This document shows, in pieces, positions 1 to 64,000 of a DNA stretch of 64,000 nt. This stretch comes from a virus. A model generated the notes under the pieces. The model was given only the letters and a program-made list of their open reading frames with translations, ran no database searches and had not been told where the DNA came from. The translations under genes and the position numbers were made by a program. Every line of letters starts with the position of its first letter. Positions within the stretch are counted from its first letter, which is position 1. Location of the stretch: positions 32,001 through 96,000 of the IMG/VR virus record IMGVR_UViG_3300027769_000875; one strand, given 5' to 3'.

Positions 1-150
1 AGGTATAGCTGCATGAAATCCAGATGCACCACCACCACTACCACCAGTGTATTGTGGTATATTTAAAGTATCATTTATCAGTGTAGCTGGACCACTAGAA
101 CCTGTAGTAGTAAGATTTATTTTTTGTCCAATATTTATACTTGTACTCAT
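1..150 (-). CDS. Tail fibre-like protein, N-terminal part (runs off window start)
   Basis: Not in ORF track. ATG at 150 overlaps the upstream TAA (TAATG). Reads MSTSINIGQKINLTTTGSSGPATLINDTLNIPQYTGGSGGG...; the LTTTGSSGxATL..TLNIPQY motif resembles phage fibre proteins. Confidence 0.65.
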   Translation of the reverse strand, partial: MSTSINIGQKINLTTTGSSGPATLINDTLNIPQYTGGSGGGASGFHAAIP

Positions 151-320
151 TACGCTTTTTTTTCAACAACCACTTCTTCAGTTGGTATGATTTCAACTAA
201 CTCATTAACTTTATTGATGGCCTGAACAATAGTTGATGCATCGCTCAAGCTAAATACTCCTGCTTTTGCAGATGCCTCAAGTGCTTGAACTAAGACTTGA
301 ATTGCTTGATCCTTATTCAT
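150..320 (-). CDS. Small hypothetical protein (56 aa), tail-fibre associated
   Basis: Not in ORF track. MNKDQAIQVLVQALEASAKAGVFSLSDASTIVQAINKVNELVEIIPTEEVVVEKKA; overlaps both neighbours in a translationally coupled way. Confidence 0.7.
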   Translation of the reverse strand: MNKDQAIQVLVQALEASAKAGVFSLSDASTIVQAINKVNELVEIIPTEEVVVEKKA

Positions 321-519
321 TGATAATAGTATTAATTTGTTCTGTTTGCTTTGCTGTTAAAGCTGACGCAAACCATTCTTTATTCATCATAATACGCAGA
401 TGCTCAACATTTCTTTCTATTGTTACTGCATCATCTTCATTACGATTGATTAAATCAACGCTGTCAAATGCAGCGGATACGCTTTGAGCTACTTGCTCTT
501 GTGTCATTTCTGTTCCCAT
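313..519 (-). CDS. Small hypothetical protein (68 aa), possible fibre chaperone
   Basis: Start moved to ATG at 519, 2 nt after the fibre stop. The ...AAFDSVDLIN...IERNVEHLRIMM.KEWF motif resembles small proteins that follow fibre genes in aquatic phages. Confidence 0.7.
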   Translation of the reverse strand: MGTEMTQEQVAQSVSAAFDSVDLINRNEDDAVTIERNVEHLRIMMNKEWFASALTAKQTEQINTIINE

Positions 520-521
520 GA

Positions 522-2057
522 TTATGCTAATAAAATTTTGTAATCTGTACCATTTATTTTTACAGACCAAGTTTTTGTACTTGATAAAGATTCTGTTGTT
601 ACTGTTCCTGCATTAATACCTGCTGATCCTACAACAAATTGATTTCCAGCAGTTGCTGTCGCACCTCTACCAATAATAACACAACCGCTAAAATTACCAG
701 TGTTCGTATCATTACCAATTACTGTGTTACTTCCACCAGTGGTATTGGCAGCACCTGAATAAGTTCCAATAAATATATTTCTAATTCCTGTTGTATTTGC
801 TGCTCCAGCCTGATATCCAAAAAAATTATTATCAGTACCAGTTGTGGTATTTTCACCTGCCAAGTATCCCAATGCCACATTTATAGCTCCAGTAGTTAAT
901 CTGTACATTGCATAATTTCCAACAGCAGTATTTTGAAATCCAGTAGTGCTTGTTCTGAGAGTAGCAGTTCCGATGCCTACATTATCACTAGAAGTAGTTA
1001 TACCACCTAAAGCATCTACACCTAAAGCTACGTTATATCCACCAGTTGTACAAGCATCTAAGGCTCCTTGTCCAATTGCTGTATTTTGTGTTCCAGTTGT
1101 GATAAGAGATGCAGAACCATGTCCAACTGCTGTATTTTGGCCACCAGTAGTTAAGGCGCTTAAACTATTGTATCCAACAGCTACATTTGACGTTGCTGTA
1201 GTTAAAGCATCTAAAGTGTCATTTCCAATTGCAGTATTGTATCCACCAGAAGTAGCTAATTTTAAAGCATTTCTACCAACTGCTACGTTAAATTGTGCGT
1301 ATGTAAGTGAATACAGCGACTGATATCCAATAGCAGTATTGGAATCACCACCTAAACATCCCCTTAATGCACCATCACCAAAGGACGTATTTGTTAAAAC
1401 GTTTCCTTTTCCATTATTCCAAACAGTAAGATCAGTTGCATTTGTCTCTACCCATGCAGGAAGACCAGATGCTGGTTTGTTTTTCCACAAAGCTGTTGAC
1501 GATTCATAAGTCAAAACATCATTGTTTGCAAGAGTTCCAGAAGATATTAAAACATCATGTAATTCGTTTAGCTCATAACCATTCTGTATAGCATACAAGA
1601 TGCGACCATTACCATTCTGACTGCGAGTAACAGTACCTATGAATACAGTATGTGCTGGTTGTACTGGTGGTGTTGTGGTCACTTGACCTGCTGTCTGGCT
1701 TAGCCATAGCTTACTACCTATGCTGTACATAGATGTATCTAAGTTATCAACTTCTCCACTGGTAACCACATAGCCTGTTGCGTTGTTAGCTATAGTCTCA
1801 TACACTGCACCAAGGGTCTTACTACTTGTTGGCTCTGTATCTGCATCAGCTAAGAGTATCTCTGGGTGTGTGCCACTTGATGAGGTAGACTTAAGATATA
1901 CAATACTCCCCTCTAGTATTGGTGAGCCTGTCTTGTTGATAACATCAACCATCTCCTTTGATGCACTCAGAACAATGCCAATATCTTGAGGATCATATAC
2001 TGATTTAAGCATGTCACCACTACCAGAACCACCACTAAGTTGTATAAAAGTGCTCAT
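522..2057 (-). CDS. Tail fibre/spike with beta-helix (YadA-head-like) repeats
   Basis: N-terminal GDMLKSVYD motif and a cement-like beta domain, then many 14-aa NTAVGxxALxxxTTG repeats. Confidence 0.8.
   Translation of the reverse strand: MSTFIQLSGGSGSGDMLKSVYDPQDIGIVLSASKEMVDVINKTGSPILEGSIVYLKSTSSSGTHPEILLADADTEPTSSKTLGAVYETIANNATGYVVTSGEVDNLDTSMYSIGSKLWLSQTAGQVTTTPPVQPAHTVFIGTVTRSQNGNGRILYAIQNGYELNELHDVLISSGTLANNDVLTYESSTALWKNKPASGLPAWVETNATDLTVWNNGKGNVLTNTSFGDGALRGCLGGDSNTAIGYQSLYSLTYAQFNVAVGRNALKLATSGGYNTAIGNDTLDALTTATSNVAVGYNSLSALTTGGQNTAVGHGSASLITTGTQNTAIGQGALDACTTGGYNVALGVDALGGITTSSDNVGIGTATLRTSTTGFQNTAVGNYAMYRLTTGAINVALGYLAGENTTTGTDNNFFGYQAGAANTTGIRNIFIGTYSGAANTTGGSNTVIGNDTNTGNFSGCVIIGRGATATAGNQFVVGSAGINAGTVTTESLSSTKTWSVKINGTDYKILLA
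630..1400 (-). repeat. Degenerate 14-aa (42-bp) coding tandem repeats
   Basis: NTAIGYQSLYSLTY / NVAVGRNALKLATSG / NTAIGNDTLDALTTA / NVAVGYNSLSALTTG etc. Confidence 0.9.
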
Positions 2058-2061
2058 TTAT

Positions 2062-2634
2062 TTATGCGTTATAAGTGATAATTAAATATGCCCCAGGATA
2101 ACTAACTGTGTCATAAGCAAATATACCACTAGGATAAGTATTTAAAACTGAGCCAGCATCCATATTTATACTTGTATTTGGTGGTATATCTACATATGTA
2201 ATACCAGAGTCAAAGGACACTAATGCTTTAGCTGTACCAATATTTGCAAACGATACTGAATAGATAACTTCAGATATACTACCAGTTGTGTTATTAGATT
2301 TTATGATAGTTGGATTTATTGAAATACCTGTAGCAGGTCCAGGTGCAGGAGCAGTGGGTGTACCAATTATTCCTGTTTGCTCAACGTACCATTTTTCCCA
2401 ATCTACTTGAGTATATGGAGTGCCAGTTTCATCTAAAATGTCGCCATTATCAATACTTAAGTTATAAAAAGGTTGAACTTGTGCTTGTTCTCTGTAGAAA
2501 ATGATGTCATATACCGCATCATTTAGATTTTGTTTTTTTACAAGAACATTTGATGATGATTCTTCAAATACTGTTTCACTATCATTATCAACAACAAATA
2601 TATAATTTGATGCTTTATAAACTCTATATGCCAT
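2062..2634 (-). CDS. Hypothetical virion protein (190 aa, beta-rich)
   Basis: ORF with A-rich leader and Pro/Thr linker; first gene after an intergenic promoter-like motif. Confidence 0.7.
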   Translation of the reverse strand: MAYRVYKASNYIFVVDNDSETVFEESSSNVLVKKQNLNDAVYDIIFYREQAQVQPFYNLSIDNGDILDETGTPYTQVDWEKWYVEQTGIIGTPTAPAPGPATGISINPTIIKSNNTTGSISEVIYSVSFANIGTAKALVSFDSGITYVDIPPNTSINMDAGSVLNTYPSGIFAYDTVSYPGAYLIITYNA

Positions 2635-2662
2635 TTTGGTTAATTTAAAATGTTAAAATACT

Positions 2663-2677
2663 CTCATTAATAATATA
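2663..2677 (-). promoter_or_regulatory. Candidate phage promoter motif TATATTATTAATGAG
   Basis: TAnnTT..TAATGAG is shared with the intergenic regions at 34942 and 52924, with a variant at 58555. Confidence 0.5.
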
Positions 2678-2701
2678 AAAAGAATTATGCAATAATCAAA
2701 A

Positions 2702-5700
2702 TTACTGATTACGTTTGAGAACGTCAATTCTATAATTAGGATCAAACATATCTCTAAAGTTTTTGATACCAGTAAGGTCAACAATATCTTTTACAATTTT
2801 TGCGTCACCCTTTTCATATGCTCCTGATTTTCTAGAATAGAATGCATCTTTCCAAATAGATTGATACAATTCACTATCATAGTCAGGATCTGCTTCTTCA
2901 CCACCATTCATTGTCATTGCCATACCATACTTGATACCATGATTTAGCATTTTAATAGTAGCTGAAAATTCCCGCACAAATGGAATTGCTGTAGTAAAAT
3001 TCTTAACGTATTCCTGAGAACCTTGTCCAACAGGGAACATTGATACAGTTTCACCCTTTGTACCCCAGATGACCCTAATAGCATTACCTTCAAGCATGCT
3101 GAGTTCCTCATCATCATCATCTCTACGTTTAACAAATGATAGCAACATCATACTGATGATAGTTAATAGTGTCATTGCTATTGCATCTCGTCTTGCATGG
3201 TGTACACGTTTTGCATAGAAGTCACCAACATCCTCTGTTCGTATAACTTTACCTGTCTTAGGGTCTTTGATTACATAAGTTTTTAAACCGCCAGACATTC
3301 CCATCTTAGAAAGAGTATTTGAACCTACCAAAAATTCTTTCATTGTATTTCCTACGCCAAACAACCTCATTGATCTTGCAAATGCTCTCCAGTATCCTAA
3401 TGCCATCTCTGATCCTTCCCAGTTAGGACGTAAGTATCCAAATCTGTTTAAGAATTGTGGAACTAAGAACTTTCTAAAGAAGAATACCATTTTCCCAAGT
3501 ATTCTACTTTCAAATTCTGTTTGGTCATTTCCTGCATAGTTACCTTGTGCTCTACGCATTTCTGAATAGATAATGTTTCTTACACGTTTTTCATCTTCCT
3601 TTGTATAGTTTACATCCTTTCTAATTGCAAGATTACCATTAGCATCTTTATAATAGGCTTGATGTGCAGGTATCATAACAATATTCCCACTAGCATCTCG
3701 CTTAAAAGTTTTTTCACCAGTAACAGGATCAATAGATTCTATTTCCTCAAATCTATAGTTATCCATAACTGCATACATTACTGTAACTGCAATTTCTGTA
3801 TCACCTTTATCTTGAAGCATGTATCCTAGCTCCCCAACCTGAGTAAGCTTTTCTGCCATTCTTCTTTTTCTTGAACCAGAAGAGTTTTGAAAATATTTAA
3901 TAATGTCCTTTTGCGCAGGATTCATCATTCTGTAAAGCATCGTGCTTTCACTTAAGTCAGAAAGTCTACCCCAGTCTTTTAAATAATTTGCTAGAAATCC
4001 ACTATAACCATATACTTTACCTTTTGCAAATAACCAGTTTCTTTTACTATAATGATCACTGTCATTACCACCAGCAGCAAGAAACGCTTGAACATTACCT
4101 GAAGTGTAGTTTTTTGTTTGGTTCACAACATCAAATCCAATTCTGATGAAACTAGTATACTTGAAGAAAGAGTCTACTACTTTCTTCATTTTTCTACTTG
4201 CTTCCTGAGTACTTTCAGTAATACCATATAAGTACTTACCATTTTCAAACTCAATGATCTTCAAAAGGTTATCTATTTCACCAAGCTTTGTTTCAATATC
4301 AATTTTTGTTTTTTCTCCAGTCTGTGGATCTGTTACATAGATTTCACCTTTCAAACGATCTTTTGCTAACTGATTACGTTGAAGTCTGAGAAATTCAATA
4401 AATCCTTTTGACACAGGAGCTACTTCTTGCATTGCAATATTCATGTGTGCTTCAGTGGTCCATTTCATAAATGACCCAACTGCATCAGTAGATTGTATTT
4501 CTTCATCAAGTTGATTAGAAAAACGCATACGTATACGAGCACCAATGTCACCATAGATATTCTCTGACATGTCCTGCTGACCTTCAGCTTTCAAATGTTT
4601 ATCTACAAACGCATTATACTGCTTTGCAAAACCTCTACCAAATCCTTCATTTGCTATACTCTCAACAAGACTAGCAGCAAAACCAGGAACAGTATAACCA
4701 ATTGTTCTACCTTCAATACGCTTTTGCATGCCAAAGAAAGTATCCATCATTGAATTGTAGAACTCAAACATCTGAGGATTCCTCAACAAGTCAAGATATT
4801 TAGCATTGATATTTTTTGTTGGAGCTTTGCCAGGATCAATAACAAAATGTCCTTCATCTGATACTATGATTTCTTTTGGAAGAGGAATACCATCATTACC
4901 TTTAATAAATGCAGGGTTATATGCACCTCTTTCAATTAAAAGTCTACCTGATATATTTAACTCAGTTACCTCTTCAGGATTTTCTTGCAATGCTTCAATT
5001 TCTGAATTGCTAAGTTTTCTACCATCTAATGTCCAATTACCAATACGCAAACGTTTAAGTTTATAGTATTTAGGATTAGGTACAGTTTCCATATATTTGT
5101 CAGCAACAGTGGAAGATGGAAGTCTTTCAAAGTTAAATGACTTAGGAACCTTGTTTGCTTTTATGTCATATCCAGTTGCAATACTTTGGTATTTATTGTA
5201 GTGAGTTTTCTCATACCAATTTCTAAAAGAATTTTCAACCTCACCAAATCTACGTACAGAAAATATGACATTGTTTTCTGCTTCCTCTATTTCCTCTGCA
5301 ACACCTTTTGTTCTTGCAACAGCCAAGTTAGATTGAGCATTATTCATCTCATTGAATGCAGTTTGTAATAGTCTGTACTGTGTGTCAAACTCTTCAATAT
5401 AGTTAGGGTTCAATTGAAATGAAACAAGTTTTCTAATCTCAGCAGATATTTCTGCTACCTTCTTGCGATCTTCTTTGTCAAGTGTACTCTTTTCTGTTTT
5501 CTTACCTTCAATGATATCTTCAATCTCAGCTTCAATTCCATCTAATTCTGAAATCTCTTCATCAGTAAGATACTTTGGATTAAAACGTCCTGCATTTTTA
5601 TAAGGACCCATAATCTTTTTCTTCCTATCTATAAGCTCTTTGATTGTAGGATCACTAGAAACTATTTCTGATCTTTGGTCATAAAGTTCATTGAGTTGGT

Positions 5701-8700
5701 CATACCAATCTGCAGTTGGTCTGGTCACTGTGTTATCCTTATACCACTTATCTAATTTCTCAGGACTATCAGAAAAACGCACACGTGCATTCTTTTCCAT
5801 TACCCTAAAGTAATTATCATTAGTATCAAACTCATACAAATTATCTAACTCATCAAGATACGCAGCATACTCAGGACTTCTCTCTGCAGCCTCCATGCGT
5901 AACTTTTTTGCCTCTGCGTCAAGCTCTTTCAATCTATCAAAGTCAGACTCTTCTAGTAAGACCTCATTACCTCTTCCCACGCTATATAAAATAACTTCTT
6001 GCTCAAGATATATCTCTTGCAACTTATCGCGAATATCTTCTGGTAACTTTAACTGAAGATTATAAAAAGAATCAACGTATGGTAGATTAGAATTTTCTAA
6101 CATCCATGCAATCATTGCACGTTTGTGCTCATCTCTTTCAGATTGTTTTGCTAACAACGCATCCTTTGCTTCTTGTTCAGCCTGTGCATCAGTACCAAAT
6201 TTTTCTTGGTAAAGTGAATACGCCTCATAATATTCTCTATTGAGTATTCTAAGATTTTGCTGAAATCCTCTATAAGCATTTTCATATTCTTCACTGTATG
6301 GTTTTACATACACAAGTCTACGTTGTTGCTTTATTTCTTTTGTTTTAGGGTCTTCATATGAGACAGTAATCCACTCAGAAGTAAGTTTATTTATATCTTC
6401 TAAACTAAATCCTTGATCCTGTAGTGAGCGTAACAATCTATCAAACTTTTGTAACTGAGGGTCTGACATTGTGTTAAACTCAGCTTGAGCCTTATGTTCT
6501 TTAAGCAATGTGGTAAAAGCAGACACTGCTAAATCAGAATTAGATGCTGAAGCAATTGCAGAATCCATCATCCATCCTCCAAGTATTGTATCACCACCTT
6601 CATAAGGGTTTTGCATTCCAGGATAGAATGGTGAGGTATGATCAGTAATACCATTAATGTATTTTTCCATTGCCTCTTCGCTGTACTCAAATCCATTAAG
6701 CAACATTTCAATTTGCATAATACGTTTTTCAACTCTTTGAATTTCAGCAAGAACTATATCTCCATTAGGACCCATTGCTTCTTTTACTTTCTCTTTGAAG
6801 TTTTTATTCATCAAAGAAAAAACAGAATACTTGATTTTTTTATAAATGCCCAACTTTGGATTGCTCTTCAGCATTTCAAGTTGGTTTTTAAGATTTTCTA
6901 ACTCAGGTATAAGAGCCTGACGCTTTTGTTCATTGACACCAGAGAATACTTTTTCTCCAGGTGACATGAGAACTTTAACAGCATTCATAGTACCAATACG
7001 CTTAAAGTCTGACTGTATTGACTCAACAAATATAGATAGTTGTGTTAACCTTTGTCTGACAGGACTTGTTACTGATAACTCACTACCTTCAGCAGACGCT
7101 GCTTCATTTACAACCTCATTCATGAAATCAATGATTGTTGCCAAACTTGCACTCTTGTTAAACGCAATACGTACAGCCTCAAAGTTTTTACTTTGCTCTT
7201 TGCTATCAGTTGTTCCAAGATATAATTGAGTAGCTATTTTTGAAATGTTACTCAATGTCTCTAAATCATTTTCCATCACATTCAACGCATTAAAGAAGTT
7301 TGTTGAATTTAATAGAACTGATGGATTTGTTGTTTTTAACTTTTCAGCAATTTGCTTTAAGTTATTTAGTGTGTCCCTACGTGTTTTTAATAGCTTTTCT
7401 AATTCTTTGTCACGCATTGGTTTGTTTTGAGCATCTTGGATTTCTTGATATGCTTTATCAATCTGACCATTAATGACACTCTCAAGTACAGTTACAAAAT
7501 CCTGCATATTTTTATCAGTAGGATTTATGTCAAACAATTCTTCAGGTCTTTTATTTCTGATTTCTTCTTCAGTATACTCACCTGTTGGAACCTCAATTGC
7601 TACAGCTTTTTTAAAATCTAAAACAACTTTGTTTACTGTATCAATATCGTTAAACCATACACCATCAGTAGTTAGATTAACACTACGTGCTTGGTCATAA
7701 TAATCTTGATCTTCAAATACATGAAGAACACTTCCCTTGTAAGATTTATTATCATCATCAATCTGATACATCAATGCTGATATGGTTTTATTAGCAACAG
7801 GTATATCACTTTGTAATAAGATATTTTCATATACATCCAGTTGGAGCATCCAGGTATCATACGTTGTACGTACAGGAAGTTCTCTGAACTTTTCTGCTGT
7901 ACCTGGCTTGTTTCCAATTGGAAATTCTTTTAACGCTAAACCATACAAAGCTCTATCAACATTTACTTCTTGAGCACCTGTCAATGGATTTCTTTCAACA
8001 AGATATTTTACCTTTTTAGTTTTAAAATCATAGATATGCACTTTACCAACAGCATCAATCATTAGAATATCCAAACGTCCAATGACTTTACTACCTGTTC
8101 TAGATGTACCAACAATAGTTACCTCTGGAAGAATAATATATCCACTTGCATTTTTAGAATTAACATGTGACACAAGGCCCATTGCCATTTCATACATCTC
8201 CTCTTTGGAAAGCTTATCAATATCAAATGGATTTTTCTTTGTGTAATTTTCATACACTTTGTCAAAAAACTCTTGACTATAAACCTGAGCTATTGTTTTA
8301 TTTTTTGCAATTGCCTCCTCTTGTGCAAGTTCTAAAAGTTCATGCATAAATGTACCAAACAACTTAAATGCTTCATACTCTTTAGGATCACCTTTGAATT
8401 CTGAAGAACCAATAAATTTAGACACACTTAATGTTTGTTCAACAGCAGTACCATTTTTGGCTGCTTCTATGTTGCTTTTTAAAAACTCTTGGTATGCATC
8501 ATTCATATCAATAAGCTTTTGCATTGTAGCTTTTTGATTTTTGTTTGCACGAAACTTCATTGTCTCCAAGACCTGGCGTTGTTGTACAGCCCTTGATAAT
8601 TTAAACTGATCAGATGCAAGAGAAAGTTGTTCATCCTTATCCTGAATTCTTAAGTCTTTTAATATTTGCTTTGCCTGCTCAATTGTTGGCACTTCATTGC

Positions 8701-8797
8701 CATTACGTACAAATGCAGTCATTGCATCTGCTTCACTACTCAAGGCTATCACCAAGTCTTTCCAGGCTTGGTCATTTGGATTTGGACATGCACTCAT
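2702..8797 (-). CDS. Giant virion cargo / polyvalent protein with N-terminal PD-(D/E)XK nuclease domain (2031 aa)
   Basis: Motifs FGTFMHELLE, PEVTI, GRLDILMID, IYDFKT, QLDVY (about 7780-8440). Helical body; C-terminal RAQGNY...FFFRKF...LNRF region resembles large polyvalent-protein domains. Confidence 0.8.
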   Translation of the reverse strand: MSACPNPNDQAWKDLVIALSSEADAMTAFVRNGNEVPTIEQAKQILKDLRIQDKDEQLSLASDQFKLSRAVQQRQVLETMKFRANKNQKATMQKLIDMNDAYQEFLKSNIEAAKNGTAVEQTLSVSKFIGSSEFKGDPKEYEAFKLFGTFMHELLELAQEEAIAKNKTIAQVYSQEFFDKVYENYTKKNPFDIDKLSKEEMYEMAMGLVSHVNSKNASGYIILPEVTIVGTSRTGSKVIGRLDILMIDAVGKVHIYDFKTKKVKYLVERNPLTGAQEVNVDRALYGLALKEFPIGNKPGTAEKFRELPVRTTYDTWMLQLDVYENILLQSDIPVANKTISALMYQIDDDNKSYKGSVLHVFEDQDYYDQARSVNLTTDGVWFNDIDTVNKVVLDFKKAVAIEVPTGEYTEEEIRNKRPEELFDINPTDKNMQDFVTVLESVINGQIDKAYQEIQDAQNKPMRDKELEKLLKTRRDTLNNLKQIAEKLKTTNPSVLLNSTNFFNALNVMENDLETLSNISKIATQLYLGTTDSKEQSKNFEAVRIAFNKSASLATIIDFMNEVVNEAASAEGSELSVTSPVRQRLTQLSIFVESIQSDFKRIGTMNAVKVLMSPGEKVFSGVNEQKRQALIPELENLKNQLEMLKSNPKLGIYKKIKYSVFSLMNKNFKEKVKEAMGPNGDIVLAEIQRVEKRIMQIEMLLNGFEYSEEAMEKYINGITDHTSPFYPGMQNPYEGGDTILGGWMMDSAIASASNSDLAVSAFTTLLKEHKAQAEFNTMSDPQLQKFDRLLRSLQDQGFSLEDINKLTSEWITVSYEDPKTKEIKQQRRLVYVKPYSEEYENAYRGFQQNLRILNREYYEAYSLYQEKFGTDAQAEQEAKDALLAKQSERDEHKRAMIAWMLENSNLPYVDSFYNLQLKLPEDIRDKLQEIYLEQEVILYSVGRGNEVLLEESDFDRLKELDAEAKKLRMEAAERSPEYAAYLDELDNLYEFDTNDNYFRVMEKNARVRFSDSPEKLDKWYKDNTVTRPTADWYDQLNELYDQRSEIVSSDPTIKELIDRKKKIMGPYKNAGRFNPKYLTDEEISELDGIEAEIEDIIEGKKTEKSTLDKEDRKKVAEISAEIRKLVSFQLNPNYIEEFDTQYRLLQTAFNEMNNAQSNLAVARTKGVAEEIEEAENNVIFSVRRFGEVENSFRNWYEKTHYNKYQSIATGYDIKANKVPKSFNFERLPSSTVADKYMETVPNPKYYKLKRLRIGNWTLDGRKLSNSEIEALQENPEEVTELNISGRLLIERGAYNPAFIKGNDGIPLPKEIIVSDEGHFVIDPGKAPTKNINAKYLDLLRNPQMFEFYNSMMDTFFGMQKRIEGRTIGYTVPGFAASLVESIANEGFGRGFAKQYNAFVDKHLKAEGQQDMSENIYGDIGARIRMRFSNQLDEEIQSTDAVGSFMKWTTEAHMNIAMQEVAPVSKGFIEFLRLQRNQLAKDRLKGEIYVTDPQTGEKTKIDIETKLGEIDNLLKIIEFENGKYLYGITESTQEASRKMKKVVDSFFKYTSFIRIGFDVVNQTKNYTSGNVQAFLAAGGNDSDHYSKRNWLFAKGKVYGYSGFLANYLKDWGRLSDLSESTMLYRMMNPAQKDIIKYFQNSSGSRKRRMAEKLTQVGELGYMLQDKGDTEIAVTVMYAVMDNYRFEEIESIDPVTGEKTFKRDASGNIVMIPAHQAYYKDANGNLAIRKDVNYTKEDEKRVRNIIYSEMRRAQGNYAGNDQTEFESRILGKMVFFFRKFLVPQFLNRFGYLRPNWEGSEMALGYWRAFARSMRLFGVGNTMKEFLVGSNTLSKMGMSGGLKTYVIKDPKTGKVIRTEDVGDFYAKRVHHARRDAIAMTLLTIISMMLLSFVKRRDDDDEELSMLEGNAIRVIWGTKGETVSMFPVGQGSQEYVKNFTTAIPFVREFSATIKMLNHGIKYGMAMTMNGGEEADPDYDSELYQSIWKDAFYSRKSGAYEKGDAKIVKDIVDLTGIKNFRDMFDPNYRIDVLKRNQ

Positions 8798-8798
8798 T

Positions 8799-9380
8799 TT
8801 ATAAACACTTTATTTTATCAAGTATATCATCGTTATTGTAGTTGAGACCTCTCATGTTTGCAACAAGATCTCTAGCAGCTTTTGCGAATTGATCTATTCT
8901 CATTCTTTGACTGCTCTCACTATAAAGATACTCAATTACCGCAGGAGAAAGGTCAAGATTGGCCATTTCTTCATACATATTGTAAAGAGGATTGTCAGAC
9001 TCTGGGTTATCAAATAAGTATTCATCAGAATATTCTATACCAGCTCTTCTTGCATCTTCCTCTTGAATTGCTCTTGCTTCTATTTCATTGAATGCTTTTA
9101 GATACTCATTGTAATATATTGTAACCAAATCCTGTGATGGATTAAATACAACTTCTTGACCATCCATCATTTCTCTACGATACGCAACGTTGCCTTCAAA
9201 GAGTTTGTTGTTCTTGTTTACAATGCTTTCAGCAACTCTAAATGCTTGAGCCTTGCCACTTGGAAAAGCAGCATTGCTAATAAACAATGTATCAAAAGAT
9301 GTTTGCTGAATGTTCTTTGTTACATTAGGAGCAATTGCTTTTTTGATAATTGATCTTTTTATATCAGTTCTACATTTCAT
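8799..9380 (-). CDS. Hypothetical 193-aa protein with Cys at both termini (possible linker/adaptor)
   Basis: MKC...ILDKIKCL; coupled 1-2 nt from both giant neighbours. Confidence 0.8.
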   Translation of the reverse strand: MKCRTDIKRSIIKKAIAPNVTKNIQQTSFDTLFISNAAFPSGKAQAFRVAESIVNKNNKLFEGNVAYRREMMDGQEVVFNPSQDLVTIYYNEYLKAFNEIEARAIQEEDARRAGIEYSDEYLFDNPESDNPLYNMYEEMANLDLSPAVIEYLYSESSQRMRIDQFAKAARDLVANMRGLNYNNDDILDKIKCL

Positions 9381-9382
9381 AG

Positions 9383-12300
9383 TTAACAGTTATTTTCATC
9401 TGTTGGGTCAATACTTGGTCTATTATTAGGTTTAATAATAGTCCTGTTCTGAGCAGCAAGAGCAAGTATGGCTTTTCTATTGCCATCTTCTTCACCCCAC
9501 ATCATCCTCTTATTTGTCGTCAAAGATATGATAGTATTTTTAGATGTCACTATGTATTCTGAATCTTTATAGTCTACTATCTTAGCAACCATATCAAGTG
9601 CTTTCATGTTTGCTTCAGCCACTGATATTTTAGATTTTACACCTTCTAACAATGGATTGTAAAGTTGCCATGTACCATTTGCGTTTTGCTGAGTAACAAT
9701 GTAAGTTGTGCCCTTATAATTAACATACCTTCCTCGTTGTATCTCAGGAACTTTTGGCGCATTTTCAGGTTGTGGATTCTTGCCTAATATGTTCATAAGA
9801 GCTGCAAGAGAATTTTCACCAGCATCTATCTGACTCTGGCTTACACCAGTTTCTTGATCTATACCTTCTTGTAAAACACCTGGATCATTCTTTTTTAATT
9901 GTGATTCAGAAATACCATCTGTGATAACAACATTCTCAGTAGGTTTTTTAGTCGCATCTGGTTTTTTGTTTTCATCCTTTACATCAGTCCCAACTTTTTC
10001 ACCAGCATTAGTGTCAACAATATTTGTGTTGAATACAATTGATTCTTTCTTATCTATGTATCGCTTGTATGTTTCAGCATTCTCTGTACTAAACGCAATT
10101 GGACTAAGTGCCTCTGAAGCATACTGTGATGGTATCACTTTATACTTGGCAAATGTTCCTATGTTTGAGAAGGTTGTTGTACCCATGATTGAGTCATACA
10201 AGTTTGATCCAATTGATTTTCCTTTAGAAGCATTGTTATCAATACCTTGTAGCACATACGTATTTAAACCAATGCGCATAATGCTTGGAAAAACAAATTC
10301 TACAGAATCAGGTTCTGTTATATCCTTTTGTATTCCAAACATTTTACCAAGTGTTATGTTGGCTTTTTGATTCTTACCAGAAAGATTGATGGTAAACTCT
10401 GAACCTAATGCATCAGCAATATTTATACGATCTACTTTTGCAAGATCTGTACCTTCAGGAAACTGTAAATCTAATGCATCAAGTACATAGTTCATTGCCT
10501 TGATTTTAGCTTCAGGTAAAGTTTCTTTTGTTGCCTCTTGCTTTTCATCTACGAATGCTTTTACAATAGGTTTTGAGAAATTTGGTTTCTTAGAATTTAT
10601 TGTAAACAATACACCCCTTGTATTATTCTTGTCTCTAAACTTAGGTATCTTTCTGTTATTGTTTTCTGATGCTGCAGCATACGCAATTTGATCAAACATC
10701 TCATCAAAGAATTTAACAACACCATCTTGTGATTTTTCACCAGTGTAGTTTAGCATGAATGATTTGAAATCTTCTTCAAAGTTTTTACTCTGAACAACTG
10801 ACTCAATACCTTGTATGAACTCATCAATATAACCTGATAGTGGAACTTTTAATTCTGCTGGCATATACGCCATAAATGATCCTTCTTTATACTGCAATCC
10901 TGTACGTACAAGGTCATGATAGAATAGACTTTTAACAAATTGTCTCTCATCTGTACCTCCTTGGTTGTATAAAAATGCAATATCGTCAGCTATCTTGCTT
11001 GCGTAATCACCTTTGACTTTGGCTTTGCTTATCATTGATATAAATCTTTCGCTTATACCTTGATAGCTTTTACCATTAAACAACACTGTTGCTGTGTTCT
11101 TTGATTCAGATTGACGTAGTAACTTCAAGAACTCATTGTCAGGATATTTTTCTCTAAATCTTTCTACCTGTGTAAACAAGTCATTCGTAAACCAGTACTC
11201 AGGAGTAAATGTTCTAAGTATTACCTCATCATCGTTATCTAACAATGATTGAATTGCTGGATTATTTACTTTTCTAGAACCAGGATAAGTCATTTTAAAC
11301 TTATTCAATGCCAAGAAGCTTGTAAGTGTATTTGAAATAGTCTTTGGATCTTCAAAGTATCCTTTAAACGCTGTTGTTATAGGCATAAAGAATGGCGTTC
11401 TCTCTAAGAATATTTTAGAGAACTGTTCATTAGCATCATCTAATGCCTCACTAAGAATTGACCATACTTGATTATCTCCAAATAAATCAGCTGCAGACTC
11501 TTTATCAAAAAGCTTTTCTTCATCTTTTAACTCATTGATGTTATCGCGCATTTTATCAAATGCTACAAGACTTGGATTAAGACGCTTGAATAAGTTGGTA
11601 ATACTTGCAGCTCTATTGATGGCCCATGTTTGTTGTGCTTGCTTTGCATAGTATAAAAGAAGAACAATCTTCATTTCGTTTTCAGTCAATGGTTGATTAT
11701 TATCATCATATACCATTTCAAAACCAATTGCAGATGGTGTAAGTTGATTGTTTTTCAAAGCATACAAACTCAGCTTTTTAGGTGCAAAACCAATCTTAAT
11801 CTTAAGTGGGTTATCTAAAATAACCATATCCTTAAATGACTTTGGTGTAACAACACCAGCAGCTTTCAATCTATTAAGAGCTGACTCATCTTTTTCAATA
11901 AGATCAGCAAGTTGTTCTTTTACAGCAGAGTTGTAAAACTTGTAATCTTGTTCTAAGTCTTCTGACAACGCAAACTGTGATTGCTGTACTGCTAATGCAG
12001 CCTGGCGCACTTCAGGTAAGAAGTTAAATGCTAACGCAAACTCAGGATCCAAACCAACACCAATCATTGCAAGTGTGGTACTTGCGTTTACTTCATTCAT
12101 TTGAAGAGCTGCAGGAATAGGATCTTTAGCACCATCAGCAAACATACCAAGTATATTACCAATGATTGCAATAACTCTTTGATCCTTTTCATTCATTTGA
12201 CCAAACGTATCCTTCAGTACAATTCTTCCTTCAATTGTTTGATAAGCCCATACAATTGCTTTATCAGATAGTTTTAGGTTATACTGACTAGCCAATGACA

Positions 12301-15300
12301 AAAACTTATTCATTACTGCTGTACGCCCAATACCATCCTTGTTCATGTTGTTTTCTACCTTAGACTCAATCATGTTGGTAGGAGTAAACAAGTTGGATTT
12401 TTTTGTAATCGCCTTGAGATCAATTCCAAATGCAGAAAGAATATCTTTAAACTCTTGTGTTGATGATCTTTGATTTATGTACAAGAAATTAAACACAGCT
12501 TCATTTGCGAGTATTTGCAAGCTTGCAGCAAGGTTTTTGTTCTGGTACTTTGGTGAAACCATTTCTGAAAAACCTATTTGAGAAATGTACTGTGATACAT
12601 TACTTGGTATACCATACTTAGCAAGTGTATCCATGATTGCTTGGTACTCAAATACAGAGTCCAAGTAGTTAAGCAATTCTTTTGTTTGACGTTGTTTTCT
12701 TACAGACTCTTTTCTTATTGCTTTAAGATCGCCTAGCTCTTTACCATAAACATTGCGTGTCTTTGCAAGTTCTCTATTTTCTGGATTTTGCTCAGCTATC
12801 TCTTTTGCTTTTACATATAACTCTTTAGATTCTTTTGTAAGTTCAAACATGTAGTTTGTAAAATCTAACTGTTCTGTATATTTAGATTTCAAAGCTACTT
12901 GTGTAAATGCACCTCTGAATTTTTCATCACCAAATCCTAATGCTTCCATTACTTCAAATAATGGACCCTCACCTGGCATTTCTATTGTACCTTCATTTAT
13001 AAGTTCTTGCTTACGTTGTTTTATAGCTGGTGCAATGTCCTCATGCTTAGCCATGTAATGCATAAACTCAATAAACTCACCAACTTCAGGGTTTTCATAT
13101 ATACTGTAATCACCATACAAAGAATAGTTTCCTTTACCATTCTTGTAGTATGACATCATTCTACCAAACAATGAGTCAATGTCAAAGTCAGATCCTGCTA
13201 ACAAGTGTACAAAATGTGGTACAATAATGTTATTCATTTTAGAAGAATCAGTAAAGTCAACGACCTTGAGAGCAATCATTGAACGTTTATCTTCTGTAGG
13301 AATACGTACACCAAACATTCTGGTTAAGTTATCCATGTAGAATTGTTCTTGCTGTGCATTCTCAAAGAATGGTTTAGGTACAATTGCTTCTACATAATAT
13401 AACTTTGTTCCATCTGCTTGTTCTTCAACACTAATACCAAGTGGTCTTGAGCTGTATCTTGCAGTGTTTTCAAATTCTTTTGGATTTTCTCCAATCTCTT
13501 GTGTAGTTACTACTCTATTTTCTTGAGTATCAAACAACACATTATAACCAAATGAACTTTCATGGAAGTTTTTAAATCCTGAAACCTTTTCATCTGTTAC
13601 GTTTTTACTATACTGAGCTAACAAGTAGTACTCAAGAGTAGATCGTATTAGACTAAGATTTGGACTAAATACTGGTGTACCATCTGGCTTAACAGCAAAC
13701 ATGTCAAGAATATTCTTTGGCGCATTCTGCTGTTGTAAACTATCACGTATCATTGTGAAAAGTTTACCCATATCAAAGTCATCACCTTTTCTGAGAACTT
13801 GAGTAAAGTATAATAACCTTGCTTTTGTTGCCTGGCGTAATGATAATTGATAATCATTAAGTGCAGTTTTTATATTCTGCATTGCAATGATGTCACCTTC
13901 AGAAACTGTTCTTCCTGTTTTACGTACTTCTGTTTCAATTATCTTTCTGAATTCTTCCTCATTAATGTTTGCAGGAAGTAAAAGTTTTGATTGCACAGAG
14001 TGCTTAGCTTTATCTTTAACACCACTTGTTTCAACCTGCAAATACTTTGCACTATTTGGAACATCAAGTGCTGCCATTTTTAAATTAATATACCCATCTT
14101 CTGTTCTTTCTGAGAAGAATACATCTATTGGCAGTAACGTAGCGTTTTTAGATGCAGTAGTATCCATCAACTGATCAATTTGGAAAAGCTCCATTGAGTT
14201 GAGAATATTATGCATCATCTCGCGATGTGGCATTGCTCTATAGTAAGAGTGTATGTCTCTATACAAATTCTGAATCTCAATATCAATTTTGGTTATTTGA
14301 TTTTTAGCATCTGGCATTTCTGCTGCTAATTCACGATCCTTACGTAAATCATAAACCGCCATATATAGTCCATGCAACTCATCATACACACGGGCAGTTG
14401 CATCATCAATTGACTCATCATTTTGAGGTGCAATATCAAGAATGCTTACATCTGTTCTGTCAATATAACTTTCAGATTGTTTGTGATAAACATTACGATC
14501 TGCTGTGATTGTTTTCTTGGCATTATTGACAATCTTCATTGACTCAAGGTATCGCGCTTCATCTTGCGTAATTGCTCTATAATGTTTAGCAATTAGAATG
14601 TACAAACCACGATCATCTAATCTACCAAGTGTATCATGCATATCAATTTGGTGCATCAATGATGAAATACTTTGACCATCAAAGATTTCACGCATCATGT
14701 CTGCCCATTTTACCACACGTCCATTAACATTTTCAACTGTGTTACCTTTTGCTTTTTCAAATCCTTCTAGTAACTCCTCACGAATATTATTATTAGGAAT
14801 TGTAAAGTCACTTTCAATTTGCTCTGCATTAAAGTATGGGCCATACTGAGGAAACTCTTCATGAATAAATGCTGTAATTGTATTCATGTATGCAACCTTG
14901 TGTGTTCCATTTTTCATATTAGAACCACTTGCCACAATTTTCTTTAAACGTTTGACATAGTCTTGAGCATTCTTTACGTTCAACGCCATGTCACCATCCA
15001 TTAACTGATTTAAATGAAGACCATTTCTCCAGTTATTCATGAACATGTCAAACAGCAATTTTTCAATTGGTTCAATTGCTGAAGCTTCATTAGTACCATG
15101 TGGCGTTCCATATGCATCTGTAAGTGAACGCTTGGCAAATCCTTCTTTTACAGATGTTGGTAGCATACTTGAAGAATAATACTCAGCTGGTAACAATGCT
15201 GCAACAGCTGGTCTTATTTCAGCCTTTTTATCTTTTTCATTAATAGGAAGTTTCTCTATTAAACCAAGTGTTTCAAGTTTTTCCAAGTATGTTTGGAACT

Positions 15301-18300
15301 CTTTCTGTGCGTAGTCATTTAATGCTGAAAGTAAGTCCTGCATGTCTATCTCTTCAAACGCAACTTGCTTTTTAGCCAAGTCAATTAAATCATCTCTGAG
15401 AGATTGATTATTTGGATCATCAAAGAAATCTTCCAGTATATTAAATCTATAAGCTCTTAAACTTGAGTCATCAACATTTGCTGTTACATTATCATCTTGT
15501 AGTACAGCATTGTATTTATTAATAAGGTCATTGCTTTTACCATTTTCAAAGTTAGCCTTCAAGTCAAGTCTACGATTCCATTCGCGAGATGCTCTATTAT
15601 ATTCTTGATTTACAATAGCAACAAGATCCTCAACTATTTTAAGATACTTTCCTTGATAAAGTAATTGACCTTTGTCATTGGTTTGTTTTGCTTCTTTTGA
15701 AGTAAATGGTTGGTATAATGCAGATATCAAAAAGTTTGTAGACGTAGCCTCTAACTGATGGAATGACCTTAAGTATGTAGATATTTCATTACCACCCTTA
15801 TCACGTAATACCTTTTTATCCATAAATGCAAGTACCTGCAGCATGTGCAAAGATCTTTCATCAACAGATTTAAAAGTTTGTCCTTTTTTAGTGACATCAC
15901 CAATACGTTGTTGTACACCACCAAACATTGCTACAGTAAAGTTGTCCAAAAACAATTGCATTTTTACACTATCTTCATTAGCTTCTCCTCTTAAGATTGG
16001 ACCAAGCAATGCATTGTCTTCAATGAATGCTCTTAATGTATTTTCAAAGTATGGATCATCAGCTAATGCTTCTTCTAATGTCATTGTATTCAAACGCTGA
16101 CCAAGCAATAATAATGGATTGTACTTTGTAAAACGATAGATTGGCTTACCTTCAGCATTTTTTACAACACTTGGTATTTCTGTTGGATCATACTTTACAA
16201 CATACGCTGATGCTTTTTTAAGAATAGTAAGCAATCGCTTTGCATCTTTGTTTCTAGACTTCTCATCATCAAGTATATTTCTGATTCCACTGTTTGGTTT
16301 ACCACTTTCAAGATAAGATGCATCTAAAACAATCTTCAAACTTCTGAAAAAGTCTTTTTCCAAATACTGCTCCTGACGTACAAAGTCCTCATTGACATCA
16401 TAAAACTTTTGCAGTCTCATATCAACATCAAGATTAATGTTGTTTTCAACTTTGTTTATGCCCATCAATGACAATCTTACTAATGATTTTGGAACTCTCA
16501 TTCCAATTGTAATCATAGCATTATGAATCTCATTGGTAAGTTTTTCTAACTTCATTGTTTGACCAACCATTCCATCAAGAATATCTGGTGCAGTCATAAA
16601 GTTTGTGGCAAAGTTTTTAAGATACTGAACTGCCTGTTTAAACTCATCATTATTTGCATCTGTTGAATGCTTCTTGATGAATCCTGAAATAATATCGTTA
16701 CGCTTTTTGGTAACGTCTGCATCAACAACTTTATCAAATACCCTAAAGTTTACAGACTCAGAACGTAATAATTCTTCTCCAGATGTAATATCCTCCATGT
16801 TAATTTTACGTGGAGTGGATACATTGAACATTACATTATTTAATTCAACACCATGTAGTACTTCTACAATAAGATTTAGTAATTGCTTATTGGTTTGTGC
16901 AACACCATTTGAATCTGCTTTTGTACGTGTTTGTATTTCATTAAAGATTACTTGAAGATCTTTTCCTACTTGAGCATATCCATCCTCAATCATTTGTTCT
17001 GACATAACGCCAATACTATCAATGATATTTTTTGGATTAATACCAGCTGTTATTTTTAAAAGTGTAGGAAACAATACTTGTCCATCAATCATGCGTGGAA
17101 AGTATATTCCATTCTTTTCATCAAACTGATCACTTCTTAGAGTAGAAAAGAATCTTCTTATTTGAGCTACATAAGAATCCATACGATTGTATTCTGCCAT
17201 TCCAGAATCAAAGTCATTGCTTTCTAATTCTTCTTGTGCAGATACACGCTCATCATCTTGTACCTCATTTGCATTATCGCCATTAAATGTATCTTCTACT
17301 TCTTCTGAGTCTAATGTATACTCATCATTTTCTCTTGCTATCTGTACACTGTTTGCTTTAGTATATTTATCTTTTACTAATCTTCTCAATGTTTCAAAAG
17401 AATACTGACCCATTGTGTTGTCTATAACTTCGCCATTGATCAATCTTATCTTGTTTAAGTTAGCCTTGTTGTCATACTTTGAATCACCAGTAAGATTGAT
17501 ATCATTAACGTTCAAGCCCTTCATTCTTGCACCAAGAATAAATCTGTAAGATGATATTAATGGGCCATAGTCCTTTTCAATCTGCTCTCTTGCTGCAGGA
17601 TTTTGTGCAACAAGTTTTTCCATGCTATAAACTTCATTTAGAATTTTATCTGCAGCACGTTGGAATTTAGTTTCAAAAGTATCTGACTGAACTGCATCCT
17701 GGAATATAACACCAACCATCATGTCAATCAGTTGGTTTTGTTCAGAAACGCTGAGTGTAGAGTTTTTCTTTTCTACATTGCCTTGCTCATTGTTGTTGTA
17801 TTTTACAAGACCATCAATAAGTTCATATGCAACTTGACCATTGAACACGTCAGATTTAATTGTTGCTGTTTTGTAATATCCAGTTTTTACACGGTCATAC
17901 ACAGCTTCTATCTGAGTTCTGTTTTTGACAAAAAAGTTGAGCAACTTTTTAAGCATCTCAAAGAATCTTTGTAATGCTGTTTTAGGTTTTGCTTTTCTTT
18001 CTTTGCTCATGTATTTTTGGAAACCATCAGCAAGTATCTCTTCTGCTACTAGTTCAGCAAGTGTATCGTAGTTTGTAATAGATAGATTTCTTACTCTTGC
18101 AAACTCTTTTAATGATAATGATGTAAAGTTGTCTGCATGCTTTGGATCATCCATTATTTGTTTAACCAATGCTTTGCGTTCTGTATCTGTTAAAAGATAT
18201 CTGAAGACACCGTGAAATGCTTCATGGTAGATTGTACCCTTACCAGTGATTGTATCATTTAGGTAAATGATTCTATCTTTAAACATCCCTAGAACTGTAC

Positions 18301-21300
18301 CATCAATTTTGGAAAGATTAATTAAATCTTTTAATGAACTTGTATCAAGTCCAAACTGAGGTAGGTTTTCTGCAAGCCATTGTGATTCTGTCAAGATATC
18401 TTGCTCAGTAGCAACTTCAATACCTGTACCTTCAGAAATAGAGAATGGAACATCATCGTCAGTAAAGTCAATTACATCATTGTCTTCATCATTCTGATTT
18501 TCGTCTGTAACATCTTTTTCTGTTTCAGCAGTATCATTTAAGACGATTGGCGTACTACTAACATTATCAGGTGTAATTTTTACAGGAGCATTTTCTTTTT
18601 CTGCAACATCATCCACAATAGCTTTATCTTCAAGTGTCTGGTCAAGATTTTCAGAAGTTTGATCAGCCATTGATACATTAACAGGAGATTTTGCAACAAG
18701 ATTAAATGATCTACGACCAGTAGACTCATACACTTTTACATTTTTCATGGATCTGTTGTATGAACTTCTAGCATCACTTTGAGTAGACAATGGTGAGTTG
18801 ATTTTCAAAACACGAACACCTTCGTCATTTTCTCTTGAGAATAAATCTTCTATTTGGAAATTTGTATATGGAGCAAAGTCTTCATTAAGTGCATCTAAAA
18901 ATTCACCATACACATTATCAGGATTGGCCTTGATGTATTTTGTAACAGCATCTAGTACACTTACAGTAAACTTTTCTTGTGCAATGGATACTTGTTGTGC
19001 TAGGTTTTTAACATTTAGAGATGCTGTTGGTAGTTTAGCTAATTCAAATACTGTTGTATAGAATTGTACCAAATCATCTGCCTTGGATAAATCTAATTTT
19101 GATAACGCAATGTTTTCTGATTTTACAATACCAACAAGAGACCCTTGCGTAAGAGCTTTTGATAATGTCATAATATCCTTTTCAGGAATTATAAAGTTAT
19201 ACGCATACTTAGAATTATCAGACTTAAGAATGATATTACCATAGCGAGAATCTTTTGCACCTCTGTATGGACGTATTTCTACTTGTAATGCTCTTCCATT
19301 TTTAATAGTAGATGTTGCAAAGTCAATCGTCAACTGTGGTTCTGCTTTACCTGGCATTCTTACAGGATCAAACTGATACATTGTCTTCTGCATTGCTCTT
19401 ATGTTTGCAGATTTATTTGCATTAGTTGGATCAATAATTGTTGCCATAGTTGTAATAAACTTGGCAAAGAACTCAGGGTTTTGCAATTGATATACCTGAT
19501 CAACAATAGCATAAGAGATTTCACCAGTAGATGGAAACTTCAATACAAAATGCATTGTCTTTTGAACACGTGTTAATGGTTGATTTGTTTTCATCAACTC
19601 AGTCAATCGTGAATCCTCTTCTTGAAATAATGTTTTTACCTTTTCATTTAAGTTAAGAACATCATCAATATACGTTTTCTCAGTAACAAGTTTAACTTCT
19701 CCATCTGGCATTGTTACTTTGATTCTTTCATTGGCTGCTAAAAAGGTAGAACTAACATAGTTAATGGTAGCAAACTTTGGATCAAATGTTTTGTAAAAGT
19801 AAAAAGGTAACTTACGTTCCTCTTCAGATACTGCATCTCCCTTTGCATCAATCTGCACTACTGTTACTGTCTGACTAAATTGAGGATTCTTTTCTACAAG
19901 CTCTTTAAGAGTTGTCTTTACAGGTTCTGAAGAACGCGTGTTTGTAAAGTCATACATCTGTAAGAAGTCATCAGTAACATCAACTGATGTCCCTACATTA
20001 AATGCTTCTTCAATCTTAGCTGCTATCTTGTCTTTAAATTCTTGATAGAGTTTTTGAGAAGCAACAATGGAAAGAATGTCAGAATTATTTAAGTCTTGTA
20101 TATTATTCCCTGCTCTTTTAATTGACATGTCCTGAAGCATCTTTAAATGTCCAGGATTTGTAAGATCAAGTTTTTCTGTAGAGTTATCGCTTGACACAAA
20201 TACAAAGTTGTCCATTGAGTATATGTAGAACTTTTTACCTGTTGCAAGTATCTCACCCACTAATGCAAAATCTTGTTCACTTGCTTTTGGTCTTGACACG
20301 GTAAGAACTTTACCATTTGGATTAGACTGAAGATATGCAACCTGAGTTGAGTTCTCAAAAGTTTCATAATCTCTTTTTGCAAGGCCTGCATATTCTGTTT
20401 CTGTAGCTGCAAGTTCTTTTAATCTTTGAACACGCATGTCACCAAAGTCACTCAGCTTAACAGCAGTGATTTTAACACCAGAAGATGGTGATGCCATTTT
20501 ATTTAATTCAGTAAGAACAGTCACATGATCTTCTGGATTGACAGCATCTATTGTTAATCCAGATGCAAAGAAGTCTTCTTTGAATACTTGCTTACCATCA
20601 TTTGAGTCAGACCAGTCAGCAGGTCTTGCTGATTTTTTTGCTATGATTGTTGCAGGATCAATTTCTGTAAGTGTTCCATCTTTCTCAATTTTATTAAGCA
20701 TGCCATCAAATTCAATAGCTTCAATCATAGAACCATCCTTCAATGTGACAAGGACGTTATCTAACTGAACAGCATCTGCAACAGAATCAATAGGAATATA
20801 ACTTGACTTAGGTTGTAAACTGTCAATGTAATCATCTATTGCAGAATACAACACTTGCTTGTATGATTCATCTGCTTTAGACAAATCGCCAATTACTCCT
20901 TTTAAGTCACCACGTATTTGGTCAATAGCATCTGTTCTATCTTCTATTGTGTCAAACTTATAAGTAGAAACATAATTTTTCAACAACTGAAGAACACCTC
21001 CAGCTTTTGTCAAATCTTGAAGAGTGATTAACGATTGCTTACTTAACTCCTCAATGACTTTTGATATGCCATCATAAGTTTGAGGTCTTGGTTTTTTTAA
21101 ATCAAAAAGCGTAAAAGCATTTGATAGATACTTTGCTGTATCATCAAACATGGAGTCTGTTCCAAGATTTATAATATCTAATCCTTTACCAATGTTGTAT
21201 TTCTCTTGATTTAAACCAGAAAGCCCATTGTATATATGGGCCATATTATGTAGAGCTAATTTCTTTTGCTCCTCTGTTAAATTTGCACTTAGAATGAATC

Positions 21301-21397
21301 TTGCTGCGTTATCATAGTTTGTATATACAGTTGGACTTAATCTAATTAAATTCTCTACTACAGGTATATATTGTTCAGTAGTTAAAACACATCCCAT
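9383..21397 (-). CDS. Virion-packaged DNA-dependent RNA polymerase polyprotein (phi14:2 gp66-like) with zincin domain (4004 aa)
   Basis: Catalytic AGSDFDIDSL (DFDID at 13175-13189) preceded by GVRIPTEDKRSM; downstream FADGAKDP; zincin TIYHEAFH (18212-18226) plus AEEILADGF. Confidence 0.9.
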   Translation of the reverse strand: MGCVLTTEQYIPVVENLIRLSPTVYTNYDNAARFILSANLTEEQKKLALHNMAHIYNGLSGLNQEKYNIGKGLDIINLGTDSMFDDTAKYLSNAFTLFDLKKPRPQTYDGISKVIEELSKQSLITLQDLTKAGGVLQLLKNYVSTYKFDTIEDRTDAIDQIRGDLKGVIGDLSKADESYKQVLYSAIDDYIDSLQPKSSYIPIDSVADAVQLDNVLVTLKDGSMIEAIEFDGMLNKIEKDGTLTEIDPATIIAKKSARPADWSDSNDGKQVFKEDFFASGLTIDAVNPEDHVTVLTELNKMASPSSGVKITAVKLSDFGDMRVQRLKELAATETEYAGLAKRDYETFENSTQVAYLQSNPNGKVLTVSRPKASEQDFALVGEILATGKKFYIYSMDNFVFVSSDNSTEKLDLTNPGHLKMLQDMSIKRAGNNIQDLNNSDILSIVASQKLYQEFKDKIAAKIEEAFNVGTSVDVTDDFLQMYDFTNTRSSEPVKTTLKELVEKNPQFSQTVTVVQIDAKGDAVSEEERKLPFYFYKTFDPKFATINYVSSTFLAANERIKVTMPDGEVKLVTEKTYIDDVLNLNEKVKTLFQEEDSRLTELMKTNQPLTRVQKTMHFVLKFPSTGEISYAIVDQVYQLQNPEFFAKFITTMATIIDPTNANKSANIRAMQKTMYQFDPVRMPGKAEPQLTIDFATSTIKNGRALQVEIRPYRGAKDSRYGNIILKSDNSKYAYNFIIPEKDIMTLSKALTQGSLVGIVKSENIALSKLDLSKADDLVQFYTTVFELAKLPTASLNVKNLAQQVSIAQEKFTVSVLDAVTKYIKANPDNVYGEFLDALNEDFAPYTNFQIEDLFSRENDEGVRVLKINSPLSTQSDARSSYNRSMKNVKVYESTGRRSFNLVAKSPVNVSMADQTSENLDQTLEDKAIVDDVAEKENAPVKITPDNVSSTPIVLNDTAETEKDVTDENQNDEDNDVIDFTDDDVPFSISEGTGIEVATEQDILTESQWLAENLPQFGLDTSSLKDLINLSKIDGTVLGMFKDRIIYLNDTITGKGTIYHEAFHGVFRYLLTDTERKALVKQIMDDPKHADNFTSLSLKEFARVRNLSITNYDTLAELVAEEILADGFQKYMSKERKAKPKTALQRFFEMLKKLLNFFVKNRTQIEAVYDRVKTGYYKTATIKSDVFNGQVAYELIDGLVKYNNNEQGNVEKKNSTLSVSEQNQLIDMMVGVIFQDAVQSDTFETKFQRAADKILNEVYSMEKLVAQNPAAREQIEKDYGPLISSYRFILGARMKGLNVNDINLTGDSKYDNKANLNKIRLINGEVIDNTMGQYSFETLRRLVKDKYTKANSVQIARENDEYTLDSEEVEDTFNGDNANEVQDDERVSAQEELESNDFDSGMAEYNRMDSYVAQIRRFFSTLRSDQFDEKNGIYFPRMIDGQVLFPTLLKITAGINPKNIIDSIGVMSEQMIEDGYAQVGKDLQVIFNEIQTRTKADSNGVAQTNKQLLNLIVEVLHGVELNNVMFNVSTPRKINMEDITSGEELLRSESVNFRVFDKVVDADVTKKRNDIISGFIKKHSTDANNDEFKQAVQYLKNFATNFMTAPDILDGMVGQTMKLEKLTNEIHNAMITIGMRVPKSLVRLSLMGINKVENNINLDVDMRLQKFYDVNEDFVRQEQYLEKDFFRSLKIVLDASYLESGKPNSGIRNILDDEKSRNKDAKRLLTILKKASAYVVKYDPTEIPSVVKNAEGKPIYRFTKYNPLLLLGQRLNTMTLEEALADDPYFENTLRAFIEDNALLGPILRGEANEDSVKMQLFLDNFTVAMFGGVQQRIGDVTKKGQTFKSVDERSLHMLQVLAFMDKKVLRDKGGNEISTYLRSFHQLEATSTNFLISALYQPFTSKEAKQTNDKGQLLYQGKYLKIVEDLVAIVNQEYNRASREWNRRLDLKANFENGKSNDLINKYNAVLQDDNVTANVDDSSLRAYRFNILEDFFDDPNNQSLRDDLIDLAKKQVAFEEIDMQDLLSALNDYAQKEFQTYLEKLETLGLIEKLPINEKDKKAEIRPAVAALLPAEYYSSSMLPTSVKEGFAKRSLTDAYGTPHGTNEASAIEPIEKLLFDMFMNNWRNGLHLNQLMDGDMALNVKNAQDYVKRLKKIVASGSNMKNGTHKVAYMNTITAFIHEEFPQYGPYFNAEQIESDFTIPNNNIREELLEGFEKAKGNTVENVNGRVVKWADMMREIFDGQSISSLMHQIDMHDTLGRLDDRGLYILIAKHYRAITQDEARYLESMKIVNNAKKTITADRNVYHKQSESYIDRTDVSILDIAPQNDESIDDATARVYDELHGLYMAVYDLRKDRELAAEMPDAKNQITKIDIEIQNLYRDIHSYYRAMPHREMMHNILNSMELFQIDQLMDTTASKNATLLPIDVFFSERTEDGYINLKMAALDVPNSAKYLQVETSGVKDKAKHSVQSKLLLPANINEEEFRKIIETEVRKTGRTVSEGDIIAMQNIKTALNDYQLSLRQATKARLLYFTQVLRKGDDFDMGKLFTMIRDSLQQQNAPKNILDMFAVKPDGTPVFSPNLSLIRSTLEYYLLAQYSKNVTDEKVSGFKNFHESSFGYNVLFDTQENRVVTTQEIGENPKEFENTARYSSRPLGISVEEQADGTKLYYVEAIVPKPFFENAQQEQFYMDNLTRMFGVRIPTEDKRSMIALKVVDFTDSSKMNNIIVPHFVHLLAGSDFDIDSLFGRMMSYYKNGKGNYSLYGDYSIYENPEVGEFIEFMHYMAKHEDIAPAIKQRKQELINEGTIEMPGEGPLFEVMEALGFGDEKFRGAFTQVALKSKYTEQLDFTNYMFELTKESKELYVKAKEIAEQNPENRELAKTRNVYGKELGDLKAIRKESVRKQRQTKELLNYLDSVFEYQAIMDTLAKYGIPSNVSQYISQIGFSEMVSPKYQNKNLAASLQILANEAVFNFLYINQRSSTQEFKDILSAFGIDLKAITKKSNLFTPTNMIESKVENNMNKDGIGRTAVMNKFLSLASQYNLKLSDKAIVWAYQTIEGRIVLKDTFGQMNEKDQRVIAIIGNILGMFADGAKDPIPAALQMNEVNASTTLAMIGVGLDPEFALAFNFLPEVRQAALAVQQSQFALSEDLEQDYKFYNSAVKEQLADLIEKDESALNRLKAAGVVTPKSFKDMVILDNPLKIKIGFAPKKLSLYALKNNQLTPSAIGFEMVYDDNNQPLTENEMKIVLLLYYAKQAQQTWAINRAASITNLFKRLNPSLVAFDKMRDNINELKDEEKLFDKESAADLFGDNQVWSILSEALDDANEQFSKIFLERTPFFMPITTAFKGYFEDPKTISNTLTSFLALNKFKMTYPGSRKVNNPAIQSLLDNDDEVILRTFTPEYWFTNDLFTQVERFREKYPDNEFLKLLRQSESKNTATVLFNGKSYQGISERFISMISKAKVKGDYASKIADDIAFLYNQGGTDERQFVKSLFYHDLVRTGLQYKEGSFMAYMPAELKVPLSGYIDEFIQGIESVVQSKNFEEDFKSFMLNYTGEKSQDGVVKFFDEMFDQIAYAAASENNNRKIPKFRDKNNTRGVLFTINSKKPNFSKPIVKAFVDEKQEATKETLPEAKIKAMNYVLDALDLQFPEGTDLAKVDRINIADALGSEFTINLSGKNQKANITLGKMFGIQKDITEPDSVEFVFPSIMRIGLNTYVLQGIDNNASKGKSIGSNLYDSIMGTTTFSNIGTFAKYKVIPSQYASEALSPIAFSTENAETYKRYIDKKESIVFNTNIVDTNAGEKVGTDVKDENKKPDATKKPTENVVITDGISESQLKKNDPGVLQEGIDQETGVSQSQIDAGENSLAALMNILGKNPQPENAPKVPEIQRGRYVNYKGTTYIVTQQNANGTWQLYNPLLEGVKSKISVAEANMKALDMVAKIVDYKDSEYIVTSKNTIISLTTNKRMMWGEEDGNRKAILALAAQNRTIIKPNNRPSIDPTDENNC

Positions 21398-21409
21398 TTC
21401 TTTACGTAT

Positions 21410-24400
21410 TTATTTAAAACAAGAGTTTATCTTTCTCAGTTGATCTAAAATGGTCTCTTCAGAAACCTCACCCTCACTAACAAATTTACCAATTTTTTCT
21501 GAGATTTTGGCTAACTCTTTTTTGGTATCTTCTACAGTTTGAGTTGCTTTTTGTATTGCGTCATCATATTCAGCAATAAGTGTATCTAACTTTTCTACCA
21601 ATGCAGGGTTTCCTGCAAGATTTCTTTGACTAACAAGATCTTTTCTTTCTTTCTGATAGTCTGGTATAATAGCAGTTTCATAATCGTTAATGACAAACTC
21701 CAATGAATCAATGCGACTTTGTGTTCTTTTGTCTATCACAGGTTTGTTTGTGGTAATTGATTTTTGAATTGCATCTTTAATCTCAGCCAAAACTCTTTCT
21801 GTTTCAGCAACTGTAGTACGTTCAGGATATTTAATATCTGCTACAAGTTTTGCAAACGCAGTCTCATCAAAACCTTCTGGAACTTTAACATTAACTATTG
21901 TACGTCCACCACCTCTGCCAAACATGTCTTGACCCTCAATGATTACACCAAGCACTCCATTGTTGATGTAGTAATTGGTTTTACCATATCTTCTTAATTT
22001 AGATAGTTCTTCAGATTCATTGCCCATTTTTGTAGAGGCATCATCGCTGATAATACTTTCCATACCATTTTTTGTGGTAGATTGTACATTCAAATTTAAA
22101 ACTACAGGAGCTGTTGTTTGAATTCCACTTTTTTCTTTAGCATATAACTTTTTTAGTTTATCTATTACCTCTTCTTTAGTATTACCATAAACAGTCTCTA
22201 TATTTTCAAATATGCTTGCAGCATTATTTGGATCCCAATTTGGTCCAAAGTAGGTCCCTTCACCCCTAAACGCTCTATTAACTTCGTCAATGCTATATTG
22301 CATTCTCCTTTGTACATCATCTGTTGGTGCTTGTGCAGACATACTTTCAAGTCTGTCAAATAAATCTTGAACTGATTGCATAGGTAATGCAGGACCTCCA
22401 ACAAATCCTGAAGTTGTATCTTCAAAAAGATTTAATTGTTCTTGCTCTTGGCGTTCTGCCTTTTTTCTTTTTTGTTTGATTTTATCAAGAGGTACACCTG
22501 TTAGTATAGACTCTTTTATATCATCAAGATTACGTTTACCTTGTGGTATTTTGTAATACTCTTCTAAAGTTTGAATAGCAGTTTCATTTGCTTTATTGTA
22601 AGCACGTAAAGATATTTGTCCTCTACGCACCATTTGATCTACTTTATAAGTTGGATCTTCAAATGCTGTCAAGTCGCCTAGGTGCAATCTTGTCCAATCA
22701 ATATCTGTTCTTGCATTGTTAAGTTCATTTGCAAGATCATTTGCTTTTTCTTCAGATTCAATTTTCTCATCAGTAAGAGTTATTCCATTTCTAGAAACAA
22801 CGTCATAACCTTCTTCTGGATCTCCTTCAACAACAAATGGTTCTTGCTCATTCTCTGCTTTGTTTGTACCATCTTTACCAGTGCCATTAAGTTTTTCAAG
22901 TAACTCAAGTTGCGCTTGTGCTGCTGCATCAGCTGCATCTATTGTTGTGTTATCAAAGTTATCTAATGGATCTTTGGTTTCATCAAGCGTTCCTTCTGGT
23001 TGCTCAAATACTTGAGGAATTTCTTCGTCTACTGGTTCTTGCACAGGAGCATTTTCCTCTTCTGCTCTCAAACGTTCATCTTCTATAATAGACTGAATCT
23101 CAGATATTTCAGCAGCCTTTGCAGTCATAATTTCAACTTCACGTGGAGTTAAATCAATACCTTCAAGATCACGTCTTGCAATACTTTGCAATGTTATATC
23201 ATCAACTTCTTGATTCTGTTTGAAGCTTTCATACACCGTGTCTGATATTACCTCAATAGGTGTATTATTAAAATGCTCTACAACATCATCATTAGTAATA
23301 AGATTTCGCTCCATTGCCAAATTCAACACCTCATTCTCTGGCATTGCGTCAAGTTGTGCCATTTCAAATTCGCCAGTATTAACAAGAGCCTCTTTTGCTA
23401 AAGTTACTTTTGAACCATCCTGCACACCTCCATTTGCATTTTCATCAAAGTTTAAAGTTGATACAATAGAATCTACTTCATCTTTGTTAGCATTATATAC
23501 CTCACTTTGTCTATCAGACAATTGAACCTTTTGAGCAATTCTACGTGCAATAAGTGCAAGTGTATATCTTGGAACCTTTTTAGTTTTTTGAAACTCTTCA
23601 TACTGCATGTCGTTGATATCACCTGTAATGTCTTGAGTAGCATATTCATCAAGCATTTCAGCAATCTTGTCAGAAATTAAATCATTAAGTTTCTTAATGT
23701 TTTCTTGGGCAAACTTTGCGTTTTGCAAACCTGTGTTCTCATCAATACTAACTAGAACAAGATTCTTATAGTAGTCACTACTTGTAACAGCAGTAGATAG
23801 TTCCTCATATAGTTTAGCAGCAAGTTGTATTTTTTCTACAATATCTTCTAAATCTGAGTTGGAAGCTACACTTAAGATTATTTCTCGTAATCTATTATTC
23901 AGGTTATCTACAAACTCAAGTATTTCATATTTGAATCTACCATCTTGGATGTTTGTAAGTGTTTGGCGATAATACTCTGGATTAAACAACAAGTCCATTG
24001 CTTGTGTGTAGTCCTTAGAATCTTGCTCCAAACGCATGAAATCTACAACCTTATCAAGTGCATCACGTAACGATTGTTCTGATAACTGGTCTGATATGCC
24101 ATATTCTTTATTACGCAGATTGATAAATTCTCTAAATGTTTCTGCTATATCCTTATGATCTAAAGAGTAAACAGTTGTATTCTCATCAATAAGATTTCCA
24201 TCTTCATCGTAGTATTTGATAGAATTAATTGGAACTCCAACAAACGTATTATAGATTTTTTCTTTTTGATCTACTACCTCTCCTGTTTCAGTATCTTGTC
24301 TCATCGCAATAGTATCACGATCATCCCAAAATTCCATCCACTTATCATATAATTCTAATAAGCGTTTCTTATCTTTTATTTTTCCCTGTACTTGTTCTTT

Positions 24401-27208
24401 TTGTGCAGGTGTCATGTCTGTTGATTCTAAACTTTCTTCAAGAAGTTTAATGTCTGCAAGCATGTTACCTGACTCAGCTTTAAAGTTTTCAGGATTAGCA
24501 AGAACACGTAAGGCATACTCAGATGAGTTGGCCATTCCTGGGATTGCTAAAAGATCTTGAGATACTTTCTGTGCTCGCTCAGAAGCACGTGTTGCTTTCA
24601 TAGCATTAAGTGCTACAATACGAATTGCTTCTTCTTGAGCATTATGCATTATGATTGCAGTCATTTGTTCCTTTGATCCTTTTTCATACATCAAAGGATC
24701 AGGAAGATTGCGTACTTTTCTACGTATCCCATCAACAGTATCAGAATATTTTTTAACGTCTTTGGCCATTGCCTCAGTCATCTCAGCAGCAGAATTGTAT
24801 TTTGTATCTGAAAGTTTAATTCCAAATGCTGCTTCAAACTCTTCATTACTCATGGTCTTACCCATTTCACGAAGTGCTTGTTGGAAAGTAAGAATAGTAC
24901 CAGAACGATTAGCTGCCAATGCAGCACCAAGTACTGAATTATCCTGAGCATTTTGCCATTCATACTGATGACCTTTTGCTGCTGCTTCTGTCTGTGCTAA
25001 AGTAGAATCAACTTGGTTTGTAAAGTTTACAACATTGTCTTCAAACTTTTTACCTGACATCTGAGCCATGATATCATTTTGCAAATTGATATCACGTTTT
25101 AATTGCTCACGCATTTTTACATATGGATTCTCAGCAGGATTATCTTTGTACGCTCTTTCTGTTGCTTTCTCATTAAGATAACTTGTCATTTTACCAACAG
25201 TATGCGTAACAGGTCGTATCATAGATCCTGTCAATGCACCCTGTAAGAATGTTCTAAGTCCTTGTTTTGTGAACTGCTCATCAAGACCTTTATTAAAAGC
25301 TTGACCTAATGTATATTTAGTACCATTGTATTGTCCAGCATAATAGTATTTCCAACCAGCACCAGACATTTCCTGAAGGTTTTCTTGAATACCTTCAGTA
25401 ACCTCAAATTTTAGTAAGTCTTTTGCAAAAGCTTTACCTACCTCAAAGGCTGCTTGCTTTCTTCCAAAATCTTTAGCAATCTTTCCTGCCAAACCATATG
25501 TTCCAAAAAAACCTTTTTCATATGTTTTACCAAGAAGTTTGCTTGACTTCCACATTCTATTTACGCCAAGTGTGTTTTCAACACCCTCTTGTAAGATTTC
25601 TTTAGTCCATTTATTTGCTCCAATAAAACGATTAAATATAGTACCAAATTGTAATCTATTTGTGACTAGTAATAAGTTAAGATTTGTATTATAATTGGCA
25701 CTTGCTGATTTCATTGCAAGACCTTGCATTTTAGTAAACTCTTCTGCTGAAGGATTTTGACCTTCGTTGTCAGCACGATACTGCTCAACCATCATATCAA
25801 GAGTAGAACCATAAGATGTAACTGCTTCAAAGTTTGCCTCTGTAGAAGACATATTAAACTCCTGAGCCATGCGTCTCATGCCTTGCAATCCAATTCCTGT
25901 AAGCTTACCTGCATTTAATCCACCTTTAGCACCAGCTACAATCTTTTCACCATAACGTATTCCTGTACCAAGTATAGGCGTACCCTTTGCTAAATTGCCA
26001 GCAAGTTGACCAAATGATTTTGATTTGATAATGTTACGCATGTTTAGTGTGTAAATATCAAACACTTCTTTCATTGATGCACGCAATGCTTCAGAACCTA
26101 CTTTACCAGCACTACCTACAGCTTTTGCTTGATTAGCTTTCTGAGTAACCTTACCAGCTGCTGACAAAGCATCAGTAGATTGATTTGCAAATTGATATGC
26201 ACCTCTACCCATGTCAGCAACAAAATCAGTAAATCTAAATGCTGCTTGTCGTACCATTGAACCTGTACCTGCTCTAGCAGCTGTTTTAGCTCCAGCTACC
26301 GCTGCTTCTTTAGCACCAATACGTGTAGCTGTTGCACCAAATGATACAGCACCACCACCGCCAGTTGCAAATGTAATCGCTGCATCAGCAACAAGTTCTA
26401 ATCCTAATCCTGCAAATGTACCTAATGCAAAACCAGCATTACCTACAAACTCAGATACTGAACGTTTACTAAATATGTCATCTTCCTCTTCTGGTGGTAC
26501 AAACGTATAATTACGCATTGATTCTTTGTACTCTTCAAAATTAGAATCAATCATTTCACCTTCAGTGTACTTAAGCTTGTCCCAATCCCAATTCCAAATT
26601 GCTTCACCTATTCTTCCATAAGATGCAAAGTAATCTGTAAAAGTATTACCAAATCTTGTAGCAAAGCTGTCAAAACCTTTACCTAATGCGGATCCCCAAG
26701 TTTCTGCTTCAATATAACCCTTTTGCTTTTCAGGATTGAAGTAGTTAAACCCTTGAGGATCAAAATCATCTTGATATCTGAACATATCAATATCTTGACC
26801 TGCATATCTTGTTTTAGGACCAACAACTGGATTGATCTTTTCACTTAAAGTTTTTGGTTGAAATCTTTCAACAAATATCTCATTAGCATTTGAATCAATT
26901 ACTTGATTCATTGCGTTCATAAAATCACTTGGTTGGGGTGAAGGTTGTGTTGATATATTTGGTTTTGCAGGAGCAGAAGGTTGTCCAAAATTCTTTGCAC
27001 CATCCCCTGGTCCAGGAGCCACAATATTATTAATATCAAAAGATGGCGTAGATGCTTCAGACGTAGCTTGTATTTCTGCTGCGCCTAAATCTAGTGCATC
27101 TTCTACTGATAAGTTTTGCGACAAACTTGTTTCAGCACCCATACTTGCCTCAGCATTAGCAGCCATTTCTGCCAATTGCTGTGTTCCCATTTCTAGTTCT
27201 TCTGCCAT
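21410..27208 (-). CDS. Giant ejection/cargo protein with Gly/Ala hydrophobic segments (1932 aa)
   Basis: GNAGFALGTFAGLGLELVADAAITFATGGGG and FEVTEGIQENLQE motifs of the kind seen in phage ejection proteins; lies immediately upstream of the RNAP gene. Confidence 0.75.
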   Translation of the reverse strand: MAEELEMGTQQLAEMAANAEASMGAETSLSQNLSVEDALDLGAAEIQATSEASTPSFDINNIVAPGPGDGAKNFGQPSAPAKPNISTQPSPQPSDFMNAMNQVIDSNANEIFVERFQPKTLSEKINPVVGPKTRYAGQDIDMFRYQDDFDPQGFNYFNPEKQKGYIEAETWGSALGKGFDSFATRFGNTFTDYFASYGRIGEAIWNWDWDKLKYTEGEMIDSNFEEYKESMRNYTFVPPEEEDDIFSKRSVSEFVGNAGFALGTFAGLGLELVADAAITFATGGGGAVSFGATATRIGAKEAAVAGAKTAARAGTGSMVRQAAFRFTDFVADMGRGAYQFANQSTDALSAAGKVTQKANQAKAVGSAGKVGSEALRASMKEVFDIYTLNMRNIIKSKSFGQLAGNLAKGTPILGTGIRYGEKIVAGAKGGLNAGKLTGIGLQGMRRMAQEFNMSSTEANFEAVTSYGSTLDMMVEQYRADNEGQNPSAEEFTKMQGLAMKSASANYNTNLNLLLVTNRLQFGTIFNRFIGANKWTKEILQEGVENTLGVNRMWKSSKLLGKTYEKGFFGTYGLAGKIAKDFGRKQAAFEVGKAFAKDLLKFEVTEGIQENLQEMSGAGWKYYYAGQYNGTKYTLGQAFNKGLDEQFTKQGLRTFLQGALTGSMIRPVTHTVGKMTSYLNEKATERAYKDNPAENPYVKMREQLKRDINLQNDIMAQMSGKKFEDNVVNFTNQVDSTLAQTEAAAKGHQYEWQNAQDNSVLGAALAANRSGTILTFQQALREMGKTMSNEEFEAAFGIKLSDTKYNSAAEMTEAMAKDVKKYSDTVDGIRRKVRNLPDPLMYEKGSKEQMTAIIMHNAQEEAIRIVALNAMKATRASERAQKVSQDLLAIPGMANSSEYALRVLANPENFKAESGNMLADIKLLEESLESTDMTPAQKEQVQGKIKDKKRLLELYDKWMEFWDDRDTIAMRQDTETGEVVDQKEKIYNTFVGVPINSIKYYDEDGNLIDENTTVYSLDHKDIAETFREFINLRNKEYGISDQLSEQSLRDALDKVVDFMRLEQDSKDYTQAMDLLFNPEYYRQTLTNIQDGRFKYEILEFVDNLNNRLREIILSVASNSDLEDIVEKIQLAAKLYEELSTAVTSSDYYKNLVLVSIDENTGLQNAKFAQENIKKLNDLISDKIAEMLDEYATQDITGDINDMQYEEFQKTKKVPRYTLALIARRIAQKVQLSDRQSEVYNANKDEVDSIVSTLNFDENANGGVQDGSKVTLAKEALVNTGEFEMAQLDAMPENEVLNLAMERNLITNDDVVEHFNNTPIEVISDTVYESFKQNQEVDDITLQSIARRDLEGIDLTPREVEIMTAKAAEISEIQSIIEDERLRAEEENAPVQEPVDEEIPQVFEQPEGTLDETKDPLDNFDNTTIDAADAAAQAQLELLEKLNGTGKDGTNKAENEQEPFVVEGDPEEGYDVVSRNGITLTDEKIESEEKANDLANELNNARTDIDWTRLHLGDLTAFEDPTYKVDQMVRRGQISLRAYNKANETAIQTLEEYYKIPQGKRNLDDIKESILTGVPLDKIKQKRKKAERQEQEQLNLFEDTTSGFVGGPALPMQSVQDLFDRLESMSAQAPTDDVQRRMQYSIDEVNRAFRGEGTYFGPNWDPNNAASIFENIETVYGNTKEEVIDKLKKLYAKEKSGIQTTAPVVLNLNVQSTTKNGMESIISDDASTKMGNESEELSKLRRYGKTNYYINNGVLGVIIEGQDMFGRGGGRTIVNVKVPEGFDETAFAKLVADIKYPERTTVAETERVLAEIKDAIQKSITTNKPVIDKRTQSRIDSLEFVINDYETAIIPDYQKERKDLVSQRNLAGNPALVEKLDTLIAEYDDAIQKATQTVEDTKKELAKISEKIGKFVSEGEVSEETILDQLRKINSCFK
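23085..23620 (-). repeat. Two diverged ~55-aa repeats inside the 1932-aa protein
   Basis: INDMQYEEFQKTKKVPRYTLALIARRIAQKVQLSDRQSEVY versus ISDTVYESFKQNQEVDDITLQSIARRDLEGIDLTPREVEIM. Confidence 0.7.
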
Positions 27209-29886
27209 TAATATTCTATTGTAGGGTATTGTAATAAATCTTGTTGGTCAAACTGTTCTTCCCAAATTGATGTTGCATTTTGGAAGTTAGTCCATGTTGC
27301 ATTAACCATTTCAGATATTTGTAAAAACTGAGATGGATCATTAGGATCAACCTGAAAGAATCTACTCGTACCTTCCTTTACACCTTTCTGTGGATTTAAC
27401 ATAGTAAAGTCAATGTTTACACCATACTGTCCATTATTGTTTCTTACACCAGCTGCAGTAAAGTCAAATCCAGTTGCTGTCATGCTTGCTGGAGCTTGAA
27501 CTCTTGCCATTGGGTTTCTTGCAAAGTTTTCCATAATACCATAAGAGTCAGCGACAATTGAGTTATTAGGAAGATAATTTTTAAAGCGTGTCAATGGACT
27601 ATTCTGTACGTATGAATATGGTAATTTTACACGTATTGTTTCTCCTGCTTGCAGCTTCATTGATTTTGCTTCACCACTGTCTGGATTAACTTTTAAATCA
27701 ACATAAACACTTTTACCGCCAGGATCAAAACTTGCTATAAAAGATTCTCCAAATAGTTTAACCTGACTAGCATATGGAAGATTTCCAATTGTTGATGGAT
27801 CAATTTTTTCACCATTTGATCTTGTGATAACAATATTTTTATCTGCTTTATTAAAAAACTGATAAAACTCTTCAGGTTGAGGTTTGGTCATGCTATATGT
27901 TGCTCCTACAGGGTTTGCACGATTATTAAACTCAGTACCAACAACTGTACTTAAATGCTTACGTTTTGCTTCTGACAAACCAGATAAGTCAAATATTGGA
28001 GTACCATCAGACATTCGCGATACAATTTTTGCACCTTCATAATCTGATTTTATCTTTCCTGATTTAAAGTCATATACCTTAGATGCAACTTCTCTATAAC
28101 TTTTATCAAGTTCCTTTTGCTCTTGCAATATGCCTTTCATTGATGTAATTGTACCCTCAAATGATTGAGCATATTTTCTACCTTCAGACGCTTTACCATT
28201 ATCTGAATACCACTGCAAAACTTCAGTTGCTTTATTATAAGTGTTTGATGCAAGGGTTTGTATTAACGCATCAGCACTTGATGCATTAGTTACACTAATA
28301 CCACGTCTATAACCTACAAGACTTCCATACTCTTTTAATAATTGTGTATCTTGTTCAGTGAGTTTTGCACCATTACCTTGAGCAATTCCTTGAACCTTTG
28401 ATAGTACTTGGTAATATTTAGAATGATCTCTATTTTTACCAATAACCATATTCATTAAACCATTCTGTGCACCAAACGCATTATTAAATAGTTCAGTTTT
28501 ATTTTTAGTATTTGCTGTTTTTAGAACATCAACACCTGTACTACCTGTACCAACATAATCACCAACATAAGTTTCATTAGGAAGTTTACCTTCTGCTTTG
28601 AGTTTCATCATTTCAATCTCATTGGTATTTTGCATTTTAAGCATTTCCATTTGTTGATTATCTTGATGTATTTTCCAATTTTGCGCAAGAGTAGCAGCAT
28701 GTCTTGCATTGGCTGCAGCTCTATCAAAATCAGCGATTACCTTTTGATCTGGTTTTACATCTACCTCAGCAGTAGCTTGAGCAGTACTTACACCCCAAAC
28801 TGTAGCTGCATTTTTCTTTGCTTGTCCAGAAAGTATTCCATATAAATTAGAAACAGTATAATTCTCAGGATCCTCTTCTATCTTTTTAATTTCACCTTCT
28901 GATTGAGTTTTAGATGAATTTAATTCATAACGTAATTGTAAAAGTTTTTCATACTTTTGGAGTACATCTGCTTTACCAGATGGAATACCTTGAGGATACA
29001 AATCTTTTATAGTTTGAATTTGTTGATCAACACTTGTCAGGTTAGTAGCAGTTTCTTCAACGTCAACTTGTTGAGATTTCATATAATCTCCTGATATAGT
29101 TTTTGCAACCTGTTGCGTGGCTTGTTCTCTTGACATTCCTTGACTTATCAAATCACGTATTTGATTTTCAGCTGTCACACGTCCAATAACTCCAAACTGT
29201 CTGTCAAAACGATTACCCATTGTCATTGCAGCCCAGTTACTAAAAGGAACTTCAGCATACTTACCATTGGTATATGTCATAATGTATCCTTTTCCATCTG
29301 GACTTGCAAACTTTACTTGAAGTTTTGCTTCCTTTGCTGCACCTGATAGATATTCATTGATGTCTTCAAATGGTGTAAAGTCACGTGGCTGTACAGATGT
29401 TATAGAACCATCACCACGTTTTGCTTTACGCAAATCATCCTCAGCAAACATTAAATCAAGTTTTGAATAGTCACTATATTGAGCACGTACTTTTGCATCA
29501 GTGCTGTTTTTATAACTGTCCATTAACGATTTTTGATTACCCTCATACTTAGTAAAGTACATATCATACGCAATCTCTTTATCATCAGTAATTGGATCTA
29601 GTAAAGATTGTGCACGCATAACATTTGATGGATCAGATAAATCTAATGCAGAAACATTACGAAGACTTCCTTGAATTTTTTCAAACATGTCTTGTCTAAA
29701 TTTCTGATTATCACCATTTGTCAATGGACTATTTAATACAGAATTATATAAACTCTTAACCTGATTAAATCCTTTATCAAAACGTGCTTGGGTTACACCA
29801 TAAACCTGAGATAAAAAGGACCAATCAGGAGACCATGGTTTTACCTCTGCTATTGGATTTGCATCACCTGGAACAAAATTTGCCAT
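27208..29886 (-). CDS. Virion cargo/ejection protein (892 aa)
   Basis: Cys-free, helical N-terminus (PWSPDWSFLSQV...QARFDKG); located between cargo genes. Confidence 0.7.
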   Translation of the reverse strand: MANFVPGDANPIAEVKPWSPDWSFLSQVYGVTQARFDKGFNQVKSLYNSVLNSPLTNGDNQKFRQDMFEKIQGSLRNVSALDLSDPSNVMRAQSLLDPITDDKEIAYDMYFTKYEGNQKSLMDSYKNSTDAKVRAQYSDYSKLDLMFAEDDLRKAKRGDGSITSVQPRDFTPFEDINEYLSGAAKEAKLQVKFASPDGKGYIMTYTNGKYAEVPFSNWAAMTMGNRFDRQFGVIGRVTAENQIRDLISQGMSREQATQQVAKTISGDYMKSQQVDVEETATNLTSVDQQIQTIKDLYPQGIPSGKADVLQKYEKLLQLRYELNSSKTQSEGEIKKIEEDPENYTVSNLYGILSGQAKKNAATVWGVSTAQATAEVDVKPDQKVIADFDRAAANARHAATLAQNWKIHQDNQQMEMLKMQNTNEIEMMKLKAEGKLPNETYVGDYVGTGSTGVDVLKTANTKNKTELFNNAFGAQNGLMNMVIGKNRDHSKYYQVLSKVQGIAQGNGAKLTEQDTQLLKEYGSLVGYRRGISVTNASSADALIQTLASNTYNKATEVLQWYSDNGKASEGRKYAQSFEGTITSMKGILQEQKELDKSYREVASKVYDFKSGKIKSDYEGAKIVSRMSDGTPIFDLSGLSEAKRKHLSTVVGTEFNNRANPVGATYSMTKPQPEEFYQFFNKADKNIVITRSNGEKIDPSTIGNLPYASQVKLFGESFIASFDPGGKSVYVDLKVNPDSGEAKSMKLQAGETIRVKLPYSYVQNSPLTRFKNYLPNNSIVADSYGIMENFARNPMARVQAPASMTATGFDFTAAGVRNNNGQYGVNIDFTMLNPQKGVKEGTSRFFQVDPNDPSQFLQISEMVNATWTNFQNATSIWEEQFDQQDLLQYPTIEY

Positions 29887-29895
29887 AATTTTTAA

Positions 29896-32800
29896 TTAGT
29901 ATATGTCATCAAAATAAACTCCTCCAAATTCCATAGAGCCTGGAGCTGTGTACATTGTTCCTCCAAATCTTTGTTGAATAAAGTTTTGACCGTACATCTG
30001 TTGTTGTGTTTTTGTTTGTGCATTTGCTCTATTCATGTTTTGAGAAATACAAGCCTTCTGCATATTAGATGCATATTCTTCTTTAGCATCTTGAGGCATT
30101 GTTGTATCATTCTTTACTTGAGCGTATGCATCAGCATATGCTTTTGAACAATCCGCTTGTGTTGTTGCAGCAGTACCTGGAGAAACACTTGTATCAACTG
30201 CAGCTAATGGATCTTTTCCAGCACCTGACCATGCAAATGTAGGAGAAAGACGTTGTGCATGCCATGCATTTGGATACATAACTCTTAAAGAATTGTCTTT
30301 TTGAACATTGCCCCAACCTGTACCAAAAAGCATTGCACCTTGTGCATCTTTCTTATTACGTTGTCCAGCAAGCTCTTCAACATATGTCGCATACTCATTG
30401 TCAAACTTACCACGTAACATTGTATTTTTGTAATCAACATCAGTATTAAGTTGCCCTATTGTTTGAAGATAAGGATTGACAATTTTAGTTGTGTTACCTT
30501 CTTCAACATCAGCAATGTCTCTTGACAATTGTTCAAACCCTTGGTTTGCACCTGCAGTAAATGCTGTTTGAGCATCCATAGTATTCATTGCCAAATCCTG
30601 ACTTTGTTTTACTAATCCTGTAGTACCAGCAATTCTGGTAATTGGATTAATTGTATCATACCCACTATAAGCAGCATTCATTTGTCTTAACACAGGTGGT
30701 GTGTTAGGAATTATTTGACGCTCATTGGTCATGTAATTTACAATATCTGGAGCAAACCATGTGTCTGGTTGCGGTGGCTGCTTGGTTGGTGGTGGTATTT
30801 TTGTTGGTGTACCACAATTCTTAGTAGCATCGTCAGCAGTTTCATACTGAGTAGCCTTGGTAACTGTTTTACCATTTATCTCACCACTTGGTGCAACAGG
30901 TTGTTCACCTTCTTTGTAAGTAACCGTTTTAGTTTCTTTTGTACCATCAGAATACTCAACACAATAAAATGTATTTTTTTCACCTGGTTTTGTTTCAGGT
31001 GGAGGTGGATTCAGATTATAACCAAGTCTTTCCTCTAATGTTGTGTTAGTACTGTACCTGTCAATTCCAGATACTTGACCTTGAATATCAAATACAGTTT
31101 CATCATTTACACCAGTTTGTTTATGACTAGCTAGTCCTTGAAAATCTGGATTATTTAAAAGAGCACGTCTATAAGAAATGTATGTACCTTGTCCTAATTC
31201 ATTTTTAGAAAAATCAATGTCACTAAGATTTACCTTACCATCTTTAGCTTGATTATCTACGATAATTTGTCTGGCTTCTTTGTTTACGTAATTACCTTGA
31301 TAATCAGAAAGTGTTGGATCTCCTTTTGCAGCAACATTCTGACCAGCTTTAAAGTTAGGATCTGACCATGGACCTGTTCCTGATGTTCTATCACCATAAC
31401 CAAACGCTGCCATTCTTGCATTATTCTCTTCAAATTGCATCATTGTATTAATGATTTTTTCAGGATCTGCTGCAAGTGCTTTTACGTCTGCGCCATATAA
31501 ATCTGAAAACTTTTTTCTTGTGTTTCTGTCTTTACCAGTGTACATTCGTAGCTCTGGATCTGCGACATCTGCTTTATACTGAGTTACAATAGCATCTCTA
31601 AATTTAGTATTTAATCGTATTTGATTATTTGCATTCTTAAAGTCAAGATATGCTTGTGTATTACCATTCCATCTTGATTCAATTTCCTTTTTCTCAGAAG
31701 CATTGAGATTGTCTGCTTTTATCCAGTCATAAGAACTACGAGTTATTTCTACTCCTGCAGGAATAGCTTCTTTAGTTGTTTCATTTCTTCTAACAATGAC
31801 ATTACCAGTGGCTTGATCTTCTAAAACTTGTACTACAGTATTATGATTTGGATCACCATCACTACCTTTATAAGTTATTGTATAAGCATTCATTGGTTTA
31901 CCACCATTTTTGTTTGGATCAGTTACCACTTTTACCTCACTCGTAACTGGTTCTCCTCCACCACTTGTTCCACCACCTGGATATTTAGGTAAAACAGAAC
32001 CACCTCTGTCATAACGCAGTTTACCATTTTCATTAATAAGACCGCCATATCTAAAAACTTTATCTCCAATGGTGACATTAGAACCAACTGCTGGCATTGT
32101 ACCACCAAGTCTCATTCCTCCAGATCCAAAAAGTTTATCAAAATCTTGATCTGTAAATCCACCTTCATATTTTGGTTTTGCCTGTGTTGGTTGCGGTTGT
32201 CTTCCTACTGGCGCTACTACATCTGTTTTTTTCTCTGTAGTATTCTCCTTTTTTATAGGCGTAACAGTTGTCTGTGGATTGATTTTATTTTCTTGCTCTA
32301 ATAATTGAATTGCATCCATTGGTGCTTTTGCTGCAGGAAGTGCAACTTTTTTACCTTCTTTTGTAGAGGCTGCTGTATTTAATGAATCAACCCACGCTTG
32401 ATTTGATACTTCTAATTGTGCACCATCTTGTGTTTCTTCAAACCAAACCATTTGACCATCCACATTTTTACCCATTGTAAATATTGAGTTTGGTGCAGCT
32501 TTAAGTTTATATGGTTGAGCATAACCTTTTGCATCCTTTGCACTATTAGAAGGATTTTGAACTTGATTTATTGTTCTAACGTTGTCAATTACTTCTGGTG
32601 CATTATAGTTTAGAAAACCTTGTCTTTCATTTGTGTGTGTCAATCCTTTATTAGCTATAGGTGCAATTGTTGCAACAGTAGTACCTTTTATTTTGTCATG
32701 ACCTTTTGTAATTTCATCATATATTTCAAAATAAGTTTTGAATCTAGGCCCATCAAACCATGAATCAGACCCTTCAACAACATCATCTCTATTAAGATTT

Positions 32801-34902
32801 ATTCCAAGGATTTCTGTTTCGTTAAATAAAAAGTCAGTAGGGTATCCATAGCGAGGCATAACTTCCTCATCCTGAATTACACTTCCTATACCTGGTCCAG
32901 GTAGCCAACTATCCTCTGCTTCAAACTTTGAAGAGTTGACTTTCTTTTTCCAGCTTTCATGACCTGGACTTTCTAAGTATTGTTTATATCGTTTATATTT
33001 AGCTGCAAGATCAGCATATTGCTTTTTAGTTTTTACATCTACTGCTTCTCTAGCTTTTTTATCATAGTCAGTTATAAGATCATCAGCTTTTTTAAGCATG
33101 TCATCTGTCTGATAATACTTTTGTATTTTGACTTTTTCCTTTTCGTTTAAGATTTTATAAGCTTGCTCATACAATATGCTGTACATGTCATCAACCTTAT
33201 CTTGATCTGTAAAAGGCAACCATCCTAAACTCCAATCAACATCAATATTTTTTATGTCATCAGCTGCAGCAATCATTTGCTGAGGATCATTTGATAAAAG
33301 TGCTTTGTAAAACGTATCTCCTGCTGTAAACTGACCTGAACCAGAATTCATATATTCTTTAAGGGCATCTTTAGACCCAAATCCTGGAATAGCATCACCA
33401 AATGTTTTTTCTTTTGTGACCATATCAGCATAACTCTCAAATCCTTCTGCTTTAGCTTTCTCTTCTCTTTTTTGTTTTTCCTTTTGCTCAATACTTAAAG
33501 TTCCATACTTTTTATCTATACTGTATACAAGATCTTCTTCTGCTTGACGTTCATCTGTAAACTTACCAGTTGCAGGATCTAATCCCAAAAAGTATTTATT
33601 AAGATCTTTTAATAAAGCCTCTTCTTCACTTGTAGCTGTACCTTCAAATACTTTTTTAGTAAGTGTACCTGCTTGACTTGCTTTTTCGTAGTAACCTTCT
33701 TTTTTACGTTTTTCTTCAATAAGTCTCGCTTGTTCAGCTTTTGACTTTTCATAATTAGTAGGACCCTTGTCAATTATTTTAAATGACTTATCAAATATCT
33801 CTTGAGCTTTTTTGTCAGCAGCAGATTGTTTTTTAACTGGAGCTGAAGTAGAACCTCGTGAAAAAACAAAGTCTTCATGATTTTTTTGAAAACTTTCATA
33901 AGGTATTCTGTAAACCTCTTTTGTATTTTTCCACATAGGAGTTACACATTCTCCAATATGACTGTTATAAACAAATCCAGGTTTACAACTAAGATTCATA
34001 CTTTGCGTCCCTGGTTGAAATTTAAAAACTGAGTTTGTATAAACAGCAAATGGATCTGGATTAAAGTCTACTACACCTGCACCTTCATAAGAAGGAAGCA
34101 TAGTCCCTCCAAATTTACCTTGCATTTGATTTGCAATATCTTCAGGTGCAACTGCAGGTCCTTCAGGCATCATACCAGCCATAGCATCTTCATCTTCAGA
34201 CATTGGAATACCTTGCTCTCCCATTGGAGGCATAGCACCTTGCTGCATACCCATACCTTGTTGAGGTTGTTGTGGAGCAAATTGTTGTGCCATTTGATTA
34301 GGATCAATTCCCATTGTGGAAAGAACCTCTTCAGCAATAGCAGGAATTCCATCAGGAAATCCTTTCATTGACTCTTGAATAAAAGCAAGTAAACCAAGTT
34401 TCTGTTTGTTCTTTTTAAGCATTTCAGCTGCAGAACGTTTTGCTAATGGATCTGAAGTTTCATCTTTTAAAATCTCAATATAAACATTGATATCATATTT
34501 CCTAGAAATTTCAGCAGGTGTGTATCCTTGTTTTCTTGCAGGAAGATTGAATATTTTCTCAATTACTTCTGGATCTTTAATTGTAAGGCTTTTTGTATCT
34601 GAGTAAATAAATGAGCCTTCTGGTATGTTTACAGGAACGCCTCCTTCAGTGTGTCTTTTTCCTTGGAAGTGCATAAGCTCCATAGTGCCATCTTTATTGA
34701 CATCGCCAATAACAGATTCGCCACCTTCAACTTCTATATTTGCTTGATCCCTTGGAATAGCACCCATTTTATCATTTACTGCAACAGACTCAGGAGATAC
34801 TTGCATTCCTCGTAAGTTTCTTACAAGACCGTATCCTTCTTGTTGTCCTGTGCTTTTATATGTTCCACCTTCTGGAGATGTTTTTATGCGTACCTTAAAC
34901 AT
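29896..34902 (-). CDS. Virion cargo protein with GG motifs (1668 aa)
   Basis: N-terminal ANIEVEGGE...GKRHTEGGVP...FIYSD domain recalled from crAss-like cargo proteins; Q/M-rich tract; multiple KFGG/RYGG/RFGG motifs. Confidence 0.75.
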   Translation of the reverse strand: MFKVRIKTSPEGGTYKSTGQQEGYGLVRNLRGMQVSPESVAVNDKMGAIPRDQANIEVEGGESVIGDVNKDGTMELMHFQGKRHTEGGVPVNIPEGSFIYSDTKSLTIKDPEVIEKIFNLPARKQGYTPAEISRKYDINVYIEILKDETSDPLAKRSAAEMLKKNKQKLGLLAFIQESMKGFPDGIPAIAEEVLSTMGIDPNQMAQQFAPQQPQQGMGMQQGAMPPMGEQGIPMSEDEDAMAGMMPEGPAVAPEDIANQMQGKFGGTMLPSYEGAGVVDFNPDPFAVYTNSVFKFQPGTQSMNLSCKPGFVYNSHIGECVTPMWKNTKEVYRIPYESFQKNHEDFVFSRGSTSAPVKKQSAADKKAQEIFDKSFKIIDKGPTNYEKSKAEQARLIEEKRKKEGYYEKASQAGTLTKKVFEGTATSEEEALLKDLNKYFLGLDPATGKFTDERQAEEDLVYSIDKKYGTLSIEQKEKQKREEKAKAEGFESYADMVTKEKTFGDAIPGFGSKDALKEYMNSGSGQFTAGDTFYKALLSNDPQQMIAAADDIKNIDVDWSLGWLPFTDQDKVDDMYSILYEQAYKILNEKEKVKIQKYYQTDDMLKKADDLITDYDKKAREAVDVKTKKQYADLAAKYKRYKQYLESPGHESWKKKVNSSKFEAEDSWLPGPGIGSVIQDEEVMPRYGYPTDFLFNETEILGINLNRDDVVEGSDSWFDGPRFKTYFEIYDEITKGHDKIKGTTVATIAPIANKGLTHTNERQGFLNYNAPEVIDNVRTINQVQNPSNSAKDAKGYAQPYKLKAAPNSIFTMGKNVDGQMVWFEETQDGAQLEVSNQAWVDSLNTAASTKEGKKVALPAAKAPMDAIQLLEQENKINPQTTVTPIKKENTTEKKTDVVAPVGRQPQPTQAKPKYEGGFTDQDFDKLFGSGGMRLGGTMPAVGSNVTIGDKVFRYGGLINENGKLRYDRGGSVLPKYPGGGTSGGGEPVTSEVKVVTDPNKNGGKPMNAYTITYKGSDGDPNHNTVVQVLEDQATGNVIVRRNETTKEAIPAGVEITRSSYDWIKADNLNASEKKEIESRWNGNTQAYLDFKNANNQIRLNTKFRDAIVTQYKADVADPELRMYTGKDRNTRKKFSDLYGADVKALAADPEKIINTMMQFEENNARMAAFGYGDRTSGTGPWSDPNFKAGQNVAAKGDPTLSDYQGNYVNKEARQIIVDNQAKDGKVNLSDIDFSKNELGQGTYISYRRALLNNPDFQGLASHKQTGVNDETVFDIQGQVSGIDRYSTNTTLEERLGYNLNPPPPETKPGEKNTFYCVEYSDGTKETKTVTYKEGEQPVAPSGEINGKTVTKATQYETADDATKNCGTPTKIPPPTKQPPQPDTWFAPDIVNYMTNERQIIPNTPPVLRQMNAAYSGYDTINPITRIAGTTGLVKQSQDLAMNTMDAQTAFTAGANQGFEQLSRDIADVEEGNTTKIVNPYLQTIGQLNTDVDYKNTMLRGKFDNEYATYVEELAGQRNKKDAQGAMLFGTGWGNVQKDNSLRVMYPNAWHAQRLSPTFAWSGAGKDPLAAVDTSVSPGTAATTQADCSKAYADAYAQVKNDTTMPQDAKEEYASNMQKACISQNMNRANAQTKTQQQMYGQNFIQQRFGGTMYTAPGSMEFGGVYFDDIY

Positions 34903-34915
34903 ATTTTAAAATTTT

Positions 34916-34944
34916 AAAAAGGGATATGTCTTACCACATCCCTC
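34916..34944 (-). terminator. Intrinsic terminator-like hairpin
   Basis: GGGAUGUG-GUAAGA-CAUAUCCC followed by UUUUU on the minus strand. Confidence 0.55.
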
Positions 34945-34955
34945 ATTAGAAGTTA
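34942..34955 (-). promoter_or_regulatory. Candidate phage promoter motif TAACTTCTAATGAG
   Basis: Shared intergenic motif. Confidence 0.5.
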
Positions 34956-34990
34956 CAAAATTATTCTGATTTATCCTATCCTCCATAATA

Positions 34991-35022
34991 CAAATGTAGG
35001 AATTCTAATCTAAAAATTCAAC
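34991..35022 (-). promoter_or_regulatory. Bacteroidota primary-sigma-type promoter (-33 GTTG, 20-nt spacer, -7 TACATTTG)
   Basis: Matches the established TTTG-N19-21-TAnnTTTG consensus with one mismatch. Confidence 0.45.
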
Positions 35023-37746
35023 CTCGCCACCCATCTGTATAATGGCTTGTAGCTCTTGTGGAGAAATCATATATGTTCCACCTCTTCTATAATTTTTGGT
35101 TCCTCCAAATTTAGAAAGTGTAGTACCCCAGTCTTGAGTATGACCAAGGTCTGCAACATATTGATTGGCTCCTGGTCCAGCATTCAAGTTCCAAGTACCA
35201 AAACTTCCTTGAGTATTGATTGCATTATTGGCCATCATAGTATTACCAGCTTGTTTCTGACGTTTCTTTAAATCCTTTACTGCTCTTCTTTCTCCCCATT
35301 GAGCTGTAGCATCCTCCATCATAGTAAGACCTTGATATGTATTACTTGCTGCTTTAAATCCTAATGGATCTCCTTGTTGAGTAGTATACTCTTTTGTATC
35401 AGTCATGTTAGCATTTGGGTTTGCACTCAATGCATTATTAGTGTTGTCAGTAGTATTAATCATTCCATTAGTAGAAGGTGTGCCAGCAACTGATGGATTA
35501 TTGAAATTTGACACATAAGTATTGTAAGCATCCCAATCGTTTCTATTTAATGGGAATGGTCTACCAGTTTTACTTGCCCAGTCTTGTTGACTATATGGAG
35601 AAGTTTCTGTATCAACTGCACCACCTGGAGCATACATGGGCATTGTAATTCTCAATTTACGTCTATTATCTACAAATGGATTCCACTCACCACCATCCCT
35701 TTTATTCTCCTCATCATTAATTGGTCCTGATAAATTAGTCATTATTGATGGTTGTGCCACAGGTTGTGCAGTTACAGGTTGCGGAGACGCAGTACCACTA
35801 CCAGCATTTGGATTATAATTAGGAGCAGTTGGATCTGTTGATTGTAAGTCACCTGAAGCAGAACCTTCTGGTTGTTTGTTGACATTCAATTGACTATTCA
35901 TATAGTTAACTTTATCTTGACCTGTAACAGTAGTTGGTGGAGCTGCTTCTGGTGCAGTAGATGTAGTAGGTTGCACATATCCTTGATTTTGTGTAGGAGC
36001 AGATGCAGGTTGATTCTTATTTAATGCTCTTTTTTCATCACGCTTGCTATTGTAAAAGAATACATTTCCTTTATCATCATAAACACGAGATTCATCACCA
36101 GCCATTCCTTTAGCAATACCTAATCCTGCACCTCCAGCAACTGCAGCTGCACCCATTAAGAATTTAAGTCCAGGACCAAATCCACCAGTAATAGGGGCAA
36201 ATCTTGGATCTGCAAATGAATTACTTACTGCCATTGCTCTTGTTGCCCAGTTTGAATCAATATTTGCAATCTTATTTTTATCAGACATTACAATATATGG
36301 ACTATTTGTCAAGCGTGGATCTGTTGGCATTGCGCCAGATGGATTATTAGCTGCTCCAGTTTTCCATTGGTCGTATGATAACTGAGGTGTTGCACCAGTA
36401 TTACTAGCATTAGTTGCAGAGTATTGGTTTACATAATTTTGGTAAGCAGCAGGACTTGTTTTCATTTCAGTATACATTTGATCCTGAGCAGGATTCTGAG
36501 AAATAAATTCCTCATAAGATTGCATTGGTGCTCTATTCATGCTAGGATCAACTTTGCCACTGTTATAAAAGTCTACGACTTGTGTTTGATATTCTTGTTG
36601 TGCTTGATCTGAACCAAATATTTTTAAACAGTCACCATCAGGACCTTTGTAGTATCCAATTGGACATCCATCTTCAGTACCTCCAGCACCATATTGTTTC
36701 ATTCCACCATTGACAAATTTGTTAAGTCCACCATAACGTGCATATCCTTGAGTTGCAGTTGGTTGTGTAACAACTGGTTGTGGGTTAGTTGCATTTTGAA
36801 ATGATTGGAAAAAGTTATTTTGTGGATTTGTCATTTGATCATTGCGAATACCAGAATACAAATTACCAATAGCTTGTTGTGATGCTTCTTTTTGTGCAAC
36901 GCGATTAGCATCATAGGTTGATAACATGTTACCATAAAAATTAGCTTGTGCACTATTTCTGGCATCAGCAGCTTGTGCAGAAGCAACAACATTTTGATTG
37001 TACTGATCCATTCCTGCTTTTGCACCTTGCGGTCCAGTAAGCTCATTGCCACCAAATATTTTCATTCCACCAGCACCTTGTGATGCAGTATTTGCTGTAA
37101 CAGCAGTAGGCATACATGTTGCAGTCATTTCATTCCATTCATATCCATCAGGACAAGAATTACCACCAGCACCATATCTACGCAACTTTTTCATAGAGCC
37201 ACCATACTTTCCTTGCATTGCCATTTCTTGATCTGCCATTTGCTGTTGATCAGTACCTTGAGCCATTGCCATTTGAGATTGATCCATACCAGTTTGTGGT
37301 CCAGCTTGTTGCCCCATTCCCATTGGGTCTTGGTTATTAAACATTCCCATTTGCTGTTGCAATGCCATCTGCTGTTCTTGCTGCAACTGTTGCTCTCGTG
37401 CTTTTTCATTTACATAATCACCTTCTTGAGCACGTTTCATGTACTCTTGTTTGGCAACCATTATCAATTCTTCAGCTTGGTCACGTTTTACACCAGAATC
37501 AATTAATGTCTTTTTAAGTATACGTTCACTTGTGCCTTTATCTAATTGTTGTAGCAAAAAAGTCATAAGCTGTTTAGCACTTGCATCCAATGCACTAGGT
37601 GGACGCATTGGTTGTTTTTGCATTTGACCCATGTCTGCAACAGCTGCTTGATCTTGTTGCATTGTATCTCCACCATCAGCGTAACGCACTTTGCCACCAC
37701 ATTTGTAGCATTGACCTCCAGTCATATATTCTAACATGTTATTCAT
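35005..37746 (-). CDS. Low-complexity virion cargo protein with many GG motifs (913 aa)
   Basis: Q/M/N-rich; about 13 xxxGG motifs; two CPxGY..C hairpins; one Gly/Ala hydrophobic stretch (FLMGAAAVAGGAGLGIA). Confidence 0.75.
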   Translation of the reverse strand: MNNMLEYMTGGQCYKCGGKVRYADGGDTMQQDQAAVADMGQMQKQPMRPPSALDASAKQLMTFLLQQLDKGTSERILKKTLIDSGVKRDQAEELIMVAKQEYMKRAQEGDYVNEKAREQQLQQEQQMALQQQMGMFNNQDPMGMGQQAGPQTGMDQSQMAMAQGTDQQQMADQEMAMQGKYGGSMKKLRRYGAGGNSCPDGYEWNEMTATCMPTAVTANTASQGAGGMKIFGGNELTGPQGAKAGMDQYNQNVVASAQAADARNSAQANFYGNMLSTYDANRVAQKEASQQAIGNLYSGIRNDQMTNPQNNFFQSFQNATNPQPVVTQPTATQGYARYGGLNKFVNGGMKQYGAGGTEDGCPIGYYKGPDGDCLKIFGSDQAQQEYQTQVVDFYNSGKVDPSMNRAPMQSYEEFISQNPAQDQMYTEMKTSPAAYQNYVNQYSATNASNTGATPQLSYDQWKTGAANNPSGAMPTDPRLTNSPYIVMSDKNKIANIDSNWATRAMAVSNSFADPRFAPITGGFGPGLKFLMGAAAVAGGAGLGIAKGMAGDESRVYDDKGNVFFYNSKRDEKRALNKNQPASAPTQNQGYVQPTTSTAPEAAPPTTVTGQDKVNYMNSQLNVNKQPEGSASGDLQSTDPTAPNYNPNAGSGTASPQPVTAQPVAQPSIMTNLSGPINDEENKRDGGEWNPFVDNRRKLRITMPMYAPGGAVDTETSPYSQQDWASKTGRPFPLNRNDWDAYNTYVSNFNNPSVAGTPSTNGMINTTDNTNNALSANPNANMTDTKEYTTQQGDPLGFKAASNTYQGLTMMEDATAQWGERRAVKDLKKRQKQAGNTMMANNAINTQGSFGTWNLNAGPGANQYVADLGHTQDWGTTLSKFGGTKNYRRGGTYMISPQELQAIIQMGGEVEFLD

Positions 37747-40700
37747 TTTCTGATAAATTTACTTAAAGTTTTTATATTGCCACCATATTTATTTTTTGGT
37801 GTATCTGAATTCATTCCTTGTACAACACCATATCCAGCTGCTGGAATAAGTATTGGTAAATACTTAACAATTCCTGCCTTTAGTTCATTAGGTGCATCTT
37901 CTTTAAAATGAGGAGCTACCTCTGGATCTTTCATTAACCATTCAGCATAATAATCTTGATTTTCAGGAGCTTTAATATTTGCTATAGCCTCTTCCATAGA
38001 TATATTATATGTTTTCATTAACTCTTTTGCAAGTTTGTATCTTGCAATCATTAAGTCAGAATGTAATTCATTTGGTGCAGCTAACCATGTTTGATCTGTC
38101 ATACTTGTTACCATTTTTGCATCAGTAGTTGGTACAGTTGGTTCAACCATAACTTCTTTCATCATAGTTAACAATTCACTTTTAGGATCTTGTCTTGTAA
38201 CAAAATAACCATATGATGGATCATTTTGTTGAAGTCGTGAAATCCAGTTTCCATAAAACTTTTGAAAATTGTGACCTAGTTCATGTGTATTAACTTCTGC
38301 TATACGATCAGGAGCTTTCATATACTGATCAATAAAGTGTATTACTTTAGGATCTGATGCTGTTTCTAAAGTTTCAGTTTCTGGTATTACAACTCCCATA
38401 AATTGATTTGCAAGCGTATTTGGTTTTGAACCAAGTGTTATTGTTGAATTTTCCATTGCAACTCCACCAATATTGTCATAGTTATTCCCCACATACATTT
38501 TTTCAAATGGTGATAATGATTGGAAAGATGGTTCATGTTTTGCAGGATGTACAAGTTTTATTTTATCTTCAAGACCTGTAAATTTATCAGCTATTCCACT
38601 TGCATATGGTTCATCAATTTTAGTTTTAATTTGATCAAATCTAGCAGGGTCATCACGCATTGTATCCTCATAAATTTTGAGAATTTTATCTTTAAACTTA
38701 GGATCAATATTTGCCTCTATAGTTTTCATTTGTTCTCCTATTGTGCTTTGAAGTTGTTTTGCTTCTTTTTCCATATTAAGCACAGACTCACTTGTTTGAA
38801 GAAGTCTTTGCATAATGCCATTATTAGGATTTTGTTTAGCCAAAATTTGAACAAGTTCACTTGTATGATCTCCTATATCAGCTATTGTTTTATCTGGATT
38901 TAATTTTAAAAATTCTTTTATTGCATCATCTTGATCTTGTGCATTAATAGAACGCAATTGTCTATTGAGTGATTCTACTGCGTTTTTATATAAACCACCA
39001 CGAGGGTCATTTGTACCTTTAATTTCATTCAATCTTTTAATTGATGGTGCAAGGATTTTATCTGCCTTTTTAAAAACATCTGAATCTTTAAATGCCCATT
39101 TTAATGCAAAGTCTGTAGATTCATCTAATGCTTGTTGTTGACCTGCTCTTGACATTGGAAAATCATCTGCAGATTCATATCCTTTTGATGGCCATTGTTC
39201 TCTATATACACTAGTAATTTTTTCAGGAGACTCATTTAATAACTTTTGTTTTTCAGCTTCATTTGCAATACGTGTATATTTCATTCCTGACATTTTATCA
39301 GGACCAATTGTTAAATCTGAAGATTCTCCATATGTAATTGGTTTGTCACTCAGTTTAGATGGTAATGGTGTTGTGTCTACTTCAATTGAATTTAATGCTT
39401 TATTATTTGGAACTTTTACAACTAGTACTTTAGGATTCTTTCCTAACTGAAAGGCAGCATCCATTCTAGTATTACCTGAAAATACTCTTCTTGTACCATC
39501 AGAAAATTCTAATACTATTGGCATATCCATATCTTTACCAGAACTCAAGCCATCATAAATAGCATTTATTGTATTCTCATTTCTAAATTCTGGCCAAGAC
39601 TTGTAACCTTTACTTAAATCTATCATTGCATCTTTACTACCAGTTCTACTTCTATAGCCAATAGATGCATCCAGTTCAGGTGTAATTTCTTCAACTGTAC
39701 CATTTTTAACAGCACTCATAAATTCATCTTCACTGTTAAAAAATGTATTACCTTTTAACTCATGTTCAACATGATATTCTTGTTTAAGTTGTGTTTCAGA
39801 TGGTTTTTGCCAATTTGGTTGTGATTGTGCATTAGGTTTTTTTAGAGTTCTAATATTTCTTGGTTTTACTACATAATCAAAACCTCCATGTTTATTAGGA
39901 AACTTTCCTACAACCTTCATATCAAAACCAGAACCAAATAATTCTAGCTCATCAACTGGACCTTTTGTATTTGCAAATCCTGGTCTTGTTCTATCTAAGA
40001 TTTTTTGAATGGCTTCTTCTTTATTAGCAGGATCAGCAAATAATCTTAAGTTTTCATTGTAATCATTTACTTCATTTGTAAAAATTTCTGCAGACTCTTC
40101 TGCAGTATAAACTCCATCTGCAGGATTACCTGACTTAGGTTTTCCAGTAAGAAAGTTTGGATCTTTAGGTGGTTTTGGACCTAAACCTGAGACATCAGAA
40201 TATCTAGCATTTTGTTCTGCATATAGTGCCTCTGCTTGTGCCATAACTTCTTCAGAACTCAATCGTTGTGTACCATAATAAGAATCACCTATCAAACGAC
40301 TACCTTTGCTGTTGTCAATTACCGTTAGTTCTTCGTCAGGAATGTTAGTATAATATCCTTGCTCTAATGGTTCATAACGTTGTTTTGCAAAGTTACCTTC
40401 TACCTTTTTAAGATTTTTACCACTAAGTACAATTCTATCAGTATTGCCATAATAGTATCTATCCTTATTACTTACTCCAGTTGAAAATGCAGATGGTCTA
40501 TCTTGAATTGAAATAGTTTTTATATCATCAGATGCACCAGTAAATGCTTGAAAGTCTCTTTCAGGATTTGAAAATGCTCTTGTTACAACAGCATCTTCTG
40601 GAAATTTTAAATTTGCCTTTCCAATTAATTCATTAAATGCATCTTGTTTTGGACCTGGTTTTACAAATGGATAATTAGAAAATTGATATTCTTTTAACAT

Positions 40701-42545
40701 TGCCTTTTCAGCAGGTGTAAAGTCATCTGATTGTAAAATTTTATTAAACATTGTTTCAGAAACAGCACCATCTAAATTGGCTGCTGGATTTTTCCAAGCA
40801 AAAGGTAAAACGCTTTCGCCTTGAGCAACTGTATTGTATCCTTGCTTAATTTTAGCACCAGCCATTGTTATATCATCAAGTACACTTGGTATACCTAATC
40901 TAGCTTCTGCTACAAATGGAAGTGTATTAGCAATACCCATAAATAACTCTTCATTACCTGTTTTCCAATCACCGCTACTATATGCGTCATATGCTTTTGG
41001 AAGGTTATGACCCAATCCATGATATGCGCCATATCCTGCTAAAGCTTGACCTGTAGTCATTCCACCCCAACTTGTTCCTGCTAATCCTGGTATATACTTT
41101 AACGGTTGAGTTTTTATCAATGCGTTTAATCCTTTCCAACCATACTTAGCACCTTTAACCATTGGTATTACTGTTGCAAGATTAAATACAGCGTCTCCAT
41201 AATCACCCTCTCTTAATGCCAAACCTGCTCCTGCTCCTGCACGACCAATATTTACAACGTTGAGCATATTATTAAAGGTAGAATTAGATTTACCAGAAAA
41301 CTTATCATAATAATAGTTATCTTCTGCAGAAAATCTTTCAGGATCAATTGACCATTCACCTTGTCCAACCATTGGCCCTTCACCTCTAAATAAAGCATTA
41401 TTAGTAACCATTAATGGGTCAGCAATAAACGCTTGTGTTGCATTTAAACCTTTTTCCCACCATGCCAAATTATCATATATTCTTTGTTCACTTTTTTTCC
41501 AAGCTGCTTCTTTTCTACTTTCAAGTGTGCTAAAGAAATCAGGATTTGTACGCATCTCTCTAAGTACAATATCTTGCATTGAAAGAGGACCACCTTCTCT
41601 ATTTCCATTTTCTTTTGACATGTATTCTTTATACAACTCTGGAAAATGCTGAGCAAAGTCTCCACGAGCTACAATCTGACGAGCTGCATCATTTTGAGCT
41701 TTAGTTATTGATAGTGTTTGCTCAAGTATATTTGGAATATTTCCTAACGAATTATTAGTTATAATGGAGTTATCAACTCTTGTATTATCAGAACCAACAG
41801 TTCTTAAGTGTTGTTGTCTTTGTTCTTCAAGTCTTTCTAATTCTTTTTGCTTATCCTCTTTTTCTTTTTGTTTATATAAGTCTTGTTGAATTTTTACATT
41901 ACTTGCAATAGGACTATTTGTAGCTTTTATCTTTTGAGTTGTTGTAGCAAATGGACTGTTCAGTGTTTGGTTACGTTGAATTTCATAATTAGATACTGTA
42001 GCTTTTGGTTTGTCATTACCCCAGTTTGAATCATCTGCTTGCATTCTTCCTCGCTGCAAATAGTCTTCAGGATGCATATAATTATCCATATCATAGGCAC
42101 TAGAACCATTTCCAGACATAATCCATGTCTTTCCATTCCATTTGTACCAGTTACCTTGTTGATCTTTTTTATACTGAGTATTTTGATATCTATAGTATTT
42201 ATCACCAGGATTACCACCACCTACAAATTTTGTAAGGCCACCTTCAGCATAAGATTTTATAGGATTTTCCCTATGCCATTTTCTAGTAGCAGCAACTCCT
42301 TGTGCTACAGTTTTAGCATCAGCTTTATCTGTAAGATTGATTGTGTCCCATTTACCTTTATCTTCTTGAGGATGATTAACTATAACATCACCATTAGCGT
42401 TTTTATAAACTCTATGATATTCACCATCTACTGTCAAATACTCACCACCATCAGGATATTTTTTGAGATCAGTTTTCTTCCTTCTTGAATTTGAAAATTC
42501 AGAAAGTTTCTCAAACATCCTTTGTTCACTGTACTTTGCCATCAA
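37743..42545 (-). CDS. Polyvalent cargo protein: pre-toxin-like, ART-like, ParB-like and zincin domains (1600 aa)
   Basis: PIVLEFSDGTRRVFSGNTRMDAA (ParB/Srx-like), THELGH (38271-38285), EKAMLKEY..VVTRAF..SAFST..ELEL (ART-like); terminal KYGG motif. Confidence 0.75.
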   Translation of the reverse strand: MMAKYSEQRMFEKLSEFSNSRRKKTDLKKYPDGGEYLTVDGEYHRVYKNANGDVIVNHPQEDKGKWDTINLTDKADAKTVAQGVAATRKWHRENPIKSYAEGGLTKFVGGGNPGDKYYRYQNTQYKKDQQGNWYKWNGKTWIMSGNGSSAYDMDNYMHPEDYLQRGRMQADDSNWGNDKPKATVSNYEIQRNQTLNSPFATTTQKIKATNSPIASNVKIQQDLYKQKEKEDKQKELERLEEQRQQHLRTVGSDNTRVDNSIITNNSLGNIPNILEQTLSITKAQNDAARQIVARGDFAQHFPELYKEYMSKENGNREGGPLSMQDIVLREMRTNPDFFSTLESRKEAAWKKSEQRIYDNLAWWEKGLNATQAFIADPLMVTNNALFRGEGPMVGQGEWSIDPERFSAEDNYYYDKFSGKSNSTFNNMLNVVNIGRAGAGAGLALREGDYGDAVFNLATVIPMVKGAKYGWKGLNALIKTQPLKYIPGLAGTSWGGMTTGQALAGYGAYHGLGHNLPKAYDAYSSGDWKTGNEELFMGIANTLPFVAEARLGIPSVLDDITMAGAKIKQGYNTVAQGESVLPFAWKNPAANLDGAVSETMFNKILQSDDFTPAEKAMLKEYQFSNYPFVKPGPKQDAFNELIGKANLKFPEDAVVTRAFSNPERDFQAFTGASDDIKTISIQDRPSAFSTGVSNKDRYYYGNTDRIVLSGKNLKKVEGNFAKQRYEPLEQGYYTNIPDEELTVIDNSKGSRLIGDSYYGTQRLSSEEVMAQAEALYAEQNARYSDVSGLGPKPPKDPNFLTGKPKSGNPADGVYTAEESAEIFTNEVNDYNENLRLFADPANKEEAIQKILDRTRPGFANTKGPVDELELFGSGFDMKVVGKFPNKHGGFDYVVKPRNIRTLKKPNAQSQPNWQKPSETQLKQEYHVEHELKGNTFFNSEDEFMSAVKNGTVEEITPELDASIGYRSRTGSKDAMIDLSKGYKSWPEFRNENTINAIYDGLSSGKDMDMPIVLEFSDGTRRVFSGNTRMDAAFQLGKNPKVLVVKVPNNKALNSIEVDTTPLPSKLSDKPITYGESSDLTIGPDKMSGMKYTRIANEAEKQKLLNESPEKITSVYREQWPSKGYESADDFPMSRAGQQQALDESTDFALKWAFKDSDVFKKADKILAPSIKRLNEIKGTNDPRGGLYKNAVESLNRQLRSINAQDQDDAIKEFLKLNPDKTIADIGDHTSELVQILAKQNPNNGIMQRLLQTSESVLNMEKEAKQLQSTIGEQMKTIEANIDPKFKDKILKIYEDTMRDDPARFDQIKTKIDEPYASGIADKFTGLEDKIKLVHPAKHEPSFQSLSPFEKMYVGNNYDNIGGVAMENSTITLGSKPNTLANQFMGVVIPETETLETASDPKVIHFIDQYMKAPDRIAEVNTHELGHNFQKFYGNWISRLQQNDPSYGYFVTRQDPKSELLTMMKEVMVEPTVPTTDAKMVTSMTDQTWLAAPNELHSDLMIARYKLAKELMKTYNISMEEAIANIKAPENQDYYAEWLMKDPEVAPHFKEDAPNELKAGIVKYLPILIPAAGYGVVQGMNSDTPKNKYGGNIKTLSKFIRK

Positions 42546-42551
42546 TTAAAG

Positions 42552-44642
42552 TTAAAAAAACTTACGCAATTTTCCTATATTTCCTCCATATTTGGCCATC
42601 TGAATATCAGAACCAAACACATCATTTTTACCTTTGCCAGAATCAGCAAGAAGATTAAATAGATTTGCCAAAGACTTGTTATCTTTTTTCAATCTATAAA
42701 TTCTATAAATATCATCAATAAAGTTAGGACTGTTTTTATCTAAATAACCTTTTTGTTCTGCTTCTTTTAACATTTCATCAACTTTTTCTTCAGTGATCAC
42801 ATCTGTTGGTTGCAAGTTAAATAATTGTCTTGCTACATTTATATTTGAATGTATGTTATCTTCAGATGGTGTTGTAGAATAGTCATAATTTTGCTCTAAT
42901 ATTTCTTCTTGTTTAGAGTCTTTTGGATCTAATTTGCCTTCTGAAATAGCTCTACTACGAAAGTCTTCCCATGGCATTAAGGTTTCACCTAGTAGATTTG
43001 AATAAAACTTTTGATATTTTGTATCTTCAAAAAATGGTTCATTCATCCCTGTAGTCCATTCGTGTATCATTGTTGATTTTTGTTTGATTGGATTTGATAA
43101 CTCATCTTTTCTAACACGAATGCTTCCTAATGCGCCATCTTCACCGTACACATATTCACCAACAGCATTTGGATCTGCAAGAGGACCTGTATACTCAATT
43201 GGAGTTAGAGGTTGACCTTCTTCAATTTCACCATATTGTTGTTGCATTTGTGGAATAACTGTATTCATTAATTTCACATGTAATTCTGCATCTTTTGGAT
43301 TTTCTGGATTACCAATTGCTTCAAGATACGCTGGATCAGTTAAAATTTTAGAACGATTGTCATACCAGTTCTTCATGTACTCTGTTGTCTCTAATGATTC
43401 TGGTGTAACTGTTCCCTCTATGGGAACACATACTTGGTATGTGTCATCCCACTCATACCCTTCCTTACAATCAGAAGGACCCATCATGCCACCCATTGCT
43501 TTTCTACGTAACTTGCGTTCTTGCTCTATCATCTCACGTGTAGGTTTTCTACCTGAACCTTTGTTTGCTCTTATGTTGTCCCATAGTCCTCTTTGAGAAT
43601 AAGAACCATCAGCACGTTTGATCATCTCTCCACCTTTTCTGTATTCTTGATTAAATGCTGGTGAAACTTGTTTATAGTGCTCTGCAAAGTATTGTGCCTC
43701 AGCTGGATTATTAAATCTCATTGCTTCATTAGATTCAGAACCATAGTCACCAAGCATTAATTGGCCATTTTGATTTTGTATCTGTGGAACAGCATAATCA
43801 TCCATACTTGCCATATAATGAGTACCTGTCATACCATTTCCAAAATCATATGGATTATCTGGAGCAACTATCATTCTTTTTGCAGCAGGATTACCAAACT
43901 CATTTGCATATGCAAGTTTTGATTTCATCATGCCTGTCACATAACCTTGTAAATGTTCAGGAACTTGAATTTCATACTCTCCTGGTTCATTGTGATAATC
44001 TACAACAGCTTGACCTTCAGGTGTAGTTTCTCTCCAGTTTTTATACTGGTTAAGCGCATTTTGCAACATGTTATAATCTTCCAATGTCCAACTTGCAGGA
44101 TTACCTACTTGTGATTCAATTGATTTAATGTACTCTTCCCATTGTTCTGGAGAAGAAGGAATGGTTCCACCATACTCCATATTGTTAAGAATCTTATTCT
44201 GCACGTAATTTGGCAAAGCATTAAACCCAGGATTATTAATTGTACCACCTTCTTCTTTGGCAAAGTTTCTAGCAAAGTTTGCTTTCTTTACCATTGCTGA
44301 TGAATAGTTATCTTTGTTTGCCAATATATGTGCAGCTGCTTCTTGTATGCCCATACCCATGCGTGTCGCTTGAGCTTTGAATGTTCCTTTTTTAGCAGGA
44401 TCTAGATGTATACCACCACGCTTTGCTTGTTGATATGCTTGCTCCATGCTCATCTCTTCTTGAGGAGACATTTGTTGTTGCATACCAGGAACAAACTGAC
44501 TAAGAGCTTGAGCTTGATTTTGCATAAGTGATTGTTTCAATTGATCTTTCAATTGTTTTTCTTGCTGAACTTCTGCTTGTCTTTTACCAAAGTTAGCTAA
44601 TACATCAGCTATTGTCCATTTGTTAGGATTGTTTGAACTCAT
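42552..44642 (-). CDS. Modular cargo protein with GG-delimited modules and degenerate zincin (696 aa)
   Basis: GIHLDPAKKGTF...VKKANFARNF module, RADGSYSQRGLWDNIR module, IHEWTTG (43050-43064), six GG motifs. Confidence 0.75.
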   Translation of the reverse strand: MSSNNPNKWTIADVLANFGKRQAEVQQEKQLKDQLKQSLMQNQAQALSQFVPGMQQQMSPQEEMSMEQAYQQAKRGGIHLDPAKKGTFKAQATRMGMGIQEAAAHILANKDNYSSAMVKKANFARNFAKEEGGTINNPGFNALPNYVQNKILNNMEYGGTIPSSPEQWEEYIKSIESQVGNPASWTLEDYNMLQNALNQYKNWRETTPEGQAVVDYHNEPGEYEIQVPEHLQGYVTGMMKSKLAYANEFGNPAAKRMIVAPDNPYDFGNGMTGTHYMASMDDYAVPQIQNQNGQLMLGDYGSESNEAMRFNNPAEAQYFAEHYKQVSPAFNQEYRKGGEMIKRADGSYSQRGLWDNIRANKGSGRKPTREMIEQERKLRRKAMGGMMGPSDCKEGYEWDDTYQVCVPIEGTVTPESLETTEYMKNWYDNRSKILTDPAYLEAIGNPENPKDAELHVKLMNTVIPQMQQQYGEIEEGQPLTPIEYTGPLADPNAVGEYVYGEDGALGSIRVRKDELSNPIKQKSTMIHEWTTGMNEPFFEDTKYQKFYSNLLGETLMPWEDFRSRAISEGKLDPKDSKQEEILEQNYDYSTTPSEDNIHSNINVARQLFNLQPTDVITEEKVDEMLKEAEQKGYLDKNSPNFIDDIYRIYRLKKDNKSLANLFNLLADSGKGKNDVFGSDIQMAKYGGNIGKLRKFF

Positions 44643-47600
44643 TATCTTGGGCTATTTAAATTTTTAACGTTTGTAAGTTTAAGAACCATCTTATTATCTC
44701 CACTTATATTCTTTCTCAAAATTACTCTATTACCATAATGTCTGAACTTTTTGTGTTCAAGTGGTGATTTATTGTAATCAACATAAGCTGGATTAATAAA
44801 CTTTTTGACTCCTGCACATTCAGTATTCCACATTGGAAGTTTGGTTCCTGAGAACTCACCTCTATCATTTGTAATATCCCAGAATGTATTGAATCTATAC
44901 TTGTTTTCTTCTTTGGAATAAAGTATTTCAATATAGTCTGGCCCAATTACTGGATTTGCTAAGATGTCTAATGGATTACTTTTTTGCTTAATGCGCATTC
45001 TAAGAATCCCTGATATCTGCTCTGAATTGTAAAGGATTGCTCTATCAAAGTTTTCATCTAACACATGGAAATAATCTTTACCATCATTGTAGAATTTATA
45101 CACATCAAGATAGTATTCAAAACTTCTGAGAGTTGTAATTTGATTTGGTGTAACAATTGGATACTCAATTTCCCATGGATAGTTGGTATCATAGTAGTTA
45201 CAGAAGCTATCCCAACGATCATTGTGTTTCCAAATGCTATCACCATTGATGGTATAGAAATTTTGATATGATGGCATCATTAATGTTGGAATCCAATCAT
45301 GGAAACTAATCCACATTTTTGATTTTGGATCATAACTTACTGTCCAATTACATGGTTCAAAACATGTTGGATCATCATATGCACATGGACATTGTTGCAC
45401 AATTGCATTCAGTGTAACACTTACCTCACATAGTTTTTGATCTCCTTCAGCATTTTCTACAAGAATTGAATATGTTGTATTTCCAGCTGGAGTGACTGTA
45501 AAACTTCCATTTAATGGCAATGTTCCAACACCATTATTCATCGTTACAGAAACAGCATTTTGTGTTGACCATGTAAGTGTTACAGATTGACCGTAATCAA
45601 TATTAACTGCAGATATTCCAAGCTGACAATCAGGACAAGGACTACCAGGAATAATTGTAGTAATCTCACAAAGTGGAACATCACATCCGCTTTCTACCAT
45701 TGTACTTCCAGTAGGACATACATAATGACCTTGGCTTTCAGGATCTGGAATTTCTTCTCCAATAAAATCTCTTGTAGAAAATATGATAAAAGGTTCTAAA
45801 TCTGCTGGAGTTGGTCCACAATCTAAAGGAGATGTTGTGTATGGCGTAAGAAGTCCGCTTGATTGAAACTGTGTAAGTGTCATGTCATATATCTCACCAG
45901 CAAACGCTGCAATTGAATTATGATTACGTCCACACAATCTTATTGTTCTTGTACCTGCTGTTAGTGTAACAGGGAATACGTGCCAAGATGTAAATGGAAC
46001 AGTGACACTGCTATCCTCTTGTCCAGCAGAATTACGTGCTGAAAGATATACCCATAAATTTCCATCAACATATATTTTTACTTCATTGTCACCAGCAATA
46101 CCAATAAGATATTGTTTTGTTGTTGGTATTGTTGTACAAAAAGAAAAACATACGTCAGTGTCAAAAGGTTGTTGACCACCATTTGGCCATACTCCTGCAA
46201 TATTCAATCTACCACGAGTTTGACCACCACATGCTCCACTTGTATTCCACAATTCATTTTGAACATTTACTAATGGATTCACAGGTGCACCAACTCCATT
46301 CATGCCTCTAACCTTGTAGGTTGAGTTATTACCAACACCTTTTAATGGTTTTATTTCTGAGGTAATATCTGGATATAATCTTATTCCAGACTTATTATAT
46401 GCAGCATTATTTGTTGCCTCATCAATTTCAAGAGTTGCTCCTGTAAACTCTGCTGGCACAGTAGTTTCAATAACACATTCACCATCTATAATAACAGCTT
46501 CTGGAGGACAACCACCTTCGCATGGTTCAATAACAGGTGGTTCATAAGGAATGTCACCAGGTGTAATTTCACCACAGATATAATATGGAACACCATTTGG
46601 ATCATCAAATAGCAAATCATTTCTCAAAGGTCTATAATCTTTTTTTGAGAAGTACACTAACTCATATGTTGAGTCATAAATTGCTTGAACGCCAATACCT
46701 GCAACAGGATTATCATACAAAGGATAGTTTGGATATACCTCCAACATTTTAGAAGGTAAATTTTCTGCAAACCAGAATTTTAAACCAGTACGCGATATTT
46801 CTTCTATTCCTGAACCATTTGATGTAAACACTTTACCTATGTCTTGTGAGACAAAGAATAACCCATATGGTGTATTTATCGCAGCTCTTGATGATATAGA
46901 AGAGCCATATGCAAGAGCATCATCAGCGTTAACAAGACTCTGAAAGTTTTGTTGAAATAATCCACTGTCACCAATTGTTACTTTTGTTCCACCTTGAGTT
47001 TGAAGTTGATCAACGCCTACAAATGTTGTAGGTTCTGCATCTTCAAATAAGATAAGAGCACCAGTTGCATTCAATGGTTTGATAATGTTTACTTTACCAT
47101 AGAAGTCTTTATAGTTAAGGGGTAGATAGTTTCTCCAGTTATCTCTTCTGAGTCCTGATCGTTGTTGTAATGAATAGACACTTCTTCGTGGGTAGTATTC
47201 AAAACATGATGAATACAATTGTGGGTCATAGTCACGTGGTAATATTTGTCCCCAGTTTGCAAGGTTGTTAAATAGTTTGGAACTACTAAGTGATAAGTCA
47301 TATTTATAGTATGTTGGTTTAGAAATAATATCTGACCTAAACATTGTGCTTATGTCATTAAATGAAAAGCCATACACATCATAAAACTTTTGGAAATCCT
47401 CAAGTCCATAATCTCTATATGCCATGTTTAATTCTGACTCTGTAAAGTAATCACGTACACCATTATAGAATAAATAAAACCAGTTATTTTTTCTAACTAA
47501 TCTAAGTGTTGCACCATTATTACCTGGTGCATCTAATCTATAGTTATCAGATGGCGTAGTTGCATCTAAGTCAGGAAGAAGGTCTGTTGGAAAGTTCCAA

Positions 47601-50488
47601 GAAAATGTTAAATCAAAATCTGATGAATCAAAGTTTGCATAGTTTGCCCAATATCTAGGAGCAGGTCCATTTACATAGTTTCTATAATCCCATTCTGTAC
47701 CATCTAATTCACCAAGCATCCATGTGTTAAAAAAGAAATATGGATTCTTTTCTGTGTATCTATTAATATAGACATCTCCTCCAAAAATAGCTGAAGTAGA
47801 ATAAGTTAAACCAACAGCTGGAGTTGTTTCATAAACACAAGAATCTGTTGGTATTTGAACAATGCCATAGAGTTGTCCATATTGATTTTGATAATCAACT
47901 TTTATTGCACCATAATATTGACATATACTTGATGTAAATTCACCAAAAGGATCTTTGTAAGTAATTCCGTTTACAACACCATCTAAATCTTTTACGCGTT
48001 TTTTAGAGTTATCTGCTGATGCTGGATTTGGTAAATCAGCTGTCAGTTTTAAACATAAAAATTTAGTTCTGTTTAAATTGTTTATTCTATATGAATTGTC
48101 AAAATCTTGAACATGCATTCCAATATATTTAATCATATTGTTTTGCACTTTTCTTCTAAAACATTTTGCGTATCCTGAAGGAACACTGGTATTATTTACG
48201 TTTGCATAATTAGAATAGAAACCATGACTGTTATATTGCAATGCATAGTCTCTATAATTAGCCATATTGCGTATCAAATCTAATACTACACTCATTCCTT
48301 TTGGAACCCAAAAACTAAGTTGTAGAATAAACTGAACAATACCTGCAACAGTACCAATTGCGTTAGCTTGACCACCTGTTGAAATTGCTGATAATATACC
48401 ACCACTAACTAAATCTGCAATAGTTGTAGCAGGTGCAGAATCACGAGTAGCATCTGCGTAAGGTGCACCACTACCTACAGCAAGTGGAAAGTTACCACCT
48501 TTAATAGTTGACTTTCCTAGAGCTTCAATAAGTGCAATTCCTAAACCTACACCTACTGCTAATGTAAATGCATTGTCTGTAAGTAATTTAAATCTAGGAT
48601 GTTTGTATGGCAATTCGTATCTACCTGTGGATGTACCTTTTTCTTCAGTGTATATCTTTATGTAGTTTGTACCAAACGCAGGTCTTTCAAAATGAATCTC
48701 AGGAGAATGAAACGCAAGATAATTTTTCTTATATTTATTTAGCTTAGAAGCATCTTCCCAAGGTTCTTCATTCTCATTATTATCTAAGATTGTATAATCA
48801 TCAGATAAAAATGGATCAGGTCTTAAGTCATTATATGGATAATTTTCAAATAATCCTTTTCTATTACCAATAGAACCATTTACATTGAACTCAACCATGT
48901 TGGAGAACAATCCTTTTGTGATAATAGATTTGTTATTCTCTCTTGAGCCTCTTAATATTTCGTATCCTACAATATCAGGAATTGGATTACCATTTGCATC
49001 AACTGGTGGTTCAATATTTGAAAACTCAACACCAAGAATTACAATTTTACTACCACCCTGATTATGTATATGAGTAGTCTCATTAGATGGCATCTTGTGG
49101 TGGCGTATAGGTTCATAACATAAATCACCCCATACCTCTGGATTAGTAGGATATCTTTCTACAGATTCCCAATATGCCATTTGACCTCTAGCAATAACAA
49201 TACCTCCATCTTTTTCTACTCCTGATGCAGGTACAAAAGTTGAAGTATCATAAACTTGCCACGCTTTATTTTCTGTTGGGTCTACAACATCACTTGTTGT
49301 GATGTTTACTAAATCTGATGGGACTGCAGCTCTTCCTGGTATATGGTAAGATGCTGTTCTATTACCTGTATTGTATATCCATCTAATAAAAAATGAATAG
49401 ACCTCATCACGCATATAGCCAACATGATTACCACCATTCCAGTAAAAATTAACGTCATATTCAACAGCAACCCAATTAGTACGTATCTTATTTGCTTGTA
49501 TTTGATAGTTGATATATGGTTGAGTACTTACTCCACTTCTAATAAGATAGCCATTAACAGCAGCCATCTTCTCACTACGCTCATATACAACATTTCTTAA
49601 TGGTATATATGAAAGTGGCACAGTTTCCAAACTACCTTGAATAATATCAAGTACTACTGTTTTTTGATTAATGTTATAATAACCAATCTTTTTGGCAATA
49701 GCTTGTTGTGTGACAACTGAAATAATTACAAGTTCATACTCTTCATATTCTTCATCTAAATCAGATAGGTCAATTTGAATACTTCCACCTTGACCACTAT
49801 CTTGCCATAGTCCTTGAGGCACACTAGGCATTGAATACTCAGTCAAACGAATTCCATTTTCTGAATAAGCAATGACTGCCATATAACTTCCATTATTCAA
49901 TTGCCCAGCACCTAACGCTTTTCTAATAGTAACACATGGTTGTTGAATTAATGGATGCAAACGAATCTTATCACAATCAAGTCTATCTGTACAAATCTCA
50001 CCATCACAAGGATTGTCACTTGCAGGTTCGCAGATATAGGGAACCTCATTGATATTCATTGTTCTGTCTGGATTTAGATTATCCTGCCAGTACGCTGAAA
50101 ATGTACAGTCATAATTTTCTTTTACAAAAGCTGTAATAAGGTGTGTTGTGTTAAAATTTAAACAATCATCATTAATCACTTTTGCATAAGAACATCTTGA
50201 CTCATCAAAAATTCCTATTTCAGAGCTTACATTATTTGTAGAGAAAATTAACCATTCTGTTTCTCTAATGAAAGCATATCCAATAATTGTGTATGGTGCT
50301 TCTGTACAATATCTGTTTGAAGGTTCATTACCTATTGAACCAGACTCACCATAGTGAGAGTTATTTATAGCATTGATAGCATTGTACCAAAGACCCTCTG
50401 ACATATAAATGTCAGTGTTGTCTTTATTCATTCCTTTATTAAAGGAATTTGTTTTAGAGTTTGATGTATTTTGGATTCCTTCAGCCAT
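44642..50488 (-). CDS. Tail muzzle / tail stabilization protein with inserted PA14-like and Ig-like domains (1948 aa)
   Basis: N-terminal FNKGMNKD, GYMRDEVYSFFIRW and WTVSYDP..KMWISFHDW motifs typical of crAss-like muzzle proteins; lies right after the ring genes. Confidence 0.8.
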   Translation of the reverse strand: MAEGIQNTSNSKTNSFNKGMNKDNTDIYMSEGLWYNAINAINNSHYGESGSIGNEPSNRYCTEAPYTIIGYAFIRETEWLIFSTNNVSSEIGIFDESRCSYAKVINDDCLNFNTTHLITAFVKENYDCTFSAYWQDNLNPDRTMNINEVPYICEPASDNPCDGEICTDRLDCDKIRLHPLIQQPCVTIRKALGAGQLNNGSYMAVIAYSENGIRLTEYSMPSVPQGLWQDSGQGGSIQIDLSDLDEEYEEYELVIISVVTQQAIAKKIGYYNINQKTVVLDIIQGSLETVPLSYIPLRNVVYERSEKMAAVNGYLIRSGVSTQPYINYQIQANKIRTNWVAVEYDVNFYWNGGNHVGYMRDEVYSFFIRWIYNTGNRTASYHIPGRAAVPSDLVNITTSDVVDPTENKAWQVYDTSTFVPASGVEKDGGIVIARGQMAYWESVERYPTNPEVWGDLCYEPIRHHKMPSNETTHIHNQGGSKIVILGVEFSNIEPPVDANGNPIPDIVGYEILRGSRENNKSIITKGLFSNMVEFNVNGSIGNRKGLFENYPYNDLRPDPFLSDDYTILDNNENEEPWEDASKLNKYKKNYLAFHSPEIHFERPAFGTNYIKIYTEEKGTSTGRYELPYKHPRFKLLTDNAFTLAVGVGLGIALIEALGKSTIKGGNFPLAVGSGAPYADATRDSAPATTIADLVSGGILSAISTGGQANAIGTVAGIVQFILQLSFWVPKGMSVVLDLIRNMANYRDYALQYNSHGFYSNYANVNNTSVPSGYAKCFRRKVQNNMIKYIGMHVQDFDNSYRINNLNRTKFLCLKLTADLPNPASADNSKKRVKDLDGVVNGITYKDPFGEFTSSICQYYGAIKVDYQNQYGQLYGIVQIPTDSCVYETTPAVGLTYSTSAIFGGDVYINRYTEKNPYFFFNTWMLGELDGTEWDYRNYVNGPAPRYWANYANFDSSDFDLTFSWNFPTDLLPDLDATTPSDNYRLDAPGNNGATLRLVRKNNWFYLFYNGVRDYFTESELNMAYRDYGLEDFQKFYDVYGFSFNDISTMFRSDIISKPTYYKYDLSLSSSKLFNNLANWGQILPRDYDPQLYSSCFEYYPRRSVYSLQQRSGLRRDNWRNYLPLNYKDFYGKVNIIKPLNATGALILFEDAEPTTFVGVDQLQTQGGTKVTIGDSGLFQQNFQSLVNADDALAYGSSISSRAAINTPYGLFFVSQDIGKVFTSNGSGIEEISRTGLKFWFAENLPSKMLEVYPNYPLYDNPVAGIGVQAIYDSTYELVYFSKKDYRPLRNDLLFDDPNGVPYYICGEITPGDIPYEPPVIEPCEGGCPPEAVIIDGECVIETTVPAEFTGATLEIDEATNNAAYNKSGIRLYPDITSEIKPLKGVGNNSTYKVRGMNGVGAPVNPLVNVQNELWNTSGACGGQTRGRLNIAGVWPNGGQQPFDTDVCFSFCTTIPTTKQYLIGIAGDNEVKIYVDGNLWVYLSARNSAGQEDSSVTVPFTSWHVFPVTLTAGTRTIRLCGRNHNSIAAFAGEIYDMTLTQFQSSGLLTPYTTSPLDCGPTPADLEPFIIFSTRDFIGEEIPDPESQGHYVCPTGSTMVESGCDVPLCEITTIIPGSPCPDCQLGISAVNIDYGQSVTLTWSTQNAVSVTMNNGVGTLPLNGSFTVTPAGNTTYSILVENAEGDQKLCEVSVTLNAIVQQCPCAYDDPTCFEPCNWTVSYDPKSKMWISFHDWIPTLMMPSYQNFYTINGDSIWKHNDRWDSFCNYYDTNYPWEIEYPIVTPNQITTLRSFEYYLDVYKFYNDGKDYFHVLDENFDRAILYNSEQISGILRMRIKQKSNPLDILANPVIGPDYIEILYSKEENKYRFNTFWDITNDRGEFSGTKLPMWNTECAGVKKFINPAYVDYNKSPLEHKKFRHYGNRVILRKNISGDNKMVLKLTNVKNLNSPR

Positions 50489-50493
50489 TGCTT

Positions 50494-51663
50494 TTAAGTA
50501 TAATATGGATGATAAGGCATGTAATTTTTAAACATGTCATAGTATCTGTGATACTGTGCTTTTCTATTTGTTTCCCATATCTGTTTCATTTCACCAAAGT
50601 CAGGAGTATTTATAAATCCTAAAGCTTTGTTTCTTGCTTCACGAAGTTTTCCAGACATAAGTTGCATAAGCTGTACAGTGTTTTCTCCAGCCTGAGCAAG
50701 GTTCTCATAAATTCTTTCTTTCAATGCATACTCATAGTACTCATCAGCATATGGATGACTGAGAACCATAAGATCTCCTTTGTCAGTTTCCATTACACTT
50801 TCATACATAATCAGCACCTCACCTTCTTTAAAGTTTGTTTCTAAGAATCCATTCTTTAAGTACACATTGTAATAATTGCGAGAATTTACGTCAGCGCAAT
50901 CTGCAGATACTGAATTGTTTTTCACAATACCTAGTCTAAATAAATCTTTAAACTTTCTTGTTCTACCATTACATCTGTCTATAACAACAGGATGTCCATT
51001 TTCATTAGTCAATGTTGTTTCATGACAAGGACTTGAATCTATTACACAAGGATTAGGTGGAATTGGACAAGGATCTGGAGGACATGTTGCATCACAAGTT
51101 GCTTTAGAACCCATAACTGTAACAACTACACCGCTATATGTGGTTGTGTAATTAGAGATTAATTGTATTGTATCTTGGTCAACTACAATAATCTCTAAGT
51201 TTAATAGATTATGATTTGCAGCAAGTGCTTGTACAATTACATAATTAGTTCCTAAGTTATGTGTAACTGTATTGATACCTGGCGCAATAGTCATAACCTT
51301 AGTACATTGCTCTACCATTTTTCTATAGATTTCAAATTCAGCTTGATATATACCATCTGCTACTCCTTGCTGATATGTTTTGTAAGACCATAAAGGAGGT
51401 GTTTGAGTTTCAATTGAACCATTACACAACAATGCATGATTCAATACATAAAAATCAGATGGTAATTTTGCGCGATAATTAGATACTTCTAACATCTTAG
51501 TACGATTAGGATTTATTTTTAATCCTAAATCATAATTAACACGTTGAACAACTTTGATAAGAGTTTGATCATCAATCATTCCTTCAAGATCATACGTTCT
51601 TATATCAATTTTAACGCTGTCAAGAAGCTCATCAAATGTTCTATATTTAAGTTCTGTTTTCAT
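50494..51663 (-). CDS. Tail ring (tubular/adaptor) protein with inserted beta domain (389 aa)
   Basis: EVSNYRAKLPSDF and YLKNGFLETNFKEGEVLIMY...DKGDLMV motifs of crAss ring protein 1-like adaptors; synteny before the muzzle. Confidence 0.7.
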   Translation of the reverse strand: MKTELKYRTFDELLDSVKIDIRTYDLEGMIDDQTLIKVVQRVNYDLGLKINPNRTKMLEVSNYRAKLPSDFYVLNHALLCNGSIETQTPPLWSYKTYQQGVADGIYQAEFEIYRKMVEQCTKVMTIAPGINTVTHNLGTNYVIVQALAANHNLLNLEIIVVDQDTIQLISNYTTTYSGVVVTVMGSKATCDATCPPDPCPIPPNPCVIDSSPCHETTLTNENGHPVVIDRCNGRTRKFKDLFRLGIVKNNSVSADCADVNSRNYYNVYLKNGFLETNFKEGEVLIMYESVMETDKGDLMVLSHPYADEYYEYALKERIYENLAQAGENTVQLMQLMSGKLREARNKALGFINTPDFGEMKQIWETNRKAQYHRYYDMFKNYMPYHPYYT

Positions 51664-51666
51664 TTA

Positions 51667-52335
51667 CTATGATGTTGCACTTGTTGCTGACTGACCTGGA
51701 TCAGATGGTATTTGAATCATCACACCTAAATCACGCATTACTAGTTGTTCAATTTCTGAGAATAAGAATTCTGGTACATTTATTTTCTGATCTGTAATAG
51801 CTAAACAGTCATCTGCTGTGTCACAAGTTAGTTTTGAAATATCATCTTCAAATACTCCTTCAATTCTTAGCGCATCCCAGTCAAGATTTGGAAAATATAA
51901 ATAACCATTCAAATACCAATAGTATTTTTTGTTATTGTACTTAAATGTACTTTGTTTAGAAATTTGCTGAAATGTAGATGGAAATGTAGGCAGTAATTGA
52001 TGAGATAAATCTAATGATGTAACAGCTCTTAGCAAAGGACCATAGTAACCTTCAATCATTCTTGGTAACTTATCCTTGGTTCTTTTAAAATAACACCCTG
52101 TATCAACACCATAGCATTGTGCTTCAGCTTTGTCTACAGTAATCAATTCAATGTAATTAAGTGTTTGAAATACACTATTGAATTTCATTATGCGATTTAG
52201 ATTATCTTGGCGATGCATGAAAAAACGTGCATGCTTCATAATCATAGAATACAAATATCTATCTGTGATATTTGCATCCTGCTTTACAGACTTAATCTGG
52301 TTACGCACTCTTGATATGGCTTGTCCAACTGTCAT
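51667..52335 (-). CDS. Tail ring protein (222 aa from ATG)
   Basis: ITDRYLY, KRTKDKLP, YYWYLNGYLYF, IEGVFED motifs. Start moved from the TTG at 52347 to the ATG at 52335. Confidence 0.7.
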   Translation of the reverse strand: MTVGQAISRVRNQIKSVKQDANITDRYLYSMIMKHARFFMHRQDNLNRIMKFNSVFQTLNYIELITVDKAEAQCYGVDTGCYFKRTKDKLPRMIEGYYGPLLRAVTSLDLSHQLLPTFPSTFQQISKQSTFKYNNKKYYWYLNGYLYFPNLDWDALRIEGVFEDDISKLTCDTADDCLAITDQKINVPEFLFSEIEQLVMRDLGVMIQIPSDPGQSATSATS

Positions 52336-52336
52336 C

Positions 52337-52915
52337 TTAAAATTCAAATTCGTTATATGTCTTTAAACCTTCTTTAGCATCTTCAGTTCTTTCAATATTG
52401 TACAATCTACTTCTGTAAAGACTACTAATTTTCATACGAGGATCTACTTGAATATACATGTTCCATTTTTTTGGATATTCCTTTGCCACTGTTCTTTTAA
52501 AGTCTCTTACTCCAGCAAATCCCCATAATTCATTATTCTTAAATTTATATCTGCTTGCAAATGTTGTAAAGAATATTTTTGCGAGATAATCATCACTTTC
52601 ATAATTCTTATGTTGAATAACTTTGCCATAGTCAGATGAGGTTTTAAAATCTACGTTTTTACTTTTCTTACGTGGACATGTACCAATAAACAAATGACCT
52701 AGCTGACTTGGTATTTCAACACCATCTCTTTTTTCAATTACAGTATTCCAAACTTCATTATTAAACTCAAGTAATATTCTTTTTATTTGTTTCTCTGTTA
52801 AATACTTGGCTGCAAAAACTTCAGATTGTATATGATCCACCATTTCTTTGACAACAGTTTTCTTTGTTGTCTTTCTAAATCTTGGAGCTTTAACATCTGG
52901 CATACAATTTTTCAT
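52337..52915 (-). CDS. HU/IHF-like DNA-binding protein
   Basis: QIKRILLEFNNEVWNTVIEKRDGVEIPSQLGHLFIG fits the HU/IHF helix-strand pattern; basic protein; IHF-like genes occupy this position in crAss-like phages. Confidence 0.65.
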   Translation of the reverse strand: MKNCMPDVKAPRFRKTTKKTVVKEMVDHIQSEVFAAKYLTEKQIKRILLEFNNEVWNTVIEKRDGVEIPSQLGHLFIGTCPRKKSKNVDFKTSSDYGKVIQHKNYESDDYLAKIFFTTFASRYKFKNNELWGFAGVRDFKRTVAKEYPKKWNMYIQVDPRMKISSLYRSRLYNIERTEDAKEGLKTYNEFEF

Positions 52916-52923
52916 AACAGATC

Positions 52924-52937
52924 CTCATTAAAATATA
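52924..52937 (-). promoter_or_regulatory. Candidate phage promoter motif TATATTTTAATGAG
   Basis: Shared intergenic motif directly downstream of a terminator; TACATTTG also present at 52958-52965. Confidence 0.5.
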
Positions 52938-52968
52938 GGCAAAATAATTGGTTTTAACAAATGTAATC

Positions 52969-53002
52969 AAAAAAACAAAACCCTTACAGCTATGCAAGGG
53001 TC
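52969..53002 (-). terminator. Intrinsic terminator
   Basis: GACCCUUGCA-UAGC-UGUAAGGGUU followed by UUGUUUUUUU. Confidence 0.8.
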
Positions 53003-53027
53003 TGCTTGTAATTATAATAATCTATTA

Positions 53028-54761
53028 TTATCCAACCATTGTTACCCACATTTGTCCAACTGCAGCTGCTGACAAAGTAGTAATTGAAATTGAATTAGCA
53101 CTTAGAATTGAATATGAATAATCTATACCATGAACCAATGCAACACTTGGATAGTTTCCAGCTGTTGGTTTTGTTACAGATACTACAATGTATGGTGTAG
53201 CAAGTATATGTGTAACTGTTACTGATGTACCTATTGCACCAAATGTAACACCATACGCATCAGATTTAGCACCTGTACTTGTAATAGTAATATCTGTTGC
53301 TGTAGAAGTTAATCCAATTCCAGCACCTGCCTTTAAACCTTTAGTTGCTAATGCTGGACCAAACCACACATTTACTAATGACTCATGTGTTGTTGTACCA
53401 GCATCAGATAACGTAACTGCAGATCCAGGATCAGTATTTGTAATAGTAACATCTGTACCAGTAGCAGGCAATGCAATTCCAGCACCTTCTTTCAATCCTT
53501 TTATAGCCAAAGTAGGTCCAACTCCATCATTTACAAGTACTGTGTGTGCACCTGTACCTGCATCTGCCAAAGTAACAGCTGAACCAGGATCTGTGTTAGT
53601 AACTGTAAATGTTGTTTGACTGCCAAGAACTGTAGAATTAACTTGAATGCCAGCACCTGCGGTAACTACAAAAGTCTGAGTACTTGTTGGAATAAAATCC
53701 AAGAAATCTTCAAATGCAATTTTAACCTCTGCACAACCATTTACATAAGTTATTGTATAAGATGCATTGTTTTCAGGATAGCACCACGCACCTGCTGTTG
53801 TTGCTGACCATGGGGCATCAAATATTAAATTTGCAATCGTTGAGTCATCGTTGAATTTGGTGTCAATTAAATCTGAAGTTAACCAAACCAAAGTTCCAAT
53901 AACTTTACCATTATATAAATTACCACTATTATCCTTATAGGCATTTGATATGAAATCTCCATCTACCTCGTTGCAATCAATAGGTCTTACCAAACGTATA
54001 CGTAATCCATAGTTTTTGTCAAATATTGCAGTAAGCAACGTATCATCAACATATGACAAACTGTAGTATGGTGCTCTTATGGCATCTGTCTCATCATATC
54101 CCCAGTATGTTCCTAATTGACCATTATTTGCGCTAAATAATCCATTGTCCAATCTATATGAAGATGGTAAAACACTTAAACCAGTAGTGTTTGTAGCTGC
54201 ACTATTTGGATTACTCCAACATGTCGTTGTTTTCATAGGACCACCAGCAACGTTGTTCCATGGAGATTGAGTGGCAGCTGTATCAATAGCCAATGCTAAA
54301 GCATACCAATCATTTTCATTTGGAACACGCCAAGTGTTAACTTGATTATCTAATGGATCAATATTTACTATTCCACCTACAATTCTACCATCACCTTCTG
54401 TGCCATCATTAATTGAATACCAATTGTATAGTTTTCCAACGTATGCGCATGTAGCTGTGGAGTCTGTACAAAAAAGCAAATAGTCAGGGTTATCTATTTG
54501 TGTTACTGCTGGAATTGTACAACATGCACCTAAACATATATAATCTACAATTGCATCTAGTGCTTCTGCAATAGATGTATTTGAAGGGATTACAGGAGAA
54601 TCTTGACATGTTAATGCAGGGCCAGTATAGACAACACATTCTGCATTGATTATCTCAGTGCATGGTTGAGGATCAGGACATACAGGAGGTGGGGTTATAC
54701 ATGGCTCAGGTATTGCTGGCCCACATCCACATCCTACACAATTATTATTATAAGTTGCCAT
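53028..54761 (-). CDS. Fibre/receptor-binding protein with FISUMP (Fib_succ_major)-like domain (577 aa)
   Basis: GKLYNW, WRVPNENDW, ATNTTGLSVLP, YGLRIRLVR, DNSGNLY..KVIGTLVW motifs; Cys-rich N-terminal docking module. Confidence 0.8.
   Translation of the reverse strand: MATYNNNCVGCGCGPAIPEPCITPPPVCPDPQPCTEIINAECVVYTGPALTCQDSPVIPSNTSIAEALDAIVDYICLGACCTIPAVTQIDNPDYLLFCTDSTATCAYVGKLYNWYSINDGTEGDGRIVGGIVNIDPLDNQVNTWRVPNENDWYALALAIDTAATQSPWNNVAGGPMKTTTCWSNPNSAATNTTGLSVLPSSYRLDNGLFSANNGQLGTYWGYDETDAIRAPYYSLSYVDDTLLTAIFDKNYGLRIRLVRPIDCNEVDGDFISNAYKDNSGNLYNGKVIGTLVWLTSDLIDTKFNDDSTIANLIFDAPWSATTAGAWCYPENNASYTITYVNGCAEVKIAFEDFLDFIPTSTQTFVVTAGAGIQVNSTVLGSQTTFTVTNTDPGSAVTLADAGTGAHTVLVNDGVGPTLAIKGLKEGAGIALPATGTDVTITNTDPGSAVTLSDAGTTTHESLVNVWFGPALATKGLKAGAGIGLTSTATDITITSTGAKSDAYGVTFGAIGTSVTVTHILATPYIVVSVTKPTAGNYPSVALVHGIDYSYSILSANSISITTLSAAAVGQMWVTMVG
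53283..53600 (-). repeat. Two tandem 53-aa (159-bp) coding repeats
   Basis: TNTDPGSAVTLADAGT...KGLKEGAGIAL / TNTDPGSAVTLSDAGT...KGLKAGAGIGL. Confidence 0.9.
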
Positions 54762-54793
54762 ATCTATTTTTTAATTTATTTACAATCATTTAT

Positions 54794-55237
54794 TTACACT
54801 TCAGTATATGTTATTTCCATAGTCAGATTTTCACATGGACATCCAAGTTTTGAAAATACATCTGGTGCTATTACTAGTTTTACTCGCCTGTCCTCATTAT
54901 CAGTATATTCTCCCCAACTTTGATTTGCATTTAAATCATCTACTAACTGAGTAATGTTATTTAAAGGCGCAGATGACGCATAATATTCTATTGGTTCTCC
55001 ACTACAATAAAAAGTTACTAAATTAACAGGATAAAATACTATAGCATTTGAATATATTATACAAGGTTCAGATGGAGGTTCGCATATTACCTCACACCAA
55101 TTCAATCCATCCCAATATTTTACAACACATATTTGTGGCTTTAACTCTTGCCAGCCAAAAATAGTTTTAATACGCACATCACAATTGCATATATCTACCC
55201 AATTAATACCATCAAATATTTTATACGCGTTAGTCAT
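54794..55237 (-). CDS. Small fibre-associated protein (147 aa)
   Basis: Start moved to the ATG 2 nt after the upstream TAA; repeated K.(F/W)DG.NW motifs. Confidence 0.7.
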   Translation of the reverse strand: MTNAYKIFDGINWVDICNCDVRIKTIFGWQELKPQICVVKYWDGLNWCEVICEPPSEPCIIYSNAIVFYPVNLVTFYCSGEPIEYYASSAPLNNITQLVDDLNANQSWGEYTDNEDRRVKLVIAPDVFSKLGCPCENLTMEITYTEV

Positions 55238-55239
55238 AG

Positions 55240-55941
55240 TTACAATGGTGTGCAAGGTTGAATCCATATATCACCTGGTCTAATTGTATTATTTGTTCCA
55301 ATATAATTTACACCAAATCCTTCAATAGATCCATATATACTATCAAAATTAGCTTGTGTTGGTTCTGTTGTCTGTACAAATACAGCTACTCCTCTTCCTG
55401 ATTTACCATCAGTTCCTGAATTACCAGGTAATCCTTGTGGTCCTGGAGGTCCTATTGGTCCAGGGCCACCAGCAGGTCCAGCAGATCCAGGTGCACCCGT
55501 ACACCCATTGCATGCAAAATCAGTACTTATAATAGTATCAGATATGCCATCAAAATAATCTATTTGAACACCACCACATGGACAATGTATATCTCCTAAA
55601 GGTATCGTATATACTTTTACATAATTACCATTGATTCCTGCTGATCCATTTGCGCCTCTTAAACCTGGAGGGCCAGGTAATAATTGTATAGCACATATTT
55701 GGTCTATAACAAGTTGGAACAATTCTGAGAAATCAGTTGGTGGACAAGATATATCATTAAAACATGAAATGTCATATTGTGTAGGATCTAACATTACAAG
55801 TGTATCGCAAAACTTAGTAGCAAGTTTATACAACACATCTGTTATCGTATCACCATTACACAGTTTCAAACATGGAATATCTGGACCTTCCCAGATTACA
55901 CAGTTTGAAGAAGTTTTCATACATCCATCTTTGCTTCTCAT
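55240..55941 (-). CDS. Collagen-like fibre protein (233 aa)
   Basis: Gly-X-Y tracts (GPPGLRGANGSAGING; GAPGSAGPAGGPGPIGPPGPQGLPGNSGTDGKSGRG); Cys-rich N-module; C-terminal VQTTEP..GDIW. Confidence 0.85.
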   Translation of the reverse strand: MRSKDGCMKTSSNCVIWEGPDIPCLKLCNGDTITDVLYKLATKFCDTLVMLDPTQYDISCFNDISCPPTDFSELFQLVIDQICAIQLLPGPPGLRGANGSAGINGNYVKVYTIPLGDIHCPCGGVQIDYFDGISDTIISTDFACNGCTGAPGSAGPAGGPGPIGPPGPQGLPGNSGTDGKSGRGVAVFVQTTEPTQANFDSIYGSIEGFGVNYIGTNNTIRPGDIWIQPCTPL

Positions 55942-55951
55942 ATCTAATTTT

Positions 55952-64000: not shown

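Follow-up and report, generated by a model that had tools for sequence, protein, structure and literature searches.

In a crAss-like phage genome, four consecutive ORFs that make up a predicted virion RNA-polymerase block carry Cys residues only at their termini, and these residues are arranged head to tail, each C-terminal Cys being followed by an N-terminal Cys in the next protein. This study established the pattern itself and its conservation, showed that it depends on where the genes are split, and identified the proteins. We consider it probable, on balance, that terminal disulfides join the four proteins into one chain, which would be threaded through the tail and freed by reduction. The window, i.e., the whole stretch of DNA analyzed, covers 64,000 nucleotides (positions 32,001 to 96,000 of the IMG/VR record IMGVR_UViG_3300027769_000875). 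The four proteins, with their proposed places in the chain, and the Cys codons, as read from the translations, are as follows.

21410..27208, minus strand: 1932-aa protein, 215 kDa, proposed first link; sole Cys is residue 1930
9383..21397, minus strand: 4004-aa protein, 453 kDa, proposed second link; Cys3 and Cys4004
8799..9380, minus strand: 193-aa adaptor, 22 kDa, proposed third link; Cys3 and Cys192
2702..8797, minus strand: 2031-aa protein, 233 kDa, proposed last link; sole Cys is residue 4
Codon 21419-21421, minus strand: Cys1930 of the 1932-aa protein, 2 residues before the C-terminus
Codon 21389-21391, minus strand: Cys3 of the 4004-aa protein
Codon 9386-9388, minus strand: Cys4004, the last residue of the 4004-aa protein
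Codon 9372-9374, minus strand: Cys3 of the 193-aa protein
Codon 8805-8807, minus strand: Cys192 of the 193-aa protein
Codon 8786-8788, minus strand: Cys4 (MSACPNPN...) of the 2031-aa protein

When the ORF translations were counted, the 8,160 residues contained six Cys, none of which was internal. Cys accounted for 388 of the 28,647 residues (1.35%) encoded by the remaining ORFs of the 118,973-bp record, so that about 110 would be expected in the four proteins (binomial P(≤6) ∼1e-39). With the total fixed at six, the probability of finding every one of them inside 9 terminal positions per protein is ∼7e-15. Along the block, the 1932-aa protein has a C-terminal Cys and no N-terminal one, the 4004-aa and 193-aa proteins have both, and the 2031-aa protein has an N-terminal Cys and no C-terminal one. 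The original prediction had claimed, by reading, six exclusively terminal Cys in a head-to-tail arrangement; the recount and the translation of the six codons agreed with it, and the Cys counts matched at all three junctions.

Judged from sequence comparisons, the four ORFs are a version of the crAss-type virion RNA-polymerase block, in which the 4004-aa protein is a predicted virion RNA polymerase fused to a zincin-motif region. Two motifs, located by motif search, and one Pfam domain were assigned.

13175..13189, minus strand: DFDID (4004-aa protein, residues 2737-2741), an instance of the crAss-type RNA-polymerase motif DFDxD
18212..18226, minus strand: HEAFH, a zincin-type HExxH motif, residues 1058-1062 of the 4004-aa protein
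7925..8380, minus strand: PD-(D/E)XK nuclease-superfamily domain (Pfam PF12705), residues 140-291 of the 2031-aa protein

DFDxD is given as the catalytic motif of crAss-type RNA polymerases in an earlier preprint (10.1101/2020.03.07.982082). DFDID and HEAFH were both invariant in alignment set A4 (an alignment name, not the phage A4 discussed below), and Cys4 of the 2031-aa protein was invariant in alignment set A3. The PF12705 match scored 30.4 bits (cut-off 22) with an E-value of 4.9e-07. In BLASTP searches of a small database, the 4004-aa protein matched crAss002 gp33 (residues 2542-2755, E 1e-14), crAss001 gp50 (residues 2653-2744, E 2e-09), phi14:2 g066 (residues 2938-3139, E 1.6e-04), and crAss001 gp47 (residues 1004-1178, E 7e-09); the last match includes a HEAFH at residue 2157 of gp47. 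The C-terminal part of the 2031-aa protein matched phi14:2 g065 (E 5.5e-05) and the 2748-aa protein of Leptolyngbya phage Lbo-JY46 (E 8e-14) and is homologous to the C-terminal region of crAss002 gp33, and the 1932-aa protein matched the 1552-aa protein of Lbo-JY46 (E 2e-11). The identity in these BLASTP matches to named phages was low, at 23-30% along short stretches, and PHROGs yielded no match for any of the four proteins. Elsewhere in the genome, PHROG matches were found for the major head protein (E 2e-33), portal (E 1e-88), and TerL (E 3e-68). TerL was 25% identical to Crassvirales TerL over ∼90% of its length, and the best MCP match (28.7% over 99%) was Lbo-JY46, a cyanophage listed as an unclassified Caudoviricetes. 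By TerL, portal, and MCP, the genome can thus be regarded as crAss-like, with only distant similarity to Crassvirales.

The corresponding proteins of crAss001, gp47, gp50, and gp49, were identified as virion cargo by mass spectrometry (Bayfield et al., Nature 2023, PMC10172136). For the phi14:2 block, packaging in the virion and ejection have been stated (Drobysheva et al., preprint 10.1101/2020.03.07.982082). These blocks (gp67, gp66, and gp65 in phi14:2) are homologous to that of the window and have the same terminal-Cys order. However, they consist of three ORFs rather than four, the 193-aa adaptor being additional here, and the zincin-motif region lies in gp47 of crAss001, whereas it is part of the 4004-aa polymerase protein in the window.

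Among 17 relatives of the window's clade, Cys was present on both sides of all 36 junctions (25/25 in 10 complete chains and 11/11 in seven partial loci). Sixteen of the 17 were on contigs recovered by searching for the ...KIKCL* ending, three of them having first been found by protein search, and the remaining locus is the window's own DNA; because many of the clade genomes are close kin, the 36 junctions represent far fewer independent events. Throughout the clade, every first protein was C-only and every last one N-only; orthologues of the 1932-aa protein with a sole C-terminal Cys were found in G003, G004, G007, G008, G010, G012, and G014. In G001, G004, G007, G010, and G014, which have no separate adaptor, there were two Cys pairs, not three. 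In G004, the polymerase body of the giant protein runs directly into the C-terminal module of the adaptor, which is fused at its end, with neither the ...PSIDPTDENNC tail nor the MKC... N-terminal module present in this protein. The number of Cys pairs thus tracks the number of gene breaks, and the pair disappears when the adaptor is fused to the giant. The break points themselves are non-homologous, since the HEAFH region is upstream (gp47) in crAss001 and in the polymerase protein here; each break nonetheless has its own Cys pair. The expectation that the terminal Cys would be conserved and paired across split and fused orthologues was therefore borne out, with a pair where the genes are split and none where they are fused.

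To assess breadth, we searched 1.8 billion sequences with a profile and examined 96 representatives of the proteins retrieved. In 94 of them, a Cys lay no more than 7 residues from the N-terminus, no more than 4 from the C-terminus, or both, and 84 had no further Cys. The 76,402 residues included 37 internal Cys, 19 of which were in one doubtful match. In named phages, the pattern was found at 17 junctions in 12 genomes, including crAss001, phi14:2, and Lbo-JY46. In phi14:2, the sole Cys of g067 is its last residue, g066 has only Cys 3 and 2179, and the sole Cys of g065 is residue 3. In crAss001, gp47 has a sole Cys at 2339 of 2341 residues, gp49 a sole Cys at position 5, and gp50 (2412 aa) has Cys 5, 1334, and 2404, the C-side Cys being 8 residues from the end. 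Counting against the proposed chain, internal Cys are not absent from gut crassviruses: cr116_1 gp051 has eight, cr4_1 gp26 six, and cr118_1 gp14 four. The terminal-Cys rule is kept across the whole phage group, which points to putative end-to-end disulfide links.

A different reading is that each terminal Cys acts alone, for example in attachment to the capsid, portal, DNA, or lipid, or as a processing nucleophile, and that the pairing is coincidental. Some termini do lack a visible partner, namely the sole Cys at position 5 of a 674-aa Lbo-JY46 protein and the sole C-terminal Cys of small 152-172-aa proteins in G010, G014, and G015. However, N-side and C-side Cys counts were equal in 10/10 complete clade chains and, once two introns and one start had been corrected for, in 12/12 named phages; an N-terminal Cys was never found on the first protein, nor a C-terminal one on the last, and fusion takes away both Cys at once. 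We therefore regard independent roles as very unlikely. It is harder still to credit that nucleotide signals at the junctions, such as TGT-bearing translational coupling motifs, produce the pattern as a side effect, with no role in the protein. In favor of such signals, the genes in the window are only 2-12 nt apart, and 5/6 Cys codons are no more than 15 nt from a start or stop codon, but this reading is already contradicted by crAss001, DAC15, and cr116_1, in which partner genes are on opposite strands. Furthermore, the spacers range from 1 to ∼30 nt, G004 uses TGC instead of TGT, and the Cys are in protein modules conserved down to <30% identity, in which the N-terminal Cys was the only invariant column of an alignment with hand-picked rows.

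These modules, here called clasp modules, are most readily seen in the 193-aa adaptor, which has an acidic linker between its N-terminal and C-terminal modules. Their ranges, taken from profile matches, are given below.

9066..9380, minus strand: N-terminal clasp module, residues 1-105 of the 193-aa protein
8802..8981, minus strand: C-terminal clasp module, residues 134-193 of the 193-aa protein, ending ...ILDKIKCL

Other proteins that begin with the N-terminal module range in length from 120 to 3,761 aa, and those that end with the C-terminal module from 87 to 4,199 aa. In an AlphaFold2 model of the N-terminal module of the 193-aa protein, the block-mean pLDDT was 90-96 over residues 11-80. 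The original prediction had also noted an ILD(Q/K)..K..C helix shared by two C-termini. The letters are indeed present (ILDQLRKINSC and ILDKIKC), but a profile of the C-terminal module of the 193-aa protein does not pick up the C-terminus of the 1932-aa protein, so the likeness is a motif resemblance only and homology was not supported.

A published precedent for such a bond is cyanopodophage A4 (Anabaena phage A-4L), in which cryo-EM revealed a disulfide between gp27 Cys1715 and gp26 Cys5 (PNAS 2025, PMC12002296). The sole Cys of gp27 (1717 aa) is 2 residues before the C-terminus, and that of gp26 (1114 aa) is residue 5. As in the window, large internal or ejection proteins from consecutive genes have a C-terminal Cys upstream and an N-terminal Cys downstream. 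In contrast, A4 has one link rather than three, is a 42-kb Saffermanviridae podophage and not crAss-like, and involves no RNA polymerase (the term “RNA polymerase” occurs 0 times in PMC12002296). BLASTP of gp27 and gp26 against the window proteins gave E >0.2 for all pairs, and hhalign of alignment set A3, which represents the 2031-aa last protein, against gp26 gave a probability of 0.4%; because no homology is detectable, A4 works as an analogy and not as a relative. In the original prediction, such linkage was not known to have been described. One such bond has been published, that of A4, where it is presented as a local stabilizer and not as a general rule (PMC12002296); our literature searches found no paper describing a crAss-wide terminal-Cys rule, and “cysteine” occurs 0 times in the main texts of PMC10172136 and 10.1101/2020.03.07.982082. 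In crAss001, the tail and the gp57 dimer contain disulfides, and virion samples were run both reduced and non-reduced for mass spectrometry; linkage of gp47, gp49, and gp50 is unmentioned in the accessible text (PMC10172136). By analogy with the A4 bond and the crAss001 virion disulfides, the terminal disulfide chemistry appears plausible.

For crAss-like phages, we infer that the disulfide forms, that the proteins are threaded as a single chain, and that reduction frees them. Within the virion, each protein would bond through its C-terminal Cys to the N-terminal Cys of the next, and the 1932-, 4004-, 193-, and 2031-aa products would form a linear heteropolymer of 8,160 residues and ∼924 kDa. 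With each Cys a few residues from a terminus, the joint would be almost linear, and with no other Cys there would be no mispairing and no internal cross-links to hinder unfolding for passage through the tail. A chain of this kind might also ensure one full protein set per capsid and exit in a fixed order, and the reducing cytoplasm could release the subunits. The timing of bond formation is a difficulty for the proposed chain, because synthesis of these proteins takes place in a reducing cytoplasm and gut crassviruses infect anaerobic hosts. A gene with a thioredoxin fold was not found in the genome.

This timing problem would be removed if the terminal Cys pairs, perhaps from two copies each, were Zn or Fe ligands joining the proteins non-covalently, because thiolate-metal sites form easily in a reducing cytoplasm; the pairing rule would be identical. 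We consider metal ligation improbable, however, because there are only two Cys per junction, no His, Asp, or extra Cys is conserved alongside them across the lineages, the flanking residues vary widely, and the only solved case, A4, is a disulfide (PMC12002296). A more serious alternative, though still a doubtful one, is that the same disulfides lock a folded, pre-ejectosome-like core around the portal axis against DNA pressure, a role proposed for the A4 bond, with no single thread; the bonds would then have to break, or the complex dissociate, ahead of ejection. In A4, gp27 and gp26 alternate around a five-fold ring that contains the bond, which is described as stabilizing the contact of the gp27 C-terminal helix with a gp26 cleft (PMC12002296); in crAss001, gp47, gp49, and gp50 are predicted by AlphaFold2 to be folded and helical and are placed in a cargo zone of the capsid (PMC10172136). 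But a locked core leaves unexplained why the Cys are at the extreme termini in every lineage, and why the order is strictly C-only, both, and N-only when the block is one polypeptide elsewhere; the three crAss001 proteins also show no ordered density (PMC10172136).

The chain that we favor can also be set beside ejected proteins of other phages. T7 gp14, gp15, and gp16 and the N4 virion RNA polymerase are large, are stored in the capsid, and must partly unfold to exit a narrow tail before, or along with, the DNA. The window proteins would resemble them as large capsid-stored cargo; we know of no terminal-Cys linkage in either. In some crAss phages, the transcription block is a single polyprotein, for which cleavage has been suggested (10.1101/2020.03.07.982082); in the genomes examined here, such forms are crAss002 gp33 (4245 aa), cr55_1 gp070 (4551 aa), and cr118_1 gp14 (4946 aa). 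There the link is made by translation, whereas the one proposed here would require post-translational oxidation, and the suggested cleavage is the opposite processing direction to joining. The domains are the same, with a peptide bond where the split forms have a Cys pair, and fewer breaks are accompanied by fewer Cys pairs.

crAss-like phages are the most abundant viruses of the human gut, and the question addressed here is how they load and inject a near-megadalton RNA polymerase and its helper proteins. Judging from its matches, the virus record (118,973 bp) is a distant crAss-like phage: its PHROG matches include the major head protein, the portal, TerL and a family-B DNA polymerase, its TerL is ~25% identical to Crassvirales TerL, and its MCP is best matched by that of the cultured Leptolyngbya phage Lbo-JY46 (28.7% over 99%). 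Between positions 27208 and 2702 of the window, four consecutive genes encode proteins in which a script counted the following cysteines (in gene order).

1932-aa protein, minus strand: sole Cys at residue 1930
4004-aa protein, minus strand: Cys at residues 3 and 4004 only
193-aa protein (the adaptor), minus strand: Cys at residues 3 and 192 only
2031-aa protein, minus strand: sole Cys at residue 4

The recount agrees with the tally of the original prediction, namely six Cys in 8,160 residues with none internal, and all six of the codons that it named translate as Cys. Cys makes up 1.35% of the residues in the other ORFs of the record, a content that predicts ~110 Cys for the four proteins. 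Finding six or fewer by chance has P ~1e-39, and six Cys would all fall at the termini with a probability of ~7e-15. This observation is real and far from chance. Intramolecular N-to-C cyclisation was rejected as an explanation, because the first and last proteins hold one Cys each.

The four genes had few database matches. PHROGs held no family for any of them, a phmmer search of PDB sequences (E ≤ 1), which covered the 4004-, 1932- and 2031-aa proteins, gave no match, the sole Pfam match among the four was PDDEXK_1 in the 2031-aa protein, and the 1932-aa protein had no tblastn match in the phage collection. As phmmer yielded nothing on these biased sequences, the block was identified from motifs and from BLASTP against fetched phages. 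In the 4004-aa protein, DFDID (2737–2741) falls where BLASTP aligns the protein with crAss002 gp33 and crAss001 gp50, residues 2938–3139 separately match the phi14:2 polymerase g066, and HEAFH (residue 1058) lies within a match to crAss001 gp47. The 2031-aa protein carries a PD-(D/E)XK domain, and its C-terminal part matches phi14:2 g065 and a 2748-aa protein of Lbo-JY46. Because of these motif and BLASTP matches, we identify the region, at the level of sequence, as the crAss "transcription block" with the polymerase mid-chain. The C-terminal tail of the 2031-aa protein, ...YRID(I/V)LKRNQ (window 2702–2731, minus strand), is near-identical in most of the clade despite 38–45% overall identity, and deviates in four contigs (G014, G015, G006, and G008); it may anchor the chain at its free end.

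We then compared the junctions, i.e., the breaks between two consecutive chain proteins, in the clade of the window. The sample of 17 relatives combined three loci found through the 193-aa protein with 13 of the 19 contigs found by a degenerate DNA pattern for ...KIKCL*; contigs G009 and G011 and the 9.8-kb locus L008 fell outside the chain count. Cys was present on both sides at all 36 junctions (25 in ten complete chains and 11 in seven partial loci); in this count, one junction side of each contig was preselected by the pattern search, and several of the genomes are closely related. The first protein always has only a C-terminal Cys, and the last only an N-terminal one. The complete chains fall into two forms: an adaptor with three Cys pairs in the window, G005 and G012 (193–195 aa), G008 (326 aa) and G003 (644 aa), and two pairs with no adaptor in G001, G004, G007, G010, and G014. 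By BLASTP and direct reading, the giant protein of G004 (3877 aa) tracks the 4004-aa protein to about residue 3987 and then passes directly into the C-module (adaptor residues 134–193), whereas the window has, at this fusion point, ...PSIDPTDENNC, a stop, MKC..., the N-module (residues 1–105), an acidic linker, and the C-module. The two cysteines of the junction are present only where the break is present. The break points themselves are non-homologous between lineages: the HEAFH region precedes the break in crAss001 and follows it in the window. The conservation and N/C pairing of terminal cysteines anticipated by the original prediction were borne out in the split genes, and the pair was gone in the fused G004. 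Bridging of the terminal cysteines by metal, and their use as independent attachment sites, fit these data worse than head-to-tail disulfides. Outside the chain, near tail-fibre-like genes, three contigs encode small proteins of 152–172 aa whose sole Cys is at most two residues from the C-terminus (G010, 36563–37021; G014, 5722–6240; G015, 27313–27828).

Twelve genomes of named phages were also analyzed, and nine of them showed the following arrangements.

phi14:2: g067, one Cys, at the last residue; g066, two Cys, at 3 and 2179; g065, one Cys, at 3
crAss001: gp47, sole Cys 2339 of 2341; gp50, Cys 5, 1334 and 2404 of 2412; gp49, sole Cys 5
DAC15: gp078, gp076 and gp077, order as in crAss001
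phi17:2: gp039, Cys at the last residue; gp038, Cys 4 and 516 of 517; gp036, Cys 3
cr55_1, cr118_1 and cr4_1: a single giant with Cys 3 residues before the end, then a protein with Cys at 3–5
Lbo-JY46: 1552-aa protein, one Cys, at the last residue; 2748-aa protein, one Cys, at 4
Anabaena phage A-4L (A4): gp27, Cys 1715 of 1717; gp26, Cys 5; each the sole Cys of its protein

The pattern is thus seen in the cultured phages crAss001, phi14:2 and Lbo-JY46. A DNA-level artefact at the junctions fits the data worse: the spacers are variable and both Cys codons are used. It was rejected because the partners are encoded on opposite strands in three phages (crAss001, DAC15 and cr116_1). The depletion is not absolute: some gut crassviruses carry more internal Cys, with as many as eight in cr116_1 gp051. 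The three irregular records were each resolved. In crAss002 gp33 (MN917146, 9270–9375), the first Cys of the annotated protein is at residue 35, a hairpin-like repeat lies upstream, and residues 33–35 (M-S-C), followed by TPSNP, resemble the conserved first residues of the last chain protein; the true start is probably Met33, the annotation being 32 codons too far upstream. In cr108_1, the 290 nt that separate gp054 from gp053 correspond to a group I intron (match at 14088–14406, with 80 bits and E 1e-20), and therefore the two are probably one spliced gene. In cr116_1, an endonuclease-like ORF between gp051 and gp049 is flanked by two group I intron half-matches (12559–12669 and 13304–13401). 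They score 32–35 bits (E about 1e-6) where the gathering score is 50, and the first begins before the annotated gp051 stop. gp051 and gp049 are probably a single spliced gene, which would remove the one surplus C-terminal Cys. For annotators of the transcription block, a partnerless terminal Cys is thus a warning that the start codon is wrong or that an intron has been missed, as in these three cases. Lbo-JY46 (PP438436, 24333–26357) also encodes a 674-aa protein with its sole Cys at position 5 (MKKKC...), which is unpaired, as no neighbouring protein ends in Cys.

The adaptor allowed a wider comparison. In an alignment of the window copy with 19 rows, drawn from 50 homologues, Cys192 was invariant and Cys3 was present in 19 of the 20 rows, the odd row lacking its first residues. 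A profile of the 193-aa protein gave 98 matches among 1.84 billion representatives, and in proteins of 87–4,199 aa the N-termini match the N-module and the C-termini the C-module. Among the 96 new matches, 53 had a terminal Cys at both ends, 22 only at the C-end, 19 only at the N-end and two at neither; 84 had no non-terminal Cys, and 37 internal Cys were counted in 76,402 residues, a single doubtful match accounting for 19. The sole invariant column of an alignment of 18 small two-module proteins (28% mean column identity) was the N-terminal Cys, which serves as an illustration rather than an independent test, since the rows were chosen after the terminal Cys had been seen. Neither the C-terminus of the 1932-aa protein nor any terminus from Crassvirales or A4 was detected with the C-module profile; therefore, homology between the junction classes is unsupported. 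AlphaFold2 gave block-mean pLDDT values of 90–96 for residues 11–80 of the 193-aa protein and low confidence for the C-module. Foldseek found no PDB match to this model at E ≤ 0.001, and ESM Atlas gave no usable match. A fold like the cap domain of a trehalose-phosphatase-like protein was considered and dropped, as the best Z of a wide VIA-align search (7.8) is in the range of common arrangements, and no fold was assigned. A complex prediction of the 4004-aa protein (3880–4004), the 193-aa protein and the 2031-aa protein (1–300) scored 0.27, short of the 0.32 mark for a verdict. Between the two modules, at residues 109–124 (window 9009–9056, minus strand), lies the acidic motif EDA(R/E)RAGIEY(S/T)D(E/D)YLF, which is kept in very divergent adaptors and, in this genome, occurs only in the 193-aa ORF; it may serve for docking or cleavage.

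The best reading of the pattern is a head-to-tail disulfide chain. In the particle, each C-terminal Cys would bond the N-terminal Cys of the next protein, yielding one linear heteropolymer of 924 kDa; the terminal placement would make each joint nearly linear, and the loss of other Cys would prevent mispairing and cross-links that block unfolding. The linked-chain interpretation of the original prediction is supported in part: the head-to-tail pairing rule is observed and conserved, and we infer the disulfide, single-thread ejection and reductive release. In its fullest form, which we offer tentatively and consider somewhat unlikely, crAss-like phages and distant kin would share a terminal-cysteine code: breaks would be mended after translation by a disulfide clasp, and the 8,160-residue, 924-kDa module would be packaged in fixed stoichiometry, ejected through the tail as a single unfolded thread and cut into active subunits by the reducing host cytoplasm, with the 193-aa protein as a pure link made of an N-clasp and a C-clasp. 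A conserved covalent link would explain a full protein set per capsid and suggest an exit order and a release trigger. If the code is true, reductive cutting would act as a redox-timed switch that starts transcription in the infected cell, and the relatives of the 193-aa protein with inserts of up to ~550 residues would imply that extra cargo can be spliced in via two clasps. In the genome, thioredoxin (PF00085) was not found, its control being positive in 13 of 14 genomes, and Erv/ALR oxidase (PF04777) gave no match, its control likewise matching nowhere.

The main text of Bayfield et al. (2023; PMC10172136) identifies crAss001 gp45, gp46, gp47, gp49 and gp50 as cargo by mass spectrometry, assigns gp47, gp49 and gp50, the counterparts of the chain, to a featureless capsid "cargo zone" from which exit requires partial unfolding, and reports disulfides in the tail and the gp57 dimer. 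The paper gives masses of 263, 277 and 155 kDa for gp47, gp50 and gp49, and its extended mass-spectrometry tables, which may be relevant to the proposed bonds, cover reduced and non-reduced samples. According to the text of a preprint, the polymerase and two neighbours are in virions and are fused in some phages (Drobysheva; 10.1101/2020.03.07.982082). The main texts of these two papers and of the reviews PMC10136315 and PMC7886860 do not contain the word "cysteine", and "disulfide" is absent from those of the preprint and both reviews. Neither the terminal cysteines of crAss cargo nor the pairing rule was described in any paper found by our literature searches, which covered main texts. The claim that such linkage had not been described thus holds for the crAss-wide rule and fails for the single bond, as one head-to-tail disulfide, gp27–gp26 of A4, is reported in the text of PMC12002296, which also cites a method for CRISPR editing of A4. 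The main rival explanation draws on this analogy: the same bonds may be structural, holding a folded core together as is proposed for A4. A4 has one link, whereas the chain proposed here is multi-link, tracks the breaks and has a pure adaptor around the crAss virion polymerase; relative to the searchable literature, such a chain is new. The A4 proteins had no detectable homology to the window proteins (hhalign of the 2031-aa protein alignment against gp26, probability 0.4%).

Several other genes on the minus strand of the window differ in Cys content.

27208–29886, minus strand: 892-aa protein, no Cys
29896–34902, minus strand: 1668-aa protein, six Cys, with close pairs 306/319, 1314/1363 and 1585/1618
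35005–37746, minus strand: 913-aa protein, six Cys, with close pairs 13/16, 198/211 and 361/373
37743–42542, minus strand: 1599-aa protein, no Cys, HELGH motif at residue 1420
44642–50488, minus strand: 1948-aa protein, 36 Cys, matching virion structural PHROGs 37948 and 15100
53028–58533, minus strand: run of seven ORFs with 2.95–9.8% Cys (e.g., 24 Cys in 530 aa, 6 in 61 aa)
60219–60695, minus strand: 158-aa protein in the structural module

The Cys-free 892- and 1599-aa proteins may be further cargo, by analogy with the Cys-free crAss001 gp46, and the Cys-rich run is in sharp contrast to the Cys-free cargo genes downstream; the two ORFs tested from this run (577 and 530 aa) had no PHROG family. 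The close pairs of the 1668- and 913-aa proteins look like intramolecular disulfides or metal sites. The positional counterpart of the 1948-aa protein in Lbo-JY46 has 1654 aa and 24 Cys, and the 158-aa protein has a match (E 1e-20) to phrog_858, annotated as "starvation-inducible transcriptional regulator".
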